Shown piece after piece: positions 1 to 64,000 of a DNA stretch of 64,000 nt (position 1 is its first letter; each line of letters starts with the position of its first letter). Source of the stretch: Chloroflexota bacterium (lineage in GTDB: Bacteria; Chloroflexota; Limnocylindria; QHBO01); contig QHBO01000043.1 of NCBI GenBank assembly GCA_003243965.1, positions 34,978 through 98,977 of the forward strand, read 5' to 3'. The notes beneath the pieces were generated by a model, which saw only the letters and a list, made by a program, of their open reading frames with translations, was not told where the DNA came from and ran no database searches. Made by a program: the position numbers and the translations under genes.

Positions 1-1243
<1,243 letters not shown>

Positions 1244-1263
1244 CGGTCAGATCGCGCCGGCGG

Positions 1264-1794
1264 TCAGTAGGTGAGCAGGGTGTGGATCTCGAACTCGCCG
1301 AGCTGCTCGCGACCATGCAGGGCGGTCAGCTCGACCATGAACGAGAGCCCGGCAATCTCCCCGCCGAGCCGGCGCACGAGCTCGATGGTGCCCATCACCG
1401 TCCCGCCCGTGGCCAGCAGGTCATCGACGATCAGCACTCGCTGCCCCGCCCGGATCGCGTCGCGATGGATCTCGAGCGTGGCGGTCCCGTACTCGAGCGA
1501 GTACTCGACCTCGATCGTCTCGGCCGGCAGTTTCCCGAGCTTGCGGACCGGGACGAAGCCGGCATCGAGCTGGTAGGCGAGCGGCGCGCTGAAGATGAAC
1601 CCGCGCGACTCCATGCCGACCACCAGGTCGATCTTGGCGCCCCGGACCTGATTCGCCATCTGGTCGATCACTGCGCGGAACGCCGCCGGCTCCTTGAGGA
1701 GCGTGGTGATGTCGTAGAACAGGATGCCCGGCTTCGGGAAGTCCGGCACCTCCCGGATCTTTGCGCGCAGGTCGTCAGCGGACTCGATGGTCAC
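1264..1794 (-). CDS. apt: Adenine phosphoribosyltransferase (176 aa)
   Basis: Motifs DFPKPGILFYDIT and the PRPP loop VLIVDDLLATGGT. Start moved to GTG 1794 (GGAG about 10 nt upstream). The 252-aa track ORF (to 2022) would overlap the acnA 3' end and adds a non-homologous Arg/Pro-rich head. Confidence 0.9.
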   Translation of the reverse strand: MTIESADDLRAKIREVPDFPKPGILFYDITTLLKEPAAFRAVIDQMANQVRGAKIDLVVGMESRGFIFSAPLAYQLDAGFVPVRKLGKLPAETIEVEYSLEYGTATLEIHRDAIRAGQRVLIVDDLLATGGTVMGTIELVRRLGGEIAGLSFMVELTALHGREQLGEFEIHTLLTY

Positions 1795-1903
1795 CTGGGG
1801 CACTCCAGCGGAAGGGTCGTGGTGCGCAGGTGAGTCTAGCCCGATGCCGCCGCCCGCGGCAATCGTCCGCGTGCGTCGCACCCGAGGACGGGCAACCGCA
1901 GGC

Positions 1904-4801
<2,898 letters not shown>

Positions 4802-4920
4802 GGATCGCGCCTCCTTCGTCACCGCGCGGATGCGCGGGCTGTACTCAAAGGTCGGCGCCGGACGGGTGCGCCCGCCGCGGGTCGAGATCGGTTCGATGAG
4901 TATACGCCGCTTCCCTTGCG

Positions 4921-5457
4921 CTACACATCCGTGCGCAGGCGGGCGTACAGCACCAGGTCGTGCCGCGCGCCGGCGCGGAACTGTGCCATCCGGTTCACGC
5001 CCTCACGCCGGAAGCCAGCCTTCTCCAGGGCGCGCTGCTCCGCCACGTTCTCGACATCGGTGGATGCCTCGACGCGGAAGGCATCGGTGGTGGCAAACAG
5101 GTGCTCGGCGATCAGCAGATGCACCTCGGTCCCGAGCCCCTTGCGCCGTGCCTCCGGGACCAGCGCGATGCCCAGCTGCCATGCGCGCGACTCGGTGCCG
5201 GGTCCGTACTGCACGGGGCGCCAGCTCACCGTGCCGATCGGTGCCGCGTCGTCGACACGTTCGATGAGGAGCGTCCCATGCAGGTGATCGACCACCCGCC
5301 CCCGCGCGACGTCATCACCGATCGAGTGGCCGGCGACGCCGAAGTCGTTGAACTCGCCGTGCGCCACCGGATCCGCCTCCCAGCGATCGACGAGCGCCAC
5401 GTCGTCGAGCGTGATGGGACGCAGCCGGACCCGCACGGGCCGATCGGCGCCGCTCAC
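4921..5457 (-). CDS. GNAT family N-acetyltransferase, RimJ/RimL-like (178 aa)
   Basis: VRLRPITLDDVALVDRWE...WQLGIALVPEARRKGLGTEV...NVAEQRALEKAGFRREG is the typical RimJ-like pattern. Start set to GTG 5457, which overlaps the mfd stop (GTGA). The track extension to 5622 lies inside mfd. Confidence 0.75.
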   Translation of the reverse strand: MSGADRPVRVRLRPITLDDVALVDRWEADPVAHGEFNDFGVAGHSIGDDVARGRVVDHLHGTLLIERVDDAAPIGTVSWRPVQYGPGTESRAWQLGIALVPEARRKGLGTEVHLLIAEHLFATTDAFRVEASTDVENVAEQRALEKAGFRREGVNRMAQFRAGARHDLVLYARLRTDV

Positions 5458-8400
5458 GCGGCTCCCTCCGCGCGGCGCAGCGCGGCGAGGCCGCGCAGGG
5501 CCACGTCGACCGGGTCGCGGCCGGGGGCGACCGGAATGCGGACCTGATTGGAACCTGCGGCCGGTCGCAACCCGGCAACCTGCAGCGCGTTGACCACCTG
5601 ACCACGGTCGAAACGTGGCCACTTGAAGGTGACGCGGCCGTCCTCGGCCCGCACCTCCGGGACGCCCGCCTCCTCCGCGGCGAGCCTGACCGCGACCGCG
5701 GTGAACAGCCCCTCGACCGGACCCGGTACCGGACCGAAACGGTCGACCAGCTCGCCGCGCAGTGCCTCGGCGTCGGCGGGCGTGCGCAGCGCCGCCATGC
5801 GCCGATAGATCTCCAGCTTGGCGCCGCTGTCGCCGATGTACGCATCCGGAAGGTACGCGGAGCCGGGCAGGTCGAGCCGGACCGGCGCCGGCTCGGGCAT
5901 CGGTCGATGGCCACGCAGGCGATCAACCGCCTCGGCCAGCAGACGCGTGTAGAGCTCGAAACCGACCGCCGCCATGTGGCCGTGCTGCTCGGCACCCAGG
6001 ATGTTGCCCGCGCCGCGGATCTCCAGGTCGGAGAGGGCGATCTGGTATCCGGCGCCGAGGTCCGAAGCGCTGAAGATGGCGTGCAGCCGCTTGCGTGCCA
6101 CGAGCGACAGCGGCGTGCCGCGGCGGTGCAGGAGGTACGCGTACGCGCGGCGATCCGACCGTCCGACCCGCCCGCGCAGCTGGTAGAGCTGGGCCAGCCC
6201 GAACGTGTCGGCGCGGCTGATGACAATCGTGTTCACGTTCGGGATGTCCAGGCCGGACTCGATGATGGTCGTGCACACCAGCACGTCGAATCGGCCGTCG
6301 GCGAAGTCGAGCATCACCCGCTCGAGCATCCCCTCGGCCATCTGCCCATGACCGATTGCCACGCGCGCTCGCGGCACGAGCCGCCGGACGCGTTCGGCGG
6401 CGCCCTCGATGGTGTCGACCCGGTTGTGGACGAAGAACGCCTGCCCGCCGCGGTCGAGCTCCCGGTTGATCGCGTCGCGCACCAATCCATCGTCGTCCTC
6501 GGCGATCCGCGTCTGGATCGGCAACCGAGCCTCGGGAGGCGTCTCGATCACCGACAGGTCGCGGATCCCGACCAGCGACAGGTGGAGCGTCCGGGGGATG
6601 GGGGTGGCCGACAGGGTCAGCACATCGACCTCGCGACGAAAGGCCTTGATCCGCTCCTTGTGGGAGACGCCGAAGCGCTGCTCTTCATCGACGACCAGCA
6701 GCCCGAGATCCGCGAACCTGATGTCGCGGCTCAGGATCCGATGGGTACCGATCACCACGTCGACGCTCCCCTCGGACAGGCTCGCGACGATCTCCTGCTG
6801 GCGCTTTCGCGGGACGAAGCGGCTCAGCATCTCGACGCGCACCGGGAACGGGGCGAGGCGTCGCTCGAACGTGAACCGATGCTGCTGAGCGAGCACGGTG
6901 GTCGGTACCAGGACCGCCACCTGCTTGCCGTCCTGGACGGCCTTGAACGCCGCCCGCAGCGCAACCTCGGTCTTCCCGTAGCCCACGTCGCCGCATACCA
7001 GCCGATCCATCGGTCGGCGGCGCAGCATGTCGGCCTTGACCTCCTCGATGGTCCGCGCCTGGTCCGGCGTCTCCGTGTAGGGAAACGCCTCCTCGAGCTC
7101 GCGCTGCCACGTGCTGTCCGGGCTGAAGGCGAACCCGGGCGCTGACTCGCGAGCCGCGTAGATCTCCAGGAGCTCGCGCGCCAGGTCGTCGACCGCCCTG
7201 CGCACCCGCCGCTTGGTACGCTCCCACTCGGTCCCGCCAAGCTTGCTGAGCGCCGGCGCCGGCCCGCCTGCATAGCGCGTGATGCGACCGATCTGATCTG
7301 CCGGGAGGAAGATCTTGTCGTCGCCGGCGAAGTCGAGCTGCAGATACTCCCGGACCGAGCCCCCGTACTCGCGCTGGGTCATCCCCACGTATCGCGCGAT
7401 CCCGTGGTCGACGTGGACCACCGCGTCCCCCGGGGACAGCTTGCCGATCAGATCGCGCGTGACGACCCGCTTGCTGGGTGTGAGCCGCCGAATCCGGACC
7501 GAGCCGAACAGCTCGTGGTCGCTGAGCACCAGCAGCCCACTCGGTTCGTGGGCGAAGCCTCCGGTCAGCGACCCGTGCACGATACCGATGCCTCCCGGGG
7601 GTGGTGCCTCGACCAGCTCGGCGACCGGCGCCACCGCGCCGCCGGCCTCTTCGAGCAGCTCGCCGATTCGGCTCGCCTGATCGGTGGTGACCACCAGGCG
7701 CCGACCGGCGCCCGCCAGCTCGATCAGCCAGGCGCCGATGCGCTCCGCGCGGCCCGGCACAACCGGGGCGTCGCGGAATCCCGCCTCCTCACCTGCCTGC
7801 TCGTCGAGCCGCTCGTCGGCGCGAACCTCGAGCGAACGGAGCGTCTCCATCGCCGCATACGGGGCCGGCCAACCGGGCGGCAGCTCGCGGCTGTCGACCA
7901 GCGCCGCCAGTCGCGTGGCGGCCTGAGCGTCGAGCTCCGTGGCGATGGCGGCCAGCTCGTCGGGATCGGTGAGGGCCAGGTGCGCTGCGGCCGGCAGGTG
8001 ATCCGTCGCCGGGCCGGCGGTGAGCAGCGCGGCCCACGTTTCGGCCGCCTCGGCCACGTCTCCCTGTTCGATCCGGGCGATGTCCTCCCGCAGCTGGTCG
8101 GAGAGCTCGCCGGACAGCGCGTCCGGCAGCTGATCGCTCAGCGCCGCGAAACCGCCGGTCGGAAGAAACTCGCTGGCCGGCAGCAGGGTGATGCGATCCA
8201 GTCGCCGCCGGCTCCCCTGGGTCATTGCGTCGAACGAGCGGATCGACTCGACCTCGTCGCCGAACAGCTCGAGCCTGATCGGGTCGTCGGTGCCCGGCGG
8301 CCAGGCATCGATGATTCCGCCGCGGTTGGCGAACTCCCCCACCCCGCTGACCTCCACGACCGGCTCGTAGCCACCGGCGACCAGCCCGCCGAGCAGCTGG

Positions 8401-8873
8401 CGCTGGCTGGCCCGCTGCCCTGCATGCAGCGCCAGCCGTCCGTGCGCCAGCTGCTCGGGAGCCAGGGTCCGCTGCACGAGCGCGGCGAGCGGCGCCACCA
8501 GGACGACGCCCGGTGCACCGGCGAGCAGGCTCAGCGCCTCGAGCCGGGCCGCCGACTCCTCGTGCTCCGGCAGACCTCGCTCGAGGGGCAGCGCTCCCCG
8601 CGCCGCGAGGACGCGCAGCTGGCCGCCGCGCAACCAGCCGCCCAGGTCGTCGGCGAGCCGATGCGCCTCGTCATCGTTGCGCACCACCACCACCAGCGGC
8701 GAATCGGGCGGCAGCAGCTCCCGCCGGGCAGCCAGGTAGGCGGGGCGTGCCGCCTCGGGGACGCGCGCGCGTCCGGGTGGCGACATCGCGGTGCGCAGCA
8801 GTGGCGTGAGCGGCGCCAGGCGACGATCGCCCGCCCCTCTCCGGCTGCGTGACCCCGACGCGACTGCGGTCAC
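5454..8873 (-). CDS. mfd: Transcription-repair coupling factor Mfd (about 1139 aa)
   Basis: CarD-like segment (GDAVVHVDHGIARY), helicase Walker A VCGDVGYGKTEVALRAAF, DEEQ box LVVDEEQRFGV, and a C-terminal TRCF domain. Start set to GTG 8873 (GAGG 10 nt upstream, 17 nt after the pth stop). The track start 8951 overlaps pth; ATG 8786 is an alternative. Confidence 0.9.
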   Translation of the reverse strand: MTAVASGSRSRRGAGDRRLAPLTPLLRTAMSPPGRARVPEAARPAYLAARRELLPPDSPLVVVVRNDDEAHRLADDLGGWLRGGQLRVLAARGALPLERGLPEHEESAARLEALSLLAGAPGVVLVAPLAALVQRTLAPEQLAHGRLALHAGQRASQRQLLGGLVAGGYEPVVEVSGVGEFANRGGIIDAWPPGTDDPIRLELFGDEVESIRSFDAMTQGSRRRLDRITLLPASEFLPTGGFAALSDQLPDALSGELSDQLREDIARIEQGDVAEAAETWAALLTAGPATDHLPAAAHLALTDPDELAAIATELDAQAATRLAALVDSRELPPGWPAPYAAMETLRSLEVRADERLDEQAGEEAGFRDAPVVPGRAERIGAWLIELAGAGRRLVVTTDQASRIGELLEEAGGAVAPVAELVEAPPPGGIGIVHGSLTGGFAHEPSGLLVLSDHELFGSVRIRRLTPSKRVVTRDLIGKLSPGDAVVHVDHGIARYVGMTQREYGGSVREYLQLDFAGDDKIFLPADQIGRITRYAGGPAPALSKLGGTEWERTKRRVRRAVDDLARELLEIYAARESAPGFAFSPDSTWQRELEEAFPYTETPDQARTIEEVKADMLRRRPMDRLVCGDVGYGKTEVALRAAFKAVQDGKQVAVLVPTTVLAQQHRFTFERRLAPFPVRVEMLSRFVPRKRQQEIVASLSEGSVDVVIGTHRILSRDIRFADLGLLVVDEEQRFGVSHKERIKAFRREVDVLTLSATPIPRTLHLSLVGIRDLSVIETPPEARLPIQTRIAEDDDGLVRDAINRELDRGGQAFFVHNRVDTIEGAAERVRRLVPRARVAIGHGQMAEGMLERVMLDFADGRFDVLVCTTIIESGLDIPNVNTIVISRADTFGLAQLYQLRGRVGRSDRRAYAYLLHRRGTPLSLVARKRLHAIFSASDLGAGYQIALSDLEIRGAGNILGAEQHGHMAAVGFELYTRLLAEAVDRLRGHRPMPEPAPVRLDLPGSAYLPDAYIGDSGAKLEIYRRMAALRTPADAEALRGELVDRFGPVPGPVEGLFTAVAVRLAAEEAGVPEVRAEDGRVTFKWPRFDRGQVVNALQVAGLRPAAGSNQVRIPVAPGRDPVDVALRGLAALRRAEGAA

Positions 8874-8889
8874 GCGTCGATTGCCTCGA

Positions 8890-9480
8890 TCACTCTGCGA
8901 CGGCTGCGAGGTCCACACCGTTGAAACGGCGCATCGCGACCTCGATCCCATCGGTTAGCCACACTTCTGCCGCTTCGGCCGCGATGGCGATCGCCTCGTC
9001 GGCCAGCGCCCGCTCGTCGGGCGAGAAGGTCGAGAGCACGTGATCCACCGTGTCACCGGCCCTTCCGATCCCGACCCGCAGTCGCGCGAACTCGTCGCCG
9101 CCCAGGGCGGAGATGATGTCGCGCAGGCCGTTGTGGCCGCCGGCCGAGCCGGATCGACGCAGTCGGATGCGCCCCAGCGACAGGTCCACGTCGTCGGCCA
9201 CCACCAGCAGGTCCGTCGCCGACGCGGCGGCGGCGTGGCGCAGGGCGGCGCGCAGTGGGCCGCCGGAGAGGTTCATGTACTTCATGGGCTTTACCAGCAG
9301 CACCCCGCCGACCGGTTCTGGGCGGACCGCCTCCAGGCGCGCGGCCCCGTCGCGTACCCGCCCGAGGCCACCCAGCCCCCACCGGTCGGCGAGCAGATCC
9401 ACGACGCGGAAGCCGACGTTGTGTCGCGTGCGCCGGTACCGCTCACCCGGGTTGCCGAGGCCGCAGATCACCCTGGTCAC
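8890..9480 (-). CDS. pth: Peptidyl-tRNA hydrolase (196 aa)
   Basis: VICGLGNPGERYRRTRHNVGF is the canonical Pth N-terminus, with HNGLRDI later. Start set to GTG 9480. The 25 extra track residues are not Pth-like. Confidence 0.88.
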   Translation of the reverse strand: MTRVICGLGNPGERYRRTRHNVGFRVVDLLADRWGLGGLGRVRDGAARLEAVRPEPVGGVLLVKPMKYMNLSGGPLRAALRHAAAASATDLLVVADDVDLSLGRIRLRRSGSAGGHNGLRDIISALGGDEFARLRVGIGRAGDTVDHVLSTFSPDERALADEAIAIAAEAAEVWLTDGIEVAMRRFNGVDLAAVAE

Positions 9481-9487
9481 GACCGCG

Positions 9488-9493
9488 ATGGTA
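9488..9493 (-). promoter_or_regulatory. Candidate -10 box (TACCAT) 7 nt upstream of the pth GTG; leaderless-type promoter
   Basis: Minus strand reads TACCAT-cgcggtc-GTG with no Shine-Dalgarno sequence. The geometry matches seven other first-in-operon genes in this window. Confidence 0.35.
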
Positions 9494-9564
9494 GCGGCCG
9501 CTCCATCGGGTGGCACAATCTCGGCGCCCACCGTGCCGTCCACCCAGCAGCGCAAGGAGACCGA

Positions 9565-10680
9565 TTGCCCGACGTGGCGATCATCGGCGGCGGCATCATC
9601 GGCTGCAGTGCCGCGGCACTGCTCGCCGAGCGCGGCGCATCGGTCGCGCTCTTCGAGCAGTCACGTCTGGGTGCGGGCGCCTCGGGGCGAAACTCGGGTG
9701 CTGTCCAGCATCCGTTCGACCCGCTCCTCGCCGGGTTGTACAGGGACACCGTCGCGCTGTACCGGACGCTCCCCGAGCTGCAGCTCCCGGAAGCACCGGT
9801 CGGCCTGTTGCTGCTCAGCCGTGACCCACGCGGCGCCTCGCTCCGCGCCGCTGAGGTTGCGACGCAGGCGCCGGATCTCGCTCCCCGCGTGCTGGACGAG
9901 GCCGAGGTGCGGGACGTCGAGCCGATCCTGGCCGCTGGCTGGTCAGCGGTGGTGCTGCGAACCGGCTATCCGATCCCGCCCCAGGCAGCGACGGAGGCCC
10001 TGGGCCGCCTGGCCACGTCGCGCGGCGCGCACCTGGTCGAGGGGCTCGCCGTCCGCCCGTGGGTCGTCGACGGCCGCGTGCGAGGCATCCTCGGCCAGGA
10101 CGGGAGTCGGCACCCTGCGGATGCGGTCCTCGTCGCCGCGGGTCCGTGGAGCGGCTCGCTGGTCGATCCGTCGGGTGGCTGGCAGCCGATCGCGCCCACC
10201 TACGGGGTGACCGTGCAGCTCGAGATGGCTGCCGGAGCGCGCCACATCCTCGAGGAGGGACTGGTGCACACCATCAACCGGCGCGTCGAAGCCCCGGAGG
10301 CGGGCGCGGAGACCGACATTGAAAGCCTGTTCAGCATGGTGAGCGTCGGCACGACCCACACCATCGGCTCGACCTTCGTCCCGCACCCGGTCGAGCCCGA
10401 GCGCCTCGCCGAACTGCTCGTCGAGCGCGCCAGCGCCCTGGTCCCGAGCCTGGCCGCCGCCCGGATCATCGGCGCGCGAGTGTGCGCGCGACCGCAGTCG
10501 GCCGACGGCCGACCGTTCCTGGGTTCGGTGCCGGGCGTCGACGGACTGTTCGTGTGCGCCGGGCACGGGCCGTGGGGCATCTCCACCGGTCCGGGATCGG
10601 CGCGCTTGGTGGTAGACATGATCCTGGGCGCGCGCTCGACGATTCCCGACGGCCTGACTGCCGGTCGCGTCGTGGCCTGA
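9565..10680 (+). CDS. FAD-dependent oxidoreductase (DAO / glycine-oxidase-like family, about 371 aa)
   Basis: Rossmann motif DVAIIGGGIIGCSAAALLAERGASVALFE followed by GASGRNSG. Start at TTG 9565 (AAGGAGA 9554-9560, 5 nt upstream) or GTG 9574. The upstream 175 codons of the track ORF are antisense to pth. Confidence 0.75.
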   Translation: MPDVAIIGGGIIGCSAAALLAERGASVALFEQSRLGAGASGRNSGAVQHPFDPLLAGLYRDTVALYRTLPELQLPEAPVGLLLLSRDPRGASLRAAEVATQAPDLAPRVLDEAEVRDVEPILAAGWSAVVLRTGYPIPPQAATEALGRLATSRGAHLVEGLAVRPWVVDGRVRGILGQDGSRHPADAVLVAAGPWSGSLVDPSGGWQPIAPTYGVTVQLEMAAGARHILEEGLVHTINRRVEAPEAGAETDIESLFSMVSVGTTHTIGSTFVPHPVEPERLAELLVERASALVPSLAAARIIGARVCARPQSADGRPFLGSVPGVDGLFVCAGHGPWGISTGPGSARLVVDMILGARSTIPDGLTAGRVVA

Positions 10681-10701
10681 CCCCGGCCCGATCATCGGTG
10701 G

Positions 10702-10718
10702 TTGTGCACTACGCACAA
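10702..10718. promoter_or_regulatory. Perfect inverted repeat TTGTGC-N5-GCACAA upstream of amt (candidate operator)
   Basis: Read directly as ttgtgc actac gcacaa. A related half-site GTGCACAA recurs at 10780-10787. The element lies about 110 nt upstream of the amt start. Confidence 0.35.
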
Positions 10719-10824
10719 TCAGTCGCCATGGGCCCAAGCGATCCGGGCGCCGCCGGCGACTCGTGCCGCTCTAGGCTGAGTGCACAACAGGCAGTCGCGG
10801 ATGGCCGAGGGAGGATCGATTGGC

Positions 10825-12048
10825 ATGAACGCCGGGGACACCGCCTGGGTCCTGATCGCCACCGCACTCGTGATGCTGATGACGCCGGGGCTGGCCTTCT
10901 TCTATGGAGGCCTGGTGCGCCGCAAGAATGTGCTCAGCACCATGATGCACAGCCTCTTCATCCTGGCGCTGGTGAGCGTCACCTGGGTCCTGTGGGGCTA
11001 CACGCTGGCATTCGGGCCCGATACCGGGCTCGGCCTGATCGGCGGTCTGCAGTGGGCCGGCCTGGAGGGCGTCACCGGCCGTCCGAGCGCGGTGTACGCG
11101 CCCACCGTTCCGCACCTGGCCTTCATGGCCTTTCAGATGATGTTCGCGGTGATCACTCCGGCGCTGATTACCGGCGCGTTCGCCGAGCGCAAGCGGTTCA
11201 AGGCGTTCGTCCTGTTCAGCGTTGGCTGGTCAACGCTGGTGTACGCCCCAATTGCCCACTGGGTCTGGTCGCCACAGGGCTGGCTCGCGAACCTCGGCGT
11301 GCTGGACTTCGCCGGCGGCACGGTGGTGCACCTCAGCAGCGGGGTCGCCGCGCTGGTGGCCGCGCTGATGATCGGCCGACGAATCGGCCTCCACGCGCCC
11401 GCAACCGAGCCGCACGACGTGACCATGACCGTGCTCGGCGCCGGCCTGCTGTGGTTCGGCTGGTTCGGCTTCAATGCGGGCAGCGCGCTGTCGGCGAACG
11501 GCGTGGCGGCGCTCGCGCTGGTCACCACCAATACCGCGGCCGCCATGGCAGCGCTGACCTGGGTCACGCTCTCCTGGCTGCACCGGGGCACGCCGTCGGT
11601 GCTGGGCGCCGCGGTCGGAGCAGTGGCCGGACTGGTGGCCATCACGCCGGCCGCCGGCTACGTCTCGCCGGCCGCGGCAATCCTCATCGGGTTTGGCGCT
11701 GCCGGCATCTGCTACGCCGCCTGTCAGCTCCGGCTTCGCTCACGCGTGGACGATGCGCTCGACGTGTTCAGCGTCCATGGCGTCGGCGGCGCCTTTGGAG
11801 CGCTGGTGACCGGCCTCTTTGCGAGCGTCGCGATCAACAGCGCCGGGCGCGACGGGCTGATCGCCGGCGACCCGTCGCAGCTTCTCCGGCAGGCGGCCGC
11901 GGTGGCGGCCGTCGGCCTCTACTCCGCGCTGGCCACCGCCGTGATCCTCGTGGTCGTGAACCGCATCGTGCGGGTACGCGTCGCGTCGGAGGCCGAGGAG
12001 ACGGGGCTCGACCTGGCGCAGCACGGCGAGATCGCCTACCAGCTCTAG
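10825..12048 (+). CDS. amt: Ammonium transporter (Amt family, about 407 aa)
   Basis: MNAGDTAWVLIATALVMLMTPGLAFFYGGLVRRKN and DFAGGTVVHLSSG are Amt signatures. Start set to ATG 10825 (GGAGG 10810-10814). Track start 10780 is possible. Confidence 0.9.
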   Translation: MNAGDTAWVLIATALVMLMTPGLAFFYGGLVRRKNVLSTMMHSLFILALVSVTWVLWGYTLAFGPDTGLGLIGGLQWAGLEGVTGRPSAVYAPTVPHLAFMAFQMMFAVITPALITGAFAERKRFKAFVLFSVGWSTLVYAPIAHWVWSPQGWLANLGVLDFAGGTVVHLSSGVAALVAALMIGRRIGLHAPATEPHDVTMTVLGAGLLWFGWFGFNAGSALSANGVAALALVTTNTAAAMAALTWVTLSWLHRGTPSVLGAAVGAVAGLVAITPAAGYVSPAAAILIGFGAAGICYAACQLRLRSRVDDALDVFSVHGVGGAFGALVTGLFASVAINSAGRDGLIAGDPSQLLRQAAAVAAVGLYSALATAVILVVVNRIVRVRVASEAEETGLDLAQHGEIAYQL

Positions 12049-12069
12049 CACCGGGAGGTACGCAGACCG

Positions 12070-12216
12070 ATGGTCATCGTCGCGCTTGTCAGCTTCGCGA
12101 TTCTGTTCGCCGGGTGGCTGGTCGCGCCCTCGCCAGAGCCGCACCCGAGGCCGACCGAAGTCGCGCCGGAAGCACCGTTCGCCGCGGAGGTGGAGGCCGC
12201 CCCGCAGGCCGCCTGA
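12070..12216 (+). CDS. Small single-pass membrane protein (48 aa), hypothetical
   Basis: Below the track cutoff. ATG 12070 is preceded by GGGAGG (12053-12058), 21 nt after the amt stop. My translation is MVIVALVSFAILFAGWLVAPSPEPHPRPTEVAPEAPFAAEVEAAPQAA: one hydrophobic helix plus a Pro/Ala tail. Confidence 0.45.
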   Translation: MVIVALVSFAILFAGWLVAPSPEPHPRPTEVAPEAPFAAEVEAAPQAA

Positions 12217-12236
12217 CCTCCCGGACCCCAGAAGCC

Positions 12237-12821
12237 CTAGCTGCCCGAGGTGACCGCGTGCCCCGAGCGGTCGAACAGCGAGCCCGGGCGCCACGCGACC
12301 TCGCGGTGCGTTCGATGCAGGTGGCCGAGGACGCGATGCTCGGCGGCACGCATCGCCTCCTCCTCGTCGATATCGGCATGGTCATGGCCGACGAGGTGAA
12401 GCGTGCCGTGAATGGCGAGCAGCACCAGCTCCTCGACAACGCTCCAATCGCCCTCCGCCGCCTGCCGTACCGCCTGGTCGACATCGATCACCACATCCCC
12501 GAGCACCAGCGGCCCGGGCGGTTGGACGCCGTCGTCCTCGAGGAGCGAGCGGCCCCGCTCCACCGACCACTCGTGGAGCGGGAAGGAGAGGACATCGGTC
12601 GGAGCCCGCTCGCCCATGTGGTCGAAGTTGAGGCGCTGCATCTCCGCGTCAGCGCACAGCGTCAGCTCCACTTCGGCATCGCGCTCGGCCACCGCCGCGT
12701 GCGCCGCCTCGCAGATCGCCGACTGCAGAAGCCCGAGCGCCTGCTCAGGCGTCAGCGGCTCGACCGCGCCGGCCAGCCGGTCGCGGCCAATCCGATCGTG
12801 GATCGCCACCGCGCATCGCAT
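12237..12821 (-). CDS. ybeY: rRNA maturation endoribonuclease YbeY
   Basis: Zinc motif HGTLHLVGHDH and TDVLSFPL. It has a C-terminal tail about 25 aa longer than usual. Confidence 0.88.
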   Translation of the reverse strand: MRCAVAIHDRIGRDRLAGAVEPLTPEQALGLLQSAICEAAHAAVAERDAEVELTLCADAEMQRLNFDHMGERAPTDVLSFPLHEWSVERGRSLLEDDGVQPPGPLVLGDVVIDVDQAVRQAAEGDWSVVEELVLLAIHGTLHLVGHDHADIDEEEAMRAAEHRVLGHLHRTHREVAWRPGSLFDRSGHAVTSGS

Positions 12822-12872
12822 GCGCCCTCATCCTAGGCGCTCGGATCGGCCCCGCTCAAGGGTCAAAATGGG

Positions 12873-14993
12873 TCAGGCGCGCTCGCGGCGAGGCTCGCCC
12901 ACGTCGATCGGTACCACGTTGTCCGGATACTTGATCCGGCTGTGGTACATGCCCAGCAGCTGCTGGACGAACGCTTCCTTGATCTGGGCGATGTTCTTGA
13001 GCGTCAGCTCGGCGTCGTCGAGCTGGCCGTCATCGATCCGCGCGTCCACGATCCGGTCGACCATCGATCGGATGCTGGCCTCGTCCTTTTCGTCCAGTGA
13101 GCGGACGGATGCCTCGACTCCGTCGGCCAGCATCAGGATCGCGGCCTCGCGGCTCTGCGGCTTGGGGCCGGGGTACCGATACCGATCACCGTCCACGTTC
13201 TGCGGGACACCGCCCGACTCGCGGACGGCCTTCCCGAAGAAGTAGCCCATGGTGCTCGTCCCGTGGTGCTGCGGGATGAAGCCGATGATCTGCACCGGCA
13301 GTCGGTGCTCGTAGGCGAGGTCGATTCCATCCCGGATGTGGCTGGTGATGATCCGGGCGCTGGTCTCCGCATTCAGCTCATCGTGGATGTTCCGGCTCCC
13401 CGCCTGGTTCTCGATGAAGGCAAGCGGGTTCTTCATCTTGCCGATGTCATGGTAGTAGGCCGCCACCCGCGCGAGCAGCGGATCGGCGCCGATCGTCTCC
13501 GCCGCCCGCTCGGCCAGGTTGCCGACCATCACGCTGTGGTGGTAGGTCCCGGGCGTCTCCAGCAGCAGCCGGCGCAGGAGACGACTCGAGGGATTCGCCA
13601 GCTCCAGGAGCTGGAAGACGGTCATGATTCCGAACAAGTTGCCGAGCATCGCGAAGGAGCCGACGGCCAGGAAGACGGCCAGGATCGCGTGCACCACGCT
13701 CGCTCCGGCCAGCTGCAGGACGCCGGCGAGGTCGCGCTGCTCGAGCAGGCTGAACGCGGTGACGACCGTCACATTGGCAAGGCTCACGAACACGCCGGCG
13801 CGCACGAAGGCGTTCAGCCGCTCGGCGCGCACCACGCTCAGCAGGGCAGCCCCGCCCCCGACCAGGACGTAGACCGCCGGCTCGAGCCCGTCGCGATTGA
13901 CCACGCCGGAGATCAGGGCCAGCGCGGCCGCGATGGCCGCACCGGTGTAGCCGTCGAGCAGGATGCCGATCAGCAGCACGGTGGCCGAAGTGGGCACCAC
14001 GAACGCCCACAGCGAACGGTCGCCGGCGACCCGGATGGCGGCGGCGCTGACCAGCAGCGCGAGGAGAAACAGCAGCAGCGAACGGTTGCGGAACCAGACC
14101 GCCGGCGCAAACCGCCAGAGGAACGCCACCAGCAGCACGCCGATCAGCACCGCCACCAGTGCGTTGCCGATGAGCGTGGAGAGCTCCATCCGGGGCCGTG
14201 TCAGCCCGAGCTGGTCAAGCTTCTCCAGCGCCAGCTGGGTGATCGGGTCGCCGGCGCGCACCACCGTCTCCCCCTGACGGATCTGGACCACCACCGGGTC
14301 GACCGCGCTGCGCGCCTGGTCCCGAGCCGCCTGGGTGGCGGCCGCGTCCAGCTGGGAGTTCGGCTGGACCTGCGAGGCGGCGAGGTCGCCGGCGAGCTCG
14401 CGCTGCTGCTGCGACAGCTGCTTGGTGATGCTGGCGCGCACCTGCTGTCGAATGTCGGAAAGGCGATCCTCGCGCACCTCGGCCGACATCGTGGCGTCGA
14501 GCACGGTGCGACCGGCCTGGGTGACCTGCTCCCAGCTGGCCACGTCCATGGTCCGGATCTGCGCGATCTGCGCCGGCGACAGCTGGGGCGCCGCCTGGGT
14601 CAGGGCTGTGCCGAGCTGCGAAGCTGCCACGACGCCGGCATCGCGCTGGTCGAGGACACGCTTGACCGCCGTCGCCAGCGCGTCATACGCGTCCACCTGG
14701 CGGCGCCGCACGTCGGCGAGCGGCTCGGTCTGGGTGTAGACCGGCGCGACGTTCTTGGCGGCCAGATCCCGGGCGGCCTGCGTCTCCGAGGCGGAGATGA
14801 ATGACAGACTCTTGGGCGCGCGGATGTCCTGCTGAGCGACCTGGTTGAGCTCCAAGCTGACCTGGCCCGGAGCGATGCTGATGCTCAAGATCGCGGTCAG
14901 AGCGGCGGCGATCACGGCGACCACCACACCCGCACGCGCAGCACCGCCCTGGACCGGCGCGGCGGTGCGGGCCAGGGTGCGAGGAATGAACAT
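12873..14993 (-). CDS. Membrane HD-domain phosphohydrolase, PgpH/YqfF-like (7TM receptor with HD hydrolase)
   Basis: N-terminal TM plus extracellular region, a multi-TM block, and a C-terminal HD domain (HHSVMVGNLAE...YYHDIGKMKNP). It occupies the conserved position between yqeY and ybeY. Confidence 0.85.
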   Translation of the reverse strand: MFIPRTLARTAAPVQGGAARAGVVVAVIAAALTAILSISIAPGQVSLELNQVAQQDIRAPKSLSFISASETQAARDLAAKNVAPVYTQTEPLADVRRRQVDAYDALATAVKRVLDQRDAGVVAASQLGTALTQAAPQLSPAQIAQIRTMDVASWEQVTQAGRTVLDATMSAEVREDRLSDIRQQVRASITKQLSQQQRELAGDLAASQVQPNSQLDAAATQAARDQARSAVDPVVVQIRQGETVVRAGDPITQLALEKLDQLGLTRPRMELSTLIGNALVAVLIGVLLVAFLWRFAPAVWFRNRSLLLFLLALLVSAAAIRVAGDRSLWAFVVPTSATVLLIGILLDGYTGAAIAAALALISGVVNRDGLEPAVYVLVGGGAALLSVVRAERLNAFVRAGVFVSLANVTVVTAFSLLEQRDLAGVLQLAGASVVHAILAVFLAVGSFAMLGNLFGIMTVFQLLELANPSSRLLRRLLLETPGTYHHSVMVGNLAERAAETIGADPLLARVAAYYHDIGKMKNPLAFIENQAGSRNIHDELNAETSARIITSHIRDGIDLAYEHRLPVQIIGFIPQHHGTSTMGYFFGKAVRESGGVPQNVDGDRYRYPGPKPQSREAAILMLADGVEASVRSLDEKDEASIRSMVDRIVDARIDDGQLDDAELTLKNIAQIKEAFVQQLLGMYHSRIKYPDNVVPIDVGEPRRERA

Positions 14994-14999
14994 CTGCCG

Positions 15000-15461
15000 C
15001 TAGCCGCTCGACCCGCGCTCGGAGAGGAGCGTTCGGACCAGTTCGCTCAGCGCGCGGCCGTCGGCCCGCCCACGAACCTGCGGGGCGACGCGGCCCATCA
15101 CTCGGCCGAGATCCGCCGGCCCGGCGGCGCCGGTATCCACGATCGCGGCGCGCACGAGCCGCTCGATCTCGTCAGCGGCAAGCGGTTCGGGAAGGAACTC
15201 GCCGAGGATTGCCGCTTCAGCGGCTTCCCGCTCCGCGAGCTCGGGGCGGGCGCCGGTGCGGAACAGCTCCTCGCTCTCACGGCGCTGCTTGACCTGCTTG
15301 CCCACGATCTCGACGACGTCGTCGTCGGTGAGGTCGCGGCGCAGCTCGATGCGCCGGTTCTGCGCGGCGGCGATCGCCATCCGCAGCGTCTGCGTGCGAC
15401 GCTCGTCGCGCGCCTTCATCGCCTCGCGCATGGCGGCCTCGATGCGTTGCATCAGGGTCAT
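15000..15461 (-). CDS. GatB/YqeY domain-containing protein
   Basis: MQRIEAAMREAMKARDERRTQTLRM...GKQVKQRRESEELF...GPADLGRVMG is typical of YqeY. It lies next to rpsU, as in Bacillus. Confidence 0.85.
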   Translation of the reverse strand: MTLMQRIEAAMREAMKARDERRTQTLRMAIAAAQNRRIELRRDLTDDDVVEIVGKQVKQRRESEELFRTGARPELAEREAAEAAILGEFLPEPLAADEIERLVRAAIVDTGAAGPADLGRVMGRVAPQVRGRADGRALSELVRTLLSERGSSG

Positions 15462-15542
15462 CGGGCGACCTGCCTTCGGACGGACGTCAGTCTTTCGATC
15501 GGCTCCGGGAGAACGTCACCCCCGGACCAGGCGAACGTCTGG

Positions 15543-15722
15543 CTACGCGCGCGTCGAAGCCTTTCGCTTCTTGGCTTCCTTGCGCTTGCGCTTCACGCTG
15601 GGCTTCTCGTAGTGCTCGCGGCGCCGTGCCTCGGCCAGGATTCCGGACTGCTGAATCTTCTTGTTGAAGCGGCGCAGCGCGCTCTCGAACGACTCGTTCT
15701 CACCCACGCGGACCTCTGCCAA
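15543..15722 (-). CDS. rpsU: 30S ribosomal protein S21 (59 aa)
   Basis: [41 protein letters not shown]. Start is TTG 15722 with GGAGG about 8 nt upstream. The 102-aa track ORF adds a spurious 43-aa head. Confidence 0.9.
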
Positions 15723-15785
15723 ACGGGTTCGCCTCCTTCCGCCCCTCAACGTCGCGTCGGCTTCGGCCGGCGCTGGAGCCCGCGG

Positions 15786-15814
15786 AGCATACAGTGGACC
15801 TGAACGAGGGTCAA
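15786..15814 (-). promoter_or_regulatory. Candidate sigma-70-type promoter of rpsU (TTGACC-N17-TATGCT)
   Basis: Minus strand has TTGACC (15814..15809), a 17-nt spacer, and TATGCT (15791..15786). It lies just downstream of the copA stop. Confidence 0.45.
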
Positions 15815-15819
15815 CGCGA

Positions 15820-18240
15820 TCAGGAGGCCAATGGCGCTGCGCTTGCCTCACGTCGTCGAGTCGTTGCGCCGAGCTGCGGCGCGCGGAAGCCGCGAAGCCG
15901 GAGCGCGTTGGAGACGACCGTAACGCTCGATGCGGCCATCGCGGCGGCGGCGATGATCGGGTCGAGCAGGATGCCGGCGAAGGGGTAGAGCAGCCCGGCG
16001 GCGAGCGGGATGAGCGCGACGTTGTAGGCGAACGCCCAGAACAGATTCTGCCGAATGTTGCGCATCGTCGCCCGCGACAGGGAGACGGCGGTGACCACCG
16101 ACCGAAGGTCGCCGCTCATCAGCGTCACTCCCGCCGACTCGATCGCGACATCGGTGCCCGTGCCGAGCGCAATGCCGACATCGGCCTGTGCCAGCGCCGG
16201 CGCGTCGTTGATCCCATCGCCGACCATGGCGACCAGCCTGCCGGCAGCCTGCAGCCGTCGAATCTGCGCCGCCTTCTCATCCGGACGCACGTCGGACAGG
16301 ACCCGGCCAACCCCCGCCTGCCGTCCGATTGTCCGCGCGGTGAGATCATTGTCCCCGGTCAGCATGATCACCTCGAGCCCCATCCGATGCAGCTCGGCGA
16401 CCGCCGTTACGGAGCCGCTCTTCAGCTGATCCGCGATACCGATCACCGCGGCCGGCTGACCATCGATCGCCACGTACACCGGTGTGCGACCGGCCGATGC
16501 GAGCCGCTCTCCGGCCGAGGCGAGCTCGCCGGATGCGATCGCTCGCTCGGCGAGGAATGTCGGCCGCCCGACCACCACGCGGCGGCCGTCAACGCTGGCC
16601 TCGACCCCCTCCCCGGCGACGGCCGCGAAGCGCTCCGGCTCGACGGTTACCAGGCCCCGCCTCGTCGCTTCACTGACGAGCGCGGCGGCGAGCGGATGCT
16701 CTGACCGCCGCTCGGCGGCCGCCACCAGGCGCAGCAGCTCCGATTCCGGCGGGGCGCCCGGGGAGAGAAGCACATCGGTGACCCGCGGTTTCCCCTCGGT
16801 CAGCGTCCCCGTCTTGTCGAAGACGACCACCCGGACCCGGTGCAGACGCTCGAGAGCTTCGGCATTCCGGAACAGCACGCCGTTCTCCGCGCCCTTTCCG
16901 GTGCCGACCATGATCGAGGTCGGCGTCGCGAGGCCGAGCGCGCAGGGACAGGCGATGATCAGCACCGCGACCGAGTTGAGGAGCGCCAGGTTGAAGGCGG
17001 GCTGTGGGCCAAATGCGATCCAGGCCACGAAGGTCGCCGCCGCCGTGACCAGCACTGCCGGAACGAAGTACCCGGTCACCGTGTCCGCCAGCCGCTGGAT
17101 GGGCGCCTTGCTTCCCTGGGCTTCCTGGACCAGCCGCACGATCTGCGCCAGCACCGTGTCACGGCCGACGCGTGTCGCCTCGAAGCGCACCGCACCCGTG
17201 GTGTTCAGCGTGCCGCCGATCACCTCGTCGCCGGATCGCTTGGCGACCGGCAGGCTCTCGCCGGTCACCATGCTCTCGTCAACCGCCGACTGGCCGTCGC
17301 GCACCACGCCGTCGACCGGCACCTTCTCGCCCGGCCGCAGGAGGACGAGGTCGCCGCGGCGCACCTGGTCGAGGGGCAGGTCGCGTTCCGCTCCGTCGCG
17401 GGTGACCCGCGCGGTCCGCGGGACAAGGCCGATCAGCGCCCGGATGGCATCTGAGGTATGGCTCCTGGCGCGCGCCTCCAGGTAGCGTCCGGTGAGGATC
17501 AGGGTGATGATCACCGCCGCGGTGTCGAAGTACAGCGGCAGCTCGCTGCGCCCCGCGATCCCGGTCGCCCGGAAGAAACCTGGGAAGGTGATCGCGGCGA
17601 GGCTGTACAGGTACGCCGCCGAGCTGCCGACGGCGATCAGCGTGTTCATGTCAGCCGCGCCGTGACGCAGGACCCTCCAGGCTCCCCGGTAGAAGCCCCA
17701 ACCGGAGTACAGCTGGACCGGCGTCGCGAATGCGAGCTGCGCGAGCGGATCGGCGAGCACCGCGGGCAGAAATGGCGCGACCGTCATCCGCGCCAGGGCG
17801 AGCAGCAGCGGAACGGTGAACACCGCTGCCACGACCAGCCGGCGTCGGGTGTCAGCCAGGTGGCGCTGTTGGGAAGTCGTGTCCTGCCCGCGCGGCACGG
17901 GATCGGTCCGGGCTGCCGCGCCCGCAGCCGGTGGCGACGCCTCCGCGCTTGGCCGCGAGTCGGCATCGTCGGCGATCCGGGCGTCGTAGCCGGCCGCCTC
18001 GACGGCGGCCATGATCTCGCCCGCGCTCACCCCCGAGTCAGCGACCACGGTCGCGCGCTCGGTGGCCAGGTTGACGGTGGCGGAACGCACCCCGGTGACC
18101 CTGTTCAGGTAGCGCTCGATCCGGTTCACGCAAGAGGCGCAGGACATGCCCTCGATCTCGAGGGTCATCACCGGTGCCTGGCGTGCGCGGAAACCGATCT
18201 CGAGCGCTCGATCGGGGCGAGCCTTGTCGCCGCTCAGCAT
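15820..18240 (-). CDS. copA: Copper-translocating P1B-type ATPase
   Basis: HMA domain [16 protein letters not shown], the CPC motif [20 protein letters not shown] and [11 protein letters not shown] 18240 lies 4 nt after the YHS-gene stop. ATG 18168 ([13 protein letters not shown]) is an alternative start. Confidence 0.9.
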
Positions 18241-18244
18241 CGGG

Positions 18245-18430
18245 TCACATGGAGGGGACGTAGTCGGGATCGAGGTATCGCTCCGGATCCTCGTCGAAGT
18301 CGAGCTTGCAGCCCTTGCCGCAGAAGTAGTAGTCGGTGTCCGCGTGCCGGCTGTGCAGGTCGCGCGCGCGAGCGGATTCGCGCTCGACGGTCATGCCGCA
18401 CACCGGATCCTTGTCCAGGTTGGACGTCAT
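18245..18430 (-). CDS. YHS domain-containing metal-binding protein (61 aa)
   Basis: DPVCGMTV...[19 protein letters not shown] is the YHS/TRASH pattern. GGAG lies 8 nt upstream of the ATG. Confidence 0.8.
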
Positions 18431-18455
18431 CGGTCAAACTCCACACTGCGGCTGG

Positions 18456-18480
18456 GATACCCCTGGGGGCTATCAGTGTA
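18456..18480 (-). promoter_or_regulatory. CsoR-type operator-like palindrome (GATACCCCTGGGGGCTATC) abutting a TACACT -10 box upstream of the YHS-copA genes
   Basis: The C-tract/G-tract pseudo-palindrome at 18456-18474 resembles ATACCCC...GGGGTAT copper-sensor operators. The -10-like TACACT (18480..18475) is immediately upstream on the minus strand. Confidence 0.45.
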
Positions 18481-18515
18481 GGCCGGACGACACGCCGGCG
18501 TCCAGGCCGGGGCCT

Positions 18516-18974
18516 TCAGGCCGGCGCCTCGGCCTCCAGGTTGGCGAGGCCGCGCTTCATGGAGGCGGCGATCGGGCGCCCATGGGTCAGTCGGATGACG
18601 AAGGTCGCGATCCGGCCGCCGATCGAGGTTGGAGTCCGGTTCCAGATCACGTGGATCCGACTCCCGCCGCCTGCCGCGGGCGTGATAGTGGCCGACACGT
18701 AGCTGCCCGGCGCGCAGAAGTTGCTCTCCTCGACCGTCCAGGTCACGGTCTGCGGGTCGGACCAGTCGTAGCGCTCACGGGCCCAGACGCTCATCCCGGG
18801 GCTCTTGGTCCCCTCGCGAACCACCGCCTCGGTCTCGCCGACGGAGTAAACCTCGAAGTACTCCTCCGAGATGCCCGGCCAGATCCGTGGTCGCCGCTCC
18901 GAGAAATCGATCAGCGCGGCGCGCACGCGGTCGGGCGCGACACGGGTGACCAGCTCGACGTCAACGCGTGGCAT
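18516..18974 (-). CDS. SRPBCC (START/polyketide-cyclase-like) family protein
   Basis: 152 aa with a typical SRPBCC N-terminus (VDVELVTRVAPDRVRAALIDF). Strong RBS GGGAGGAG. Function unknown. Confidence 0.6.
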   Translation of the reverse strand: MPRVDVELVTRVAPDRVRAALIDFSERRPRIWPGISEEYFEVYSVGETEAVVREGTKSPGMSVWARERYDWSDPQTVTWTVEESNFCAPGSYVSATITPAAGGGSRIHVIWNRTPTSIGGRIATFVIRLTHGRPIAASMKRGLANLEAEAPA

Positions 18975-19025
18975 CCAGACTCCTCCCTTTCGCGATGGCG
19001 CCGACGTCGGCGCGGTTGGTCGCGC

Positions 19026-19373
19026 TCATCCGGGCGGCCATGCCATCTGCCGTCCGCCGAGCAGGTGGAGGTGCAGGTGCGGTACCGACTGTCCTGCATC
19101 CGGCCCGACGTTGGTCACGATCCGGTAGCCGTTGGAGAGCGCCGCATCCGTCGCGGCGCGCCGCAGCGCGCCGAAGAGCCGGCCAAGCAGCGGTGCGTCG
19201 TCATCGGTCAGCTCGTGGACGGAGCCGATGTGGCGTCGCGGGATGGCGAGCAGATGAGTCGGCGCCTTGGCATCGATGTCGCGAACGATCAGCACCTCAT
19301 CGTCCTCGTGGACCACCGATGCGGGCAGCTCACCGCGCGCGATGCGGCAGAACAGGCAGTCGGCGTCCGTCAT
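19026..19373 (-). CDS. HIT (histidine triad) family protein (115 aa)
   Basis: CLFCRIARGELPA... and the triad HLHLHLLGG. Start is ATG 19373, 10 nt after the rsmE stop. The track extension overlaps rsmE. Confidence 0.88.
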   Translation of the reverse strand: MTDADCLFCRIARGELPASVVHEDDEVLIVRDIDAKAPTHLLAIPRRHIGSVHELTDDDAPLLGRLFGALRRAATDAALSNGYRIVTNVGPDAGQSVPHLHLHLLGGRQMAWPPG

Positions 19374-19383
19374 CAGGCACAGC

Positions 19384-20070
19384 CTAGGCGAACTCGCCGG
19401 CCGCCGACAAGACGACCGCCGCCGCCGCGAGGGCCACGTGTTCGGAGCGGAGGATTCGTGGCCCGAGCCAGGCGATCGGACTGCCCGCGCCCGCCGCAGC
19501 CTCGACCTCGGCACCGGTGAAGCCTCCTTCCGGCCCGATCAGCATTCGGTGCGGGGGCGGAAGGGCGGCGAGATGGTGGCCACCGAGCCGCTCGTAGAGG
19601 ACGACGCACTCCGGTCCGAGCACGCTGCGCAGCGGAACCGGCGCGTGAACCTCCGGCACGGCACCGCGCTCCGACTGCTCGGCCGCCTCGCGGGCGATCG
19701 ATCTCAGTCGAGCCAGACGCTGCTCGCTGATGCTGCGGACGATCGTTCGCTCGCTGATGATCAGCTGGACGGCGACCACTCCGATCTCGGTGGCGCTCCT
19801 GATCACGTCCTCGAGGTGATCGCTCTTGAGCACGGCCTGGCAGATGGTCAGCCGATGGCGCGGCTCGCCACTCGCCGCCCCCCGCTCGACCACCTCCAGT
19901 GCGGCGTCGTCAACCACTCGGCAGTGAGCCTGCGTGCCGCTTCCGTCCAGCAGCAGGATCTCCGTCCCGGGTCGCGCGCGGAGCACGTCGCGCAGCTGAT
20001 GACGGATCTCGTCAGGGATCGCCAGGCGATCGGCCGCGTATGTGCCCGGCCGCACGAAGAACCGATGCAT
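19384..20070 (-). CDS. rsmE: 16S rRNA (uracil1498-N3)-methyltransferase RsmE
   Basis: MHRFFV N-terminus and the C-terminal LIGPEGGFTGAEV motif. Directly abuts the prmA stop. Confidence 0.85.
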   Translation of the reverse strand: MHRFFVRPGTYAADRLAIPDEIRHQLRDVLRARPGTEILLLDGSGTQAHCRVVDDAALEVVERGAASGEPRHRLTICQAVLKSDHLEDVIRSATEIGVVAVQLIISERTIVRSISEQRLARLRSIAREAAEQSERGAVPEVHAPVPLRSVLGPECVVLYERLGGHHLAALPPPHRMLIGPEGGFTGAEVEAAAGAGSPIAWLGPRILRSEHVALAAAAVVLSAAGEFA

Positions 20071-20979
20071 TCAGGTCCGCTCCAGCCCAAGCGTCAGCCA
20101 GTCACCATCCTCGAGCCGGTCGCGCTCGACGAAGCCGGCGGCCCGAAGGGCGCTGCCGACCTCCTCACCACGCTCAGCGATGATCCCACTCGCGATCAGG
20201 GTGCCGCCCCGGCGGCAATGGACCGCCAGCCGCTCGGCGAGCTCGACGAGCACTGCCGCAACCAGGTTCGCCATCACCAATCGGACGCGCTCGGCGGGAA
20301 CCGCCGGCAGGGTGCCGCGCCGCGCCTCGAGCCGATCGGCAAGCGCGTTCGCCGCCGCGTTGGCGCCCGTGGTCGCCACGGCCAGCGGGTCCGTGTCGTA
20401 GCAGATCGCGCGGCGCGCCCCGAGCCGCAGGGCGGCCAGCGCCAGGATCCCCGACCCGCATCCCACGTCGAGGATCGGCGACGGCATGGGATCGACGCGC
20501 TGCAGCAGCGCCAGGCAACCGCGGGTCGTCGGGTGCAGCCCGGTGCCGAACGCCATCCCCGGGTCGAGCCGCAGCTCGACCTCGCCGTCGGCGATCGGCT
20601 CGTCGAGCCAGGACGGGACGATCACCACCCGGCCGATGCGCTGTGGCGTGTAGCCGGCCTTCCAGGCCGCCTCCCATCCCGAGTCCTCAACCGATGACAC
20701 GTGGAGCGCGCCGACCGGGCCGAGACCAAACGCCTGGAGGTGCCAGAGGGCGCGCTCGGTGGCCTCCAGCGCGGCGGCCGAGTCCCCGTCGTCCGGAACG
20801 TGCGCGGTGACGAGGTACGGGGCGCTCGGATCCTCCCGTACGGCGAGCTCGTCGCGGGGGTCGCGGATCAGGCGCGTGGGCCTCACGGCGGCGCCGCGGC
20901 CGAGACGCCCGAATATTTCGGAGACGGCTTCCACCGCCTCGACGTTGGCCTCGACGGTCAGCTCCAGCCAGCGCGCCAC
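20071..20979 (-). CDS. prmA: Ribosomal protein L11 methyltransferase PrmA
   Basis: WLELTVEANVEAVEAVSEIF..., the SAM motif ILDVGCGSGILALAA, and the conserved dnaJ-prmA-rsmE order. Confidence 0.88.
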   Translation of the reverse strand: MARWLELTVEANVEAVEAVSEIFGRLGRGAAVRPTRLIRDPRDELAVREDPSAPYLVTAHVPDDGDSAAALEATERALWHLQAFGLGPVGALHVSSVEDSGWEAAWKAGYTPQRIGRVVIVPSWLDEPIADGEVELRLDPGMAFGTGLHPTTRGCLALLQRVDPMPSPILDVGCGSGILALAALRLGARRAICYDTDPLAVATTGANAAANALADRLEARRGTLPAVPAERVRLVMANLVAAVLVELAERLAVHCRRGGTLIASGIIAERGEEVGSALRAAGFVERDRLEDGDWLTLGLERT

Positions 20980-20987
20980 GTGGCGGC

Positions 20988-22112
20988 TCAGGCGAACAGG
21001 TCGCGGATGCGATCCAGGAGGCTGCCGCCGCCCTTGGGCAGAACGGCCGGCGGACTGACCTTGTCCAGCTCTCTGAGCAGCTCCCGTTCGCGCTTGCCCA
21101 GCTTGGAAGGCACCACCACATTGACCACGACGTGGAGGTCGCCACGTCCGTTGCCGCGGAGGCGCGGCACTCCGCGTCCTCGCAGGCGGATCTCCTGCCC
21201 GCTCTGCGTGCCCGCGGGCACCTCGATCTGCTCACTGCCCTCGACGGTGGGAACCGCCAGGGTGGCACCCAGGGCCGCCTGCGGGAAGGTGAGCGGGAGG
21301 ATGTGGTACAGCTCGGTCCCGCGTCGGAGGAGCTGCGGGTGCTCGCGGACGTTGACGACCACGTACAGGTCCCCGGCCGGGCCTCCCCGCGGTCCCGCCT
21401 CTCCCTGTCCGTCCAGCGCGATGCGCTGCCCGGAATCGATGCCCGCCGGAACGCTGACCTGAAGGCTGCGTTCCTGTCTGACGCGACCGTCGCCGCGGCA
21501 CTCGTGGCACGGGTTGGCGATCACCGAACCCTCGCCGTTGCAGCGTGGGCAGGCGACGATGTTCACCATCTGGCCCAGGATGGTCTGCGCCACGCGGCGC
21601 TTCTCGCCCGAGCCGCCGCAGTCCGCGCAGCGCTCGGGCTGCGTCCCCGGCTCGCCGCCGGTCCCCGAGCAGACCGGGCAGGTGACGAGCGTCGGGAAGC
21701 TGATCTCCCGCGTGACGCCGAAGACCGCCTCCGCGAAATCGATCGTCATGTCGTAGCGAAGGTCGGCGCCGGCCACCACCCGCCGGCGCTGTCGGCCGGC
21801 CGGGTTACCACCGAAGAACGCATCGAAGATGTCACCGAAGGGGCCGAAGCCACCGCCGAACCCTTCGAACCCGCCGCCCGCGCTGCCGTCCACGCCGGCA
21901 TGACCGAACATGTCGTAGGCCTGGCGACGCTGCCGATCCGAGAGCACCCGATAGGCCTCGTTGAGCTCCTTGAAGCGCGCCTCGGCGCCCTCGCTGTTGT
22001 CGACATCGGGGTGATGCTGCTGGGCGGCACGGCGGAACGCCCGCTTGATCTCCTCGTCCGAGGAGTCCCGCGAGACGCCGAGCACCTCGTAGTAATCGCG
22101 CTTCACCGCCAT
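20988..22112 (-). CDS. dnaJ: Molecular chaperone DnaJ
   Basis: J domain with HPD (QQHHPDV), a G/F region, and four zinc-finger repeats (CPVCSGTG, CADCGGSG, CPRCNGEG, CHECRGDG). Confidence 0.95.
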   Translation of the reverse strand: MAVKRDYYEVLGVSRDSSDEEIKRAFRRAAQQHHPDVDNSEGAEARFKELNEAYRVLSDRQRRQAYDMFGHAGVDGSAGGGFEGFGGGFGPFGDIFDAFFGGNPAGRQRRRVVAGADLRYDMTIDFAEAVFGVTREISFPTLVTCPVCSGTGGEPGTQPERCADCGGSGEKRRVAQTILGQMVNIVACPRCNGEGSVIANPCHECRGDGRVRQERSLQVSVPAGIDSGQRIALDGQGEAGPRGGPAGDLYVVVNVREHPQLLRRGTELYHILPLTFPQAALGATLAVPTVEGSEQIEVPAGTQSGQEIRLRGRGVPRLRGNGRGDLHVVVNVVVPSKLGKRERELLRELDKVSPPAVLPKGGGSLLDRIRDLFA

Positions 22113-22121
22113 CGGTCGGCG

Positions 22122-22127
22122 ATTATA
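22122..22127 (-). promoter_or_regulatory. Perfect TATAAT -10 box 9 nt upstream of the dnaJ ATG (leaderless-type)
   Basis: Minus strand reads ...GAGTGCCAG ccgg TATAAT cgccgaccg ATG, with no SD between the box and the ATG. Confidence 0.5.
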
Positions 22128-22131
22128 CCGG

Positions 22132-22158
22132 CTGGCACTCTGAAATCGAGAGTGCCAG
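22132..22158. promoter_or_regulatory. CIRCE-like HrcA operator (CTGGCACTC-N9-GAGTGCCAG)
   Basis: A perfect 9-bp inverted repeat with a 9-nt spacer. It matches the CIRCE consensus TTAGCACTC-N9-GAGTGCTAA except in the outer 2-3 positions. It sits in the 77-bp dnaJ/ycaQ divergent region. Confidence 0.75.
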
Positions 22159-22170
22159 CTGCCTGGCGAC

Positions 22171-22179
22171 TGCTAGCAT
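22171..22179 (+). promoter_or_regulatory. Extended -10 (TGcTAGCAT) 10 nt upstream of the ycaQ-like ATG
   Basis: Read directly as tgctagcat cccggacgcg ATG, with no SD. Confidence 0.4.
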
Positions 22180-22189
22180 CCCGGACGCG

Positions 22190-23503
22190 ATGCCAACCCG
22201 CCTCGTCAGCGCCGAACAGGCGCGGTGCTTTCTCGTCCGTCGCCAGCTGCTGGCACCGGCACGCGCGTTGCCACCCGTGCCGGGGTCCGTGCTGACGGTC
22301 GTCGACCGGCTCGGCTCGCTGCAGTTCGATCCGCTCGAGGTGCCCGGCGCACGGAACCATGACCTCGTGCTGCATGCCAGGATCGAGCGCTATCAGCGCG
22401 AATGGTGCGAGCGCTGGCTGTACGGCGACGGCGACGATCGGCGCCTGATCGAGATCTACAATAAGTCGCTCAACATCGTTCCGCTGGCTGAGCTGCCGGC
22501 CTACCGGATCGCGTGGGACCGTGCCGCGGCTCATTACCGCGAACGCCTCCTCTCCGAGCACGCGGAGCTCGCCCGGCGCATCGTTGACGAGATCGCCGCG
22601 AGTGGGCCGCTGTCGACCGCGGCGTTTCGCGATGTCCGCCATCGGATCGAGTGGTGGTGGGCAGAGACGCCGGCAGCGCGCGCGGTGATGGAGGCCCTGT
22701 TCGTCACCGGGCGCCTGGGACTCGCCCGCCGAGACGGAAACCGGCGCCACTACGACCTCATCGAGCGCATCGTGCCGCCCGAGCTGCTCGCGACCCGGCT
22801 GCCGGAGGCCGACGCGCTGCGACATACGCTGATGAGCCGCCACCGTGCGGTCGGGCTGCTGGGCGTCGGCGGCGGCTCCGAGCTGACGACCGGGACAGGG
22901 AGTGCGGCTGACCGTCGACGGATGACCGCCGAGCTGGTGGAGGCCGGAAGGCTCACGCCGGTCGAGGTCGAGGGACTGCGCGAGGTGCGGTACGTGCTCA
23001 CCGATGAGCTCGCGCTGCTCGATGCGAGCGCAGCATCCATCGCGCCGAGCGAGGCGTCGGTGGCCTTCATCGGTCCGCTGGATCCGCTGATGTGGGACCG
23101 TCGGCTGGTGCATCGGCTGCTGGGGTTCCAGTACACCTGGGAGGTCTACACCCCCCTCGCCCGCCGGCGCCACGGCTATTACGTGCTGCCGATCCTGTTT
23201 GGCGATCGACTGGTGGGCCGATTCGAGCCCCGCTTCGACCGGCGGACCGCTTCACTCGCGATCCTGGGAATCTGGTTCGAGCCTGCCTATGCGCCGATGG
23301 AGGACGAGGCGTTCCTGCCCGCCCTAGCCCAGGCGCTGGACGCGTATGCCACGTTCGTCGGCGCGCGGCGCGTCACCTGGCCCCGGACCCGCCCCGGACG
23401 TGACCTCGGCGGGGCGCTGCGACGGGCACGCTCGACGCACCGACGCAGTCAGTCGCGAAAATCGACCACCAGCGGAGCGTGGTCGGAGGGCGCTCCGGGA
23501 TAG
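22190..23503 (+). CDS. Winged-helix DNA-binding protein of the YcaQ/AlkZ family (putative interstrand-crosslink DNA glycosylase)
   Basis: The N-terminus AEQARCFLVRRQLL...VVDRLGSLQFDPLEVPGARNHDLVLHARI and the later RRHGYYVLPIL are characteristic of YcaQ (DUF1006). The last ~45 codons overlap the xthA 3' end on the opposite strand. Confidence 0.75.
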   Translation: MPTRLVSAEQARCFLVRRQLLAPARALPPVPGSVLTVVDRLGSLQFDPLEVPGARNHDLVLHARIERYQREWCERWLYGDGDDRRLIEIYNKSLNIVPLAELPAYRIAWDRAAAHYRERLLSEHAELARRIVDEIAASGPLSTAAFRDVRHRIEWWWAETPAARAVMEALFVTGRLGLARRDGNRRHYDLIERIVPPELLATRLPEADALRHTLMSRHRAVGLLGVGGGSELTTGTGSAADRRRMTAELVEAGRLTPVEVEGLREVRYVLTDELALLDASAASIAPSEASVAFIGPLDPLMWDRRLVHRLLGFQYTWEVYTPLARRRHGYYVLPILFGDRLVGRFEPRFDRRTASLAILGIWFEPAYAPMEDEAFLPALAQALDAYATFVGARRVTWPRTRPGRDLGGALRRARSTHRRSQSRKSTTSGAWSEGAPG

Positions 23504-24240
23504 GTCGACGGCTTGCGAGCCTCCCGGTCCCGCTCCGCGGCCACCGCCCGCGCCGCGAGCGGCTTGGTCACGTACACGTGGTCGATCCGCATCCCGATGT
23601 TCTTGTGAAAGTTTCCCGCGCGGTAGTCCCACCACGTGTAAAGGCCGGCCTCGGGATGGAAGCGCCGCACCGCATCCACCAGCCCCCAGGCGCGCAGGCG
23701 GGCGACCGCCTCCCGCTCGGCGGGCGAGACGTGCGTCGCGCCATGCACGGCGGCCGCATCCCACACGTCGCGATCCTCGGGCGCGACGTTGAAATCGCCA
23801 CACAGCGCGAGCTGCGACTGGGGATCGCAGCTCTCGCGCAGCCAGCGTTCCAGCCGATCGAGCCACGCGAGCTTGGCCGCGTAGAACTCGGTGCCCACCT
23901 CGCGGCCATTGGGCACATAGATGCTCACCACCCGGACGCCTGCGCAGGTCGCCGCCACGAGCCGTCCGCCGTCATCGGTCCAACCGTCCGGCGCCGGTCC
24001 CAGCCCGCCGGTCACCGCCTCCAGGCCCACGCGCGATGCGATGGCCACTCCGTTCCACTGGCCAAGCCCGTGGTGGGCAACCTCGTAGCCCAGCTCTCGG
24101 AAGGCGAGCGCCGGCACCGCGCTGTCGGTCAGCTTCGTTTCCTGCATGCACACCACGTCCGGCTCGACGGCCGCGATCCACTGCAGCACGCGGTCGAGCC
24201 GGGCCTTCAGGGAGTTCACGTTCCAGGTTGCCAATCTCAT
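23449..24240 (-). CDS. xthA: Exodeoxyribonuclease III (AP endonuclease)
   Basis: MRLATWNVNSLKARL..., CMQETK, and the C-terminal SDHAPLVVDF are the ExoIII/EEP family pattern. Confidence 0.92.
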   Translation of the reverse strand: MRLATWNVNSLKARLDRVLQWIAAVEPDVVCMQETKLTDSAVPALAFRELGYEVAHHGLGQWNGVAIASRVGLEAVTGGLGPAPDGWTDDGGRLVAATCAGVRVVSIYVPNGREVGTEFYAAKLAWLDRLERWLRESCDPQSQLALCGDFNVAPEDRDVWDAAAVHGATHVSPAEREAVARLRAWGLVDAVRRFHPEAGLYTWWDYRAGNFHKNIGMRIDHVYVTKPLAARAVAAERDREARKPSTYPGAPSDHAPLVVDFRD

Positions 24241-24247
24241 TCAGGCG

Positions 24248-24253
24248 AATGTA
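24248..24253 (-). promoter_or_regulatory. Candidate -10 box (TACATT) 7 nt upstream of the xthA ATG (leaderless-type)
   Basis: Minus strand reads TACATT cgcctga ATG, with no SD. Confidence 0.35.
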
Positions 24254-24332
24254 GCCCAACCCGCCATACTCGCTCGAGACCAGGCGGTCCCCGAGGCGCT
24301 CACCCCACACGCTCACATCCGATGAGGTACCG

Positions 24333-24734
24333 ATGCTGCGCGAATTTCGTGATTTCATCATGCGGGGCAACGTCATCGACCTCGCGGTCGGGATCGTGAT
24401 CGGCGCAGCCTTCAGCTCGGTGATCACCTCGTTCGTCACCAACGTGCTCACGCCACTGACCGGCATCTTCGGAGCGCCGAACTTCGACGCGCTCCAGATG
24501 CACGTCGGCTCAGCCACCGTCCACTACGGCCTCTTCCTCAATGCGCTGCTGAGCTTCGTGCTGATTGCGGCGGCACTCTTCTTCGTGGTCGTCAAGCCGA
24601 TGAATGCGATCGAGCGGCGGCGACAGGCGCGCGAGGATCAGCCCCAGCCCACCACCAAGACCTGCTCGGAGTGCGCGAGCAGCATCCCGCGCACCGCTCG
24701 GCGCTGCCCGTTCTGCACCCAGCCGCAGGAGTAG
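24333..24734 (+). CDS. mscL: Large-conductance mechanosensitive channel MscL with a C-terminal zinc-ribbon tail
   Basis: MLREFRDFIMRGNVIDLAVGIVIGAAF plus TM2. The C-terminus is KTCSECASSIPRTARRCPFCTQPQE (CxxC-N12-CxxC). GAGG RBS. Confidence 0.9.
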   Translation: MLREFRDFIMRGNVIDLAVGIVIGAAFSSVITSFVTNVLTPLTGIFGAPNFDALQMHVGSATVHYGLFLNALLSFVLIAAALFFVVVKPMNAIERRRQAREDQPQPTTKTCSECASSIPRTARRCPFCTQPQE

Positions 24735-24789
24735 CCGCCGCGGCCGGGCCACCCGTGGCTCGACCCCCGGCCGACGGCGCGGAGGAGGC

Positions 24790-26709
<1,920 letters not shown>

Positions 26710-26712
26710 GGA

Positions 26713-27309
26713 TCAGTGCTCCTTCGGGTTGTTCGCGACCTTGACGAGCGCCGGGCGGAGGACCCGGTCGTGGAGCCGATAGCCCCGCTGCAGCTCGTCG
26801 ATCACCTGGTTGTCGGGATGGTCTGCGGTCTCCTCGTGGACGACCGCCTCGTGGAGATTGGGATCGAATGGCTGGCCCTGTGCCTCGATCGGAGTCACGC
26901 CCTCCGACTCCAGGAGGTTCCGCAGCTTGCGCTCGACGAGGCGCACGCCGTCGACCCACGCCTCGTGGGCGTCCGCGGGCACGCTGGCCAGCGCCCGGTC
27001 GAAGTCGTCGAGCACCGCGAGCAGCTTGTCGATCAGCAGCGCGTTGCTGAACTGGACGACGCTCCCTCGCTCCTCCTCGGTGCGCCGGCGAAAGTTCGAG
27101 AGGTCGGCAGCGGTGCGCTGCCAGCTGCGCAGGTTCTCCTCGGCGCGGTCGCGGGCCGCTGCCAGCTCGCGCTCGAGGGTGTCGATCCGCTCGGCCAGCT
27201 CGCTGCGGGTCGGGGTCGGGATGGAGTCGGCGCGCTCTTCCGCGCGGGTGCGCGGCCGAACACCACCATTCGTCGGGTTATCAGTCATGGGTCTCGCCAT
27301 AGTGCGCAT
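26713..27309 (-). CDS. grpE: Nucleotide exchange factor GrpE
   Basis: Coiled-coil N-terminal half and the C-terminal GYRLHDRVLRPALVKV. Three in-frame ATGs are possible (27309, 27300, 27288), and all overlap or abut the hrcA stop (27281). Confidence 0.9.
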   Translation of the reverse strand: MRTMARPMTDNPTNGGVRPRTRAEERADSIPTPTRSELAERIDTLERELAAARDRAEENLRSWQRTAADLSNFRRRTEEERGSVVQFSNALLIDKLLAVLDDFDRALASVPADAHEAWVDGVRLVERKLRNLLESEGVTPIEAQGQPFDPNLHEAVVHEETADHPDNQVIDELQRGYRLHDRVLRPALVKVANNPKEH

Positions 27310-28390
27310 TGATCAGCTCATCGAGGAGCGCCGACAGGTAGCGGACGGTCGGGATCGCGCGGGGGTACGGCATTCGCGTCGGTCCCACCACACCCAGCAA
27401 GCCGAGTGCCCGATCGGGTGCGCCGTAGGGGGCGAAGATGAGGCTGACCTCCTGCATCGCGTCGTTGCTGTTCTCGCGACCGATGATCACGTGCACGCCA
27501 CCACCCCGGGTCACCACCGGGATGAGCTGTTCCAGGAAGTCGCTCCGCCGCAGCACCTCGAGGACCGTCCGCAGCTTGCTGCCCTCGGCGAACTCGGGCT
27601 GCTCGAGCACGTTGACGATCCCGTCGGTGACGACCTCTTCGACCGTCAGCGAGTCGGCATCCTCCAGCACCTGGACGATCATCTCCGCGACGTGCGCGGC
27701 GAGCAGCGAGAGGCGCAGGCGGCGACGGCGGACCTGCGGCGCGGCCAGGCCGCTCAGTTCCACGTTGAGCTCGCGTGCCACGGCATCAAGCTCCGGCTGG
27801 GCGATGCGCGCCCCGGGCAGCTGCCGATCCAGCGCCGACCGATCGAGGCGCCGCTGCACGACGTTCCCGTCGGCAAGCACCAGCACCGCCAGGCGGGCTC
27901 CATCGGGCAGCTCCACGAGCTGGATGTGGCCGTAGCGGGCGCGCCGCGCCCGGGCGGGTGTCACGACCGATGCGGACCGTGTGCTGGCCGCGAGGATCGA
28001 GGCCGTCAGCCGCAGCCACTCGTTGCTCGTCAGGGCCACCTGGCTGAACTGGTGGCGGATCATCATCCGATCCGAGCGGTTCAGCTCCGCCTCGTGCATC
28101 AGCGACTCGACGTACACGCGATAGCCGAGGTCCGAGGGAAGGCGTCCGGCGCTGGTGTGCGGGTGGCTGAGCAGACCAAGCGCCTCAAGCTCCGCCATCG
28201 CGCTGCGGATCGTCGCCGGGGAGACACCGAACCCGTAGCGTCCGACGAGGCCCTTGGAGCCGACCGGCGTCGCGGTCAGCAGGTGGTCCTCGACCACGGC
28301 GCGCAGCACCGACTGCTGGCGCTCGGTCAGCACGAACGCCGGCCGGCGCGGATGACCCAGGTTTGCCTGCACTCTCTGTTCGCCGACCAT
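27281..28390 (-). CDS. hrcA: Heat-inducible transcription repressor HrcA (369 aa)
   Basis: LTERQQSVLRAVVEDHLLTATPVGSKGL...ATIRSAMAELEALGLLSHPHTSAGRLPS. Start is ATG 28390 (GGAG upstream). The 521-aa track ORF extension overlaps hemW. Confidence 0.92.
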   Translation of the reverse strand: MVGEQRVQANLGHPRRPAFVLTERQQSVLRAVVEDHLLTATPVGSKGLVGRYGFGVSPATIRSAMAELEALGLLSHPHTSAGRLPSDLGYRVYVESLMHEAELNRSDRMMIRHQFSQVALTSNEWLRLTASILAASTRSASVVTPARARRARYGHIQLVELPDGARLAVLVLADGNVVQRRLDRSALDRQLPGARIAQPELDAVARELNVELSGLAAPQVRRRRLRLSLLAAHVAEMIVQVLEDADSLTVEEVVTDGIVNVLEQPEFAEGSKLRTVLEVLRRSDFLEQLIPVVTRGGGVHVIIGRENSNDAMQEVSLIFAPYGAPDRALGLLGVVGPTRMPYPRAIPTVRYLSALLDELINAHYGETHD

Positions 28391-28430
28391 CCACCAGCTC
28401 CGGAAGGGAGGACGAGCTTTCGATCCTCCG

Positions 28431-28457
28431 TTAGCACTCAATGGTTGAGAGTGCCAA
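28431..28457. promoter_or_regulatory. CIRCE operator (TTAGCACTC-N9-GAGTGCCAA) in the hrcA leader
   Basis: Read directly as ttagcactc aatggttga gagtgccaa. It matches the consensus TTAGCACTC-N9-GAGTGCTAA at 17 of 18 repeat positions. Confidence 0.9.
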
Positions 28458-28471
28458 TCTCGTAGGCGCCT

Positions 28472-28501
28472 ATGGTAGGCAACCGGCCTGACCGATGTCA
28501 A
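28472..28501 (-). promoter_or_regulatory. Promoter of hrcA-grpE-dnaK (TTGACA-N18-TACCAT)
   Basis: Minus strand has TTGACA (28501..28496, overlapping the hemW stop), an 18-nt spacer, and TACCAT (28477..28472). CIRCE starts 15 nt downstream of the -10 box, the classic arrangement. Confidence 0.6.
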
Positions 28502-29691
28502 CGCGCGGCAAGCAGGCCGTTCGCCTCGTCCGCGGCCGGGGTCAGAAACGGCAGTAGTGCCTCGCTGGCGAGCAGACGGCCCCGAGCGCTGAGGCGCAGC
28601 GACCTGTCGGTCAGCTCGATCAGCCCGGCACGCCGACCGGCATCGACCGCAGCGGGAAAGCGCTCGATGGGGTCGACCCCGAACTCCGCGGTGAAGGCGC
28701 GCCGGCTGAGTCCCGAGACGAAGCGCATGCCGAGCGCCACCGCCTCGAAGGCACGGGTCGGCGCATCGAGCGTCTCGTGACCCGCCGTCGGCCGCTCGCT
28801 GGCCTCGACGTGCTCCATGTAGCGATCGAGGCTCCGCACGTTCCACGAGCGCAACTCGCCGTCAAAGGAGTGCGCCCCGGCCCCGAGGCCGAGATATGGC
28901 ACCCGGCGCCAATAGGCGGCGTTGTGCCGCGACTCGCGCCCGGGGGCGGCCCACGAAGAGAGCTCATAGTGACGGTAGCCCGATTCCGCCAGCAGCTCCT
29001 CGGCGAGCCGATACTGGTCAGCGGCCAGGTCGTCGTCCTGACGCGCCGCGAGCCGACGGCGCCATCGCAGCGCCCCGCCGCGCGGTGCGGCGGCCCACTC
29101 GTCGGGCTCGAGCACCAGCTGGAGCGCGTACAGCGAGAGGTGATCCGGCTCGAGGGCGACCGCCGCGCGCAGGGTGGCGCGCCAGTCGTCGAGTGACTGG
29201 CCCGGAATCCCATACATCAGGTCGATGCTCACGTTCTCGAACCCCGCGACGCGCGCCGCACGATACGCCGCCCGTGCCTCCTCCGCGGTGTGCCCCCGCG
29301 CGAGCGCAACGAGGTCTTCGTTCCGCAGCGACTGCACGCCCAGCGAGATGCGGTTCACGCCCGCGGCCCGCAGCCCCGACCAGTCGGGCATTTCCCGCTC
29401 GCTGGGGTTGGCCTCCAGGGTGACCTCGTCAGGCCGCGCGCCCCAGTGGTCGACGGCGCCGTCGATCAGTGCCTCGATCATCGGGGCCGCGACCAGCGAG
29501 GGAGTTCCGCCACCGAAGTAGATCGTCGCCAGCCGTCCCGGGACGGCTCGCATCGCCAACTCGCGATGCAGCGCGGCGACGTACCGGGGAATCTCGGCGG
29601 CGCGGCCAGCGATGGTGGCGAAGTCGCAGTAGGCGCACACCAGCCGGCAGAACGGGACGTGAATGTACAGGTGCTGCGCTCCGGTGGCCAT
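28498..29691 (-). CDS. hemW: Radical SAM heme chaperone HemW (coproporphyrinogen III oxidase-like)
   Basis: LYIHVPFCRLVCAYCDF (CxxxCxxC), the HemN-like body, and the conserved lepA-hemW-hrcA position. Confidence 0.88.
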   Translation of the reverse strand: MATGAQHLYIHVPFCRLVCAYCDFATIAGRAAEIPRYVAALHRELAMRAVPGRLATIYFGGGTPSLVAAPMIEALIDGAVDHWGARPDEVTLEANPSEREMPDWSGLRAAGVNRISLGVQSLRNEDLVALARGHTAEEARAAYRAARVAGFENVSIDLMYGIPGQSLDDWRATLRAAVALEPDHLSLYALQLVLEPDEWAAAPRGGALRWRRRLAARQDDDLAADQYRLAEELLAESGYRHYELSSWAAPGRESRHNAAYWRRVPYLGLGAGAHSFDGELRSWNVRSLDRYMEHVEASERPTAGHETLDAPTRAFEAVALGMRFVSGLSRRAFTAEFGVDPIERFPAAVDAGRRAGLIELTDRSLRLSARGRLLASEALLPFLTPAADEANGLLAAR

Positions 29692-29699
29692 CGGTCTCG

Positions 29700-29705
29700 A
29701 GCCTA
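29700..29705 (-). promoter_or_regulatory. Candidate -10 box (TAGGCT) 8 nt upstream of the hemW ATG (leaderless-type)
   Basis: Minus strand reads TAGGCT cgagaccg ATG, with no SD. Confidence 0.3.
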
Positions 29706-29779
29706 CACCTCGCGCCGCCCCGGGCGGCGGGTAGGGAAATCCGCGGTGCCACGGGCCAGCATCTTCAGCGATCGCCGCC

Positions 29780-30438
29780 TCAGATGGGGCGCTGGCGCAG
29801 CCGTCCGCCGGCGAATGCGAAGAAGCTCATGGTCACCGCAAAGTGCCCCACCACGGCGGGGATCACCGAGCCGGTGGTGATCGTCGCCAGCCCGGCGGCG
29901 TACCCGAGGATCACCGAGCCGATCAGGAAATACCAGTCCCGCTCCTGCCAAAGGCGCCGATGGGCGAGCCCGTAGACCAGTGCCTGGACCAGGACCGCGA
30001 CGCCGGCGGAGAGGCCGGCGAAGATCAGCATCCCCAGCACGATGGAGCGGAACTGGAGCTCCTCGCTGATCGCGTTGGCGGCTGCCCCGACGACACGGTT
30101 GGGGAGGAGCTGGGATGGCAGGGGCAGGATCCCCCCGAAGCGCAGGTAGGCGAGCACCGCGGCGTTGATGAGGGCCACCACCACGAAGGCGAGCATCACC
30201 GGCAGGAGCGTCCCCGGCTGCCCACCCTGGAGGAACAGCTGCGCGCGTCCGCGGGGGATGATCAGCGCGATGCCGGCCGCGAACAGCAGCACCAGGGCGT
30301 AGTAGCTCAGCGGGCCGAGCCAGGTCGAGCGGTAGCGGAAGTAGTCGGAGCGCACGATCCGGTCGGAGTCGAACCGGAGCAGGACCATGAACAGGGTCAG
30401 CCCCAGCGCGATCGCCAGGCGCAGCGATTCGAGGAAGC

Positions 30439-30442
<4 letters not shown>
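29780..30442 (-). CDS. CPBP family intramembrane glutamic endopeptidase (CAAX protease-like, 220 aa)
   Basis: Multi-TM protein with SEELQFRS (the EExxxR motif), YGLAHRR and VVGHFAV. Start is GTG 30442, overlapping the lepA stop (GTGA). Confidence 0.7.
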
Positions 30443-32313
<1,871 letters not shown>

Positions 32314-32331
32314 CCCGCGGGGCAGCTGGGT

Positions 32332-34176
32332 TCAGCGACCCGGCGCCGGACCTCCGACCAGGGTGATGCCGGTGACCCGCTGGTACGCGCTGAAGTAGGT
32401 GTCGAAGTGGAGCACGCGGCCGGTGGTCGCATCGCGAACGGTCCGCGAGACGACCGCATCGAAGCCGTCATGCGGGTATTCAACCCGCTGTCGGACACCG
32501 GTCGGCAGCGCGCTGGTGTACTGGACGGTATCGGTCGAGCTGGTGCGGTGGCTGATCACTGGCGACGAGAAGGAGACGATCCGGTTCGTGGGCAGCCCCC
32601 ACAGGTCGAAGCGCACGAAGCCGGGGCCGGTGAGGCTGCGGATCATGATCGGACCGGCGGTGTCGTTCTGGAAGGACATCGTCTGCGACCATCCGTCGGC
32701 TTGGATGACGGTGGCGTCCAGCCCCAGCGGGTAGCGGTCGATGTAGTAGTAGTGGTTGGCGCGCGCTCCCATGTTCAGGCCCGCGCGCAGCGCCGCGTTG
32801 AAAAGGGTCGTGGAGGTCGAGCAGATGCCGCCGGCCAGGGCGCCGCCCTTCACGCTGCGGCCGCCGATGATCGCGCCGCCCCAGGTGTAGCCGCGCGTCT
32901 CGGTGACCGGGCCGATGTCGCGCCAGAAGTCCAGCCACTCACCGGGCGCGAGCACCTTGCCGTCGAGGTCCTGGGCAGGAATGCTGATGTTCGCGCCCCA
33001 GCCGTTGCCTTCGCTGCTGAAGTAGTAGGTGGTCCACGAGCCGATGAGCTGGAGCTGCCCGAAGGCGGCCTTTGCCGCTTCCGTGCTGAGCGCGGGCTGG
33101 GTGACCGTCACACCCAGCGCCACAAGGCCCGGGTTGCCGCCGCCCGCTCGCTGCTTGAGCGCGGCCAGCGCGGCGGCGGTCGTGCGATCGACGTCGAGCT
33201 TCCTGCCGGTGAGGCTGGGGACCACCCCGCTGACGCCGGTGCTGGTGATGCCGTAGGTGGCGTTCCGGGGCGCGCGGTTGACGGTCGTCGCCAGCCGGGC
33301 GATCAGCGACCGCACCCCGGCGGCGTCCACGCGCGCCCGCAGCGCCCCGCCGTCGGTCGGCCCAAAGGTGATCGCCGAGCGCAGGGCAGCGGCGGCCACC
33401 CGAAACGTGTCGTGCCCGTCGCTGAGGACGAGCGGCGTCACGGCCATGGCCCGCGCCGCCTCGGCGGCGGCAATCGCATCCGCGGTGCTGACCGAGGGCT
33501 GCTGGACGGCGGCTGACAGCGTCACCGGCTGCCGTGGCGTATCGGCGGCGAGGGCCGCCACCAGGGCGCCGCGCAGGGCCGCCGGGTCGAGCCGCAGGCC
33601 GGGCTGGGCCGGCGTCACGATGTAGGTGCCCCTGGGCGAGACGGCGACATTCGCGTCGACCGCGGGCCGGGAATGGCTGGACACCGTCGAGGTCACCAGC
33701 CTGTCGAGCGCCACGGCGTCGGCGGCCTGGATGACCGGCTCGATGGAGGCGATGCCGGCGGCGGCGCGGAGGCGGTCCAGCGCGTCGTCGAGTGGATTGC
33801 CGCTGCGTCCGACGGCCAGGCCGGCGGCCACGCTGGCCGCGTAGTCGTAGCGGCGTCCAAGCTCTCCAAAGCCGATCCGTCGCTGGGTACCGTCCACGAC
33901 GAGGAGCAGCGAACCGGTCTCGATCGATGGCAGCGCGCTCCGCAGCCGCGCCACGGCCGCCTCGCGATCGAGCCCGCCGATGTCGACGCCGGCGACCCGG
34001 ACTCCCGGCATCGCGCGGCCGCCGGCCATGACGCCGATCGCCACCGATGCCGCCGCCAGGGCGAGCAGGGCCAACAGCATGCCGACCGCGAAGCCGGCGA
34101 GGCCGGCACGCAACACCCGGCGCGGGCTGGGGTGAGCCGCTGCACGGGGCAGCGAAACGCTGCCGATCGACGCCAT
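32332..34176 (-). CDS. VanW family protein (membrane-anchored, about 614 aa)
   Basis: N-terminal TM (GLAGFAVGMLLALLALAAASVAIGV) and a C-terminal VanW core (GGICSTSTTLFNAALRAGL...DRYPLGLDATV). Start chosen at ATG 34176; earlier in-frame starts up to 34407 are not excluded. Confidence 0.75.
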   Translation of the reverse strand: MASIGSVSLPRAAAHPSPRRVLRAGLAGFAVGMLLALLALAAASVAIGVMAGGRAMPGVRVAGVDIGGLDREAAVARLRSALPSIETGSLLLVVDGTQRRIGFGELGRRYDYAASVAAGLAVGRSGNPLDDALDRLRAAAGIASIEPVIQAADAVALDRLVTSTVSSHSRPAVDANVAVSPRGTYIVTPAQPGLRLDPAALRGALVAALAADTPRQPVTLSAAVQQPSVSTADAIAAAEAARAMAVTPLVLSDGHDTFRVAAAALRSAITFGPTDGGALRARVDAAGVRSLIARLATTVNRAPRNATYGITSTGVSGVVPSLTGRKLDVDRTTAAALAALKQRAGGGNPGLVALGVTVTQPALSTEAAKAAFGQLQLIGSWTTYYFSSEGNGWGANISIPAQDLDGKVLAPGEWLDFWRDIGPVTETRGYTWGGAIIGGRSVKGGALAGGICSTSTTLFNAALRAGLNMGARANHYYYIDRYPLGLDATVIQADGWSQTMSFQNDTAGPIMIRSLTGPGFVRFDLWGLPTNRIVSFSSPVISHRTSSTDTVQYTSALPTGVRQRVEYPHDGFDAVVSRTVRDATTGRVLHFDTYFSAYQRVTGITLVGGPAPGR

Positions 34177-34342
34177 CTCAGCCGGGCCTGCGTCCCGAGT
34201 TTGCGCGAAGTTGCAATCCGTTTCCGGCAGGCACTGCCGGCCCTCCCTGGATGCCCATCCCGGGCGTGATTCGGCGGCCGGGCGATCGGCGCGCCTGCGC
34301 ATTCTGACCATCCCTGGCCCCGCTGTCGAGTCCCCTTCGTGG

Positions 34343-34371
34343 TTTGCGGCTTGGCAGCCCGATGCTATACT
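34343..34371 (+). promoter_or_regulatory. Candidate rpsT promoter (TTTGCG-N17-TATACT, with TG at -15/-14)
   Basis: Read directly as tttgcg (34343-48) ... tgc tatact (34363-71). It gives a ~65-nt leader that contains a GAGGA RBS. Confidence 0.45.
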
Positions 34372-34441
34372 CGCCCGCCGATGCGCCTCCTCGTGACGGC
34401 GCGTCATTTCGTGCTCAGACCAACGCCCTCGAGGACCCCAC

Positions 34442-34981
34442 GTGGCAAGAAAGGCTCGACCCTGGAAGGGCGCGCGGACGCCCCAGGCGCTGAAGCGTGT
34501 GCGCCAGGCGCTACGCCGTCACGCCATCAACCGCCGCACGCTGAGCGGTGCCAAGACGCTCGTGCAGCGCGCCTCGAACATCGCGCTCGGCCGCGCCGAG
34601 GGTGATGGCGCAGCCGCGATCGTGGCCGCGGTGAGCGCCCTGGACAAGGCTGCCGAGAAGGGAATCCTGCACCCGAACAATGCGGCCCGACGCAAGAGTC
34701 GGCTGATGCGCAAGGCGAACGCCGCGCACCTCCTCGACGAGCAGCCGACCGCCGCCGCGACGCCCAAACGGAAGACGACCGCCAGCAAGACCGCACAGCG
34801 CAAGAAGGTCGCGGCCGCCAAGGCCTCGAAGGCCGCTACCGGTCGGGCCGCGGATCGGCCGCGCACCGCCGCCGGCAAGGCCAAAGTGGCGGTCACGCGC
34901 GCGACGCGGGAGTCAGCCGCGGCGCGCCGCCGAACCAAGGGTGACGGCGGGAAGGCCACCGGAGACAGCTCCGAGGACTGA
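34442..34981 (+). CDS. rpsT: 30S ribosomal protein S20 with a ~90-aa Ala/Lys/Arg-rich C-terminal extension
   Basis: ALKRVRQALRRHAINRRTLSGAKT...LDKAAEKGILHPNNAARRKSRLMRK is the S20 fold (about 88 aa). It is followed by PKRKTTASKTAQRKKVAAAKASKAATGR...GKAKVAVTRATRES. GTG start. Confidence 0.88.
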   Translation: MARKARPWKGARTPQALKRVRQALRRHAINRRTLSGAKTLVQRASNIALGRAEGDGAAAIVAAVSALDKAAEKGILHPNNAARRKSRLMRKANAAHLLDEQPTAAATPKRKTTASKTAQRKKVAAAKASKAATGRAADRPRTAAGKAKVAVTRATRESAAARRRTKGDGGKATGDSSED

Positions 34982-34993
34982 GCCCGCCCCGCC

Positions 34994-38510
<3,517 letters not shown>

Positions 38511-39515
38511 TCAGGCCGATGCGCGCCGGTAGGCGGGATCGGCGATTCGCTCGTTGACGATCGGCAGCGCGCCGATCAGGGACACGTCATCACTGAATCG
38601 CGCGTGCTCGAGTCGCACGCGAGCCGCGGGGCGTGGAAACGACCGCTCGGCGATCTCGCGGCCCACCACCACGTGGAGCCGGGGGCGGTGCTCCGCGATG
38701 CTGCCGCCGAGCACGATCACCTCCGGGTTCAGCAGGTTGACCAGGCCGGCGCACATGGCGCCAACCGCGATGTAGGCGCGCTCGTAGATGGCTGCGCAGG
38801 CGGCGTCGCCGGAATCCGCGGCGTCGGCCACATCCCGGGCCGAGAGCTGCTGCGGGTCGCTGACGAGCGCTGCGAGCGTGGGCGACGCGCCCTGCTCCAG
38901 CAACGCCATCCCGTCGCGGCGAATGGCGATACCGGACCCGATCGCCTCGGCGTGGCCGCGCTGCCCATCGCCACACAGCGGCCCGTCGATGTCGACCGTC
39001 AGGTGCCCAACCTCGCCGGCGGTTCCGTCGAGACCGATCAGCGGGCGTGCATCGATCACGATTCCGCCGCCGATCCCGGTCGAGATGGTGACGTACACCA
39101 CCGTTCGTGCCCCCTGCGCCGCTCCGAACCGCCACTCGGCCATGACCGCCACGTTCGTATCGCGCTCCAGGAAGGTTGGCAGCCCGAGCCGCGCCGACAC
39201 CAGTCGGGCGAGTGGCACGTTGTGCCACGCCGCGAGGTTGGGCGGTGAGACGACCACGCCGGCCCACGGGTCGAGCGGGCCGGGGGCCGAGATCCCGATC
39301 CCGATCGGAGCCTCGAGGCCCTCGACGCGCGCCGCGGTGAGCGCCTCCGAGGCGAGGGCGCACAGCCGTTCGACGACGTCCTCGACGCCGCTCGCCGAGT
39401 CGGTCGGCACCGCGTGACGGCAGGAGACGGTCAGGTCAGCGGCGACGTGTGCAGCGCGGATCTGGGTGCCGCCGAGATCGATGGCCAGCACCGCTCGGCG
39501 GGGGGCGTGTTCCAC
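38511..39515 (-). CDS. ROK family sugar kinase (glucokinase-like, no N-terminal wHTH)
   Basis: AVLAIDLGGTQIR (the ATP-binding DxGxT) and the ROK body. The usual CxCGxxGCxE zinc motif is degenerate here (LCGDGQRGHAE). GTG start. Confidence 0.75.
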   Translation of the reverse strand: MEHAPRRAVLAIDLGGTQIRAAHVAADLTVSCRHAVPTDSASGVEDVVERLCALASEALTAARVEGLEAPIGIGISAPGPLDPWAGVVVSPPNLAAWHNVPLARLVSARLGLPTFLERDTNVAVMAEWRFGAAQGARTVVYVTISTGIGGGIVIDARPLIGLDGTAGEVGHLTVDIDGPLCGDGQRGHAEAIGSGIAIRRDGMALLEQGASPTLAALVSDPQQLSARDVADAADSGDAACAAIYERAYIAVGAMCAGLVNLLNPEVIVLGGSIAEHRPRLHVVVGREIAERSFPRPAARVRLEHARFSDDVSLIGALPIVNERIADPAYRRASA

Positions 39516-39522
39516 GCGGCCG

Positions 39523-39528
39523 ATTCTA
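39523..39528 (-). promoter_or_regulatory. Candidate -10 box (TAGAAT) 7 nt upstream of the ROK GTG (leaderless-type glycolytic operon)
   Basis: Minus strand reads TAGAAT cggccgc GTG, with no SD. Confidence 0.4.
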
Positions 39529-39683
39529 GCGACCGCGGCGGCGCTTCCCTGCCGGGTGCGCCGCGACCGGTAATGCAGGAGGCCGTCCGGCGGCCGATCC
39601 TCGCGGGGATGCGCGGCGTCCGGACGGCCCTCAACAGCCGGGGCGGGATGAGCGTCCCGCGGCTGAAGCGCAACGAGGCTCTG

Positions 39684-39827
39684 TCAGCCTCCGATCTTGA
39701 ACATCTTGGTCCCGCACACCGGGCACTGCCCCTCGGTCGCGGGCTTTCCGTTCTTCATGGTGATCTTGTTCTCGTTCTTCATCTCGCGCTTCGCCTTGCA
39801 CTTCACGCAGTAGGCCTGAGTCGCCAT
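39684..39827 (-). CDS. Small zinc-ribbon protein (47 aa), DUF5679-like
   Basis: Below the track cutoff. AAGGAGG lies 7-8 nt upstream of ATG 39827. My translation is MATQAYCVKCKAKREMKNENKITMKNGKPATEGQCPVCGTKMFKIGG (CxxC...CxxC). It overlaps the spurious 75-aa track ORF in another frame. Confidence 0.75.
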   Translation of the reverse strand: MATQAYCVKCKAKREMKNENKITMKNGKPATEGQCPVCGTKMFKIGG

Positions 39828-39880
39828 CGGTCAGTTGCCTCCTTTTTCCGACGCTCACGGCGTCGGCTCTGCGGTGACTG

Positions 39881-40807
39881 CTACCCGCCCCTCCGCCCGA
39901 TCAGGCTCGACCAGTGGGAATGGGGATCGGCGCCCCCAGGGCTCGTGTCGATCTCCCAGAGCAGGTGGATGCCGGCCAGTCCGGCGTCGATGCAGCGTGC
40001 CTCCGCGGCCTCCTTTGCCGCGCCCTCCACGAAGGTCCCGTTGGTTCGCTGGGCATAGGCGGCGCAGATCGTCCCGGATCGCAGGCCCGCCAGCCCCGCC
40101 AACACGAAGAGCGCTGACGATTCCATCTCGAGGTTCGCGACGCGCTGGCGCCGCAGCTCCTCCGCGAGGTCAGGATAACGAACCGGGAGCGTGTGCATCG
40201 CCCTTCCCTGCGGAGCGTAGAACCCCGAGGCGGTGGCGGTCAGTCCAACGTGGTGGCGATACCCCAGCTCTCGGCAGGCCGCCTCCAGCGCCCAGACCAC
40301 ATCGCGGTGCGCGACTGCGGGGTAACCGTCGTGCACGTAGAAGCTGGTCGTGTTCTCGAGGCGCACCGCACCGATCGAGATCACGAGGTCGCCGAGCTCG
40401 ATCTCCGGCTGCAGCGCCCCGGAGGACCCGATGCGCACGAACGTCGGCGCGTCCGTGATCGCCATCGCTTCGGCGAGCACGATCTCGACGTTGTCGGTCC
40501 CCATTCCGGTCGACATCACCGACAGGCGCATGTCGCCCATGCGGCCGGTGGCGGTGGTGATCTCCCGGTTGCTGCGTTCGAGCTCGACCGCGTCGAAGCG
40601 CGAGGCCACCTTGGGGACGCGACCCGGATCCCCAACGAGGAGGACGTACTCGGCAAGCTCACCGCGCTGCAGGTCGATGTGATACTCCCGCTCGCCTGAG
40701 TGCGGAGCATCGGCGCGCGAGGGATCTGGCACCGATGGATTCTCCTTGCGCGGCCGAGGGTCCGGACCGGCGGGAGTATACCCCTGCCTCTGACCTGGAA
40801 TCACCAT
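39881..40807 (-). CDS. Nucleoside phosphorylase (PNP/UDP family 1, about 308 aa)
   Basis: YVLLVGDPGRV...MSTGMGTDNVEIVL...RIGSSGAL...ANLEMESSALF is the family-1 nucleoside phosphorylase pattern. ATG 40807 / GTG 40804 overlap the stop (40801-40803) of the upstream LTD gene. Confidence 0.75.
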   Translation of the reverse strand: MVIPGQRQGYTPAGPDPRPRKENPSVPDPSRADAPHSGEREYHIDLQRGELAEYVLLVGDPGRVPKVASRFDAVELERSNREITTATGRMGDMRLSVMSTGMGTDNVEIVLAEAMAITDAPTFVRIGSSGALQPEIELGDLVISIGAVRLENTTSFYVHDGYPAVAHRDVVWALEAACRELGYRHHVGLTATASGFYAPQGRAMHTLPVRYPDLAEELRRQRVANLEMESSALFVLAGLAGLRSGTICAAYAQRTNGTFVEGAAKEAAEARCIDAGLAGIHLLWEIDTSPGGADPHSHWSSLIGRRGG

Positions 40808-43500
40808 GGCGGCGCCCGCTCCGGATCGTGGGCCGGGGAGACGAGCGTCAGGTCGGGCGATCCGACGGCTGCACTGGACGACGCTTCGGCATGCTTCGAG
40901 CCGAGGGCAGCTGGTCGTGCCTGCCATCTCGCCCGCAGTCTCGTCAGGGCGCCGGTCCGGGCGGCAAGCGCCGCCAGCAGTGCGAACGACGCGAGCGCCA
41001 GGCAGAGCGACACGATGGCGAGCCACGCGGGCCCGGGAGCCGCCGATGCCGTGCGCGTTGCCGACTGCGGAGCGCGGCTCGCCGCGGGCCGGCTGCTGCT
41101 GGACCGGCGAGTGACGAGCTGCGGGCGCGGCGCGCCCTGTCCGGAAGGTGGTGGCGACGGCGAGCCACCGGCCGCCACCCCGCCCGGCGTGCGCTCAGAT
41201 GCCGCCAACGGCCCCGAACTCGTGTGCCGCGGTCCTGCGGAGGTGGATCGAGTCCCGGACGGTGCTGCCGCAGGTCGGGCCCCGACCCGCAGATCGGCGG
41301 CGGCACGCAGCCAGAGCCGATACCCGCGTTCCGGCTGGCTGGCGGTGGTCTGCTGTCGGAGCGCGCCAACCAGCTCGACCATGGCGCCCCGGACGAGCCG
41401 CGGGTCGCGCAATCCGACTGCCGCCGGGACCGTGGCGCGCAGCTCGCCGGAGCCGTCGTCCACGCCGAAGCTAACCGAGCCGGTCGAGGCGCGGGTCGGC
41501 GAGGACGCAACGCGACCGATGACTCTCACCAGCCTGGCCTCGAGCGATTCGGCCGCGTCGCCGGTCGCAATGCGCGGCGCTGCCGGCTCACCGCGCCGTC
41601 CCAGCTGCCGGGGTTCGGTCACGACTCGGAGTGTCAGCATCCCCGCACGGGTCGAGCGCGTTCCTTCGACCTCGACCAGCTGCCCGCGTCGCAGCGCCCC
41701 GCCGACCGTCCCGAGGCGGAGCTCTATAGCGCCCGTGGCGTCCTGCACGATCGCGGTGGTGTCGTCCACGAGCCCCGGACCGAGCGTCACGACCCCCCGC
41801 AGCCGGACACGAGCGCCGGTCGGGAGGGCACGAGCCGCTCCGACGGTCACCAGCGGGGCGGAAGCCGGTGCCGCGGTCGGCGTGGCAGACGGAACAGCGG
41901 AGCGGCTGCCCGACGCGGCGGGGCTGCTGCTCGGGATCGGCGTGGGCGTCGTCTCCGGGGCAGGCGTGGGTGGCACCACGTCCAGCACATCGGCTGGGTC
42001 GCGAACCTGGAGCCGATAGCCGCTCGTTCCCGTTCCACTCGAATCCCGCTGACCGAGCACGCCGACGAGCTGCAGGTCGGCGCCGCGCACCCAGCCGGTC
42101 AGATCGATTCCGGTGCCGACGCCGACCACCACCCGGGCCTGCCCGGTGCCGTCGTCGATGCCGTAGGCAACGCCCCCGGAGAGCGACTCGGGTCCGGAGA
42201 CGATGATCCCGCGTGTCGCCACCAGCTGTCCCTCGAGGGCTTCGACGAGCTCCGATGTGGTGGCGCTGGTCGGCAACGGCTCGTCGGCCGGCGTCTCGGA
42301 GAGCAGCGTGACGCTCGCGGCGCGCAGCGTCCGTTGACGATAGCGGTCGCTGATCGTGCCGACCACCCGCAGGCGATAGCCGCGCGAGAACTGCGGGCCG
42401 CCGATGACCGCAATCCCGCCGGTCGGGTCGGCGAGGTACCCGCCCCCGTCGCTGAATGCGGAGTCCGTGAGGCTCACCCCGATGACCGTCACCTGGCTCC
42501 CGTCGGACAGCGCGCGGGCGTCCGCGATTGCCGTCACCGGCTCCGGCGTCGCGGACGGCGATGGGGTGGTCTCGCTGGACGGGACCGGACTGGGCGTGAC
42601 GGGAGGACTGGGCGCGACCGAAGGCGTCGTGGGTGGCGTCGAGCCATCCGCCGATGAGGGGTCGGAGGTCGGTGCCGGCAATGGGGACGGCGTCGGGCCG
42701 GGCGGACCCGTGTCACCCGGCGCGCTCGGAGCCGGGCTGCTCGGGACGGGCGCGCTTGGAGCCGCCGTGGCGGCTCCCGTCGTGGCGGACCGGGAGACGA
42801 CCGGCGTCGGCAGCGGCACGGCGCCAGCTGCGCCGTTCTCCGGCGCAGGAGTCTCGAGGACGTGGAAGTCGGCGAGGTTGTCGTCCGTGTCCTGCCTGCT
42901 CCCAGCCGCCCCTCCCGGCAATCGTTCGAGGCTGGCACCGGGCGGCGCGGCGGCGGCCGCGCTTCCCTCCCGCCACGCCGCCGCGGCGTTCCCCCAGCCC
43001 ACCGCGTCGACGGCTGAGCTCGCTCCCGCCACGCGGAGCGCGATGCTGCCGCCGGTCGCGGCCAGGCCGCCGGCATACAGCTGGTCGGCGATCGAGGCAT
43101 ACGTCCCCGCCTGGTTGGCAACCAGTAGGTGGCGCCCGGGAGGGACCACGGCGGCGCCGGTCGTCGGCCAGCCGACCTTGCGTGTCAGCGAGCTTCCGCC
43201 GGCCGTGACGTACACCAGCTCGAGGCCATCCAGCGCGAGGTCGCGCACCGTCGGGTTGAAGATCTCGACGAACTCGTCCGAGGCGCCGACAGCGCCCGTG
43301 ACCAGCTCGCTGATGACGAGGTGGTCGGGCTGAGCGGCGGACGCCGGCGGCCCCGGATCCGGGTACGCGGCCACCGGCCAGCCCACGGCGGCGGGACTGA
43401 CGGCGACTGCGGCCAGGATGGGCAGAAGCCAGCGGAAGCGCGGGACGGCGGACACGGCGAAACCTCCAATCGGCGGAGGCGTCGGCTGAGGATCGGACAT
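40801..43500 (-). CDS. Secreted, C-terminally membrane-anchored protein: lamin-tail domain plus a duplicated double-OB-like module (899 aa)
   Basis: Signal peptide after ATG 43500 (FRWLLPILAAVAVSPAAVG). LTD pattern HLVISELVTG...DEFVEIFNPT...IALR...VDAVGWG (about 42847-43329). Two P/S/T linkers. Two homologous ~190-aa modules (41977-42534 and 41284-41853). TM helix WLAIVSLCLALASFALLAALAA (40960-41028). The track N-terminal extension to 43896 is rejected. Confidence 0.7.
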   Translation of the reverse strand: MSDPQPTPPPIGGFAVSAVPRFRWLLPILAAVAVSPAAVGWPVAAYPDPGPPASAAQPDHLVISELVTGAVGASDEFVEIFNPTVRDLALDGLELVYVTAGGSSLTRKVGWPTTGAAVVPPGRHLLVANQAGTYASIADQLYAGGLAATGGSIALRVAGASSAVDAVGWGNAAAAWREGSAAAAAPPGASLERLPGGAAGSRQDTDDNLADFHVLETPAPENGAAGAVPLPTPVVSRSATTGAATAAPSAPVPSSPAPSAPGDTGPPGPTPSPLPAPTSDPSSADGSTPPTTPSVAPSPPVTPSPVPSSETTPSPSATPEPVTAIADARALSDGSQVTVIGVSLTDSAFSDGGGYLADPTGGIAVIGGPQFSRGYRLRVVGTISDRYRQRTLRAASVTLLSETPADEPLPTSATTSELVEALEGQLVATRGIIVSGPESLSGGVAYGIDDGTGQARVVVGVGTGIDLTGWVRGADLQLVGVLGQRDSSGTGTSGYRLQVRDPADVLDVVPPTPAPETTPTPIPSSSPAASGSRSAVPSATPTAAPASAPLVTVGAARALPTGARVRLRGVVTLGPGLVDDTTAIVQDATGAIELRLGTVGGALRRGQLVEVEGTRSTRAGMLTLRVVTEPRQLGRRGEPAAPRIATGDAAESLEARLVRVIGRVASSPTRASTGSVSFGVDDGSGELRATVPAAVGLRDPRLVRGAMVELVGALRQQTTASQPERGYRLWLRAAADLRVGARPAAAPSGTRSTSAGPRHTSSGPLAASERTPGGVAAGGSPSPPPSGQGAPRPQLVTRRSSSSRPAASRAPQSATRTASAAPGPAWLAIVSLCLALASFALLAALAARTGALTRLRARWQARPAALGSKHAEASSSAAVGSPDLTLVSPAHDPERAPPW

Positions 43501-43583
43501 CACCGGTGATCGGCCGCTTATCGGAGGCTTAGCGCGCCCGCTGAGCTCCCCTCTCACCGGCGGGGTCGAGCTCACCATTCGCG

Positions 43584-43589
43584 TACAAT
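43584..43589 (+). promoter_or_regulatory. Candidate -10 box (TACAAT) 8 nt upstream of ATG 43598 (leaderless-type)
   Basis: Read directly as tacaat cgccgccc ATG, with no SD. Confidence 0.4.
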
Positions 43590-43597
43590 CGCCGCCC

Positions 43598-44275
43598 ATG
43601 TCGACCCGAACCCCCCGCCGCGACGAGGCATCTCGTGCCGAGGCCCGTCGCCGCGCCCGGCTTGCCGCGCAGGGACGACTGGAGACCGACGTGCTCGACG
43701 ATGAGCCGCCGCCGACCCCGCCACAGCGACCGTCGGCCGGCTTCCTCGAGCGCATCCTGCCCGCCGCCCCGGCCCTCCCGAACCGCCCGGATCCGCTTGC
43801 GGGCTTTGAGCACCGCGGTTCGGCGCGTGCACATGGCCTGCGCTCCGGTCTTTGGCTCCTTCGTCGGCGGTTCGTGATCTGGATCCCGGCCGGCATCCTG
43901 TTCGGCCTCAGCTACCTCCTGTCCAACCTGTACCAGGGAACGGTGCTGAACCTGATCGCCACCGGAATCTCCTTCGCCGCGCTCATCGGCGCCGGCTGGT
44001 TCGGTTGGGAGCGCCCGTGGCTCTTCGGCCTGGCCGCCTCGGTGGTCGGCTACGCGCTGTATCTCGGAGGCGTGGTCTATCTGCTCGGAACGGGAGGGGG
44101 CGCGGGGAGCCTGAAGCTGCTGGCCACCGCCAGCTTTGCGCTGTATGTGATCACCACCGGCTTCTTCCAGCTCGTGCTCGGCCTCTTCGGCGGTTTCTAC
44201 GGCGGCTACATCCGGCGCCGGCTGGCGGCCCAGCGGCACGCGCAGCCGGCCCGCCGATCAACGCGCGGTCGCTGA
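43598..44275 (+). CDS. Hypothetical integral membrane protein (225 aa)
   Basis: Arg-rich cytoplasmic N-terminus followed by about four hydrophobic helices (FVIWIPAGILFGLSYLL..., ATGISFAALIGAGWFGW..., LFGLAASVVGYALYLGG..., ALYVITTGFFQLVLGLFGGF). No family recognised. Confidence 0.55.
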   Translation: MSTRTPRRDEASRAEARRRARLAAQGRLETDVLDDEPPPTPPQRPSAGFLERILPAAPALPNRPDPLAGFEHRGSARAHGLRSGLWLLRRRFVIWIPAGILFGLSYLLSNLYQGTVLNLIATGISFAALIGAGWFGWERPWLFGLAASVVGYALYLGGVVYLLGTGGGAGSLKLLATASFALYVITTGFFQLVLGLFGGFYGGYIRRRLAAQRHAQPARRSTRGR

Positions 44276-44507
44276 CCCAAACCGGTGCTGGGCCGGACGG
44301 GGTGGCACGGCCCCTGCTACCGAGGCCCGTGGCAAATCGAACGACAGACCTGACCGTCGACGCTTCGGACGGCCCCGTCGCCGACGGAAGCTCGGGCCTG
44401 AGGTGGCATTTCTCGGTCGTCGGAGCGTCGCGGTCAGCGTTCGGTGCCGTAAGAGAGTCGCCGCGGTGGCCGGGGCCCTCCGTCCCGATCGCCGCGGCGC
44501 GCTCTTT

Positions 44508-47300
44508 TCAGCGCTGGTGGGCCGCGGCCGCTTCCCCGGCCGCCCGACGAGCCACTTCGTAGTTGTCTGCCAGCCCCAGCACCTCGCCGGTCGAGCGCAT
44601 CTCTGGGCCGACAGCGCTGTCCACCCCGGGCAGGCGCCAGAGGGAGCCGACGGGCGCCTTGACGCCGACCATCGGTCCGTCCGCGAGCAGGCCGGCCGCG
44701 AGGCCGACGTCGGCCAGCGACGCGCCGAGCGCGCAGCGGACCGCTGCAGCCACGATGTCGCGCCCGGTGGTCTTGGCCACCACCGGGACGGTGCGGCTTG
44801 CGCGCGGGTTGGCCTCGATCACCACCACCCGATGCTGATCGACGATCATCTGCACGTTCAGGATGCCGCGGATCCCCAGCGCCAGGGCGATCCTGCCAGC
44901 CGCCTCCGCCGCCCGCTCCTGCAGCTCGCGAGACAGGCGCTGCGGGGGAAGCACCGCAAGGCTGTCGCCGGAATGGACTCCCGGCGGGTCGAGCTGCTCG
45001 ACGATGGCCGGGACACACCAGTCGCGCCCGTCGGTGATGGCATCCACGTCGAGCTCGATTCCCTGGACCAGCGCGTCAACGCGGATCGGCCAGCCGACAT
45101 CGGTCGCGAGATAGGCGGCGACATCGCTCGACGAGCGCAGGATGGCGATGCCGCGGCCGCCGATCACCCACGACGGGCGGACGATGACCGGAAGACCCAG
45201 CCCGATGGCGGCAGTGCGCAGCTCCCCGGCATCGGCGGCAAGCCGCCCGCGCGGGCCGTCAATCCCCAGCCGCTCGAGCAGCTGAGCGAAGCGCTCGCGA
45301 TCCTCGGTGACCTCGATCGCGTCGGCGGTGAGGCCGGCAATCGGCACATCGGCATATGCGAGGTCGCGGGCGAGGTCGATGGCGGTCTGTCCTCCAAAGG
45401 TCAGCACCACGTGGGGAGGCTCGCCGGTGAGCGCTCGCTCGTGATCGATGACGTCCAGCACGCTCTCCGTGTCGAGCGGCTCGAAGTAGAGGCGGCTGCA
45501 GGCGTCGTAGTCGGTCGAGACGGTCTCCGGGTTATTGTTGATCACGACCGCATCCAGCCCCATCTCCCGGATCGCCCATGCGGCGCGCACCGAGCAGTAG
45601 TCGAACTCGATCCCCTGCCCGATCCGGATCGGGCCGGAGCCGACCACGATCACGCTCCGCCGATCGCTGGGCGGCGTGACCTCCGGTTCGGCGTAGGAAG
45701 AATAGAAGTACGGTGTCTGGGCCGGAAACTCGCCGGCGCACGTGTCGACGCGGCGATAGGCGGGCGACATGCCGGCCCGCACCCGGGCTCGGCGGATCGC
45801 GGCGGGCGGTACCCCGGACAGTGCCGCGATGTCGGCGTCGCCGAAGCCGGTGCGCTTGACCGTCTCGAGCGGTGATCCGACCAGCGCCTGCTCGGAGGCC
45901 GCCAGCTCAGCGAGCCGCTCGGTGAACCATGGCGCGATGCGGGTCGCGGCGCTCAGTCCCCGGGCATCGGTCCACTCGTGGCGGAGCAGGGCCGCCATGC
46001 GCCACAGCCGCGTGTCGGTGGGCGTGAGGAATGCTGCCAGGTCGGCCGGGGGACGGTTGGCGAGGTCCCAGGTCGGGTCCTCCCAGAGCCAGCCGCGGCC
46101 GCGGGGCTCGAGCGAGCGGACCGCCTTGAGGAGCGCCGACCCGAACTCGCGGTCGATCGCCATCGCCTCACCGGTCGCCTTCATCTGCACGCCCAGGCTC
46201 CGGTCGGCCGCGGGAAACTTGTCGAACGGCCAGCGCGGCAGCTTGACGACGACGTAGTCGAGTGCCGGCTCGAAGGCTGCCGAGCCGATGCCGGTCGCGG
46301 GGTTCGGCAGCTCGTCCAGGCGCCGCCCGAGGCCGACCAGGGCGGCCACCCGCGCGATCGGATAGCCGGTCGCCTTGCTGGCGAGCGCCGAGGAGCGGCT
46401 GACCCGTGGGTTCACCTCGATCACCCGATAGTCGCTTCCATCCGGCGCCACCGCCAGCTGAACGTTGCAGCCGCCCTCCAGCCGCAGCGCACGGGCGATG
46501 CGCAGGGCGCAGCGGCGCAGGCGCTGGACGAGCCGGTCGGAGAGGGTCTGGATCGGCGCCACCACGATCGAGTCGCCGGTGTGGACCCCCATCGGATCGA
46601 GGTTCTCCATGCCGCAGATCGCGATCGCGGTGTCCGCCGCGTCGCGCACCACCTCGAACTCGATCTCCAGCCAGCCGAGCAGGCTGCGCTCGACGAGCAC
46701 CTGGCCGATTGGGCTAGCGGCGAGCCCCAGCGCGATGCGCTGGCGCGCCTCGGAGGCCGTGGTCGCAAAGCCTCCGCCGCCTCCCCCCAGGGTGAAGGCC
46801 GGACGAATCACCACCGGAGCGCCGAGATGCTGCATGAACCGCAGGCCGTCGTCGAGCCGCTCGACGACGGCACTCTCCGGCACCGGCTCTCCGATGCTGG
46901 TCACCAGGTCGCGGAAGCCGCCGCGATCCTCGGCGGCTCGGACCGCGGTCAGCGGCGTGCCCAGCACCCTGATCGCGTGGCGCTCGAGGATTCCCGCGTC
47001 GTCGAGCGCGACCGCCAGGTTCAGGCCGGTCTGGCCACCCAGCGTCGCCAGCAGGGCGTCCGGTCGCTGCTCCTCGATCACCCGCTGCAGGTACGGCAGG
47101 GTCAACGGACCGATGAGCACATTTCCGCCGACATCGGGATCGGTCATCACCGTCGCGGGGTTGGAGTTCACCAGGACCGTCTCGACCCCTTCGCCGCGCA
47201 GGGCGAGACAGGCCTGCACGCCGGCATAGTCGAACTCGGCGGCCTGCCCGATGACGATCGGCCCCGAGCCGATGACCAGCACCTTGCGCGGCAGGCTCAT
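44508..47300 (-). CDS. carB: Carbamoyl-phosphate synthase large subunit, short form (930 aa) lacking the C-terminal allosteric domain
   Basis: KVLVIGSGPIVIGQAAEFDYAG and a second ATP-grasp half VIVVGSGPIRIGQGIEFDYC. The protein ends ...GPEMRSTGEVLGLADNYEVARRAAGEAAAAHQR. The ATG at 47300 overlaps the carA stop (ATGA). The track extension to 47948 lies inside carA. Confidence 0.9.
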   Translation of the reverse strand: MSLPRKVLVIGSGPIVIGQAAEFDYAGVQACLALRGEGVETVLVNSNPATVMTDPDVGGNVLIGPLTLPYLQRVIEEQRPDALLATLGGQTGLNLAVALDDAGILERHAIRVLGTPLTAVRAAEDRGGFRDLVTSIGEPVPESAVVERLDDGLRFMQHLGAPVVIRPAFTLGGGGGGFATTASEARQRIALGLAASPIGQVLVERSLLGWLEIEFEVVRDAADTAIAICGMENLDPMGVHTGDSIVVAPIQTLSDRLVQRLRRCALRIARALRLEGGCNVQLAVAPDGSDYRVIEVNPRVSRSSALASKATGYPIARVAALVGLGRRLDELPNPATGIGSAAFEPALDYVVVKLPRWPFDKFPAADRSLGVQMKATGEAMAIDREFGSALLKAVRSLEPRGRGWLWEDPTWDLANRPPADLAAFLTPTDTRLWRMAALLRHEWTDARGLSAATRIAPWFTERLAELAASEQALVGSPLETVKRTGFGDADIAALSGVPPAAIRRARVRAGMSPAYRRVDTCAGEFPAQTPYFYSSYAEPEVTPPSDRRSVIVVGSGPIRIGQGIEFDYCSVRAAWAIREMGLDAVVINNNPETVSTDYDACSRLYFEPLDTESVLDVIDHERALTGEPPHVVLTFGGQTAIDLARDLAYADVPIAGLTADAIEVTEDRERFAQLLERLGIDGPRGRLAADAGELRTAAIGLGLPVIVRPSWVIGGRGIAILRSSSDVAAYLATDVGWPIRVDALVQGIELDVDAITDGRDWCVPAIVEQLDPPGVHSGDSLAVLPPQRLSRELQERAAEAAGRIALALGIRGILNVQMIVDQHRVVVIEANPRASRTVPVVAKTTGRDIVAAAVRCALGASLADVGLAAGLLADGPMVGVKAPVGSLWRLPGVDSAVGPEMRSTGEVLGLADNYEVARRAAGEAAAAHQR

Positions 47301-48454
47301 CGCGTCGCGGCCTGGATCGCTGCATCGAGGACCCGGGCGCCATCGGTCGGGCCCGGCGCCCCTTCCGGATGGAACTGCACCGATGCGATTCGTCCGCTGC
47401 GGTGAACGAGTCCCTCGACGGTGTCGTCGTTGAGGTCGCGATGGCTGATCGCGAAGCCGGCGGCCGCCAGCTCCGGCCGCGCCAGGACCGCCACCTCGTG
47501 GTTGTGCGCGCCGATGTCGACTCGCCCGGTCGCGACCTCGATGACCGCATGGTTGCCGCCGTGATGCCCCACGCTGAGGCGCTGTGTCTGACAGCCTGCG
47601 GCGAGCGCCAGCAGCTGGTGCCCGAGGCAGATCCCCAGGATTCGAGGACCGCCGGCGATCGCTCCGCTCGACAGCTGGCGCACGACGGCGATCTGGCGTT
47701 CCATGCGAGCCGGGTCTCCAGGGCCCGGCGAGAGCACCACGAGGTCGGGGCGGATGGCGGCCACGTCGTCGGCAGCTGCACCGGGGGGCAGTCCGACGAT
47801 CTCCGCTCCACGTGCCGCGAGCGCCGCCAGCAGCGAGCGCTTCACGCCGTAGTCGATCAGCACCACCCGCAGCCGCCGCTCGCCGACCGGGGGGACGTGG
47901 AACGGCTGCTCGGTCGCGACCGCGGCGACGTGGTCCACCGACTCCCACGCGGCGGAGGCTCGGGCGGCCGCCACCGCGGGGGTGGCACCTCCGGCGGCCC
48001 GACGCACCACCGCGCGACGGGCAGCGCCGCGCCGGAGCTCGAGCGTCAGCGCGCGCGTGTCGACCCCGGTCAGGATCGGTATGCCCGCATCACGTGCCAT
48101 CCCTTCGAGGTCGAGCCCCGGGCCTGCCGGGGGGGCGACTAGCCTGGTGACGATCAGCGCCCGGGCATGAACGCGGCTGGACTCCAGGTCACCCGGGTCG
48201 ATCCGATAGCTGCCGGCCATCGGATGGGTGAGCACCACCATCTGACCGGCGTACGACGGATCGGTCAGGATTTCGCCCCAGCCAGTCGCCGCCGTGGTGA
48301 AGATCAGGTCGCCTTCGGCGGACGTGCCCGCGCCGCGCAGCATTCCGCGATGCGTGGCACCCCCCTCGAGCGCGACGAGGCCTGGAGACAGCAACGACGC
48401 CGAGCGCCCATCGGCAGCTGGCGTCGTAGGTTCCGGGGTGGTAAGCGTCTGCAA
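47297..48454 (-). CDS. carA: Carbamoyl-phosphate synthase small (glutaminase) subunit
   Basis: GWGEILTDPSYAGQMVVLTHPMAGSY and the GATase region GICLGHQLLALA...HNH. TTG start with a GGAAGGAG RBS. Confidence 0.92.
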   Translation of the reverse strand: MQTLTTPEPTTPAADGRSASLLSPGLVALEGGATHRGMLRGAGTSAEGDLIFTTAATGWGEILTDPSYAGQMVVLTHPMAGSYRIDPGDLESSRVHARALIVTRLVAPPAGPGLDLEGMARDAGIPILTGVDTRALTLELRRGAARRAVVRRAAGGATPAVAAARASAAWESVDHVAAVATEQPFHVPPVGERRLRVVLIDYGVKRSLLAALAARGAEIVGLPPGAAADDVAAIRPDLVVLSPGPGDPARMERQIAVVRQLSSGAIAGGPRILGICLGHQLLALAAGCQTQRLSVGHHGGNHAVIEVATGRVDIGAHNHEVAVLARPELAAAGFAISHRDLNDDTVEGLVHRSGRIASVQFHPEGAPGPTDGARVLDAAIQAATR

Positions 48455-48573
48455 TCCGTGCTCCTTCCCGGCATCACGGTGCCGGTCTTAAAGGACCACT
48501 GGTAGTCTACCGTACACGCGATCCCCCGCCGCGACCGATTGACGCCGGGCGGGCCAGCCTACGGAGGGCACTG

Positions 48574-49215
48574 ATGAGCACCGAAGCGCGCGGCCTCACC
48601 CACCGGACCGTTTCCATGACCCTCGCCGACGTCGTTGTCCCCCGACCCGGCGGCGGAGCGGTTGCGATCGCGCGCAACCTGGCCCTGGTGGTCGGCGGCG
48701 CGGCGCTGGTCGCGGCCGCAGCGCAGCTCTCGGTCCACATGCCGTGGACGCCGGTTCCGTATACCGGTCAGACGGCCGCGGTGCTGCTGGTCGGCACGGC
48801 CCTCGGCGCGCCGCTGGGCGCGGCCAGCATGGCGCTCTACGTGCTGGCCGGCTTCGTCGGCCTGCCGGTCTACGCCGATGGCGCCGGCGGCGCCGGCAAG
48901 CTGCTCGGCCTGACCGGCGGATATCTGCTCGGCTTCGTGGTTGCCGCCGCTCTGGTCGGATGGCTCGCCCAGCGGCGGTGGGACCGCTCACCGCTCCGCG
49001 CTGCCGCGCTGATGGCCATCGGCAATATCGTCATCTACCTGATCGGTATCCCGGTCCTTGCCGTGGTGGCCCACCTGCCCGCGGCGGTGGCCATCGAGAA
49101 GGGTGCACTCGTCTTCCTGCCCTGGGACCTGCTCAAGGTGGCGCTCGCCGGCCTGCTGCTGCCCGTCGCCTGGCGCCTCGTCGGCAACCGGGCGGATGGT
49201 ACCCGGCGAAGCTGA
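48574..49215 (+). CDS. bioY: Biotin transporter BioY (ECF S-component type)
   Basis: ...VPYTGQTAAVLLVGTALG...LTGGYLLGFVVAAALVGWL... is typical of BioY. GGAGGG RBS. Confidence 0.85.
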   Translation: MSTEARGLTHRTVSMTLADVVVPRPGGGAVAIARNLALVVGGAALVAAAAQLSVHMPWTPVPYTGQTAAVLLVGTALGAPLGAASMALYVLAGFVGLPVYADGAGGAGKLLGLTGGYLLGFVVAAALVGWLAQRRWDRSPLRAAALMAIGNIVIYLIGIPVLAVVAHLPAAVAIEKGALVFLPWDLLKVALAGLLLPVAWRLVGNRADGTRRS

Positions 49216-50187
49216 TCAGGCCGCCGGTGGCGGTCCGTCGCTGACGGCCACGCGCCGTCGCAGCAGGCCGAGGGGCCAACGCAGCGCCACGCCAAGCAGC
49301 GCCACGACCAGCACGACCGGGATGCCGACCACGCCGAGCCAGATGAGCCCCACTCCGATCGCCTGGGCGGCGATGAGCAGCGCGGCCAGCGCCTGCTGGA
49401 GGGCGGCGCCGGGGTCCCAACCCGCGCTCGTCTGCTGGACCGGCGCCGGCCGTGGCGCGAGCGTGACGCTCAGGGTCGACAGGTCCGCGAGGCCGCTCAT
49501 GTTTTTGAGCTGTCCCTGCAGCGCCTCGATCTGACCGCGCACGTCGTCCAGCCGGCCCTGGACGGCCAGGATGTCTTCGATCTTGACGGCGCGTGCCAGC
49601 AGCACGCGGTACGAGGCTTCGGACGCCTTCAGGTTGTCGATGCGCGCACCGAGATCCACGATCTGGGCGGTCACGTCTTCCTCCCGGGTCGTCTCGCCGC
49701 GCACCTTCCCAAGCGGTCTGAGCCGGCTCAACGCGTCGTCGAAGCGAGCGGCTGGGATGCGGAGCGTGACGGTCGCGCGGTCGTCCAGCGATCCGGCCTG
49801 CGATCCCCCGACGTAACCGCCGAGTTCCAGCGCCAGGGCCCGCACTCGGCCGATCGCGGTGCCGACGTCGGCGACCTCGACGGTGATCTCCCCGCTCTTC
49901 ACCACGCGCTGGGCGACGATCTGGGTGTACGCCATCTTTCCCGGACCACTCCCCGGCGCCGATGAACCCGCATCACGGGTCGCCGGCTTGCCCGGGGTCG
50001 CCGGCTTGCCCGCAGCGGCGGCCGCCCCGTCGGCAGCCACGGCCGGGTTGCCAGAGGCTCCGCTGCCCGCGGTCAGGTTGGTTGCAGCACCACATCCGGC
50101 GGCGACCGCGATCAGCAGCAGCGCGGGAAGTGCGCGGAGGACGGCGGTGCGCGTGGCGCGCGGATCGTGGCGGTGGCTGGCGAGCAT
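49216..50187 (-). CDS. DUF4349 domain-containing lipoprotein
   Basis: Lipobox LIAVAAGC, a central coiled-coil pattern (ATVTLRIPAARFDDALSRL...DVTAQIVDLGARIDNLKASEASYRVLL...LQGQL), and C-terminal TM helices. GGAG RBS. Its stop abuts the bioY stop (TGATCA). Confidence 0.7.
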   Translation of the reverse strand: MLASHRHDPRATRTAVLRALPALLLIAVAAGCGAATNLTAGSGASGNPAVAADGAAAAAGKPATPGKPATRDAGSSAPGSGPGKMAYTQIVAQRVVKSGEITVEVADVGTAIGRVRALALELGGYVGGSQAGSLDDRATVTLRIPAARFDDALSRLRPLGKVRGETTREEDVTAQIVDLGARIDNLKASEASYRVLLARAVKIEDILAVQGRLDDVRGQIEALQGQLKNMSGLADLSTLSVTLAPRPAPVQQTSAGWDPGAALQQALAALLIAAQAIGVGLIWLGVVGIPVVLVVALLGVALRWPLGLLRRRVAVSDGPPPAA

Positions 50188-50291
50188 GTCGTGAGCTCCA
50201 TGGTGGGTGTCAGGTGGGTGCCGGACGCGGGACGAGCCGAATCGGTTCCCCCCGCGGGCTGCGGTCGCGGGTAACGCGGTCGGGATACTGG

Positions 50292-51275
50292 TCAGCCCAG
50301 GCGACCGAGAAGCCCGAGGTCGAGGTTGCCACCGCTGATGACCGCGACCACCCGCTCGTGAGGACGCGTCTTGAGCTTGCCTGCCAGAAGGGCGGCGATC
50401 GGCGTGGCCGCGGCCGGCTCGGCGGCGAGCTTGCTGCGCTCCACGAGCAGCCGCAGGCCGGCGAGGATCTCGTCCTCGCTGACGGTGATCACGTCGTCGA
50501 CGAGGCGCTCGACGATCAGAAGGCAGCGCTCGCCAGCGTAGGGGGCGTTGATCCCGTCCGCCACGGTTCGGCGGCCCTCCATGGTCACGCTGTGGCCGGC
50601 CGCGAGCGCCCGGCGCATCGCGTCGGAGGCCTCGGCCTCGACACCGATGACCCGCACCGTTGGCCGGACGGCCTTCACGGCCGTCGCGATGCCGGCGATC
50701 AGGCCGCCCCCTCCGATCGGCACCACGACGGTGTCGAAGTCGTCGAGGTCCTCGAGCAGCTCGAGACCGATGGTCCCCTGCCCGGCCATGACCACATCGT
50801 CGTCGAAGGGATGGACCAGGGTCAGGCCGCGCTCACGCATCAGGCGCTGGCAGAGCGGCCAGATGTCCTCATCGGTCAGCACCACCTCGCCGCCATAGGC
50901 CCGCGTGGCCTGCACCTTGGCTGGCACCGCGTCGGCGGCCATGACGATGGTGGCCCGCTGCCCGATCCGCGTCGCGGCGTATGCCAGTGCCTGTGCATGA
51001 TTTCCGCGCGAGATGGCGATGAAGCCGCGACGCTTCTCCTCGTCGCTGAGCGAGAGGAGCTTGTTGGCGACGCCGCGCGGCTTGAAGGAGCCGGTCCGCT
51101 GGAAGAGCTCCGCCTTGAGGTGGAGCCTGATACCGCCGAGCAGGTCCCCGAGCGACGTCGAGCTGAGGAGCGGCGTGCGGTGCACGAGCGCCGCGATCCG
51201 CTGGCGCGCCTCGATGATGGCTGCCAGGTCGAGCATCGAGGTCAGGGGCCCTCCGACCCCTCCGTCAGCTGCCAC
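50292..51275 (-). CDS. PLP-dependent threonine/serine dehydratase (short form without an ACT domain)
   Basis: PLP-lysine motif GSFKPRG and the glycine loop PIGGGGLIAG. Start may be the downstream ATG 51236 (MLDLAAI...). Confidence 0.8.
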   Translation of the reverse strand: MAADGGVGGPLTSMLDLAAIIEARQRIAALVHRTPLLSSTSLGDLLGGIRLHLKAELFQRTGSFKPRGVANKLLSLSDEEKRRGFIAISRGNHAQALAYAATRIGQRATIVMAADAVPAKVQATRAYGGEVVLTDEDIWPLCQRLMRERGLTLVHPFDDDVVMAGQGTIGLELLEDLDDFDTVVVPIGGGGLIAGIATAVKAVRPTVRVIGVEAEASDAMRRALAAGHSVTMEGRRTVADGINAPYAGERCLLIVERLVDDVITVSEDEILAGLRLLVERSKLAAEPAAATPIAALLAGKLKTRPHERVVAVISGGNLDLGLLGRLG

Positions 51276-51377
51276 CAGTGGACGAGCAGGGTGTCGCGGT
51301 CGGCTTGCATCCGCGCGCGGCCGGCGGGAGGCTGATCGGTCATGGTGCGGCCACGGTAGCGCAGTTGGGCGCCACGC

Positions 51378-54300
51378 TCACCGGAACATGCGCTGCTGCC
51401 TGTCGAGCTGGAGCGGAGTGGGGCGCTGGCCGGGAATCGCGGCGTCGAGCGCGTGGATCTCGCGGGCCACCACGTTGCGCACCTCGCCCTCGACCTGCAG
51501 CCTGCCGTCGATCACCAGCAGCGGATGGCGATGGAGAAGCGACCGGTAGCGCTGGTACACCTGCGGTCGGACCGTCACGTTGATCATCCCGGTCTCATCC
51601 TCGAGAGCGATGAACACGAAGTGCTTGGCGGTCATCGGGTGCTGGATCGAGACGGCGAGGCCTGCCAGTCGCAGGCGAGACCGGCCCCGTCGCCGGCTCG
51701 CCTCGCTGATCCGCACCACCCCGCGAGCGTCGAGCTGCTCGCGGAACAGTTCGACGGCATGTGCCGTGGAGCTCACGCCCAGCTCCCGATAGTCGGTGGC
51801 GACACGTTCGGCGAGGGTCATCGCCGGCAGGCTGCGGCCCACGGCGCGGACCGCGTCATCGGTGAGGCCCAGGGCCGGACGCCTGGGATCGGCATCGACC
51901 AGCGTCGTGCGCAGCTGCCAGAGGAGCTCTCGGCGGGGCGTATCGGTCCAGTCGAAGGCGCCCACCGCGATCAGCCGCTCGACCACCTGCTCGCCCAGCC
52001 CGGTGCGGGCCGCGAAGTCACGGATACCGGTGTAGGGACCGATCGCCCGCTCCGCCTCGACCCGGTCGCGCTCCGCCTCGCCGATCCCCTTCACCTGGCG
52101 CAGCCCGAGACGCAGCGCGAAATCGCGGCGCGGGTCGCCGATCCGCTCGCCGATCGGCTCGGTGGCGTGATCCCAGCTCGAGGCATTCACGTCAACGGGC
52201 AGGACGCGCACGCCGTGCCGCTTCGCGTCGTTGACGATCACGGCCGGCGAGTAGAAGCCCATCGGCTGGTTGTTCAGGATCCCCGCGTAGTAGTGGACGG
52301 GGTAGTTGAGCTTCAGCCAGGCGGTGTCGTAGGTGATCTTGGCGAATGCCGCCGCATGGGCACGTGCAAACCCGAACTCGGCGAATGCCCCGCAGCGCCG
52401 GAAGAGCTCTTCCGCATCAGGCTCGCTCATGCCGGTCCGCATCGCCCCCGCCACGAATCGAGCGTGCTCATGCTCCATCTCGAGGTGTGACCGATGGCTG
52501 CCCATCGCCTTGCGGAAGATGTCCGCCTCAAGCGCCGTGTAGCCGCAGACCTCGATCGCGATCTGCATCACCTGCTCCTGGTAGAGGATCACCCCCAGCG
52601 TGTCGGCCAGGATCGGCTCGAGAGTCGGGTGGAGATAGGTGACCGGCTCCTGACCGGCACGCCGGCGCAGATACGGATGGACCGCGTTGCCCTGGATCGG
52701 TCCCGGGCGGATGATCGCCACCTGGACGACCAGGTCCTCGAAGCGCTCCGGACGGCTCTTGGGGAGCGCCTGCATCTGGGCGCGGCTCTCGATCTGGAAC
52801 ATGCCGACCGTGTCGGCGGCGCGGATGGTGGCGAACACCGCGGGGTCGTCACGGGGAAGCGCATCGAGGTCGATCCGGGTGCCGGTGTCGCGCGCCACCC
52901 GCCGCAGGCAGTCGCTCACCACGCCGAGTGTCCGCAGCGAGAGAAGGTCGATCTTCACCAGCCCCAGCGCCTCGATGTCCTCCTTGTCGAACTGGGTCAC
53001 CACCCGTCCGGGCATCGTGGCCCGCTCGATCGGCACCAGATCGATGAGGGGCGTCCGGGTGACGAGCATCCCCCCGACGTGGATCCCCAGGTGGCGCGGG
53101 AAGCCGTCAATCTCCGCGCACAGGGCGAGAAGCCACTGCCAGCGGTTGCGGGGCCGCGCGTGACGGTCCCTCTCCGGGAGGTCGCTGCGCCGGACGGTGG
53201 GGCGATCGCTTCCCGGCCCCGGCGATCCGGTGTCCCGCGGCTCGGGGAGATCCAGCGTCGCAGCCGGGTCGAACGGCGCAGGCTCGGGATCCCACCCGGG
53301 ATCCAACCCGGGACGCAGCCCGGGACGCAGCCCGGGACGCAGCCCGGTCGAGCCATAGCGCTTCGTCTGCTGCGCCTCGAACCGAACCGATGTGACCGAT
53401 TGGTCCAGGACCGGTGTCCGTTTCGGCGGGGACCAGTCGGCCTCACCGCCCGGCCGCGGCGCGGCGTCGGCATCGGTCTGGTTGGCCCGTCCGTCGCGCC
53501 GCGGCGGAACCGCTGCCGTCGCCATGCTGATGCCCAGCTCCTCGAAGAGCCACGCGAACGAGCCGTCCAGGGCGAGGTCACGCGCCACGTCGGAGGCATC
53601 CCGCGTGTCGAGCGCCTTCGCGAGGCGGTCGACCGCGGCGGCCGGAACGCCGAGCGCCTTGGCCACCTCGCGGACGGCACTGCGTGCGCGATAGGTGATC
53701 ACGTTGCAGACCATCGCCGCATGGTCGGCGCCATAGCGCCGGTAGAGGTACTGGATCACCTCTTCGCGCCGGTTGACGTCGAAATCGATGTCGATGTCGG
53801 GGAGGACGCGCGCCTCGTTGATGAACCGCTCGAAGAGGAGCTTGTGCTCGATCGGGTCGACCTTGGTGATCCCCAGGCAGTACGCCACGATCGAGTCTCC
53901 GGCGCTCCCCCTCCCCTGACCGATGATCTCGTTCTTGCGCGCGAACTCCATCAGGTCCCAGACGATGAGGAAGAACTCGGCCAGGTGCGTTCGGTCGATG
54001 ATCTCCAGCTCGTGGGTGAGCTGGGTCAGGGCCTGCTTGGTGATCGGCCGGTAACGGCGCCGTAAGCCCTCGTGTGCAAGCTGGTAGAGGTATGAGAACG
54101 GCGTCTCGCCCTCCGGCACCTCGAAGCCCGGAAATCGGTATCGCTCGAAGTCCAGGTCGAGGCGGCAGCTCTCACCGATGTCGGCGGCCTGGGCGATCCC
54201 CCGCGCCCAGGCGCGTCGCGATCGCGCGTCGGGAAGACCGGCGCCGAGCGCCGCCAGCTCACGCCCCGCCTTGAGGCGGTACTCCCCGTTCGGCAGGAGC

Positions 54301-55130
54301 AACTCGCGCGCCTCCTCGAGCGTGGCGCCATGCCGAATGCAGACCAGCACGTCCTGGAGCCGATGGCCGCCGGCCTCCGCGTAGTGGACCTCGTTGGTCA
54401 CCACCGTTGGCAATCCGGCCTCGTCGGCGATTTCCGCGAGCGAGGCCACCAGCCAGTCGTCGTCGGGGTCGAGGTGATGGCTCAGCTCGACGCAGAAGTC
54501 GCCGGCGGGGAAATGACGGGCCCACGCCGCGGCGGCAGCCAGCGCCTCGCCTCGCTCGCCGCTCAGGAGGAGCCGCGGGACCGCTCCATTCCGGCAGCCG
54601 GTGAGGCCCACCAGGTGGCCGCGCGCCTCGTCGAGCGCAGTCTCCACGCCGGCGCGATCGAAGACGGGGAACTGCTTCCCGCCGGCGAGGTGGCCGCGCG
54701 ACGCGAGGCGCGACAGGGCCGTGTAGCCCGCCGCGTCACGCGCCAGCAGGACGAGATGGTGGCCGGGGAGCGGGCCGGCGTGGTGCTCGCCGGGCCAGCC
54801 GCGGCTGGCGCGCTCGCCGCGAATCGGATCGTTGAGCCTGCGGCCACGTCTCGCGCGGCGCAGCTCCTCGTCACCGCTCGGGACCGCGAGCTCCATGCCG
54901 ATGATGGCACGCACCGGCCGAAGGCCGGTCCCCCGGGCCATATCGGTCTGGGTCTGCCGAGCGGCCCTGGAGAGCCGCACGGCGGCGTACAGCCCGGCGT
55001 GATCGGTGATCGCCAGTGTCGGCATCCCGAGAAGCGCGGCCCGGGCGACGAGATCCTCTGGGTGGCTGGCACCGTCAAGGAAGCTGAAGTTGCTGTGGGC
55101 GTGAAGCTCGCAGTAGCGATCGGCAACCAT
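51378..55130 (-). CDS. dnaE2: Error-prone DNA polymerase DnaE2 (ImuC), 1250 aa with a ~124-aa low-complexity insert
   Basis: PHP N-terminus YCELHAHSNFSFLDGAS (the DnaE2-type signature, distinct from DnaE1 HLHxHTEYS), ...FPRHLGIHVGGMLV..., and a C-terminal OB region. A LexA box lies upstream and imuB is nearby. Confidence 0.9.
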   Translation of the reverse strand: MVADRYCELHAHSNFSFLDGASHPEDLVARAALLGMPTLAITDHAGLYAAVRLSRAARQTQTDMARGTGLRPVRAIIGMELAVPSGDEELRRARRGRRLNDPIRGERASRGWPGEHHAGPLPGHHLVLLARDAAGYTALSRLASRGHLAGGKQFPVFDRAGVETALDEARGHLVGLTGCRNGAVPRLLLSGERGEALAAAAAWARHFPAGDFCVELSHHLDPDDDWLVASLAEIADEAGLPTVVTNEVHYAEAGGHRLQDVLVCIRHGATLEEARELLLPNGEYRLKAGRELAALGAGLPDARSRRAWARGIAQAADIGESCRLDLDFERYRFPGFEVPEGETPFSYLYQLAHEGLRRRYRPITKQALTQLTHELEIIDRTHLAEFFLIVWDLMEFARKNEIIGQGRGSAGDSIVAYCLGITKVDPIEHKLLFERFINEARVLPDIDIDFDVNRREEVIQYLYRRYGADHAAMVCNVITYRARSAVREVAKALGVPAAAVDRLAKALDTRDASDVARDLALDGSFAWLFEELGISMATAAVPPRRDGRANQTDADAAPRPGGEADWSPPKRTPVLDQSVTSVRFEAQQTKRYGSTGLRPGLRPGLRPGLDPGWDPEPAPFDPAATLDLPEPRDTGSPGPGSDRPTVRRSDLPERDRHARPRNRWQWLLALCAEIDGFPRHLGIHVGGMLVTRTPLIDLVPIERATMPGRVVTQFDKEDIEALGLVKIDLLSLRTLGVVSDCLRRVARDTGTRIDLDALPRDDPAVFATIRAADTVGMFQIESRAQMQALPKSRPERFEDLVVQVAIIRPGPIQGNAVHPYLRRRAGQEPVTYLHPTLEPILADTLGVILYQEQVMQIAIEVCGYTALEADIFRKAMGSHRSHLEMEHEHARFVAGAMRTGMSEPDAEELFRRCGAFAEFGFARAHAAAFAKITYDTAWLKLNYPVHYYAGILNNQPMGFYSPAVIVNDAKRHGVRVLPVDVNASSWDHATEPIGERIGDPRRDFALRLGLRQVKGIGEAERDRVEAERAIGPYTGIRDFAARTGLGEQVVERLIAVGAFDWTDTPRRELLWQLRTTLVDADPRRPALGLTDDAVRAVGRSLPAMTLAERVATDYRELGVSSTAHAVELFREQLDARGVVRISEASRRRGRSRLRLAGLAVSIQHPMTAKHFVFIALEDETGMINVTVRPQVYQRYRSLLHRHPLLVIDGRLQVEGEVRNVVAREIHALDAAIPGQRPTPLQLDRQQRMFR
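53283..53347 (-). repeat. In-frame 12-nt tandem repeat (cccgggacgcag x3 perfect, flanked by 2 diverged copies and a partial one) inside dnaE2
   Basis: Perfect copies at 53307-53318, 53319-53330 and 53331-53342. Diverged copies at 53283-53294 and 53295-53306. Encodes GLRPGLRPGLRPGLDPGWDP on the minus strand. Confidence 0.9.
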
Positions 55131-55138
55131 TCGACGCT

Positions 55139-55160
55139 ATGTTATAGAACATCCGTTCGA
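55139..55160 (-). promoter_or_regulatory. LexA (SOS) box GAAC-N4-GTTC overlapping a TATAAC/TAACAT -10 box 8-10 nt upstream of the dnaE2 ATG
   Basis: Minus strand reads TTCGAACGGATGTTCTATAACATagcgtcgaATG. CGAACGGATGTTCT matches the Gram-positive consensus CGAACRNRYGTTYC at 13 of 14 positions and is close to the mycobacterial TCGAAC-N4-GTTCGA. No SD. Confidence 0.75.
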
Positions 55161-55169
55161 ACCGAATTC

Positions 55170-55862
55170 CTATCCGTGAGCCAGATCCTCGCGTCCGTCA
55201 CGCAGCCTCAGCCGACGCTCGAACGTACTGGCCACTCGCTCGTCATGCGTGGCGACTACCAGCGCGAAGTGCGCTTCTTGCCGAAGCTCCTCGAGCAGCC
55301 CGACGACGCGATCCCCCGATACCGAATCCAGGTTGCCAGTGGGTTCGTCTCCGATGACCAGGCCCGGTTGATTTATCAGCGCCCGCGCGATGGCCACTCG
55401 TTGCTGCTCGCCAGCTGAGAGCTGGCTGGGACGATGGCTGAGGCGGTTCGCCAGGCCCAGACGAGCCAAGAGCTGCTGTGCACGGTCCTCGATCTCAACT
55501 CGGCGCCGATATGGGAGGAGCGGCACAGTAACGTTGTCCAAGGCGGATAGAGCGGGAATGAGGTGGAACATCTGGAAGATGAAACCGACGTGAGCTCTCC
55601 GCAGCTCGGCCCGCTCGTCCTCGTCGGTGCCGTCGACTGTTTGGCCCGCGACCACCACCCGGCCCTCGTCCGGCATATCTAGAAGTCCCATCAAACCGAG
55701 CAACGTCGTCTTGCCGGCCCCTGATGGGCCGGTTATCGCCAGTCGCTCCCCGGCCCCCACGCAGACGCTCAAGCCCCGGATCGCCACGATCGCCGCGTCT
55801 CCGGTTCCGTAACGTCGCCAGACGTCGTGCAGTTCAACAACTGCCGACTGGCGTTCCGTCAC
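55170..55862 (-). CDS. ABC transporter ATP-binding protein (MacB/LolD/FtsE-like)
   Basis: Walker A GPSGAGKTT, Q-loop, signature LSAGEQQR and Walker B LVIGDEPTGNLD. The GTG start overlaps the permease stop (GTGA). Confidence 0.9.
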   Translation of the reverse strand: MTERQSAVVELHDVWRRYGTGDAAIVAIRGLSVCVGAGERLAITGPSGAGKTTLLGLMGLLDMPDEGRVVVAGQTVDGTDEDERAELRRAHVGFIFQMFHLIPALSALDNVTVPLLPYRRRVEIEDRAQQLLARLGLANRLSHRPSQLSAGEQQRVAIARALINQPGLVIGDEPTGNLDSVSGDRVVGLLEELRQEAHFALVVATHDERVASTFERRLRLRDGREDLAHG

Positions 55863-58800
55863 GGCCGGCGTGCCAGGAGCGCCGTGGCGCGGACCAGACC
55901 AGTCGCTAGCTGCGCCAACGCTTGCCCATCCAGCTGCTCAGCGCGATCGACCGGGGTCCCGCTGACCGATGCCGGTCCCGTCCCGGGAATGAGCGGCTCG
56001 CCTACGTACGCCGCATCAATCCCAACAGCGAGCGGGTAGGCATTGTCCACCAAGTCATCGGTCGTCGGCAGCGCCAATGTCTGCGATAAAGAGTTCAGCA
56101 AGGCGCTCGAGGTTTGAACACTGCCGGCGACCCGCGCGCTTCGGTCGAGCCAGCTCCCCACGCGATTGTCGAGGGCCGTCGTGGCGAGCAGGCCTGCGCG
56201 GAGCGCCGGCGCGTCCGTCTTTACCGGCCCGCGCGTGCCGATCACCGCGCCGACCGTGCCACCAGCAGGGCCGACGTACACTGCGGACCCGCCGGACTGG
56301 AACAACAGCCGACTGACGACGGAGGTCACCGACCCTTCGGCGGCCGTCGCGATCACGATCCCTGCCGGGAGGCTGGCGGTGCGCAGCTGGCGCGCGGCTT
56401 CGAGAACAAGCGCCGTCGGGCCAGCGCTCTGCGACGCACCTGGACCGGTTGAATCGAGACTGGCAACCAACCACATCATGCGGGCGGGCAGCGGACCGGA
56501 TGGGATCGCGACGAGATCCTCCCCAACGGCAAAGCGCGCCGTCGTGGCAGATCGCAGCTGATCCCAGGCGTCTGGCGTCGCCCGGACTGCGACTACTGCG
56601 GGAACAGTTGAGCTGCAGCGCAATGCGTATTCCGCTGCAAGAGGAGCCTGGCTGTCGCTCTCGACGCGCAGCAGCGCCGCGCCGCGCACGCAGCCGGCCT
56701 GCAGCTTTCCTGGTCGGAGATCGACCAAGGCGACCGGGAGCTGCACCTGGCCGGTTGTCTGCAGAGCCATGGTGTAGGCGACCGCTACGGGAAACACGTC
56801 CGCCACGGGCAACCTCTGACCGGACCGCATACGCAGGTCGAGCCCTCGCACGAGGAACCGCCGAACCTGCACGATGTATCCCAGCGCCTCCAATCGGGAC
56901 CGTACGACGGCCATCGCAGCGACCATTGAGGCCGAGGCCGCGGAGCGATCAACGTGTGCGGCGATTGAGGCCGCATCGCGCAGGATGCGCTGTTGATCGG
57001 CCGGAAGCGGGGGGCTTGTGGGTGCACCTGTGACAGACCCAGCGGAGGCGCCCTGGGGAGCCAGCGCGGCCCACCCCAGACTCGTGCCCGCGATGAGCAC
57101 CAACGCAAGGCCAATGCTCATCAAGGTGGCTCGCATCGTTAGCGTGGGCAATGCATCGCTGGCACCCTCCGCGCGAATCGCCACCAGCGGCGGCACGCTA
57201 GCAGCTGCTCCGGCCGCCGCCGCCGCGGCCGCGGCGGCGAGGAAGCCCGCGGCCGGAACGGCAACCAGACCCAGCGCAGCGCCCAACACCGCGGCCCCGA
57301 TGCCGGCTCCAATGAGGGTCACGGCAGTAGCCGCCAAGATGCCCGCGCCCACAGCCGGCAGACAGGATTCGAGAATCACCAGATCACGGAGCGTCGAGCG
57401 ACGCCATCCGGCTGCACGCAGTACTCCGATAACACCGATCCGCCGCTCAACGCCAAGAATCGCCGTGTTGAGCACGATGGCCGCCGCCGCGAGAAGGGCT
57501 CCGGCGGCGGCCAGAAAGTGATAAGGAGCGATCTTCACCCTCACGAGCTGGCCTAGGACGGTGGCGCGAAGATCTCCGCCCCCCGCCGTCCCGATCAGAC
57601 CGACAATCCCAGCAAGGGCAACCGCGACGCCCATTGCCAACATGAGCAGCGCCGTGCGGAGCCTAATCTCCCCGATCAGGGCGAGAGCCAGCCCGGCGAC
57701 CGAGGTCCGCAACCCCGGAGCTAGGCGCCCCCTCCCCCGGGATGGTCCGACCCGGGCGAAGCGTTCAGAAAGCGGGCCGGCCATCAGCCCGCCTGCTACC
57801 AGATGGCCCAGCAAGATGGCGCCGAGCAGCAGCGCCGTACCAACTGAGAACGGCGGCTGGCCCAGTGCGACCTCCAGGCTGCCGGTGATAAGAAGCACCA
57901 GCAGTGCGCTCGGCACAGCGACGATCGCAGCCTGGAGCGCGACGAGCGTGAGTAACTCTCGCTTACGCCATCCCACGTAGCGCAGCGTCGCGAATTCTGA
58001 ACGCTGGTCCCCAGCGAGATACGCACCGAAACCGATGAGGTAGGCAACAGCCACACCGATCGCCGCGAGGAGCATCGCGAGCGATGCTCCGCTTGCAGCA
58101 CTCTCGATAGCCGGAGCCGTACCGAGGGTGGTCCATGGTTCGATGAGGGGACCGATCCCCTGCACGTCGACGGCCAAGAGGATCGGCGAAGCGCCAGCGA
58201 CGACATCCACTCGCAGCCCCGTCCGCTCAACGATGGCTGCCGCGACGTCTTCGATGCGTGCCAGAGCCACTTTGTCGTAACCGTGGACCCCGGATACGCG
58301 CACCCGAACAGCGTCAATGAACCGGGGGCCCCGCACGAATTCGGCGGCTTCAAGGTTGGTGATGCCGACCGGCGGCGGCGGGTTGAGGCCACCGGGATTC
58401 AGCGATGGAGGCAGTGGCCTACCGCCGAGCATCCGCGGCACAACGCCGTACAGGCCGAGGGGGACGTAGTTCGCAGTTCGGTTTAGCCGGGTTTCGATAC
58501 TTGTTAGATCCACCGAGCCTGTCTGCTCGAGCACGAACGGCGGTGGCTTGAGCACCCTGAGATTGCGATACAGTGGCTCGTCTGCACCATTGGCCCGATT
58601 CGGCCCGAGCTTTCCAGGATCGGTGGCCGCTTCCAGGGCGGGACGAACGAGCTTGTCCCAGGTCCCAAGCGGACGCAGTTGCAGTCGATCGCCCGGGCCA
58701 TGGCTATAGTCGAGCGGACCGTCAACGAGGACGACGGCGCGCTCTGCACCGTACCCAGGTGCATAGGACTCCGCGGCTCCTGTGAGCCTGCCGTCCGCGC

Positions 58801-59803
58801 CGAGACTGACCCTCGCCGGCCGCAAGGGCGGCACCAGTGCTTCGAACGTTGCGGTGTCATTCGCCCGAGTGGCCTGCGATGCTCCGTTGACGACCTTCTG
58901 CGCCGCTGTGATCGTGGCCTGGCGATAGGCTGCCAGCCCTTGCGTGTCGCGAGGTTTCGGCACCGCGTCTGCTGCAGCGCCGACAGCCTCGGGCGGGACG
59001 CCCGAGATCTGCGTCACGCGAACGGACACCGTGCCAGGAACAGTTGATCGAGCATCGACTACGACTGGTAACTGCGTGGCTGAGCGGTTGTACTGGGAAT
59101 CGAACGTTTGGCGCAGTCCGCGGTCGAGTGCACCCCTGACATACCGTCGAAGCCCCACCAGTTCGTCCTCAGCGGGCGGATCCACCGCTACCACGTGGCC
59201 CCAGGTCGATGGCAATTGCCCCGTCGAGAGAACGGTGCGCCCGTCGGGAACGTAGGCGTAGTTGCTGATGCCCACCCCCAATGGACGCCGTGTCACCCGC
59301 TCAACTCCAAAGAAGGCACTGGCGTTCATCACGCTGCGTCCGCGGATCTGCACCGACACATTGATACGGAACAGGTCACCTGGCTTGACGCGCGCAAGCT
59401 CGACGGTCATGGGAGGACCACCAAGAGTGAACCAGCCGATCGTACTCACCGGGGCGGCGACCTCCACGGCTGGCAGGCTCGAAATCTCCTGCCACTCTCG
59501 TCGACTTATCCCCTCCGCACCCGGCTCGCCTAGAAACGAGTACGGCACGCCTTCGCCGATGCCCGGCAGCCGCATCGCGGCGGCTCCCTTAGGTCGCACC
59601 AGAATGTCATACGTTCCCCGCCAGCGTTGTTGGATCGTCTGCCGAACGGTCGCCAGTTGCCCGTTGGCGGCGAGGAGCAATCCCGACGCCGAGAGACCTA
59701 TGGCGGCGGCGCCCACGAGCATGACGACAACCCGCGTGGGCCGCGCGAACAGAAGTCGCCGGGCTAGGCTCGCCTGACGCCCGAGTAACGCCAGTCGGGT
59801 CAC
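55859..59803 (-). CDS. Giant FtsX-family ABC permease (1314 aa): large N-terminal ectodomain, two FtsX TM blocks, an extra TM helix and a C-terminal M28-peptidase-like (degenerate) ectodomain
   Basis: N-terminal TM VVVMLVGAAAIGLSASGLLLA followed by a ~520-aa extracytoplasmic region. Two multi-TM FtsX-like blocks. A TM helix MSIGLALVLIAGTSLGWAALA. The final 400 aa show M28-like motif spacing (see findings). GTG start 59803. Confidence 0.75.
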   Translation of the reverse strand: MTRLALLGRQASLARRLLFARPTRVVVMLVGAAAIGLSASGLLLAANGQLATVRQTIQQRWRGTYDILVRPKGAAAMRLPGIGEGVPYSFLGEPGAEGISRREWQEISSLPAVEVAAPVSTIGWFTLGGPPMTVELARVKPGDLFRINVSVQIRGRSVMNASAFFGVERVTRRPLGVGISNYAYVPDGRTVLSTGQLPSTWGHVVAVDPPAEDELVGLRRYVRGALDRGLRQTFDSQYNRSATQLPVVVDARSTVPGTVSVRVTQISGVPPEAVGAAADAVPKPRDTQGLAAYRQATITAAQKVVNGASQATRANDTATFEALVPPLRPARVSLGADGRLTGAAESYAPGYGAERAVVLVDGPLDYSHGPGDRLQLRPLGTWDKLVRPALEAATDPGKLGPNRANGADEPLYRNLRVLKPPPFVLEQTGSVDLTSIETRLNRTANYVPLGLYGVVPRMLGGRPLPPSLNPGGLNPPPPVGITNLEAAEFVRGPRFIDAVRVRVSGVHGYDKVALARIEDVAAAIVERTGLRVDVVAGASPILLAVDVQGIGPLIEPWTTLGTAPAIESAASGASLAMLLAAIGVAVAYLIGFGAYLAGDQRSEFATLRYVGWRKRELLTLVALQAAIVAVPSALLVLLITGSLEVALGQPPFSVGTALLLGAILLGHLVAGGLMAGPLSERFARVGPSRGRGRLAPGLRTSVAGLALALIGEIRLRTALLMLAMGVAVALAGIVGLIGTAGGGDLRATVLGQLVRVKIAPYHFLAAAGALLAAAAIVLNTAILGVERRIGVIGVLRAAGWRRSTLRDLVILESCLPAVGAGILAATAVTLIGAGIGAAVLGAALGLVAVPAAGFLAAAAAAAAAGAAASVPPLVAIRAEGASDALPTLTMRATLMSIGLALVLIAGTSLGWAALAPQGASAGSVTGAPTSPPLPADQQRILRDAASIAAHVDRSAASASMVAAMAVVRSRLEALGYIVQVRRFLVRGLDLRMRSGQRLPVADVFPVAVAYTMALQTTGQVQLPVALVDLRPGKLQAGCVRGAALLRVESDSQAPLAAEYALRCSSTVPAVVAVRATPDAWDQLRSATTARFAVGEDLVAIPSGPLPARMMWLVASLDSTGPGASQSAGPTALVLEAARQLRTASLPAGIVIATAAEGSVTSVVSRLLFQSGGSAVYVGPAGGTVGAVIGTRGPVKTDAPALRAGLLATTALDNRVGSWLDRSARVAGSVQTSSALLNSLSQTLALPTTDDLVDNAYPLAVGIDAAYVGEPLIPGTGPASVSGTPVDRAEQLDGQALAQLATGLVRATALLARRP

Positions 59804-59823
59804 GTGCGGGTGCGTAACGGGCT

Positions 59824-59844
59824 GGCCACGGCAGGCCCGTGGCC
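59824..59844 (-). other. Perfect 8-bp stem / 5-nt loop hairpin (GGCCACGG-CAGGC-CCGTGGCC) in the 61-nt spacer between the small secreted-protein gene and the permease gene
   Basis: Read directly. There is no U-tract after it on the minus strand, so it is not a canonical intrinsic terminator. Confidence 0.6.
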
Positions 59845-59864
59845 CCGGGTTCTAGCGTAAGCCG

Positions 59865-60245
59865 CTAGTACTGAAGATATACGGAGGTATAGCTCCAACT
59901 GCTCGTTCCACCGCCGGCGCGGCTGGCCCTGCGGCTCTGCGTTAGGTAGACATTGTTGCCGCAGACGGCGAACGTGCGATTTTGCGTATAACTGGTCGAA
60001 CCTGAGACTGACAAGACGTTGGAGTAGCCATCTCCCCAGTTGGTGGTGACAGTCCACGGACCGCTGGTGCCACCCGCGAGGTACACCGTCCAGGTGGCGT
60101 GTGGCGGACAGCCCGAGGAGGTTTGGCTTGCCGGGGAGGCAGACACACTCGTGGGATACCCTGCGAGCGCGAATCCGGCGATCGTGAGGGTCAACAGGAG
60201 ACCTAAGAGACCGGCGACGATCACGCGGTGAATGCGAATGCCCAT
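59865..60245 (-). CDS. Small secreted protein (126 aa), hypothetical
   Basis: ATG 60245 with GGAGGG 7 nt upstream. Signal peptide MGIRIHRVIVAGLLGLLLTLTIAGFALAG. Mature part is Ser/Thr/Gly/Tyr/Trp-rich (beta-rich look) with two Cys. Noticeably AT-richer than the neighbours. The overlapping 162-aa track ORF in another frame is rejected. Confidence 0.65.
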   Translation of the reverse strand: MGIRIHRVIVAGLLGLLLTLTIAGFALAGYPTSVSASPASQTSSGCPPHATWTVYLAGGTSGPWTVTTNWGDGYSNVLSVSGSTSYTQNRTFAVCGNNVYLTQSRRASRAGGGTSSWSYTSVYLQY

Positions 60246-60291
60246 GGCCGATCCCTCCGAAGCACCAAGAGAAAGCCAAGCCAACCACATC

Positions 60292-60319
60292 AGGATAGCA
60301 TTTATCGATACGTCGTCAA
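60292..60319 (-). promoter_or_regulatory. Strong sigma-70-like promoter (TTGACG-N16-TGcTATCCT) for the secreted-protein/permease/ATPase genes
   Basis: Minus strand reads TTGACG (60319..60314) acgtatcgataaatgc TATCCT (60297..60292). It lies in the only AT-rich patch of the region, which contains the palindrome TATCGATA. Confidence 0.55.
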
Positions 60320-60446
60320 TATATCAGTCACCGCCCTCCGACCTCGGGAGTCCCGCGGGCGATCAGCCGGTTGGCCCTGGCGGCCGCCGTCCGTGGACAC
60401 CTCCGCAGCTTCCGGCGATGTTCGGCCATCGACCGGCCGAAATGGC

Positions 60447-61445
60447 TCAGTCGGCCGCGGTGTGCCCCTGAGTAGTCCCATCGGGCGTCGCTTGCGCCAG
60501 CGCCTCCAGCACCCCGAGGTGCTCCGTGGTGCCGTCCGGCGCGAGCGGGATGATGGCCACGTGGTCCGCGCCCGCTTCCCGCATGCCGGAGGTGCGCGCG
60601 CGGAGGGCATCGGCGTCTCCCCAGGCGACCATGGCGTCGACCAGACGATCGCTCCCCGGCTTCTCCCAGTCGGACGCGTCGAAGCCCTGCTGCGTCCAGC
60701 TCGCCAGGTAGTTCGGGACGCGCAGGTACGGCGCCAAGTAGGCGCGTGCCGCGGTGCGCGCCGCGGTGGGATCGCGCTCCAGAACGCACGGCATGGTCAC
60801 CGCCAGCAGCGGCCGGTCTGGGGAAGCTGCTCCGGGAGGCGCCCCGGTGGACTCGGCACCCGCCTCGTCGATTCGATCCCGCATCCAGGCCAGCCGCTGC
60901 GGCGTGACCAGGTACGGAAAGGCGCCATCGGCATCGGTCGCCGCCAGGCCGAGCATCCGCGCACGGAGCGCCGCCACCAGCACCGGCGGCTCGTCCAGGC
61001 GCTCGCTGCCGGGACCCCGGTAGATCGCGGCGCGATAGGCGGCCAGGTACTCGCGCATCCGGGTCAGCGGCTTCTCGTAGACGTGGCCCCGCAGACGCTC
61101 GGCGAGGTGCGCGTGAGAGACGCCCAGGCCGAGCACGAAACGCCCGCCGGACGCCTCCTGGAGGGTCATCGCGCCCATTCGGGTCGCCTGCGCATCGCGG
61201 CCCCAGATCGAGATGATGCTCGTCCCGAGGGCGATCCGCGAAGCCTCGCCGCAGGCCAGCGCCAACAGCGTGAAGGGCTCGCGGCCGACCGTCTCGGGCA
61301 CCCACAGGGCGCCGTAGCCCAGCTCGTCGGCACGCCGAACGTAGGCGCGCAGCGCGTTGCCGTCCAGCGAGTCGAGATGACCCCAGACACCGATCCGGCC
61401 GATCCGCGCAGCGGCCGGGTGGTCGGCCTGACCGGTCACGGCCAC
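60447..61445 (-). CDS. LLM-class (luciferase-like) flavin/F420-dependent oxidoreductase
   Basis: RIGVWGHLD...ELGYGALWVPETVGREPF...RFVLGLGVSH is typical of the LLM class F420-dependent family. It overlaps the upstream stop by 10 nt. Confidence 0.75.
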   Translation of the reverse strand: MAVTGQADHPAAARIGRIGVWGHLDSLDGNALRAYVRRADELGYGALWVPETVGREPFTLLALACGEASRIALGTSIISIWGRDAQATRMGAMTLQEASGGRFVLGLGVSHAHLAERLRGHVYEKPLTRMREYLAAYRAAIYRGPGSERLDEPPVLVAALRARMLGLAATDADGAFPYLVTPQRLAWMRDRIDEAGAESTGAPPGAASPDRPLLAVTMPCVLERDPTAARTAARAYLAPYLRVPNYLASWTQQGFDASDWEKPGSDRLVDAMVAWGDADALRARTSGMREAGADHVAIIPLAPDGTTEHLGVLEALAQATPDGTTQGHTAAD

Positions 61446-62245
61446 GCCTCGTCCGGCGGGTCGGCCGGCGTGAACCGATAGCGAAGGTAGAGCTCATCCC
61501 CGGCGCGGTGGACGCTCACCAGGCGGCCCGCTCTGGGCTGTTCCGCGAACGGCGAGCCGCCGCTCACTGGCGAGATCATGCGCAGCGCGTCGGTCCCCAG
61601 CAGCTTGCCGGTGATGGTCAGGTACACCTCGTCGAGCGCGTCTGCGGCGAGGAAGGAGGCGTTGAGCGTCGGGCCGCCCTCGAGCAGAACCGAACCGATC
61701 CCGCGCGCCGCCAGCGCGGCGAGGATCCAGCCCGGCGCGGGTCGATCGGTCGGGGCGACGAGCAGCTCCGTCCCTTCGGGAAGCGGCGGTGCATCGGGCT
61801 CGGCAAGCGGGCTCGTGGCACCCACGATCACGATCCGGGGCGCCGGGTGGCCGAACCAGGTCGCATCCACCGGAACCGGCCGGGTGCCCGCGACCAGCAC
61901 CTCTGTCGGCTGCGACGATTGCCCGCGGCGGACGCGCAGGTCGGCGAGATCGGGCGGCACGCCGGGCCACAGCCCGCTGTCGCGCAGCGTGCCCGCCCCG
62001 CTGGCCACGGCGTCGTATGGCGCGCGCAGCCAGCGCATGAGCCTCCGATCGGTTCGCGAACTGAGACCGCTGGTCGTTCCCCGTATCTGTGCTCGCCCAT
62101 CCAGCGAGGTGACCATGTTGAGTCCCACCACGGGCCGCGGCCCCCCCGGCGGCGGCAGGCGCAGGGATCCGAGGGCGACCTCGAGCTCCAGGCCCAGGGC
62201 CGGCTCCGGCCAGAGACGGTCGATGCGCGGGCCGGGGGTGTACAT
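61436..62245 (-). CDS. RibD C-terminal domain / dihydrofolate-reductase-like family protein
   Basis: VVGLNMVTSLDGRAQ...SRTDRRLMRWLRAPYDAV..VLLEGGPTLNASFLAADALDEVYLTI is the RibD_C reductase pattern. Confidence 0.7.
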   Translation of the reverse strand: MYTPGPRIDRLWPEPALGLELEVALGSLRLPPPGGPRPVVGLNMVTSLDGRAQIRGTTSGLSSRTDRRLMRWLRAPYDAVASGAGTLRDSGLWPGVPPDLADLRVRRGQSSQPTEVLVAGTRPVPVDATWFGHPAPRIVIVGATSPLAEPDAPPLPEGTELLVAPTDRPAPGWILAALAARGIGSVLLEGGPTLNASFLAADALDEVYLTITGKLLGTDALRMISPVSGGSPFAEQPRAGRLVSVHRAGDELYLRYRFTPADPPDEAWP

Positions 62246-62273
62246 GCCGGCATGGTAGTCGCGGCGACCCGCG

Positions 62274-62684
62274 TCAGCCGCCTGGGGCGCTGTACTCCTC
62301 GGTCGACTCGAGGCCGGCGGCGTCGAGCGTCACCTGCACGCGAGACGGCGTCAGCAGGGCAACCCTGTCGGCGGCCACCATTCGGGGACGACCGCCCGCA
62401 TCGGGAGTGACGGCGATGCCGTGGAAGATGCCTTCATCGGTGCCGAGCATCTCGTCGACACGACCGATGCGATTGCCGCTCGGGTCGACGACCTCGGTGC
62501 CCGGCTGCACGTAGCTCCAGGCGACGGGGTCGTTCGGGCCGGGGAGATCCAGCTCGGAGGCGTGTGGCTCGGCGGAGCCGGTGTCGTCAGCGGTATCGCC
62601 GGGTGGCGTGGTGCGCGGCTCGGGCGGGCCGCCGCTGGTCGGCCCCGGGGTGTCGATCGACGGGTAGTTGTCGAGATCGGTCAT
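62274..62684 (-). CDS. PRC-barrel domain-containing protein (136 aa)
   Basis: Start is ATG 62684. Acidic/Pro-rich N-terminus, then GTEVVDPSGNRIGRVDEMLGTDEGIFHGIAV...VAADRV, a PRC-barrel-like pattern. The track extension overlaps the upstream gene. Confidence 0.55.
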   Translation of the reverse strand: MTDLDNYPSIDTPGPTSGGPPEPRTTPPGDTADDTGSAEPHASELDLPGPNDPVAWSYVQPGTEVVDPSGNRIGRVDEMLGTDEGIFHGIAVTPDAGGRPRMVAADRVALLTPSRVQVTLDAAGLESTEEYSAPGG

Positions 62685-62739
62685 GCGCTTGCCCACCGCA
62701 CGAGCGGTGCCACACGGCCGGGAAGGTCGTGTCGCGGAC

Positions 62740-62994
62740 TCAGTCGAAGATGCGCTCCAGGTGCCAGGTGCCGCGGATCTCGTCGAGGTAGACGGTGCAC
62801 AGCAGCCCATCGCGGGTGACGAGCTTGTAGTAGTGACGGGCGACCGGCTCCCGCCACCAGTCATCGTCGACCAGCCAGCGATTGCAGATCCCCACCTCGC
62901 CGTGGGTCACGCCGTTCAGGCGCAGCAGGGTCGGCACACCGTCGAGATCGGTCTCCACCTGGACCAGCGGATGATCGGTGTGCAGCCGGGTCAC
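62740..62994 (-). CDS. Small hypothetical protein (84 aa) translationally coupled to imuB
   Basis: GTG 62994 overlaps the imuB stop (GTGA). Sequence: VTRLHTDHPLVQVETDLDGVPTLLRLNGVTHGEVGICNRWLVDDDWWREPVARHYYKLVTRDGLLCTVYLDEIRGTWHLERIFD. No family assigned from memory. Confidence 0.6.
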   Translation of the reverse strand: MTRLHTDHPLVQVETDLDGVPTLLRLNGVTHGEVGICNRWLVDDDWWREPVARHYYKLVTRDGLLCTVYLDEIRGTWHLERIFD

Positions 62995-64000
62995 GCCAGA
63001 CCGATACCGATCAGCCGTCCGCGACGATCCGGCAGGGCCGCCACCGGGCGCTCGACGACCGACCGCCACAGGCGTCCCGTTCCGAAACGCGCCTCGATGC
63101 GCTCCAGCGACCAGCGCAGCTCCTCCCAGCGCCCCACCTGCGGATCGAAGGCGGGCAACTGCCATGCGCCAGGATTGGCGAGGCGATCGAAGGTGAGCCC
63201 GATGGCGGTGATCCGCGCCTCCTCCCGCTGGTCCTCGGCGCCGGCACGGGTCGCCTCCTCGAGGCGCCCGAGGAGAAGACGCGCAATCCAGTCCGGCTCG
63301 AGGGCCGGCTGCGGAAAGCCGAGTGTCACGCGCAGCGGCCCGCCGTCCTCCAGCGACAGCTCCACGCTCGCCCGACCCGGTGCCAGCGATCGTTCTCGGA
63401 GCGCCTCGCAGAGGCGCGCGCAGCTCTGCCGCAGGACGAGCGCGATGGCGGTCAGGCCCTCCACGGCAGGATCGAGCGGCTCGTGGTGGAAGGCACGTTC
63501 CGGACGTCGCCGAGGGACGAGCGGTCGTGGGTCGTCACCGCGGGCCAAGGCCTGGAGACGCTCGCCAACGGTGCCGAACTGCCCGCCCACCGCGGAGCGC
63601 GGAAGCGCCGCCAGCTCTCCCATCACGGTCAGGCCGAAGAGCGTGAGCCGCTGGCGCGTCGCCGGATCGGCGGGAAGGAGGCTGAGCGGCAGCTCCGCGA
63701 TTGCCTCACGTCCGCCACCCGGAGCGAAGACGTGGCAGGCAGCCGCCGCTCCGGGCCGTGACGGGCGAGCGATGCGCGCGGCGAGATGCGCCAGCCACCG
63801 GTTGTCGCCGATTCCGGCGCGGATCCGCATCGATTCCCGAGTGACCCGCGGGACCTCGCCGGAGAGCGCCACCGCCCTGGCCGCGACGCGCCGTTCGTCG
63901 CCGAACATCGGCTCGAGGCCGCTGATGTCGACCAGCGCGACCCCGTGTGCGACCGCCTCCACCCGCGGAGAGAGATCGTCGAGCCGGTCCAGGATCGCCT
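62991..64000 (-). CDS. imuB: ImuB-like Y-family polymerase homolog, C-terminal ~336 codons; the reading frame stays open to the right window edge
   Basis: The frame remains open upstream of the track start 63962 (AILDRLDDLSPRVEAV...), so the gene is 5'-truncated by the window. Little-finger/C-terminal region reads ...LPLSLLP...LTLFGLTVMGELAALP...GDDPRPL.... The call also rests on context with a LexA-boxed dnaE2. Confidence 0.6.
   Translation of the reverse strand, partial: AILDRLDDLSPRVEAVAHGVALVDISGLEPMFGDERRVAARAVALSGEVPRVTRESMRIRAGIGDNRWLAHLAARIARPSRPGAAAACHVFAPGGGREAIAELPLSLLPADPATRQRLTLFGLTVMGELAALPRSAVGGQFGTVGERLQALARGDDPRPLVPRRRPERAFHHEPLDPAVEGLTAIALVLRQSCARLCEALRERSLAPGRASVELSLEDGGPLRVTLGFPQPALEPDWIARLLLGRLEEATRAGAEDQREEARITAIGLTFDRLANPGAWQLPAFDPQVGRWEELRWSLERIEARFGTGRLWRSVVERPVAALPDRRGRLIGIGLA

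Follow-up and report, generated by a model that had tools for sequence, protein, structure and literature searches.

A 64,000-nucleotide stretch of Chloroflexota DNA (hereafter the window) encodes, directly upstream of dnaE2, a small secreted protein, a large FtsX-type permease and a MacB/LolD-type ATPase in a single operon. The architecture of this MacB/FtsX-type machine is new, and we regard it with high confidence that an operon of this architecture is accessory and was laterally acquired. We infer that the machine works as a type VII ABC mechanotransmitter whose ligand is an extracytoplasmic protein. The statement as a whole, i.e. the acquired machine, the mechanism proposed below and the guess that small protein and transporter are a producer/immunity-type pair, is tentative, with a somewhat less than even chance of being correct.

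A first-pass annotation of this DNA described three co-directional genes, a GTGA coupling of the ATPase gene to the permease gene and a promoter belonging to the block. All three ORFs were found on the minus strand as described (Table 1), GTGA is the overlap of the permease stop with the ATPase start, and the promoter-like site is present as the sole sigma-70-like match in positions 54900-60700. This match alone is weak evidence, because shuffled sequences give 0.7 matches on average. The spacer between the small gene and the permease gene contains two hairpins, CUAGCG/CGCUAG spanning the stop codon and GGCCACGG-5-CCGUGGCC. They represent a possible attenuator; the folding is not significant (z −1.69), and no T-run was found in the spacer. 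At the other end of the operon, the LexA/Cheo-type box of dnaE2 lies 10 nt past the ATPase stop.

Table 1 Features of the three-gene cassette and its surroundings in the window.
Feature	Position	Strand	Basis or remark
dnaE2, under SOS control	51378..55130		
LexA/Cheo-type box of dnaE2, CGAACggatGTTC	55147..55159	-	pattern CGAAC-N4-GTTC
ABC ATPase gene	55170..55862	-	230 aa, MacB/LolD-type
Permease gene	55859..59803	-	1314 aa
Permease, C-terminal extracytoplasmic M28-aminopeptidase-like domain (residues 918-1314)	55862..57052	-	family profile
Permease, TM2-TM9 (residues 571-917)	57053..58093	-	Pfam, hydropathy, AF2, PDB profile
Permease, extracytoplasmic domain TM1-TM2 (residues 48-570, about 520 aa)	58094..59662	-	hydropathy, AF2, PDB profile
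Spacer between small gene and permease gene	59804..59864	-	61 nt, two short hairpins
Small secreted protein gene	59865..60245	-	126 aa counted from ATG at 60245; longest form of the ORF extends to 60290
Shine-Dalgarno GGAGGG	60253..60258	-	7 nt before ATG 60245; read from sequence
Promoter-like site TTGACG-N16-TATCCT	60292..60319	-	motif scan; TG before -10
Left junction, LLM stop (60447) to cassette promoter	60320..60446	-	127 bp; composition shifts here
ORF, ImuB-like (IMS_C)	62991..		

The ATPase retains intact Walker A/B, signature and H-loop motifs and falls in the MacB/LolD/FtsE clade of type VII ABC ATPases. In NCBIfam it matched LolD (2e-66; 223 bits, cut-off 308), MacB (8e-64) and, as its third-best match, YbbA (1e-62), all under the curated cut-offs; FtsE reached 184 bits (cut-off 265). 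It also resembles DevA and bacteriocin-export ATPases. Assignment as an equivalog of LolD, MacB, YbbA, FtsE, DevA or DarD was rejected, since the protein scores below every curated cut-off. No protein of the three scores high enough for membership in a characterised transporter family. The naming by the first pass of a MacB-type ATPase with an FtsX permease agrees with the NCBIfam/Pfam, AF2 and Foldseek matches.

The permease has nine TM helices, with inner loops rich in K/R and two FtsX modules within one chain (two FtsX stretches in Pfam; hydropathy). It is a built-in pseudo-heterodimer, both FtsX modules being in a single chain. A four-TM FtsX module in which TM1 and TM2 flank a large outer domain is the type VII ABC arrangement. 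TM2-TM9 comprise the rest of the first module, the whole second module, whose outer loop is only 12 aa, and an extra ninth TM, because of which the C-terminus lies outside. The AF2 model of residues 1-930 (pLDDT 87.7, pTM 0.83) gave Foldseek matches to LolE/LolC, MacB, Spr0694, YbbP and HrtB, and the structure and PDB-profile matches are confined to type VII ABC permeases, with BceB as a marginal profile match. The TM1-TM2 outer domain carries highly conserved motifs and has no sequence match to solved structures.

The C-terminal domain is predicted, from profile matches at about E 1e-5 and a reading of its motifs, to be a catalytically dead M28 aminopeptidase-like domain, in line with the pseudo-peptidase proposed at first. 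Its profile matched 2ek8 (E 1.5e-5) and 8ac9 (2.6e-5) in three colinear pieces, and nearly all of the 50 listed profile matches have the M28 fold. Pfam M28 gave weak, subthreshold matches in 4 of 11 members (best 8e-4). The M28 motif H-x-D-S...G-A-x-D reads S-L-D-S...G-A-S-Q in the window permease; across the permease family, H-H-D-S of 2ek8 aligns with x-L-D-S and G-A-N-D-D with G-A-t-Q-S, and the zinc-ligand His and Asp within this alignment are replaced. At the remaining three zinc-ligand positions, the family alignment shows G, N or no conservation. The His-Asp-Glu-Asp-His ligands and catalytic Glu of M28 enzymes are thus not retained, three of the five substitutions being judged by eye. 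Like M28 aminopeptidases with a PA domain, including 2ek8 and keratinase KP1, to which the profile is colinear, the domain has an insert (about 100 aa, the right size) at the PA position, for which neither a PDB profile match nor a Pfam PA match was found. Binding-only members of the M28 fold have lost metal ligands and kept scaffold motifs, and the pseudoenzymes transferrin receptor and nicastrin serve as ligand binders. Here, the weak profile matches include the transferrin receptor. Unlike these M28 enzymes and pseudoenzymes, however, the domain is joined to an ABC permease via a TM helix.

The small protein, annotated initially as a secreted mini-protein, has a Sec-type signal peptide (residues 1-28, ALA|G) followed by one PKD-like beta-sandwich, and no membrane anchor or lipobox was found on the mature form. 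Its AF2 model has a pLDDT of 87 (about 97 for the mature part), and the best Foldseek match is the PKD domain 4xed (E 3e-4, TM 0.47/0.58). The family profile matches PKD-repeat proteins at up to 5e-11, and Pfam calls those multi-repeat proteins PKD, but the small protein itself lies below the PKD threshold and no Pfam family matched it at E <= 0.1. It shares the beta-sandwich and a W...GDG motif with PKD domains and differs in being a stand-alone, single-domain, secreted protein with an ASRxGGGT motif and a conserved Cys pair of its own (C95 invariant and C46 in at least 90% of the 19 members of the family alignment).

Full-length permeases form about 16 clusters among 5.8 billion proteins, and the named cassette hits were in all cases from Chloroflexota MAGs. 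A survey of neighbourhoods, as first suggested, found small-protein homologs directly upstream in nine loci of M28-bearing cassettes. Permease relatives of about 900 aa lack the M28-like domain and keep the upstream small secreted protein, so that these two elements, the partner candidates of the first pass, are evolutionarily separable and their partnership is not an obligatory one. In at least three independent instances the small gene has been lost and the transporter retained. One MAG carries two divergent cassettes in tandem, and locus L001 has a further small-gene copy that is decayed. In some loci the cassette is preceded by membrane-anchored GerE regulators, and some neighbourhoods contain peptidase genes and one for a LysM protein. 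No neighbour gene is conserved across the cassette loci, including a consistently adjacent two-component system or a hydrolase gene.

The cassette has in common with type VII ABC systems (MacB, LolCDE, FtsEX, YbbAP, HrtBA, YtrEF) the MacB/LolD-type ATPase and the four-helix FtsX module with a large TM1-TM2 outer domain, and mechanotransmission is its expected mode of action. It differs from them in having two FtsX modules per chain plus a ninth TM, a 520-aa outer domain with no sequence match among solved structures, and the C-terminal M28-like domain. YbbAP-TesA of E. coli has a single-chain double-FtsX permease and an extracytoplasmic hydrolase-fold partner (PMC12646458), and to that extent the cassette is alike; YbbP is moreover among the Foldseek matches. 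The similarity to YbbP is weak, however (TM-score 0.19-0.21), and TesA is an active hydrolase of lipids made as a protein of its own, whereas the hydrolase-fold module of the cassette is fused and has lost its metal ligands.

The lactococcin 972 operon shows the same three-part layout: lcn972-orf2-orf3, under one promoter, encode a Sec-dependent small beta-sandwich protein, a large membrane protein and a MacB-type ATPase taken to confer immunity (PMC4055356). The cassette permease is twice as large and of another architecture (nine TM helices and an FtsX fold vs a 7-TM immunity protein). No Lcn972-family match was found for the small protein in Pfam/NCBIfam, and no Lcn972 structure is among its 50 best Foldseek matches listed. 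Membership in the lactococcin 972 system was rejected on these grounds and because the ATPase scores 162 bits against TIGR03608 (1.6e-47), below the 255-bit cut-off. A BceAB-type system was also considered. The cassette resembles BceAB in its single-chain double-FtsX permease and the two ATPases proposed, and an accessory, inducible role in envelope defence would suit its distribution. BceB has 10 TM helices, of which TM7 and TM8 flank the outer domain, and is paired with a cognate BceRS two-component system. The cassette permease, with nine TM helices, its outer domain after TM1 and no conserved two-component system, does not belong to this type.

In the mechanism we propose, two ATPase copies would dock on the single permease chain, and ATP binding and hydrolysis would shift the TM helices and then, via stalk helices, the outer domains. 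No substrate would need to pass through the permease across the membrane. The work done outside may consist of binding and displacing, at the membrane surface, a ligand that is a protein or a peptide, with the dead peptidase domain acting as a ligand-binding clamp in the manner of the transferrin receptor and nicastrin.

By analogy with the lactococcin 972 operon and with target protection of the BceAB type, the operon may encode a producer/immunity-type pair, a possible but doubtful assignment. The small secreted protein would act as an antagonist or a binder, and the ABC machine would keep the envelope of the producer free of this protein or of its target complex; genomes with the transporter only would then be orphan-immunity carriers. 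The reading draws on the first position of the small gene, behind a promoter of its own and a strong RBS, the survival of the transporter through the repeated small-gene losses, the tandem cassettes and decayed extra copy, the GerE regulators preceding some cassettes, and the equally three-part lcn972 operon (PMC4055356). It is weakened by a small protein outside the lactococcin-972 family, for which no known toxin fold was found.

The small PKD-like protein could instead be the machine's own cargo or partner, which we consider rather unlikely. It would be exported by Sec, captured by the outer domains and then, through ATP-driven movement, freed from the membrane surface, passed on or assembled on the outside of the cell, much as LolCDE hands lipoproteins to LolA and MacAB expels the Sec-exported enterotoxin STII. 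The small gene accompanies M28-bearing and about 900-aa permeases alike, and its first position and strong promoter suit a product that is required in excess. Divergence of the small protein also keeps step with that of the permease outer domains (37-46% vs 36-46%), although the shared rate fits a co-evolving partner and a toxin equally well. Characterised type VII ABC systems all have a dedicated extracytoplasmic protein (PMC12646458; PMC5985334). Against such handling, at least three losses of the small gene beside a whole transporter would be odd for an obligatory client, the mature protein lacks an anchor or lipobox, and the cassette encodes neither an adaptor nor a component for the outer membrane.

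Ordinary resistance or efflux is improbable. If a MacB/BceAB-like transporter removed an antimicrobial peptide or lipid coming from outside, or shielded the cell from it, the small protein would be incidental or a minor accessory. Such a role would suit an ATPase akin to MacB, YbbA, DevA and bacteriocin-export ATPases, the patchy, accessory distribution, the upstream regulators of some loci and the loci with the transporter alone. However, about 920 conserved extracytoplasmic residues, dead peptidase domain included, far exceed known pumps of this kind, the small gene recurs too regularly to be incidental and does so with two permease architectures, and a two-component system is not consistently adjacent.

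Quite improbable is an FtsEX-like role in wall remodelling, in which the outer domains, the M28-like one among them, would bind stem peptides of peptidoglycan or activate a wall hydrolase and the small protein would be the adaptor. M28 enzymes bind peptide N-termini, which together with the type VII fold, FtsE among the ATPase matches and the LysM and peptidase genes near some cassettes is consistent with such a role; but the FtsE score falls short, no hydrolase gene is conserved beside the cassette, and an accessory cassette that is missing from a close relative (L031), doubled in one genome and variable in context is unlike core division genes.

That relative, a metagenomic sequence of one short contig, bears on the insertion site. 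Its dnaE2 is 79% and its LLM gene 70% identical in nucleotides to those of the window, and the LLM-to-dnaE2 interval is about 510 bp vs 5375 bp in the window. The dnaE2 of L031 is also LexA-boxed and preceded by the conserved AGAACgcatGTTC. The insertion point is therefore between the LLM gene and dnaE2, and the LexA/Cheo-type box marks its right edge. The first pass had placed the block between an imuB-led gene string and dnaE2. It does adjoin dnaE2, but the imuB-to-LLM stretch is itself variable, being likewise missing from more distant relatives (L030, L033 and L035), where imuB directly adjoins dnaE2; gene order is thus not conserved, and the slot accumulates insertions. As initially reported, no integrase, transposase, tRNA or delimiting direct or inverted repeat was found for the block, nor were plasmid or viral copies of the cassette.

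The suspected lower GC of the block was borne out, and the four hand counts per 60 nt (30, 36, 39 and 42) were exact. Its GC is 65.9% vs 70.6% in the remaining window, the lowest of any 5.2-kb stretch. The GC3 values of the three genes (0.723, 0.727 and 0.724) rank lowest among called window genes of at least 150 aa (0.866 ± 0.032 for the 35 others; z −4.3 to −4.4), and their synonymous-codon log-likelihoods deviate similarly (z −4.1 to −5.0). Tetranucleotide distance is maximal at 55001-60000 (0.232; other windows 0.09 to 0.167), and the second-highest value (0.167, 57501-62500) comes from a window overlapping the block. Cassette GC3 is below that of the flanks also in other MAGs (L001, L004, L009 and L019). 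Therefore, part of the low GC3 may be a property of the cassette family, and composition alone overstates the recency of transfer.

L008 carries a 99% identical cassette within the synteny of the whole window and does not qualify as a donor. With the same species or strain set aside, the closest sampled homolog reaches 52% identity, so that no recent donor is visible. That the genes are native, with low GC3 due to low expression or membrane-protein codon bias and with L031 having lost them, would accord with this distance, with the low GC3 in other hosts and with the missing integrase, repeats and tRNA, but is very improbable, as the permease, a soluble ATPase and a secreted protein all show one and the same deviation in GC3 and codon usage, imuB-dnaE2 adjacency in distant relatives indicates an insertion-prone slot, cassette flanks are unrelated in every genome other than L008 (no dnaE2, LLM or RibD beside the homologs at other loci), and at locus L003 T4SS coupling-protein and resolvase genes lie close to the cassette.

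The cassette at 55131-60330 is a three-gene operon for a small secreted protein, a giant permease and an ATPase, located between a luciferase-like monooxygenase gene (LLM) and the SOS-controlled polymerase gene dnaE2. The coordinates and lengths of the three ORFs proposed in the first-pass annotation were reproduced, as was the coupling of the last two genes, the ATPase start overlapping the permease stop as GTGA. A GGAGGG sequence lies 7 nt before the ATG of the small gene. The promoter proposed for the block (TTGACG-N16-TATCCT at 60319..60292) is present and is the sole sigma-70-like site in 5.8 kb; its weight is only suggestive, however, because shuffled sequence averages 0.7 such sites. 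The 61-nt leader spacer of the permease gene can form two short hairpins, whose stability is not significantly above that of shuffles (z -1.69). Rfam gave no match within 54900-60700, and PADLOC returned only generic ATPase matches.

Features of the cassette, its permease and the neighbouring genes
Feature	Position	Strand	Size or remark
ATPase gene	55170..55862	minus	230 aa
Permease gene	55859..59803	minus	1314 aa
Small-protein gene	59865..60245	minus	126 aa
Permease TM1	residues 25-47		
Permease outer domain	residues 48-570		
Permease TM2-4, then TM5-8			outer loop within TM5-8 only 12 residues
Permease TM9	residues 886-914		places residues 918-1314 outside
dnaE2	51378..55130		
LexA-type box CGAACggatGTTC	55159..55147		10 nt past ATPase stop codon
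LLM	60447..61445		between ImuB-like ORF and block
ImuB-like ORF	62991.. (runs off window end)		IMS_C

The block differs in composition from its surroundings, as had been noticed from four hand counts of G+C, all of which were exact. Its GC content is 65.9% against 70.6% in the remaining window, making it the lowest 5.2-kb stretch of the window. Among window genes of at least 150 aa read in their correct frames, GC3 was 0.866 ± 0.032 (n = 35, minimum 0.78), and the cassette genes had values of 0.723, 0.727 and 0.724 (z -4.3 to -4.4). Scored by the codon usage of the window, these genes likewise had a low synonymous-codon log-likelihood (z -4.1 to -5.0). The tetranucleotide distance reached its maximum of 0.232 at 55001-60000, with 0.09 to 0.167 in other windows, and the second-highest value (0.167 at 57501-62500) belongs to a window overlapping the block. 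As a caveat to this compositional signal, among homologous loci cassette GC3 was also below that of the flanks in L001, L004, L009 and L019, and not below it in L003, L012, L014, L018 and L021.

The gene order around dnaE2 was then compared among relatives. One locus (L008) has the gene order of the window with 99-100% amino-acid identity throughout; it represents the same species or strain and is therefore uninformative on synteny. A scan for dnaE2 relatives recovered L031, a 2.6-kb soil metagenome contig with DNA identities to the window of 79% for dnaE2 and 70% for LLM. Here the LLM-dnaE2 gap is about 510 bp, compared with 5375 bp in the window; it contains a LexA box of the same kind (AGAACgcatGTTC) and an ORF for a lipoprotein-like product of 131 aa. 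In more distant relatives (L030, L033 and L035), an ImuB-like gene lies directly upstream of dnaE2. The short junction in L031 and the ImuB-dnaE2 adjacency in distant relatives thus indicate, at the level of gene order, that the block was inserted between LLM and the dnaE2 operator or took the place of other DNA there. The segment running from the ImuB-like ORF to LLM, which includes genes for a 196-aa ORF product, a RibD_C protein and LLM, is itself not universal among relatives. The window contains no tRNA, integrase or transposase, and no direct or inverted repeat delimiting the block. That the cassette is accessory and laterally acquired is firm, and the slot just upstream of the dnaE2 SOS box accepts foreign DNA. 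The 131-aa ORF of L031 (871-1266) carries a lipobox, LLAAC, and has no homolog in the window.

Only 10 nt separate the end of the cassette from the LexA box; at this place L031 has a TTGA-type -35 element, and in the window the native -35 of dnaE2 was possibly replaced. Since no terminator was found in the 39 nt between the ATPase stop and the dnaE2 start (window 55131-55170), cassette transcription could read through into this mutagenic polymerase gene.

The permease contains two FtsX stretches according to Pfam. Nine TM helices were assigned from hydropathy together with an AF2 model that covers residues 1-930 (44-sequence alignment, pLDDT 87.7, pTM 0.83), and the inner loops are K/R-rich. 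Foldseek matched the permease to LolE/LolC, MacB, the S. pneumoniae Spr0694-type permease, YbbP, HrtB, YtrF, FtsX and BceB, with low TM-scores because its outer domain is far larger. A sequence profile matched the TM parts alone of type VII ABC permeases, and detected no relative of the 520-aa outer domain among solved structures. A BceAB architecture was rejected for the permease. The ATPase has Walker A, Q-loop, signature (LSAGE), Walker B with the catalytic Glu, and H-loop. Its best NCBIfam matches were LolD, MacB, YbbA, FtsE, DevA, DarD and the lactococcin-972-type exporter ATPase, all with scores below the curated cut-offs, and an FtsEX, LolCDE or MacB equivalog was therefore rejected. 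The type VII ABC fold of the machine is firmly established, and the cassette belongs within this known superfamily.

For the C-terminal domain, a profile built from 11 family members matched two enzymes in three colinear pieces, namely the PA-domain aminopeptidase 2ek8 (E 1.5e-5) and keratinase KP1 (2.6e-5). The weaker matches, again to proteins with the M28 fold, were SGAP, glutaminyl cyclases and the transferrin receptor; the Pfam M28 match was sub-threshold. The M28 motif H-H-D-S..P-G-A-N-D-D-A-S-G aligns to x-L-D-S-t-G-P-G-A-t-Q-S-A-a in the family (S-L-D-S and G-A-S-Q-S in the window), which means that other residues replace both the bridging Asp and the first of the His ligands. The other three zinc ligands appear to be lost too when the family alignment is read by eye: conservation is lacking at the Glu-Glu position, Gly stands in for the second Asp (LGPLGG), and Asn for the second His. 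An active M28 peptidase was rejected because of this loss, and the reading of residues 918-1314 as a putative pseudo-peptidase is well supported by these alignments. At the PA position, about 100 residues with two invariant Cys are inserted, and a profile of this insert gave no PDB match.

The small protein has a Sec-type signal peptide with predicted cleavage ALA|G after residue 28, leaving a mature part of about 98 residues that is S/T/G/Y-rich and nearly uncharged. Across 19 family members, a Cys pair is conserved (C95 invariant, C46 present in at least 90%) and W52 is invariant; a GG pair lies inside a GGTSG-like motif, most members have a (Y/W)GDG motif, and an ASRxGGGT-like motif occurs near the C-terminus. 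AF2 predicted an eight-strand β-sandwich (pLDDT about 97 in the mature part), for which Foldseek ranked a PKD domain (4xed, E 3e-4) first and Ig V domains next. When 1.84 billion representatives were searched exhaustively with a profile, only 67 proteins were found, about 55 of them stand-alone (90-175 aa) and about 10 giant multi-repeat proteins; all five of the latter that were scanned were PKD-repeat proteins by Pfam. The small protein is thus firmly assigned as PKD-like and secreted. No lactococcin 972 structure occurred among the 50 best Foldseek matches listed, and membership in the lactococcin-972 family was rejected.

Full-length permease homologs are rare, forming about 16 clusters among 5.8 billion proteins, and the permease sequence of the window matched no contig exactly in a look-up. 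In GTDB, with one genome per species, 13 of 13 loci were in Chloroflexota MAGs labelled Candidatus Limnocylindrales or 'uncultured Chloroflexia', and the hosts are uncultured soil Chloroflexota; for the window itself, a Limnocylindria-like member of the Chloroflexota is the predicted source, judged by the hosts of the homologs and by GC content. Plasmids gave just two weak partial matches to the permease, one with an unrelated neighbour, and none to the small protein; no cassette relative was found in viral contigs (IMG/VR). The permease and ATPase genes are adjacent and colinear in every locus, and no flanking gene family recurs in three or more loci. L003 has genes for a resolvase, an SSB and a T4SS coupling protein (TrwB/TraG) within 10 kb of the cassette (5635-7281 and 22627-23253), suggesting that it lies in the context of a conjugative or integrative element. 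In L009 (10404-14326), L018 and L022, which are long-read-derived MAGs, the permease is frameshifted or divided between two ORFs, probably because of faulty assembly and not a true splitting of the gene.

In nine cassettes the small gene immediately precedes the permease gene, and a tenth has a frameshifted remnant; the gene is absent from L012/L017, L015, L019, L020 and L022, and the outer-domain tree requires at least three losses. In some loci it is replaced by a GerE-type regulator with TM segments or by a cupin. Permease relatives of about 900 aa lack the M28-like domain; upstream they have the gene for a small signal-peptide protein (124 or 151 aa) that also carries a YGDG-type motif, and downstream the ATPase gene. 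The older unit is thus made up of the small secreted protein, the giant FtsX permease and the ATPase, to which one branch later fused the pseudo-peptidase, and the small gene can be dispensed with in cis. GerE/LuxR-type regulators were observed directly upstream of the cassette in L012 (9216-9947), L020 (9179-9655) and L009 (9391-9858); those of L012/L017 have predicted TM segments, and in L012/L017 and L020 the regulator occupies the small-gene position. One Chloroflexia MAG has two complete tandem cassettes (L021, same contig as L010; 4408-9599 and 13838-18806), which match the window outer domain at 46% and 41%, and so are clearly diverged from each other. In L001 (15600-16000, minus; L013 15540-15945), an extra small-gene copy is found 1 kb past the downstream end of the cassette, in opposite orientation; its product shares 79% identity with the small protein of that cassette. 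The copy is broken into two ORFs and is probably a decaying paralog.

Overall, the finding of the first-pass annotation is real and its interpretation holds. Type VII ABC systems are few, and the characterised members each do different work outside the membrane: efflux, lipoprotein extraction, amidase activation or lipid hydrolysis. Because the known mode of this family is mechanotransmission, ATP-driven movement of the TM and stalk helices would shift the outer domains, which would act on something outside the membrane. The outer parts are large and conserved, M28 pseudoenzymes have a history of ligand binding, and the operon places the small gene first under its own promoter; there are also transporter-only loci, paralogous cassettes in one genome and the decayed extra copy in L001. 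From these features and by analogy, a protein-type ligand with antagonism or immunity logic, as in the lactococcin-972 operon (PMC4055356) or BceAB target protection, may tentatively be proposed. That the small protein is instead cargo or a partner of the machine is nearly as likely, both readings standing well below even odds. It diverges at the same pace as the permease outer domains, which does not discriminate between these function models. A plain resistance pump or a wall-remodelling regulator takes up the remaining probability. A bolder reading, which is unlikely, would make this a new type VII class: powered by ATP hydrolysis, the giant outer domain and a membrane-tethered, catalytically dead receptor domain of M28 type would capture its cognate PKD-like protein and eject it from the surface of the same cell, as a protein-level self-immunity or release device moving among soil Chloroflexota as a three-gene unit. 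Should the dead M28 domain serve as a ligand clamp, it would represent a bacterial equivalent of the transferrin receptor or of nicastrin that is joined to an ATP-driven motor. Literature searches on FtsX with M28, on domains fused to type VII systems and on Limnocylindria found no description of this architecture, in which one chain joins two FtsX modules, a ninth TM helix, the 520-aa outer domain and a pseudo-peptidase, alongside a recurrent small secreted partner.

Two further observations concern the dnaE2 side of the window. The window DnaE2 contains a low-complexity insert of about 130-150 aa (GLRPGLRPGLRPGLDPGWDPEP...; 53135-53540, residues about 530-665), at which alignments to other DnaE2 proteins break. 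A 1031-aa ORF (40801-43896), whose GC2 is unusually high (0.68) and which has an OB-fold match and a lamin-tail domain, adjoins carB (44508-47948) and bioY (48574-49215).
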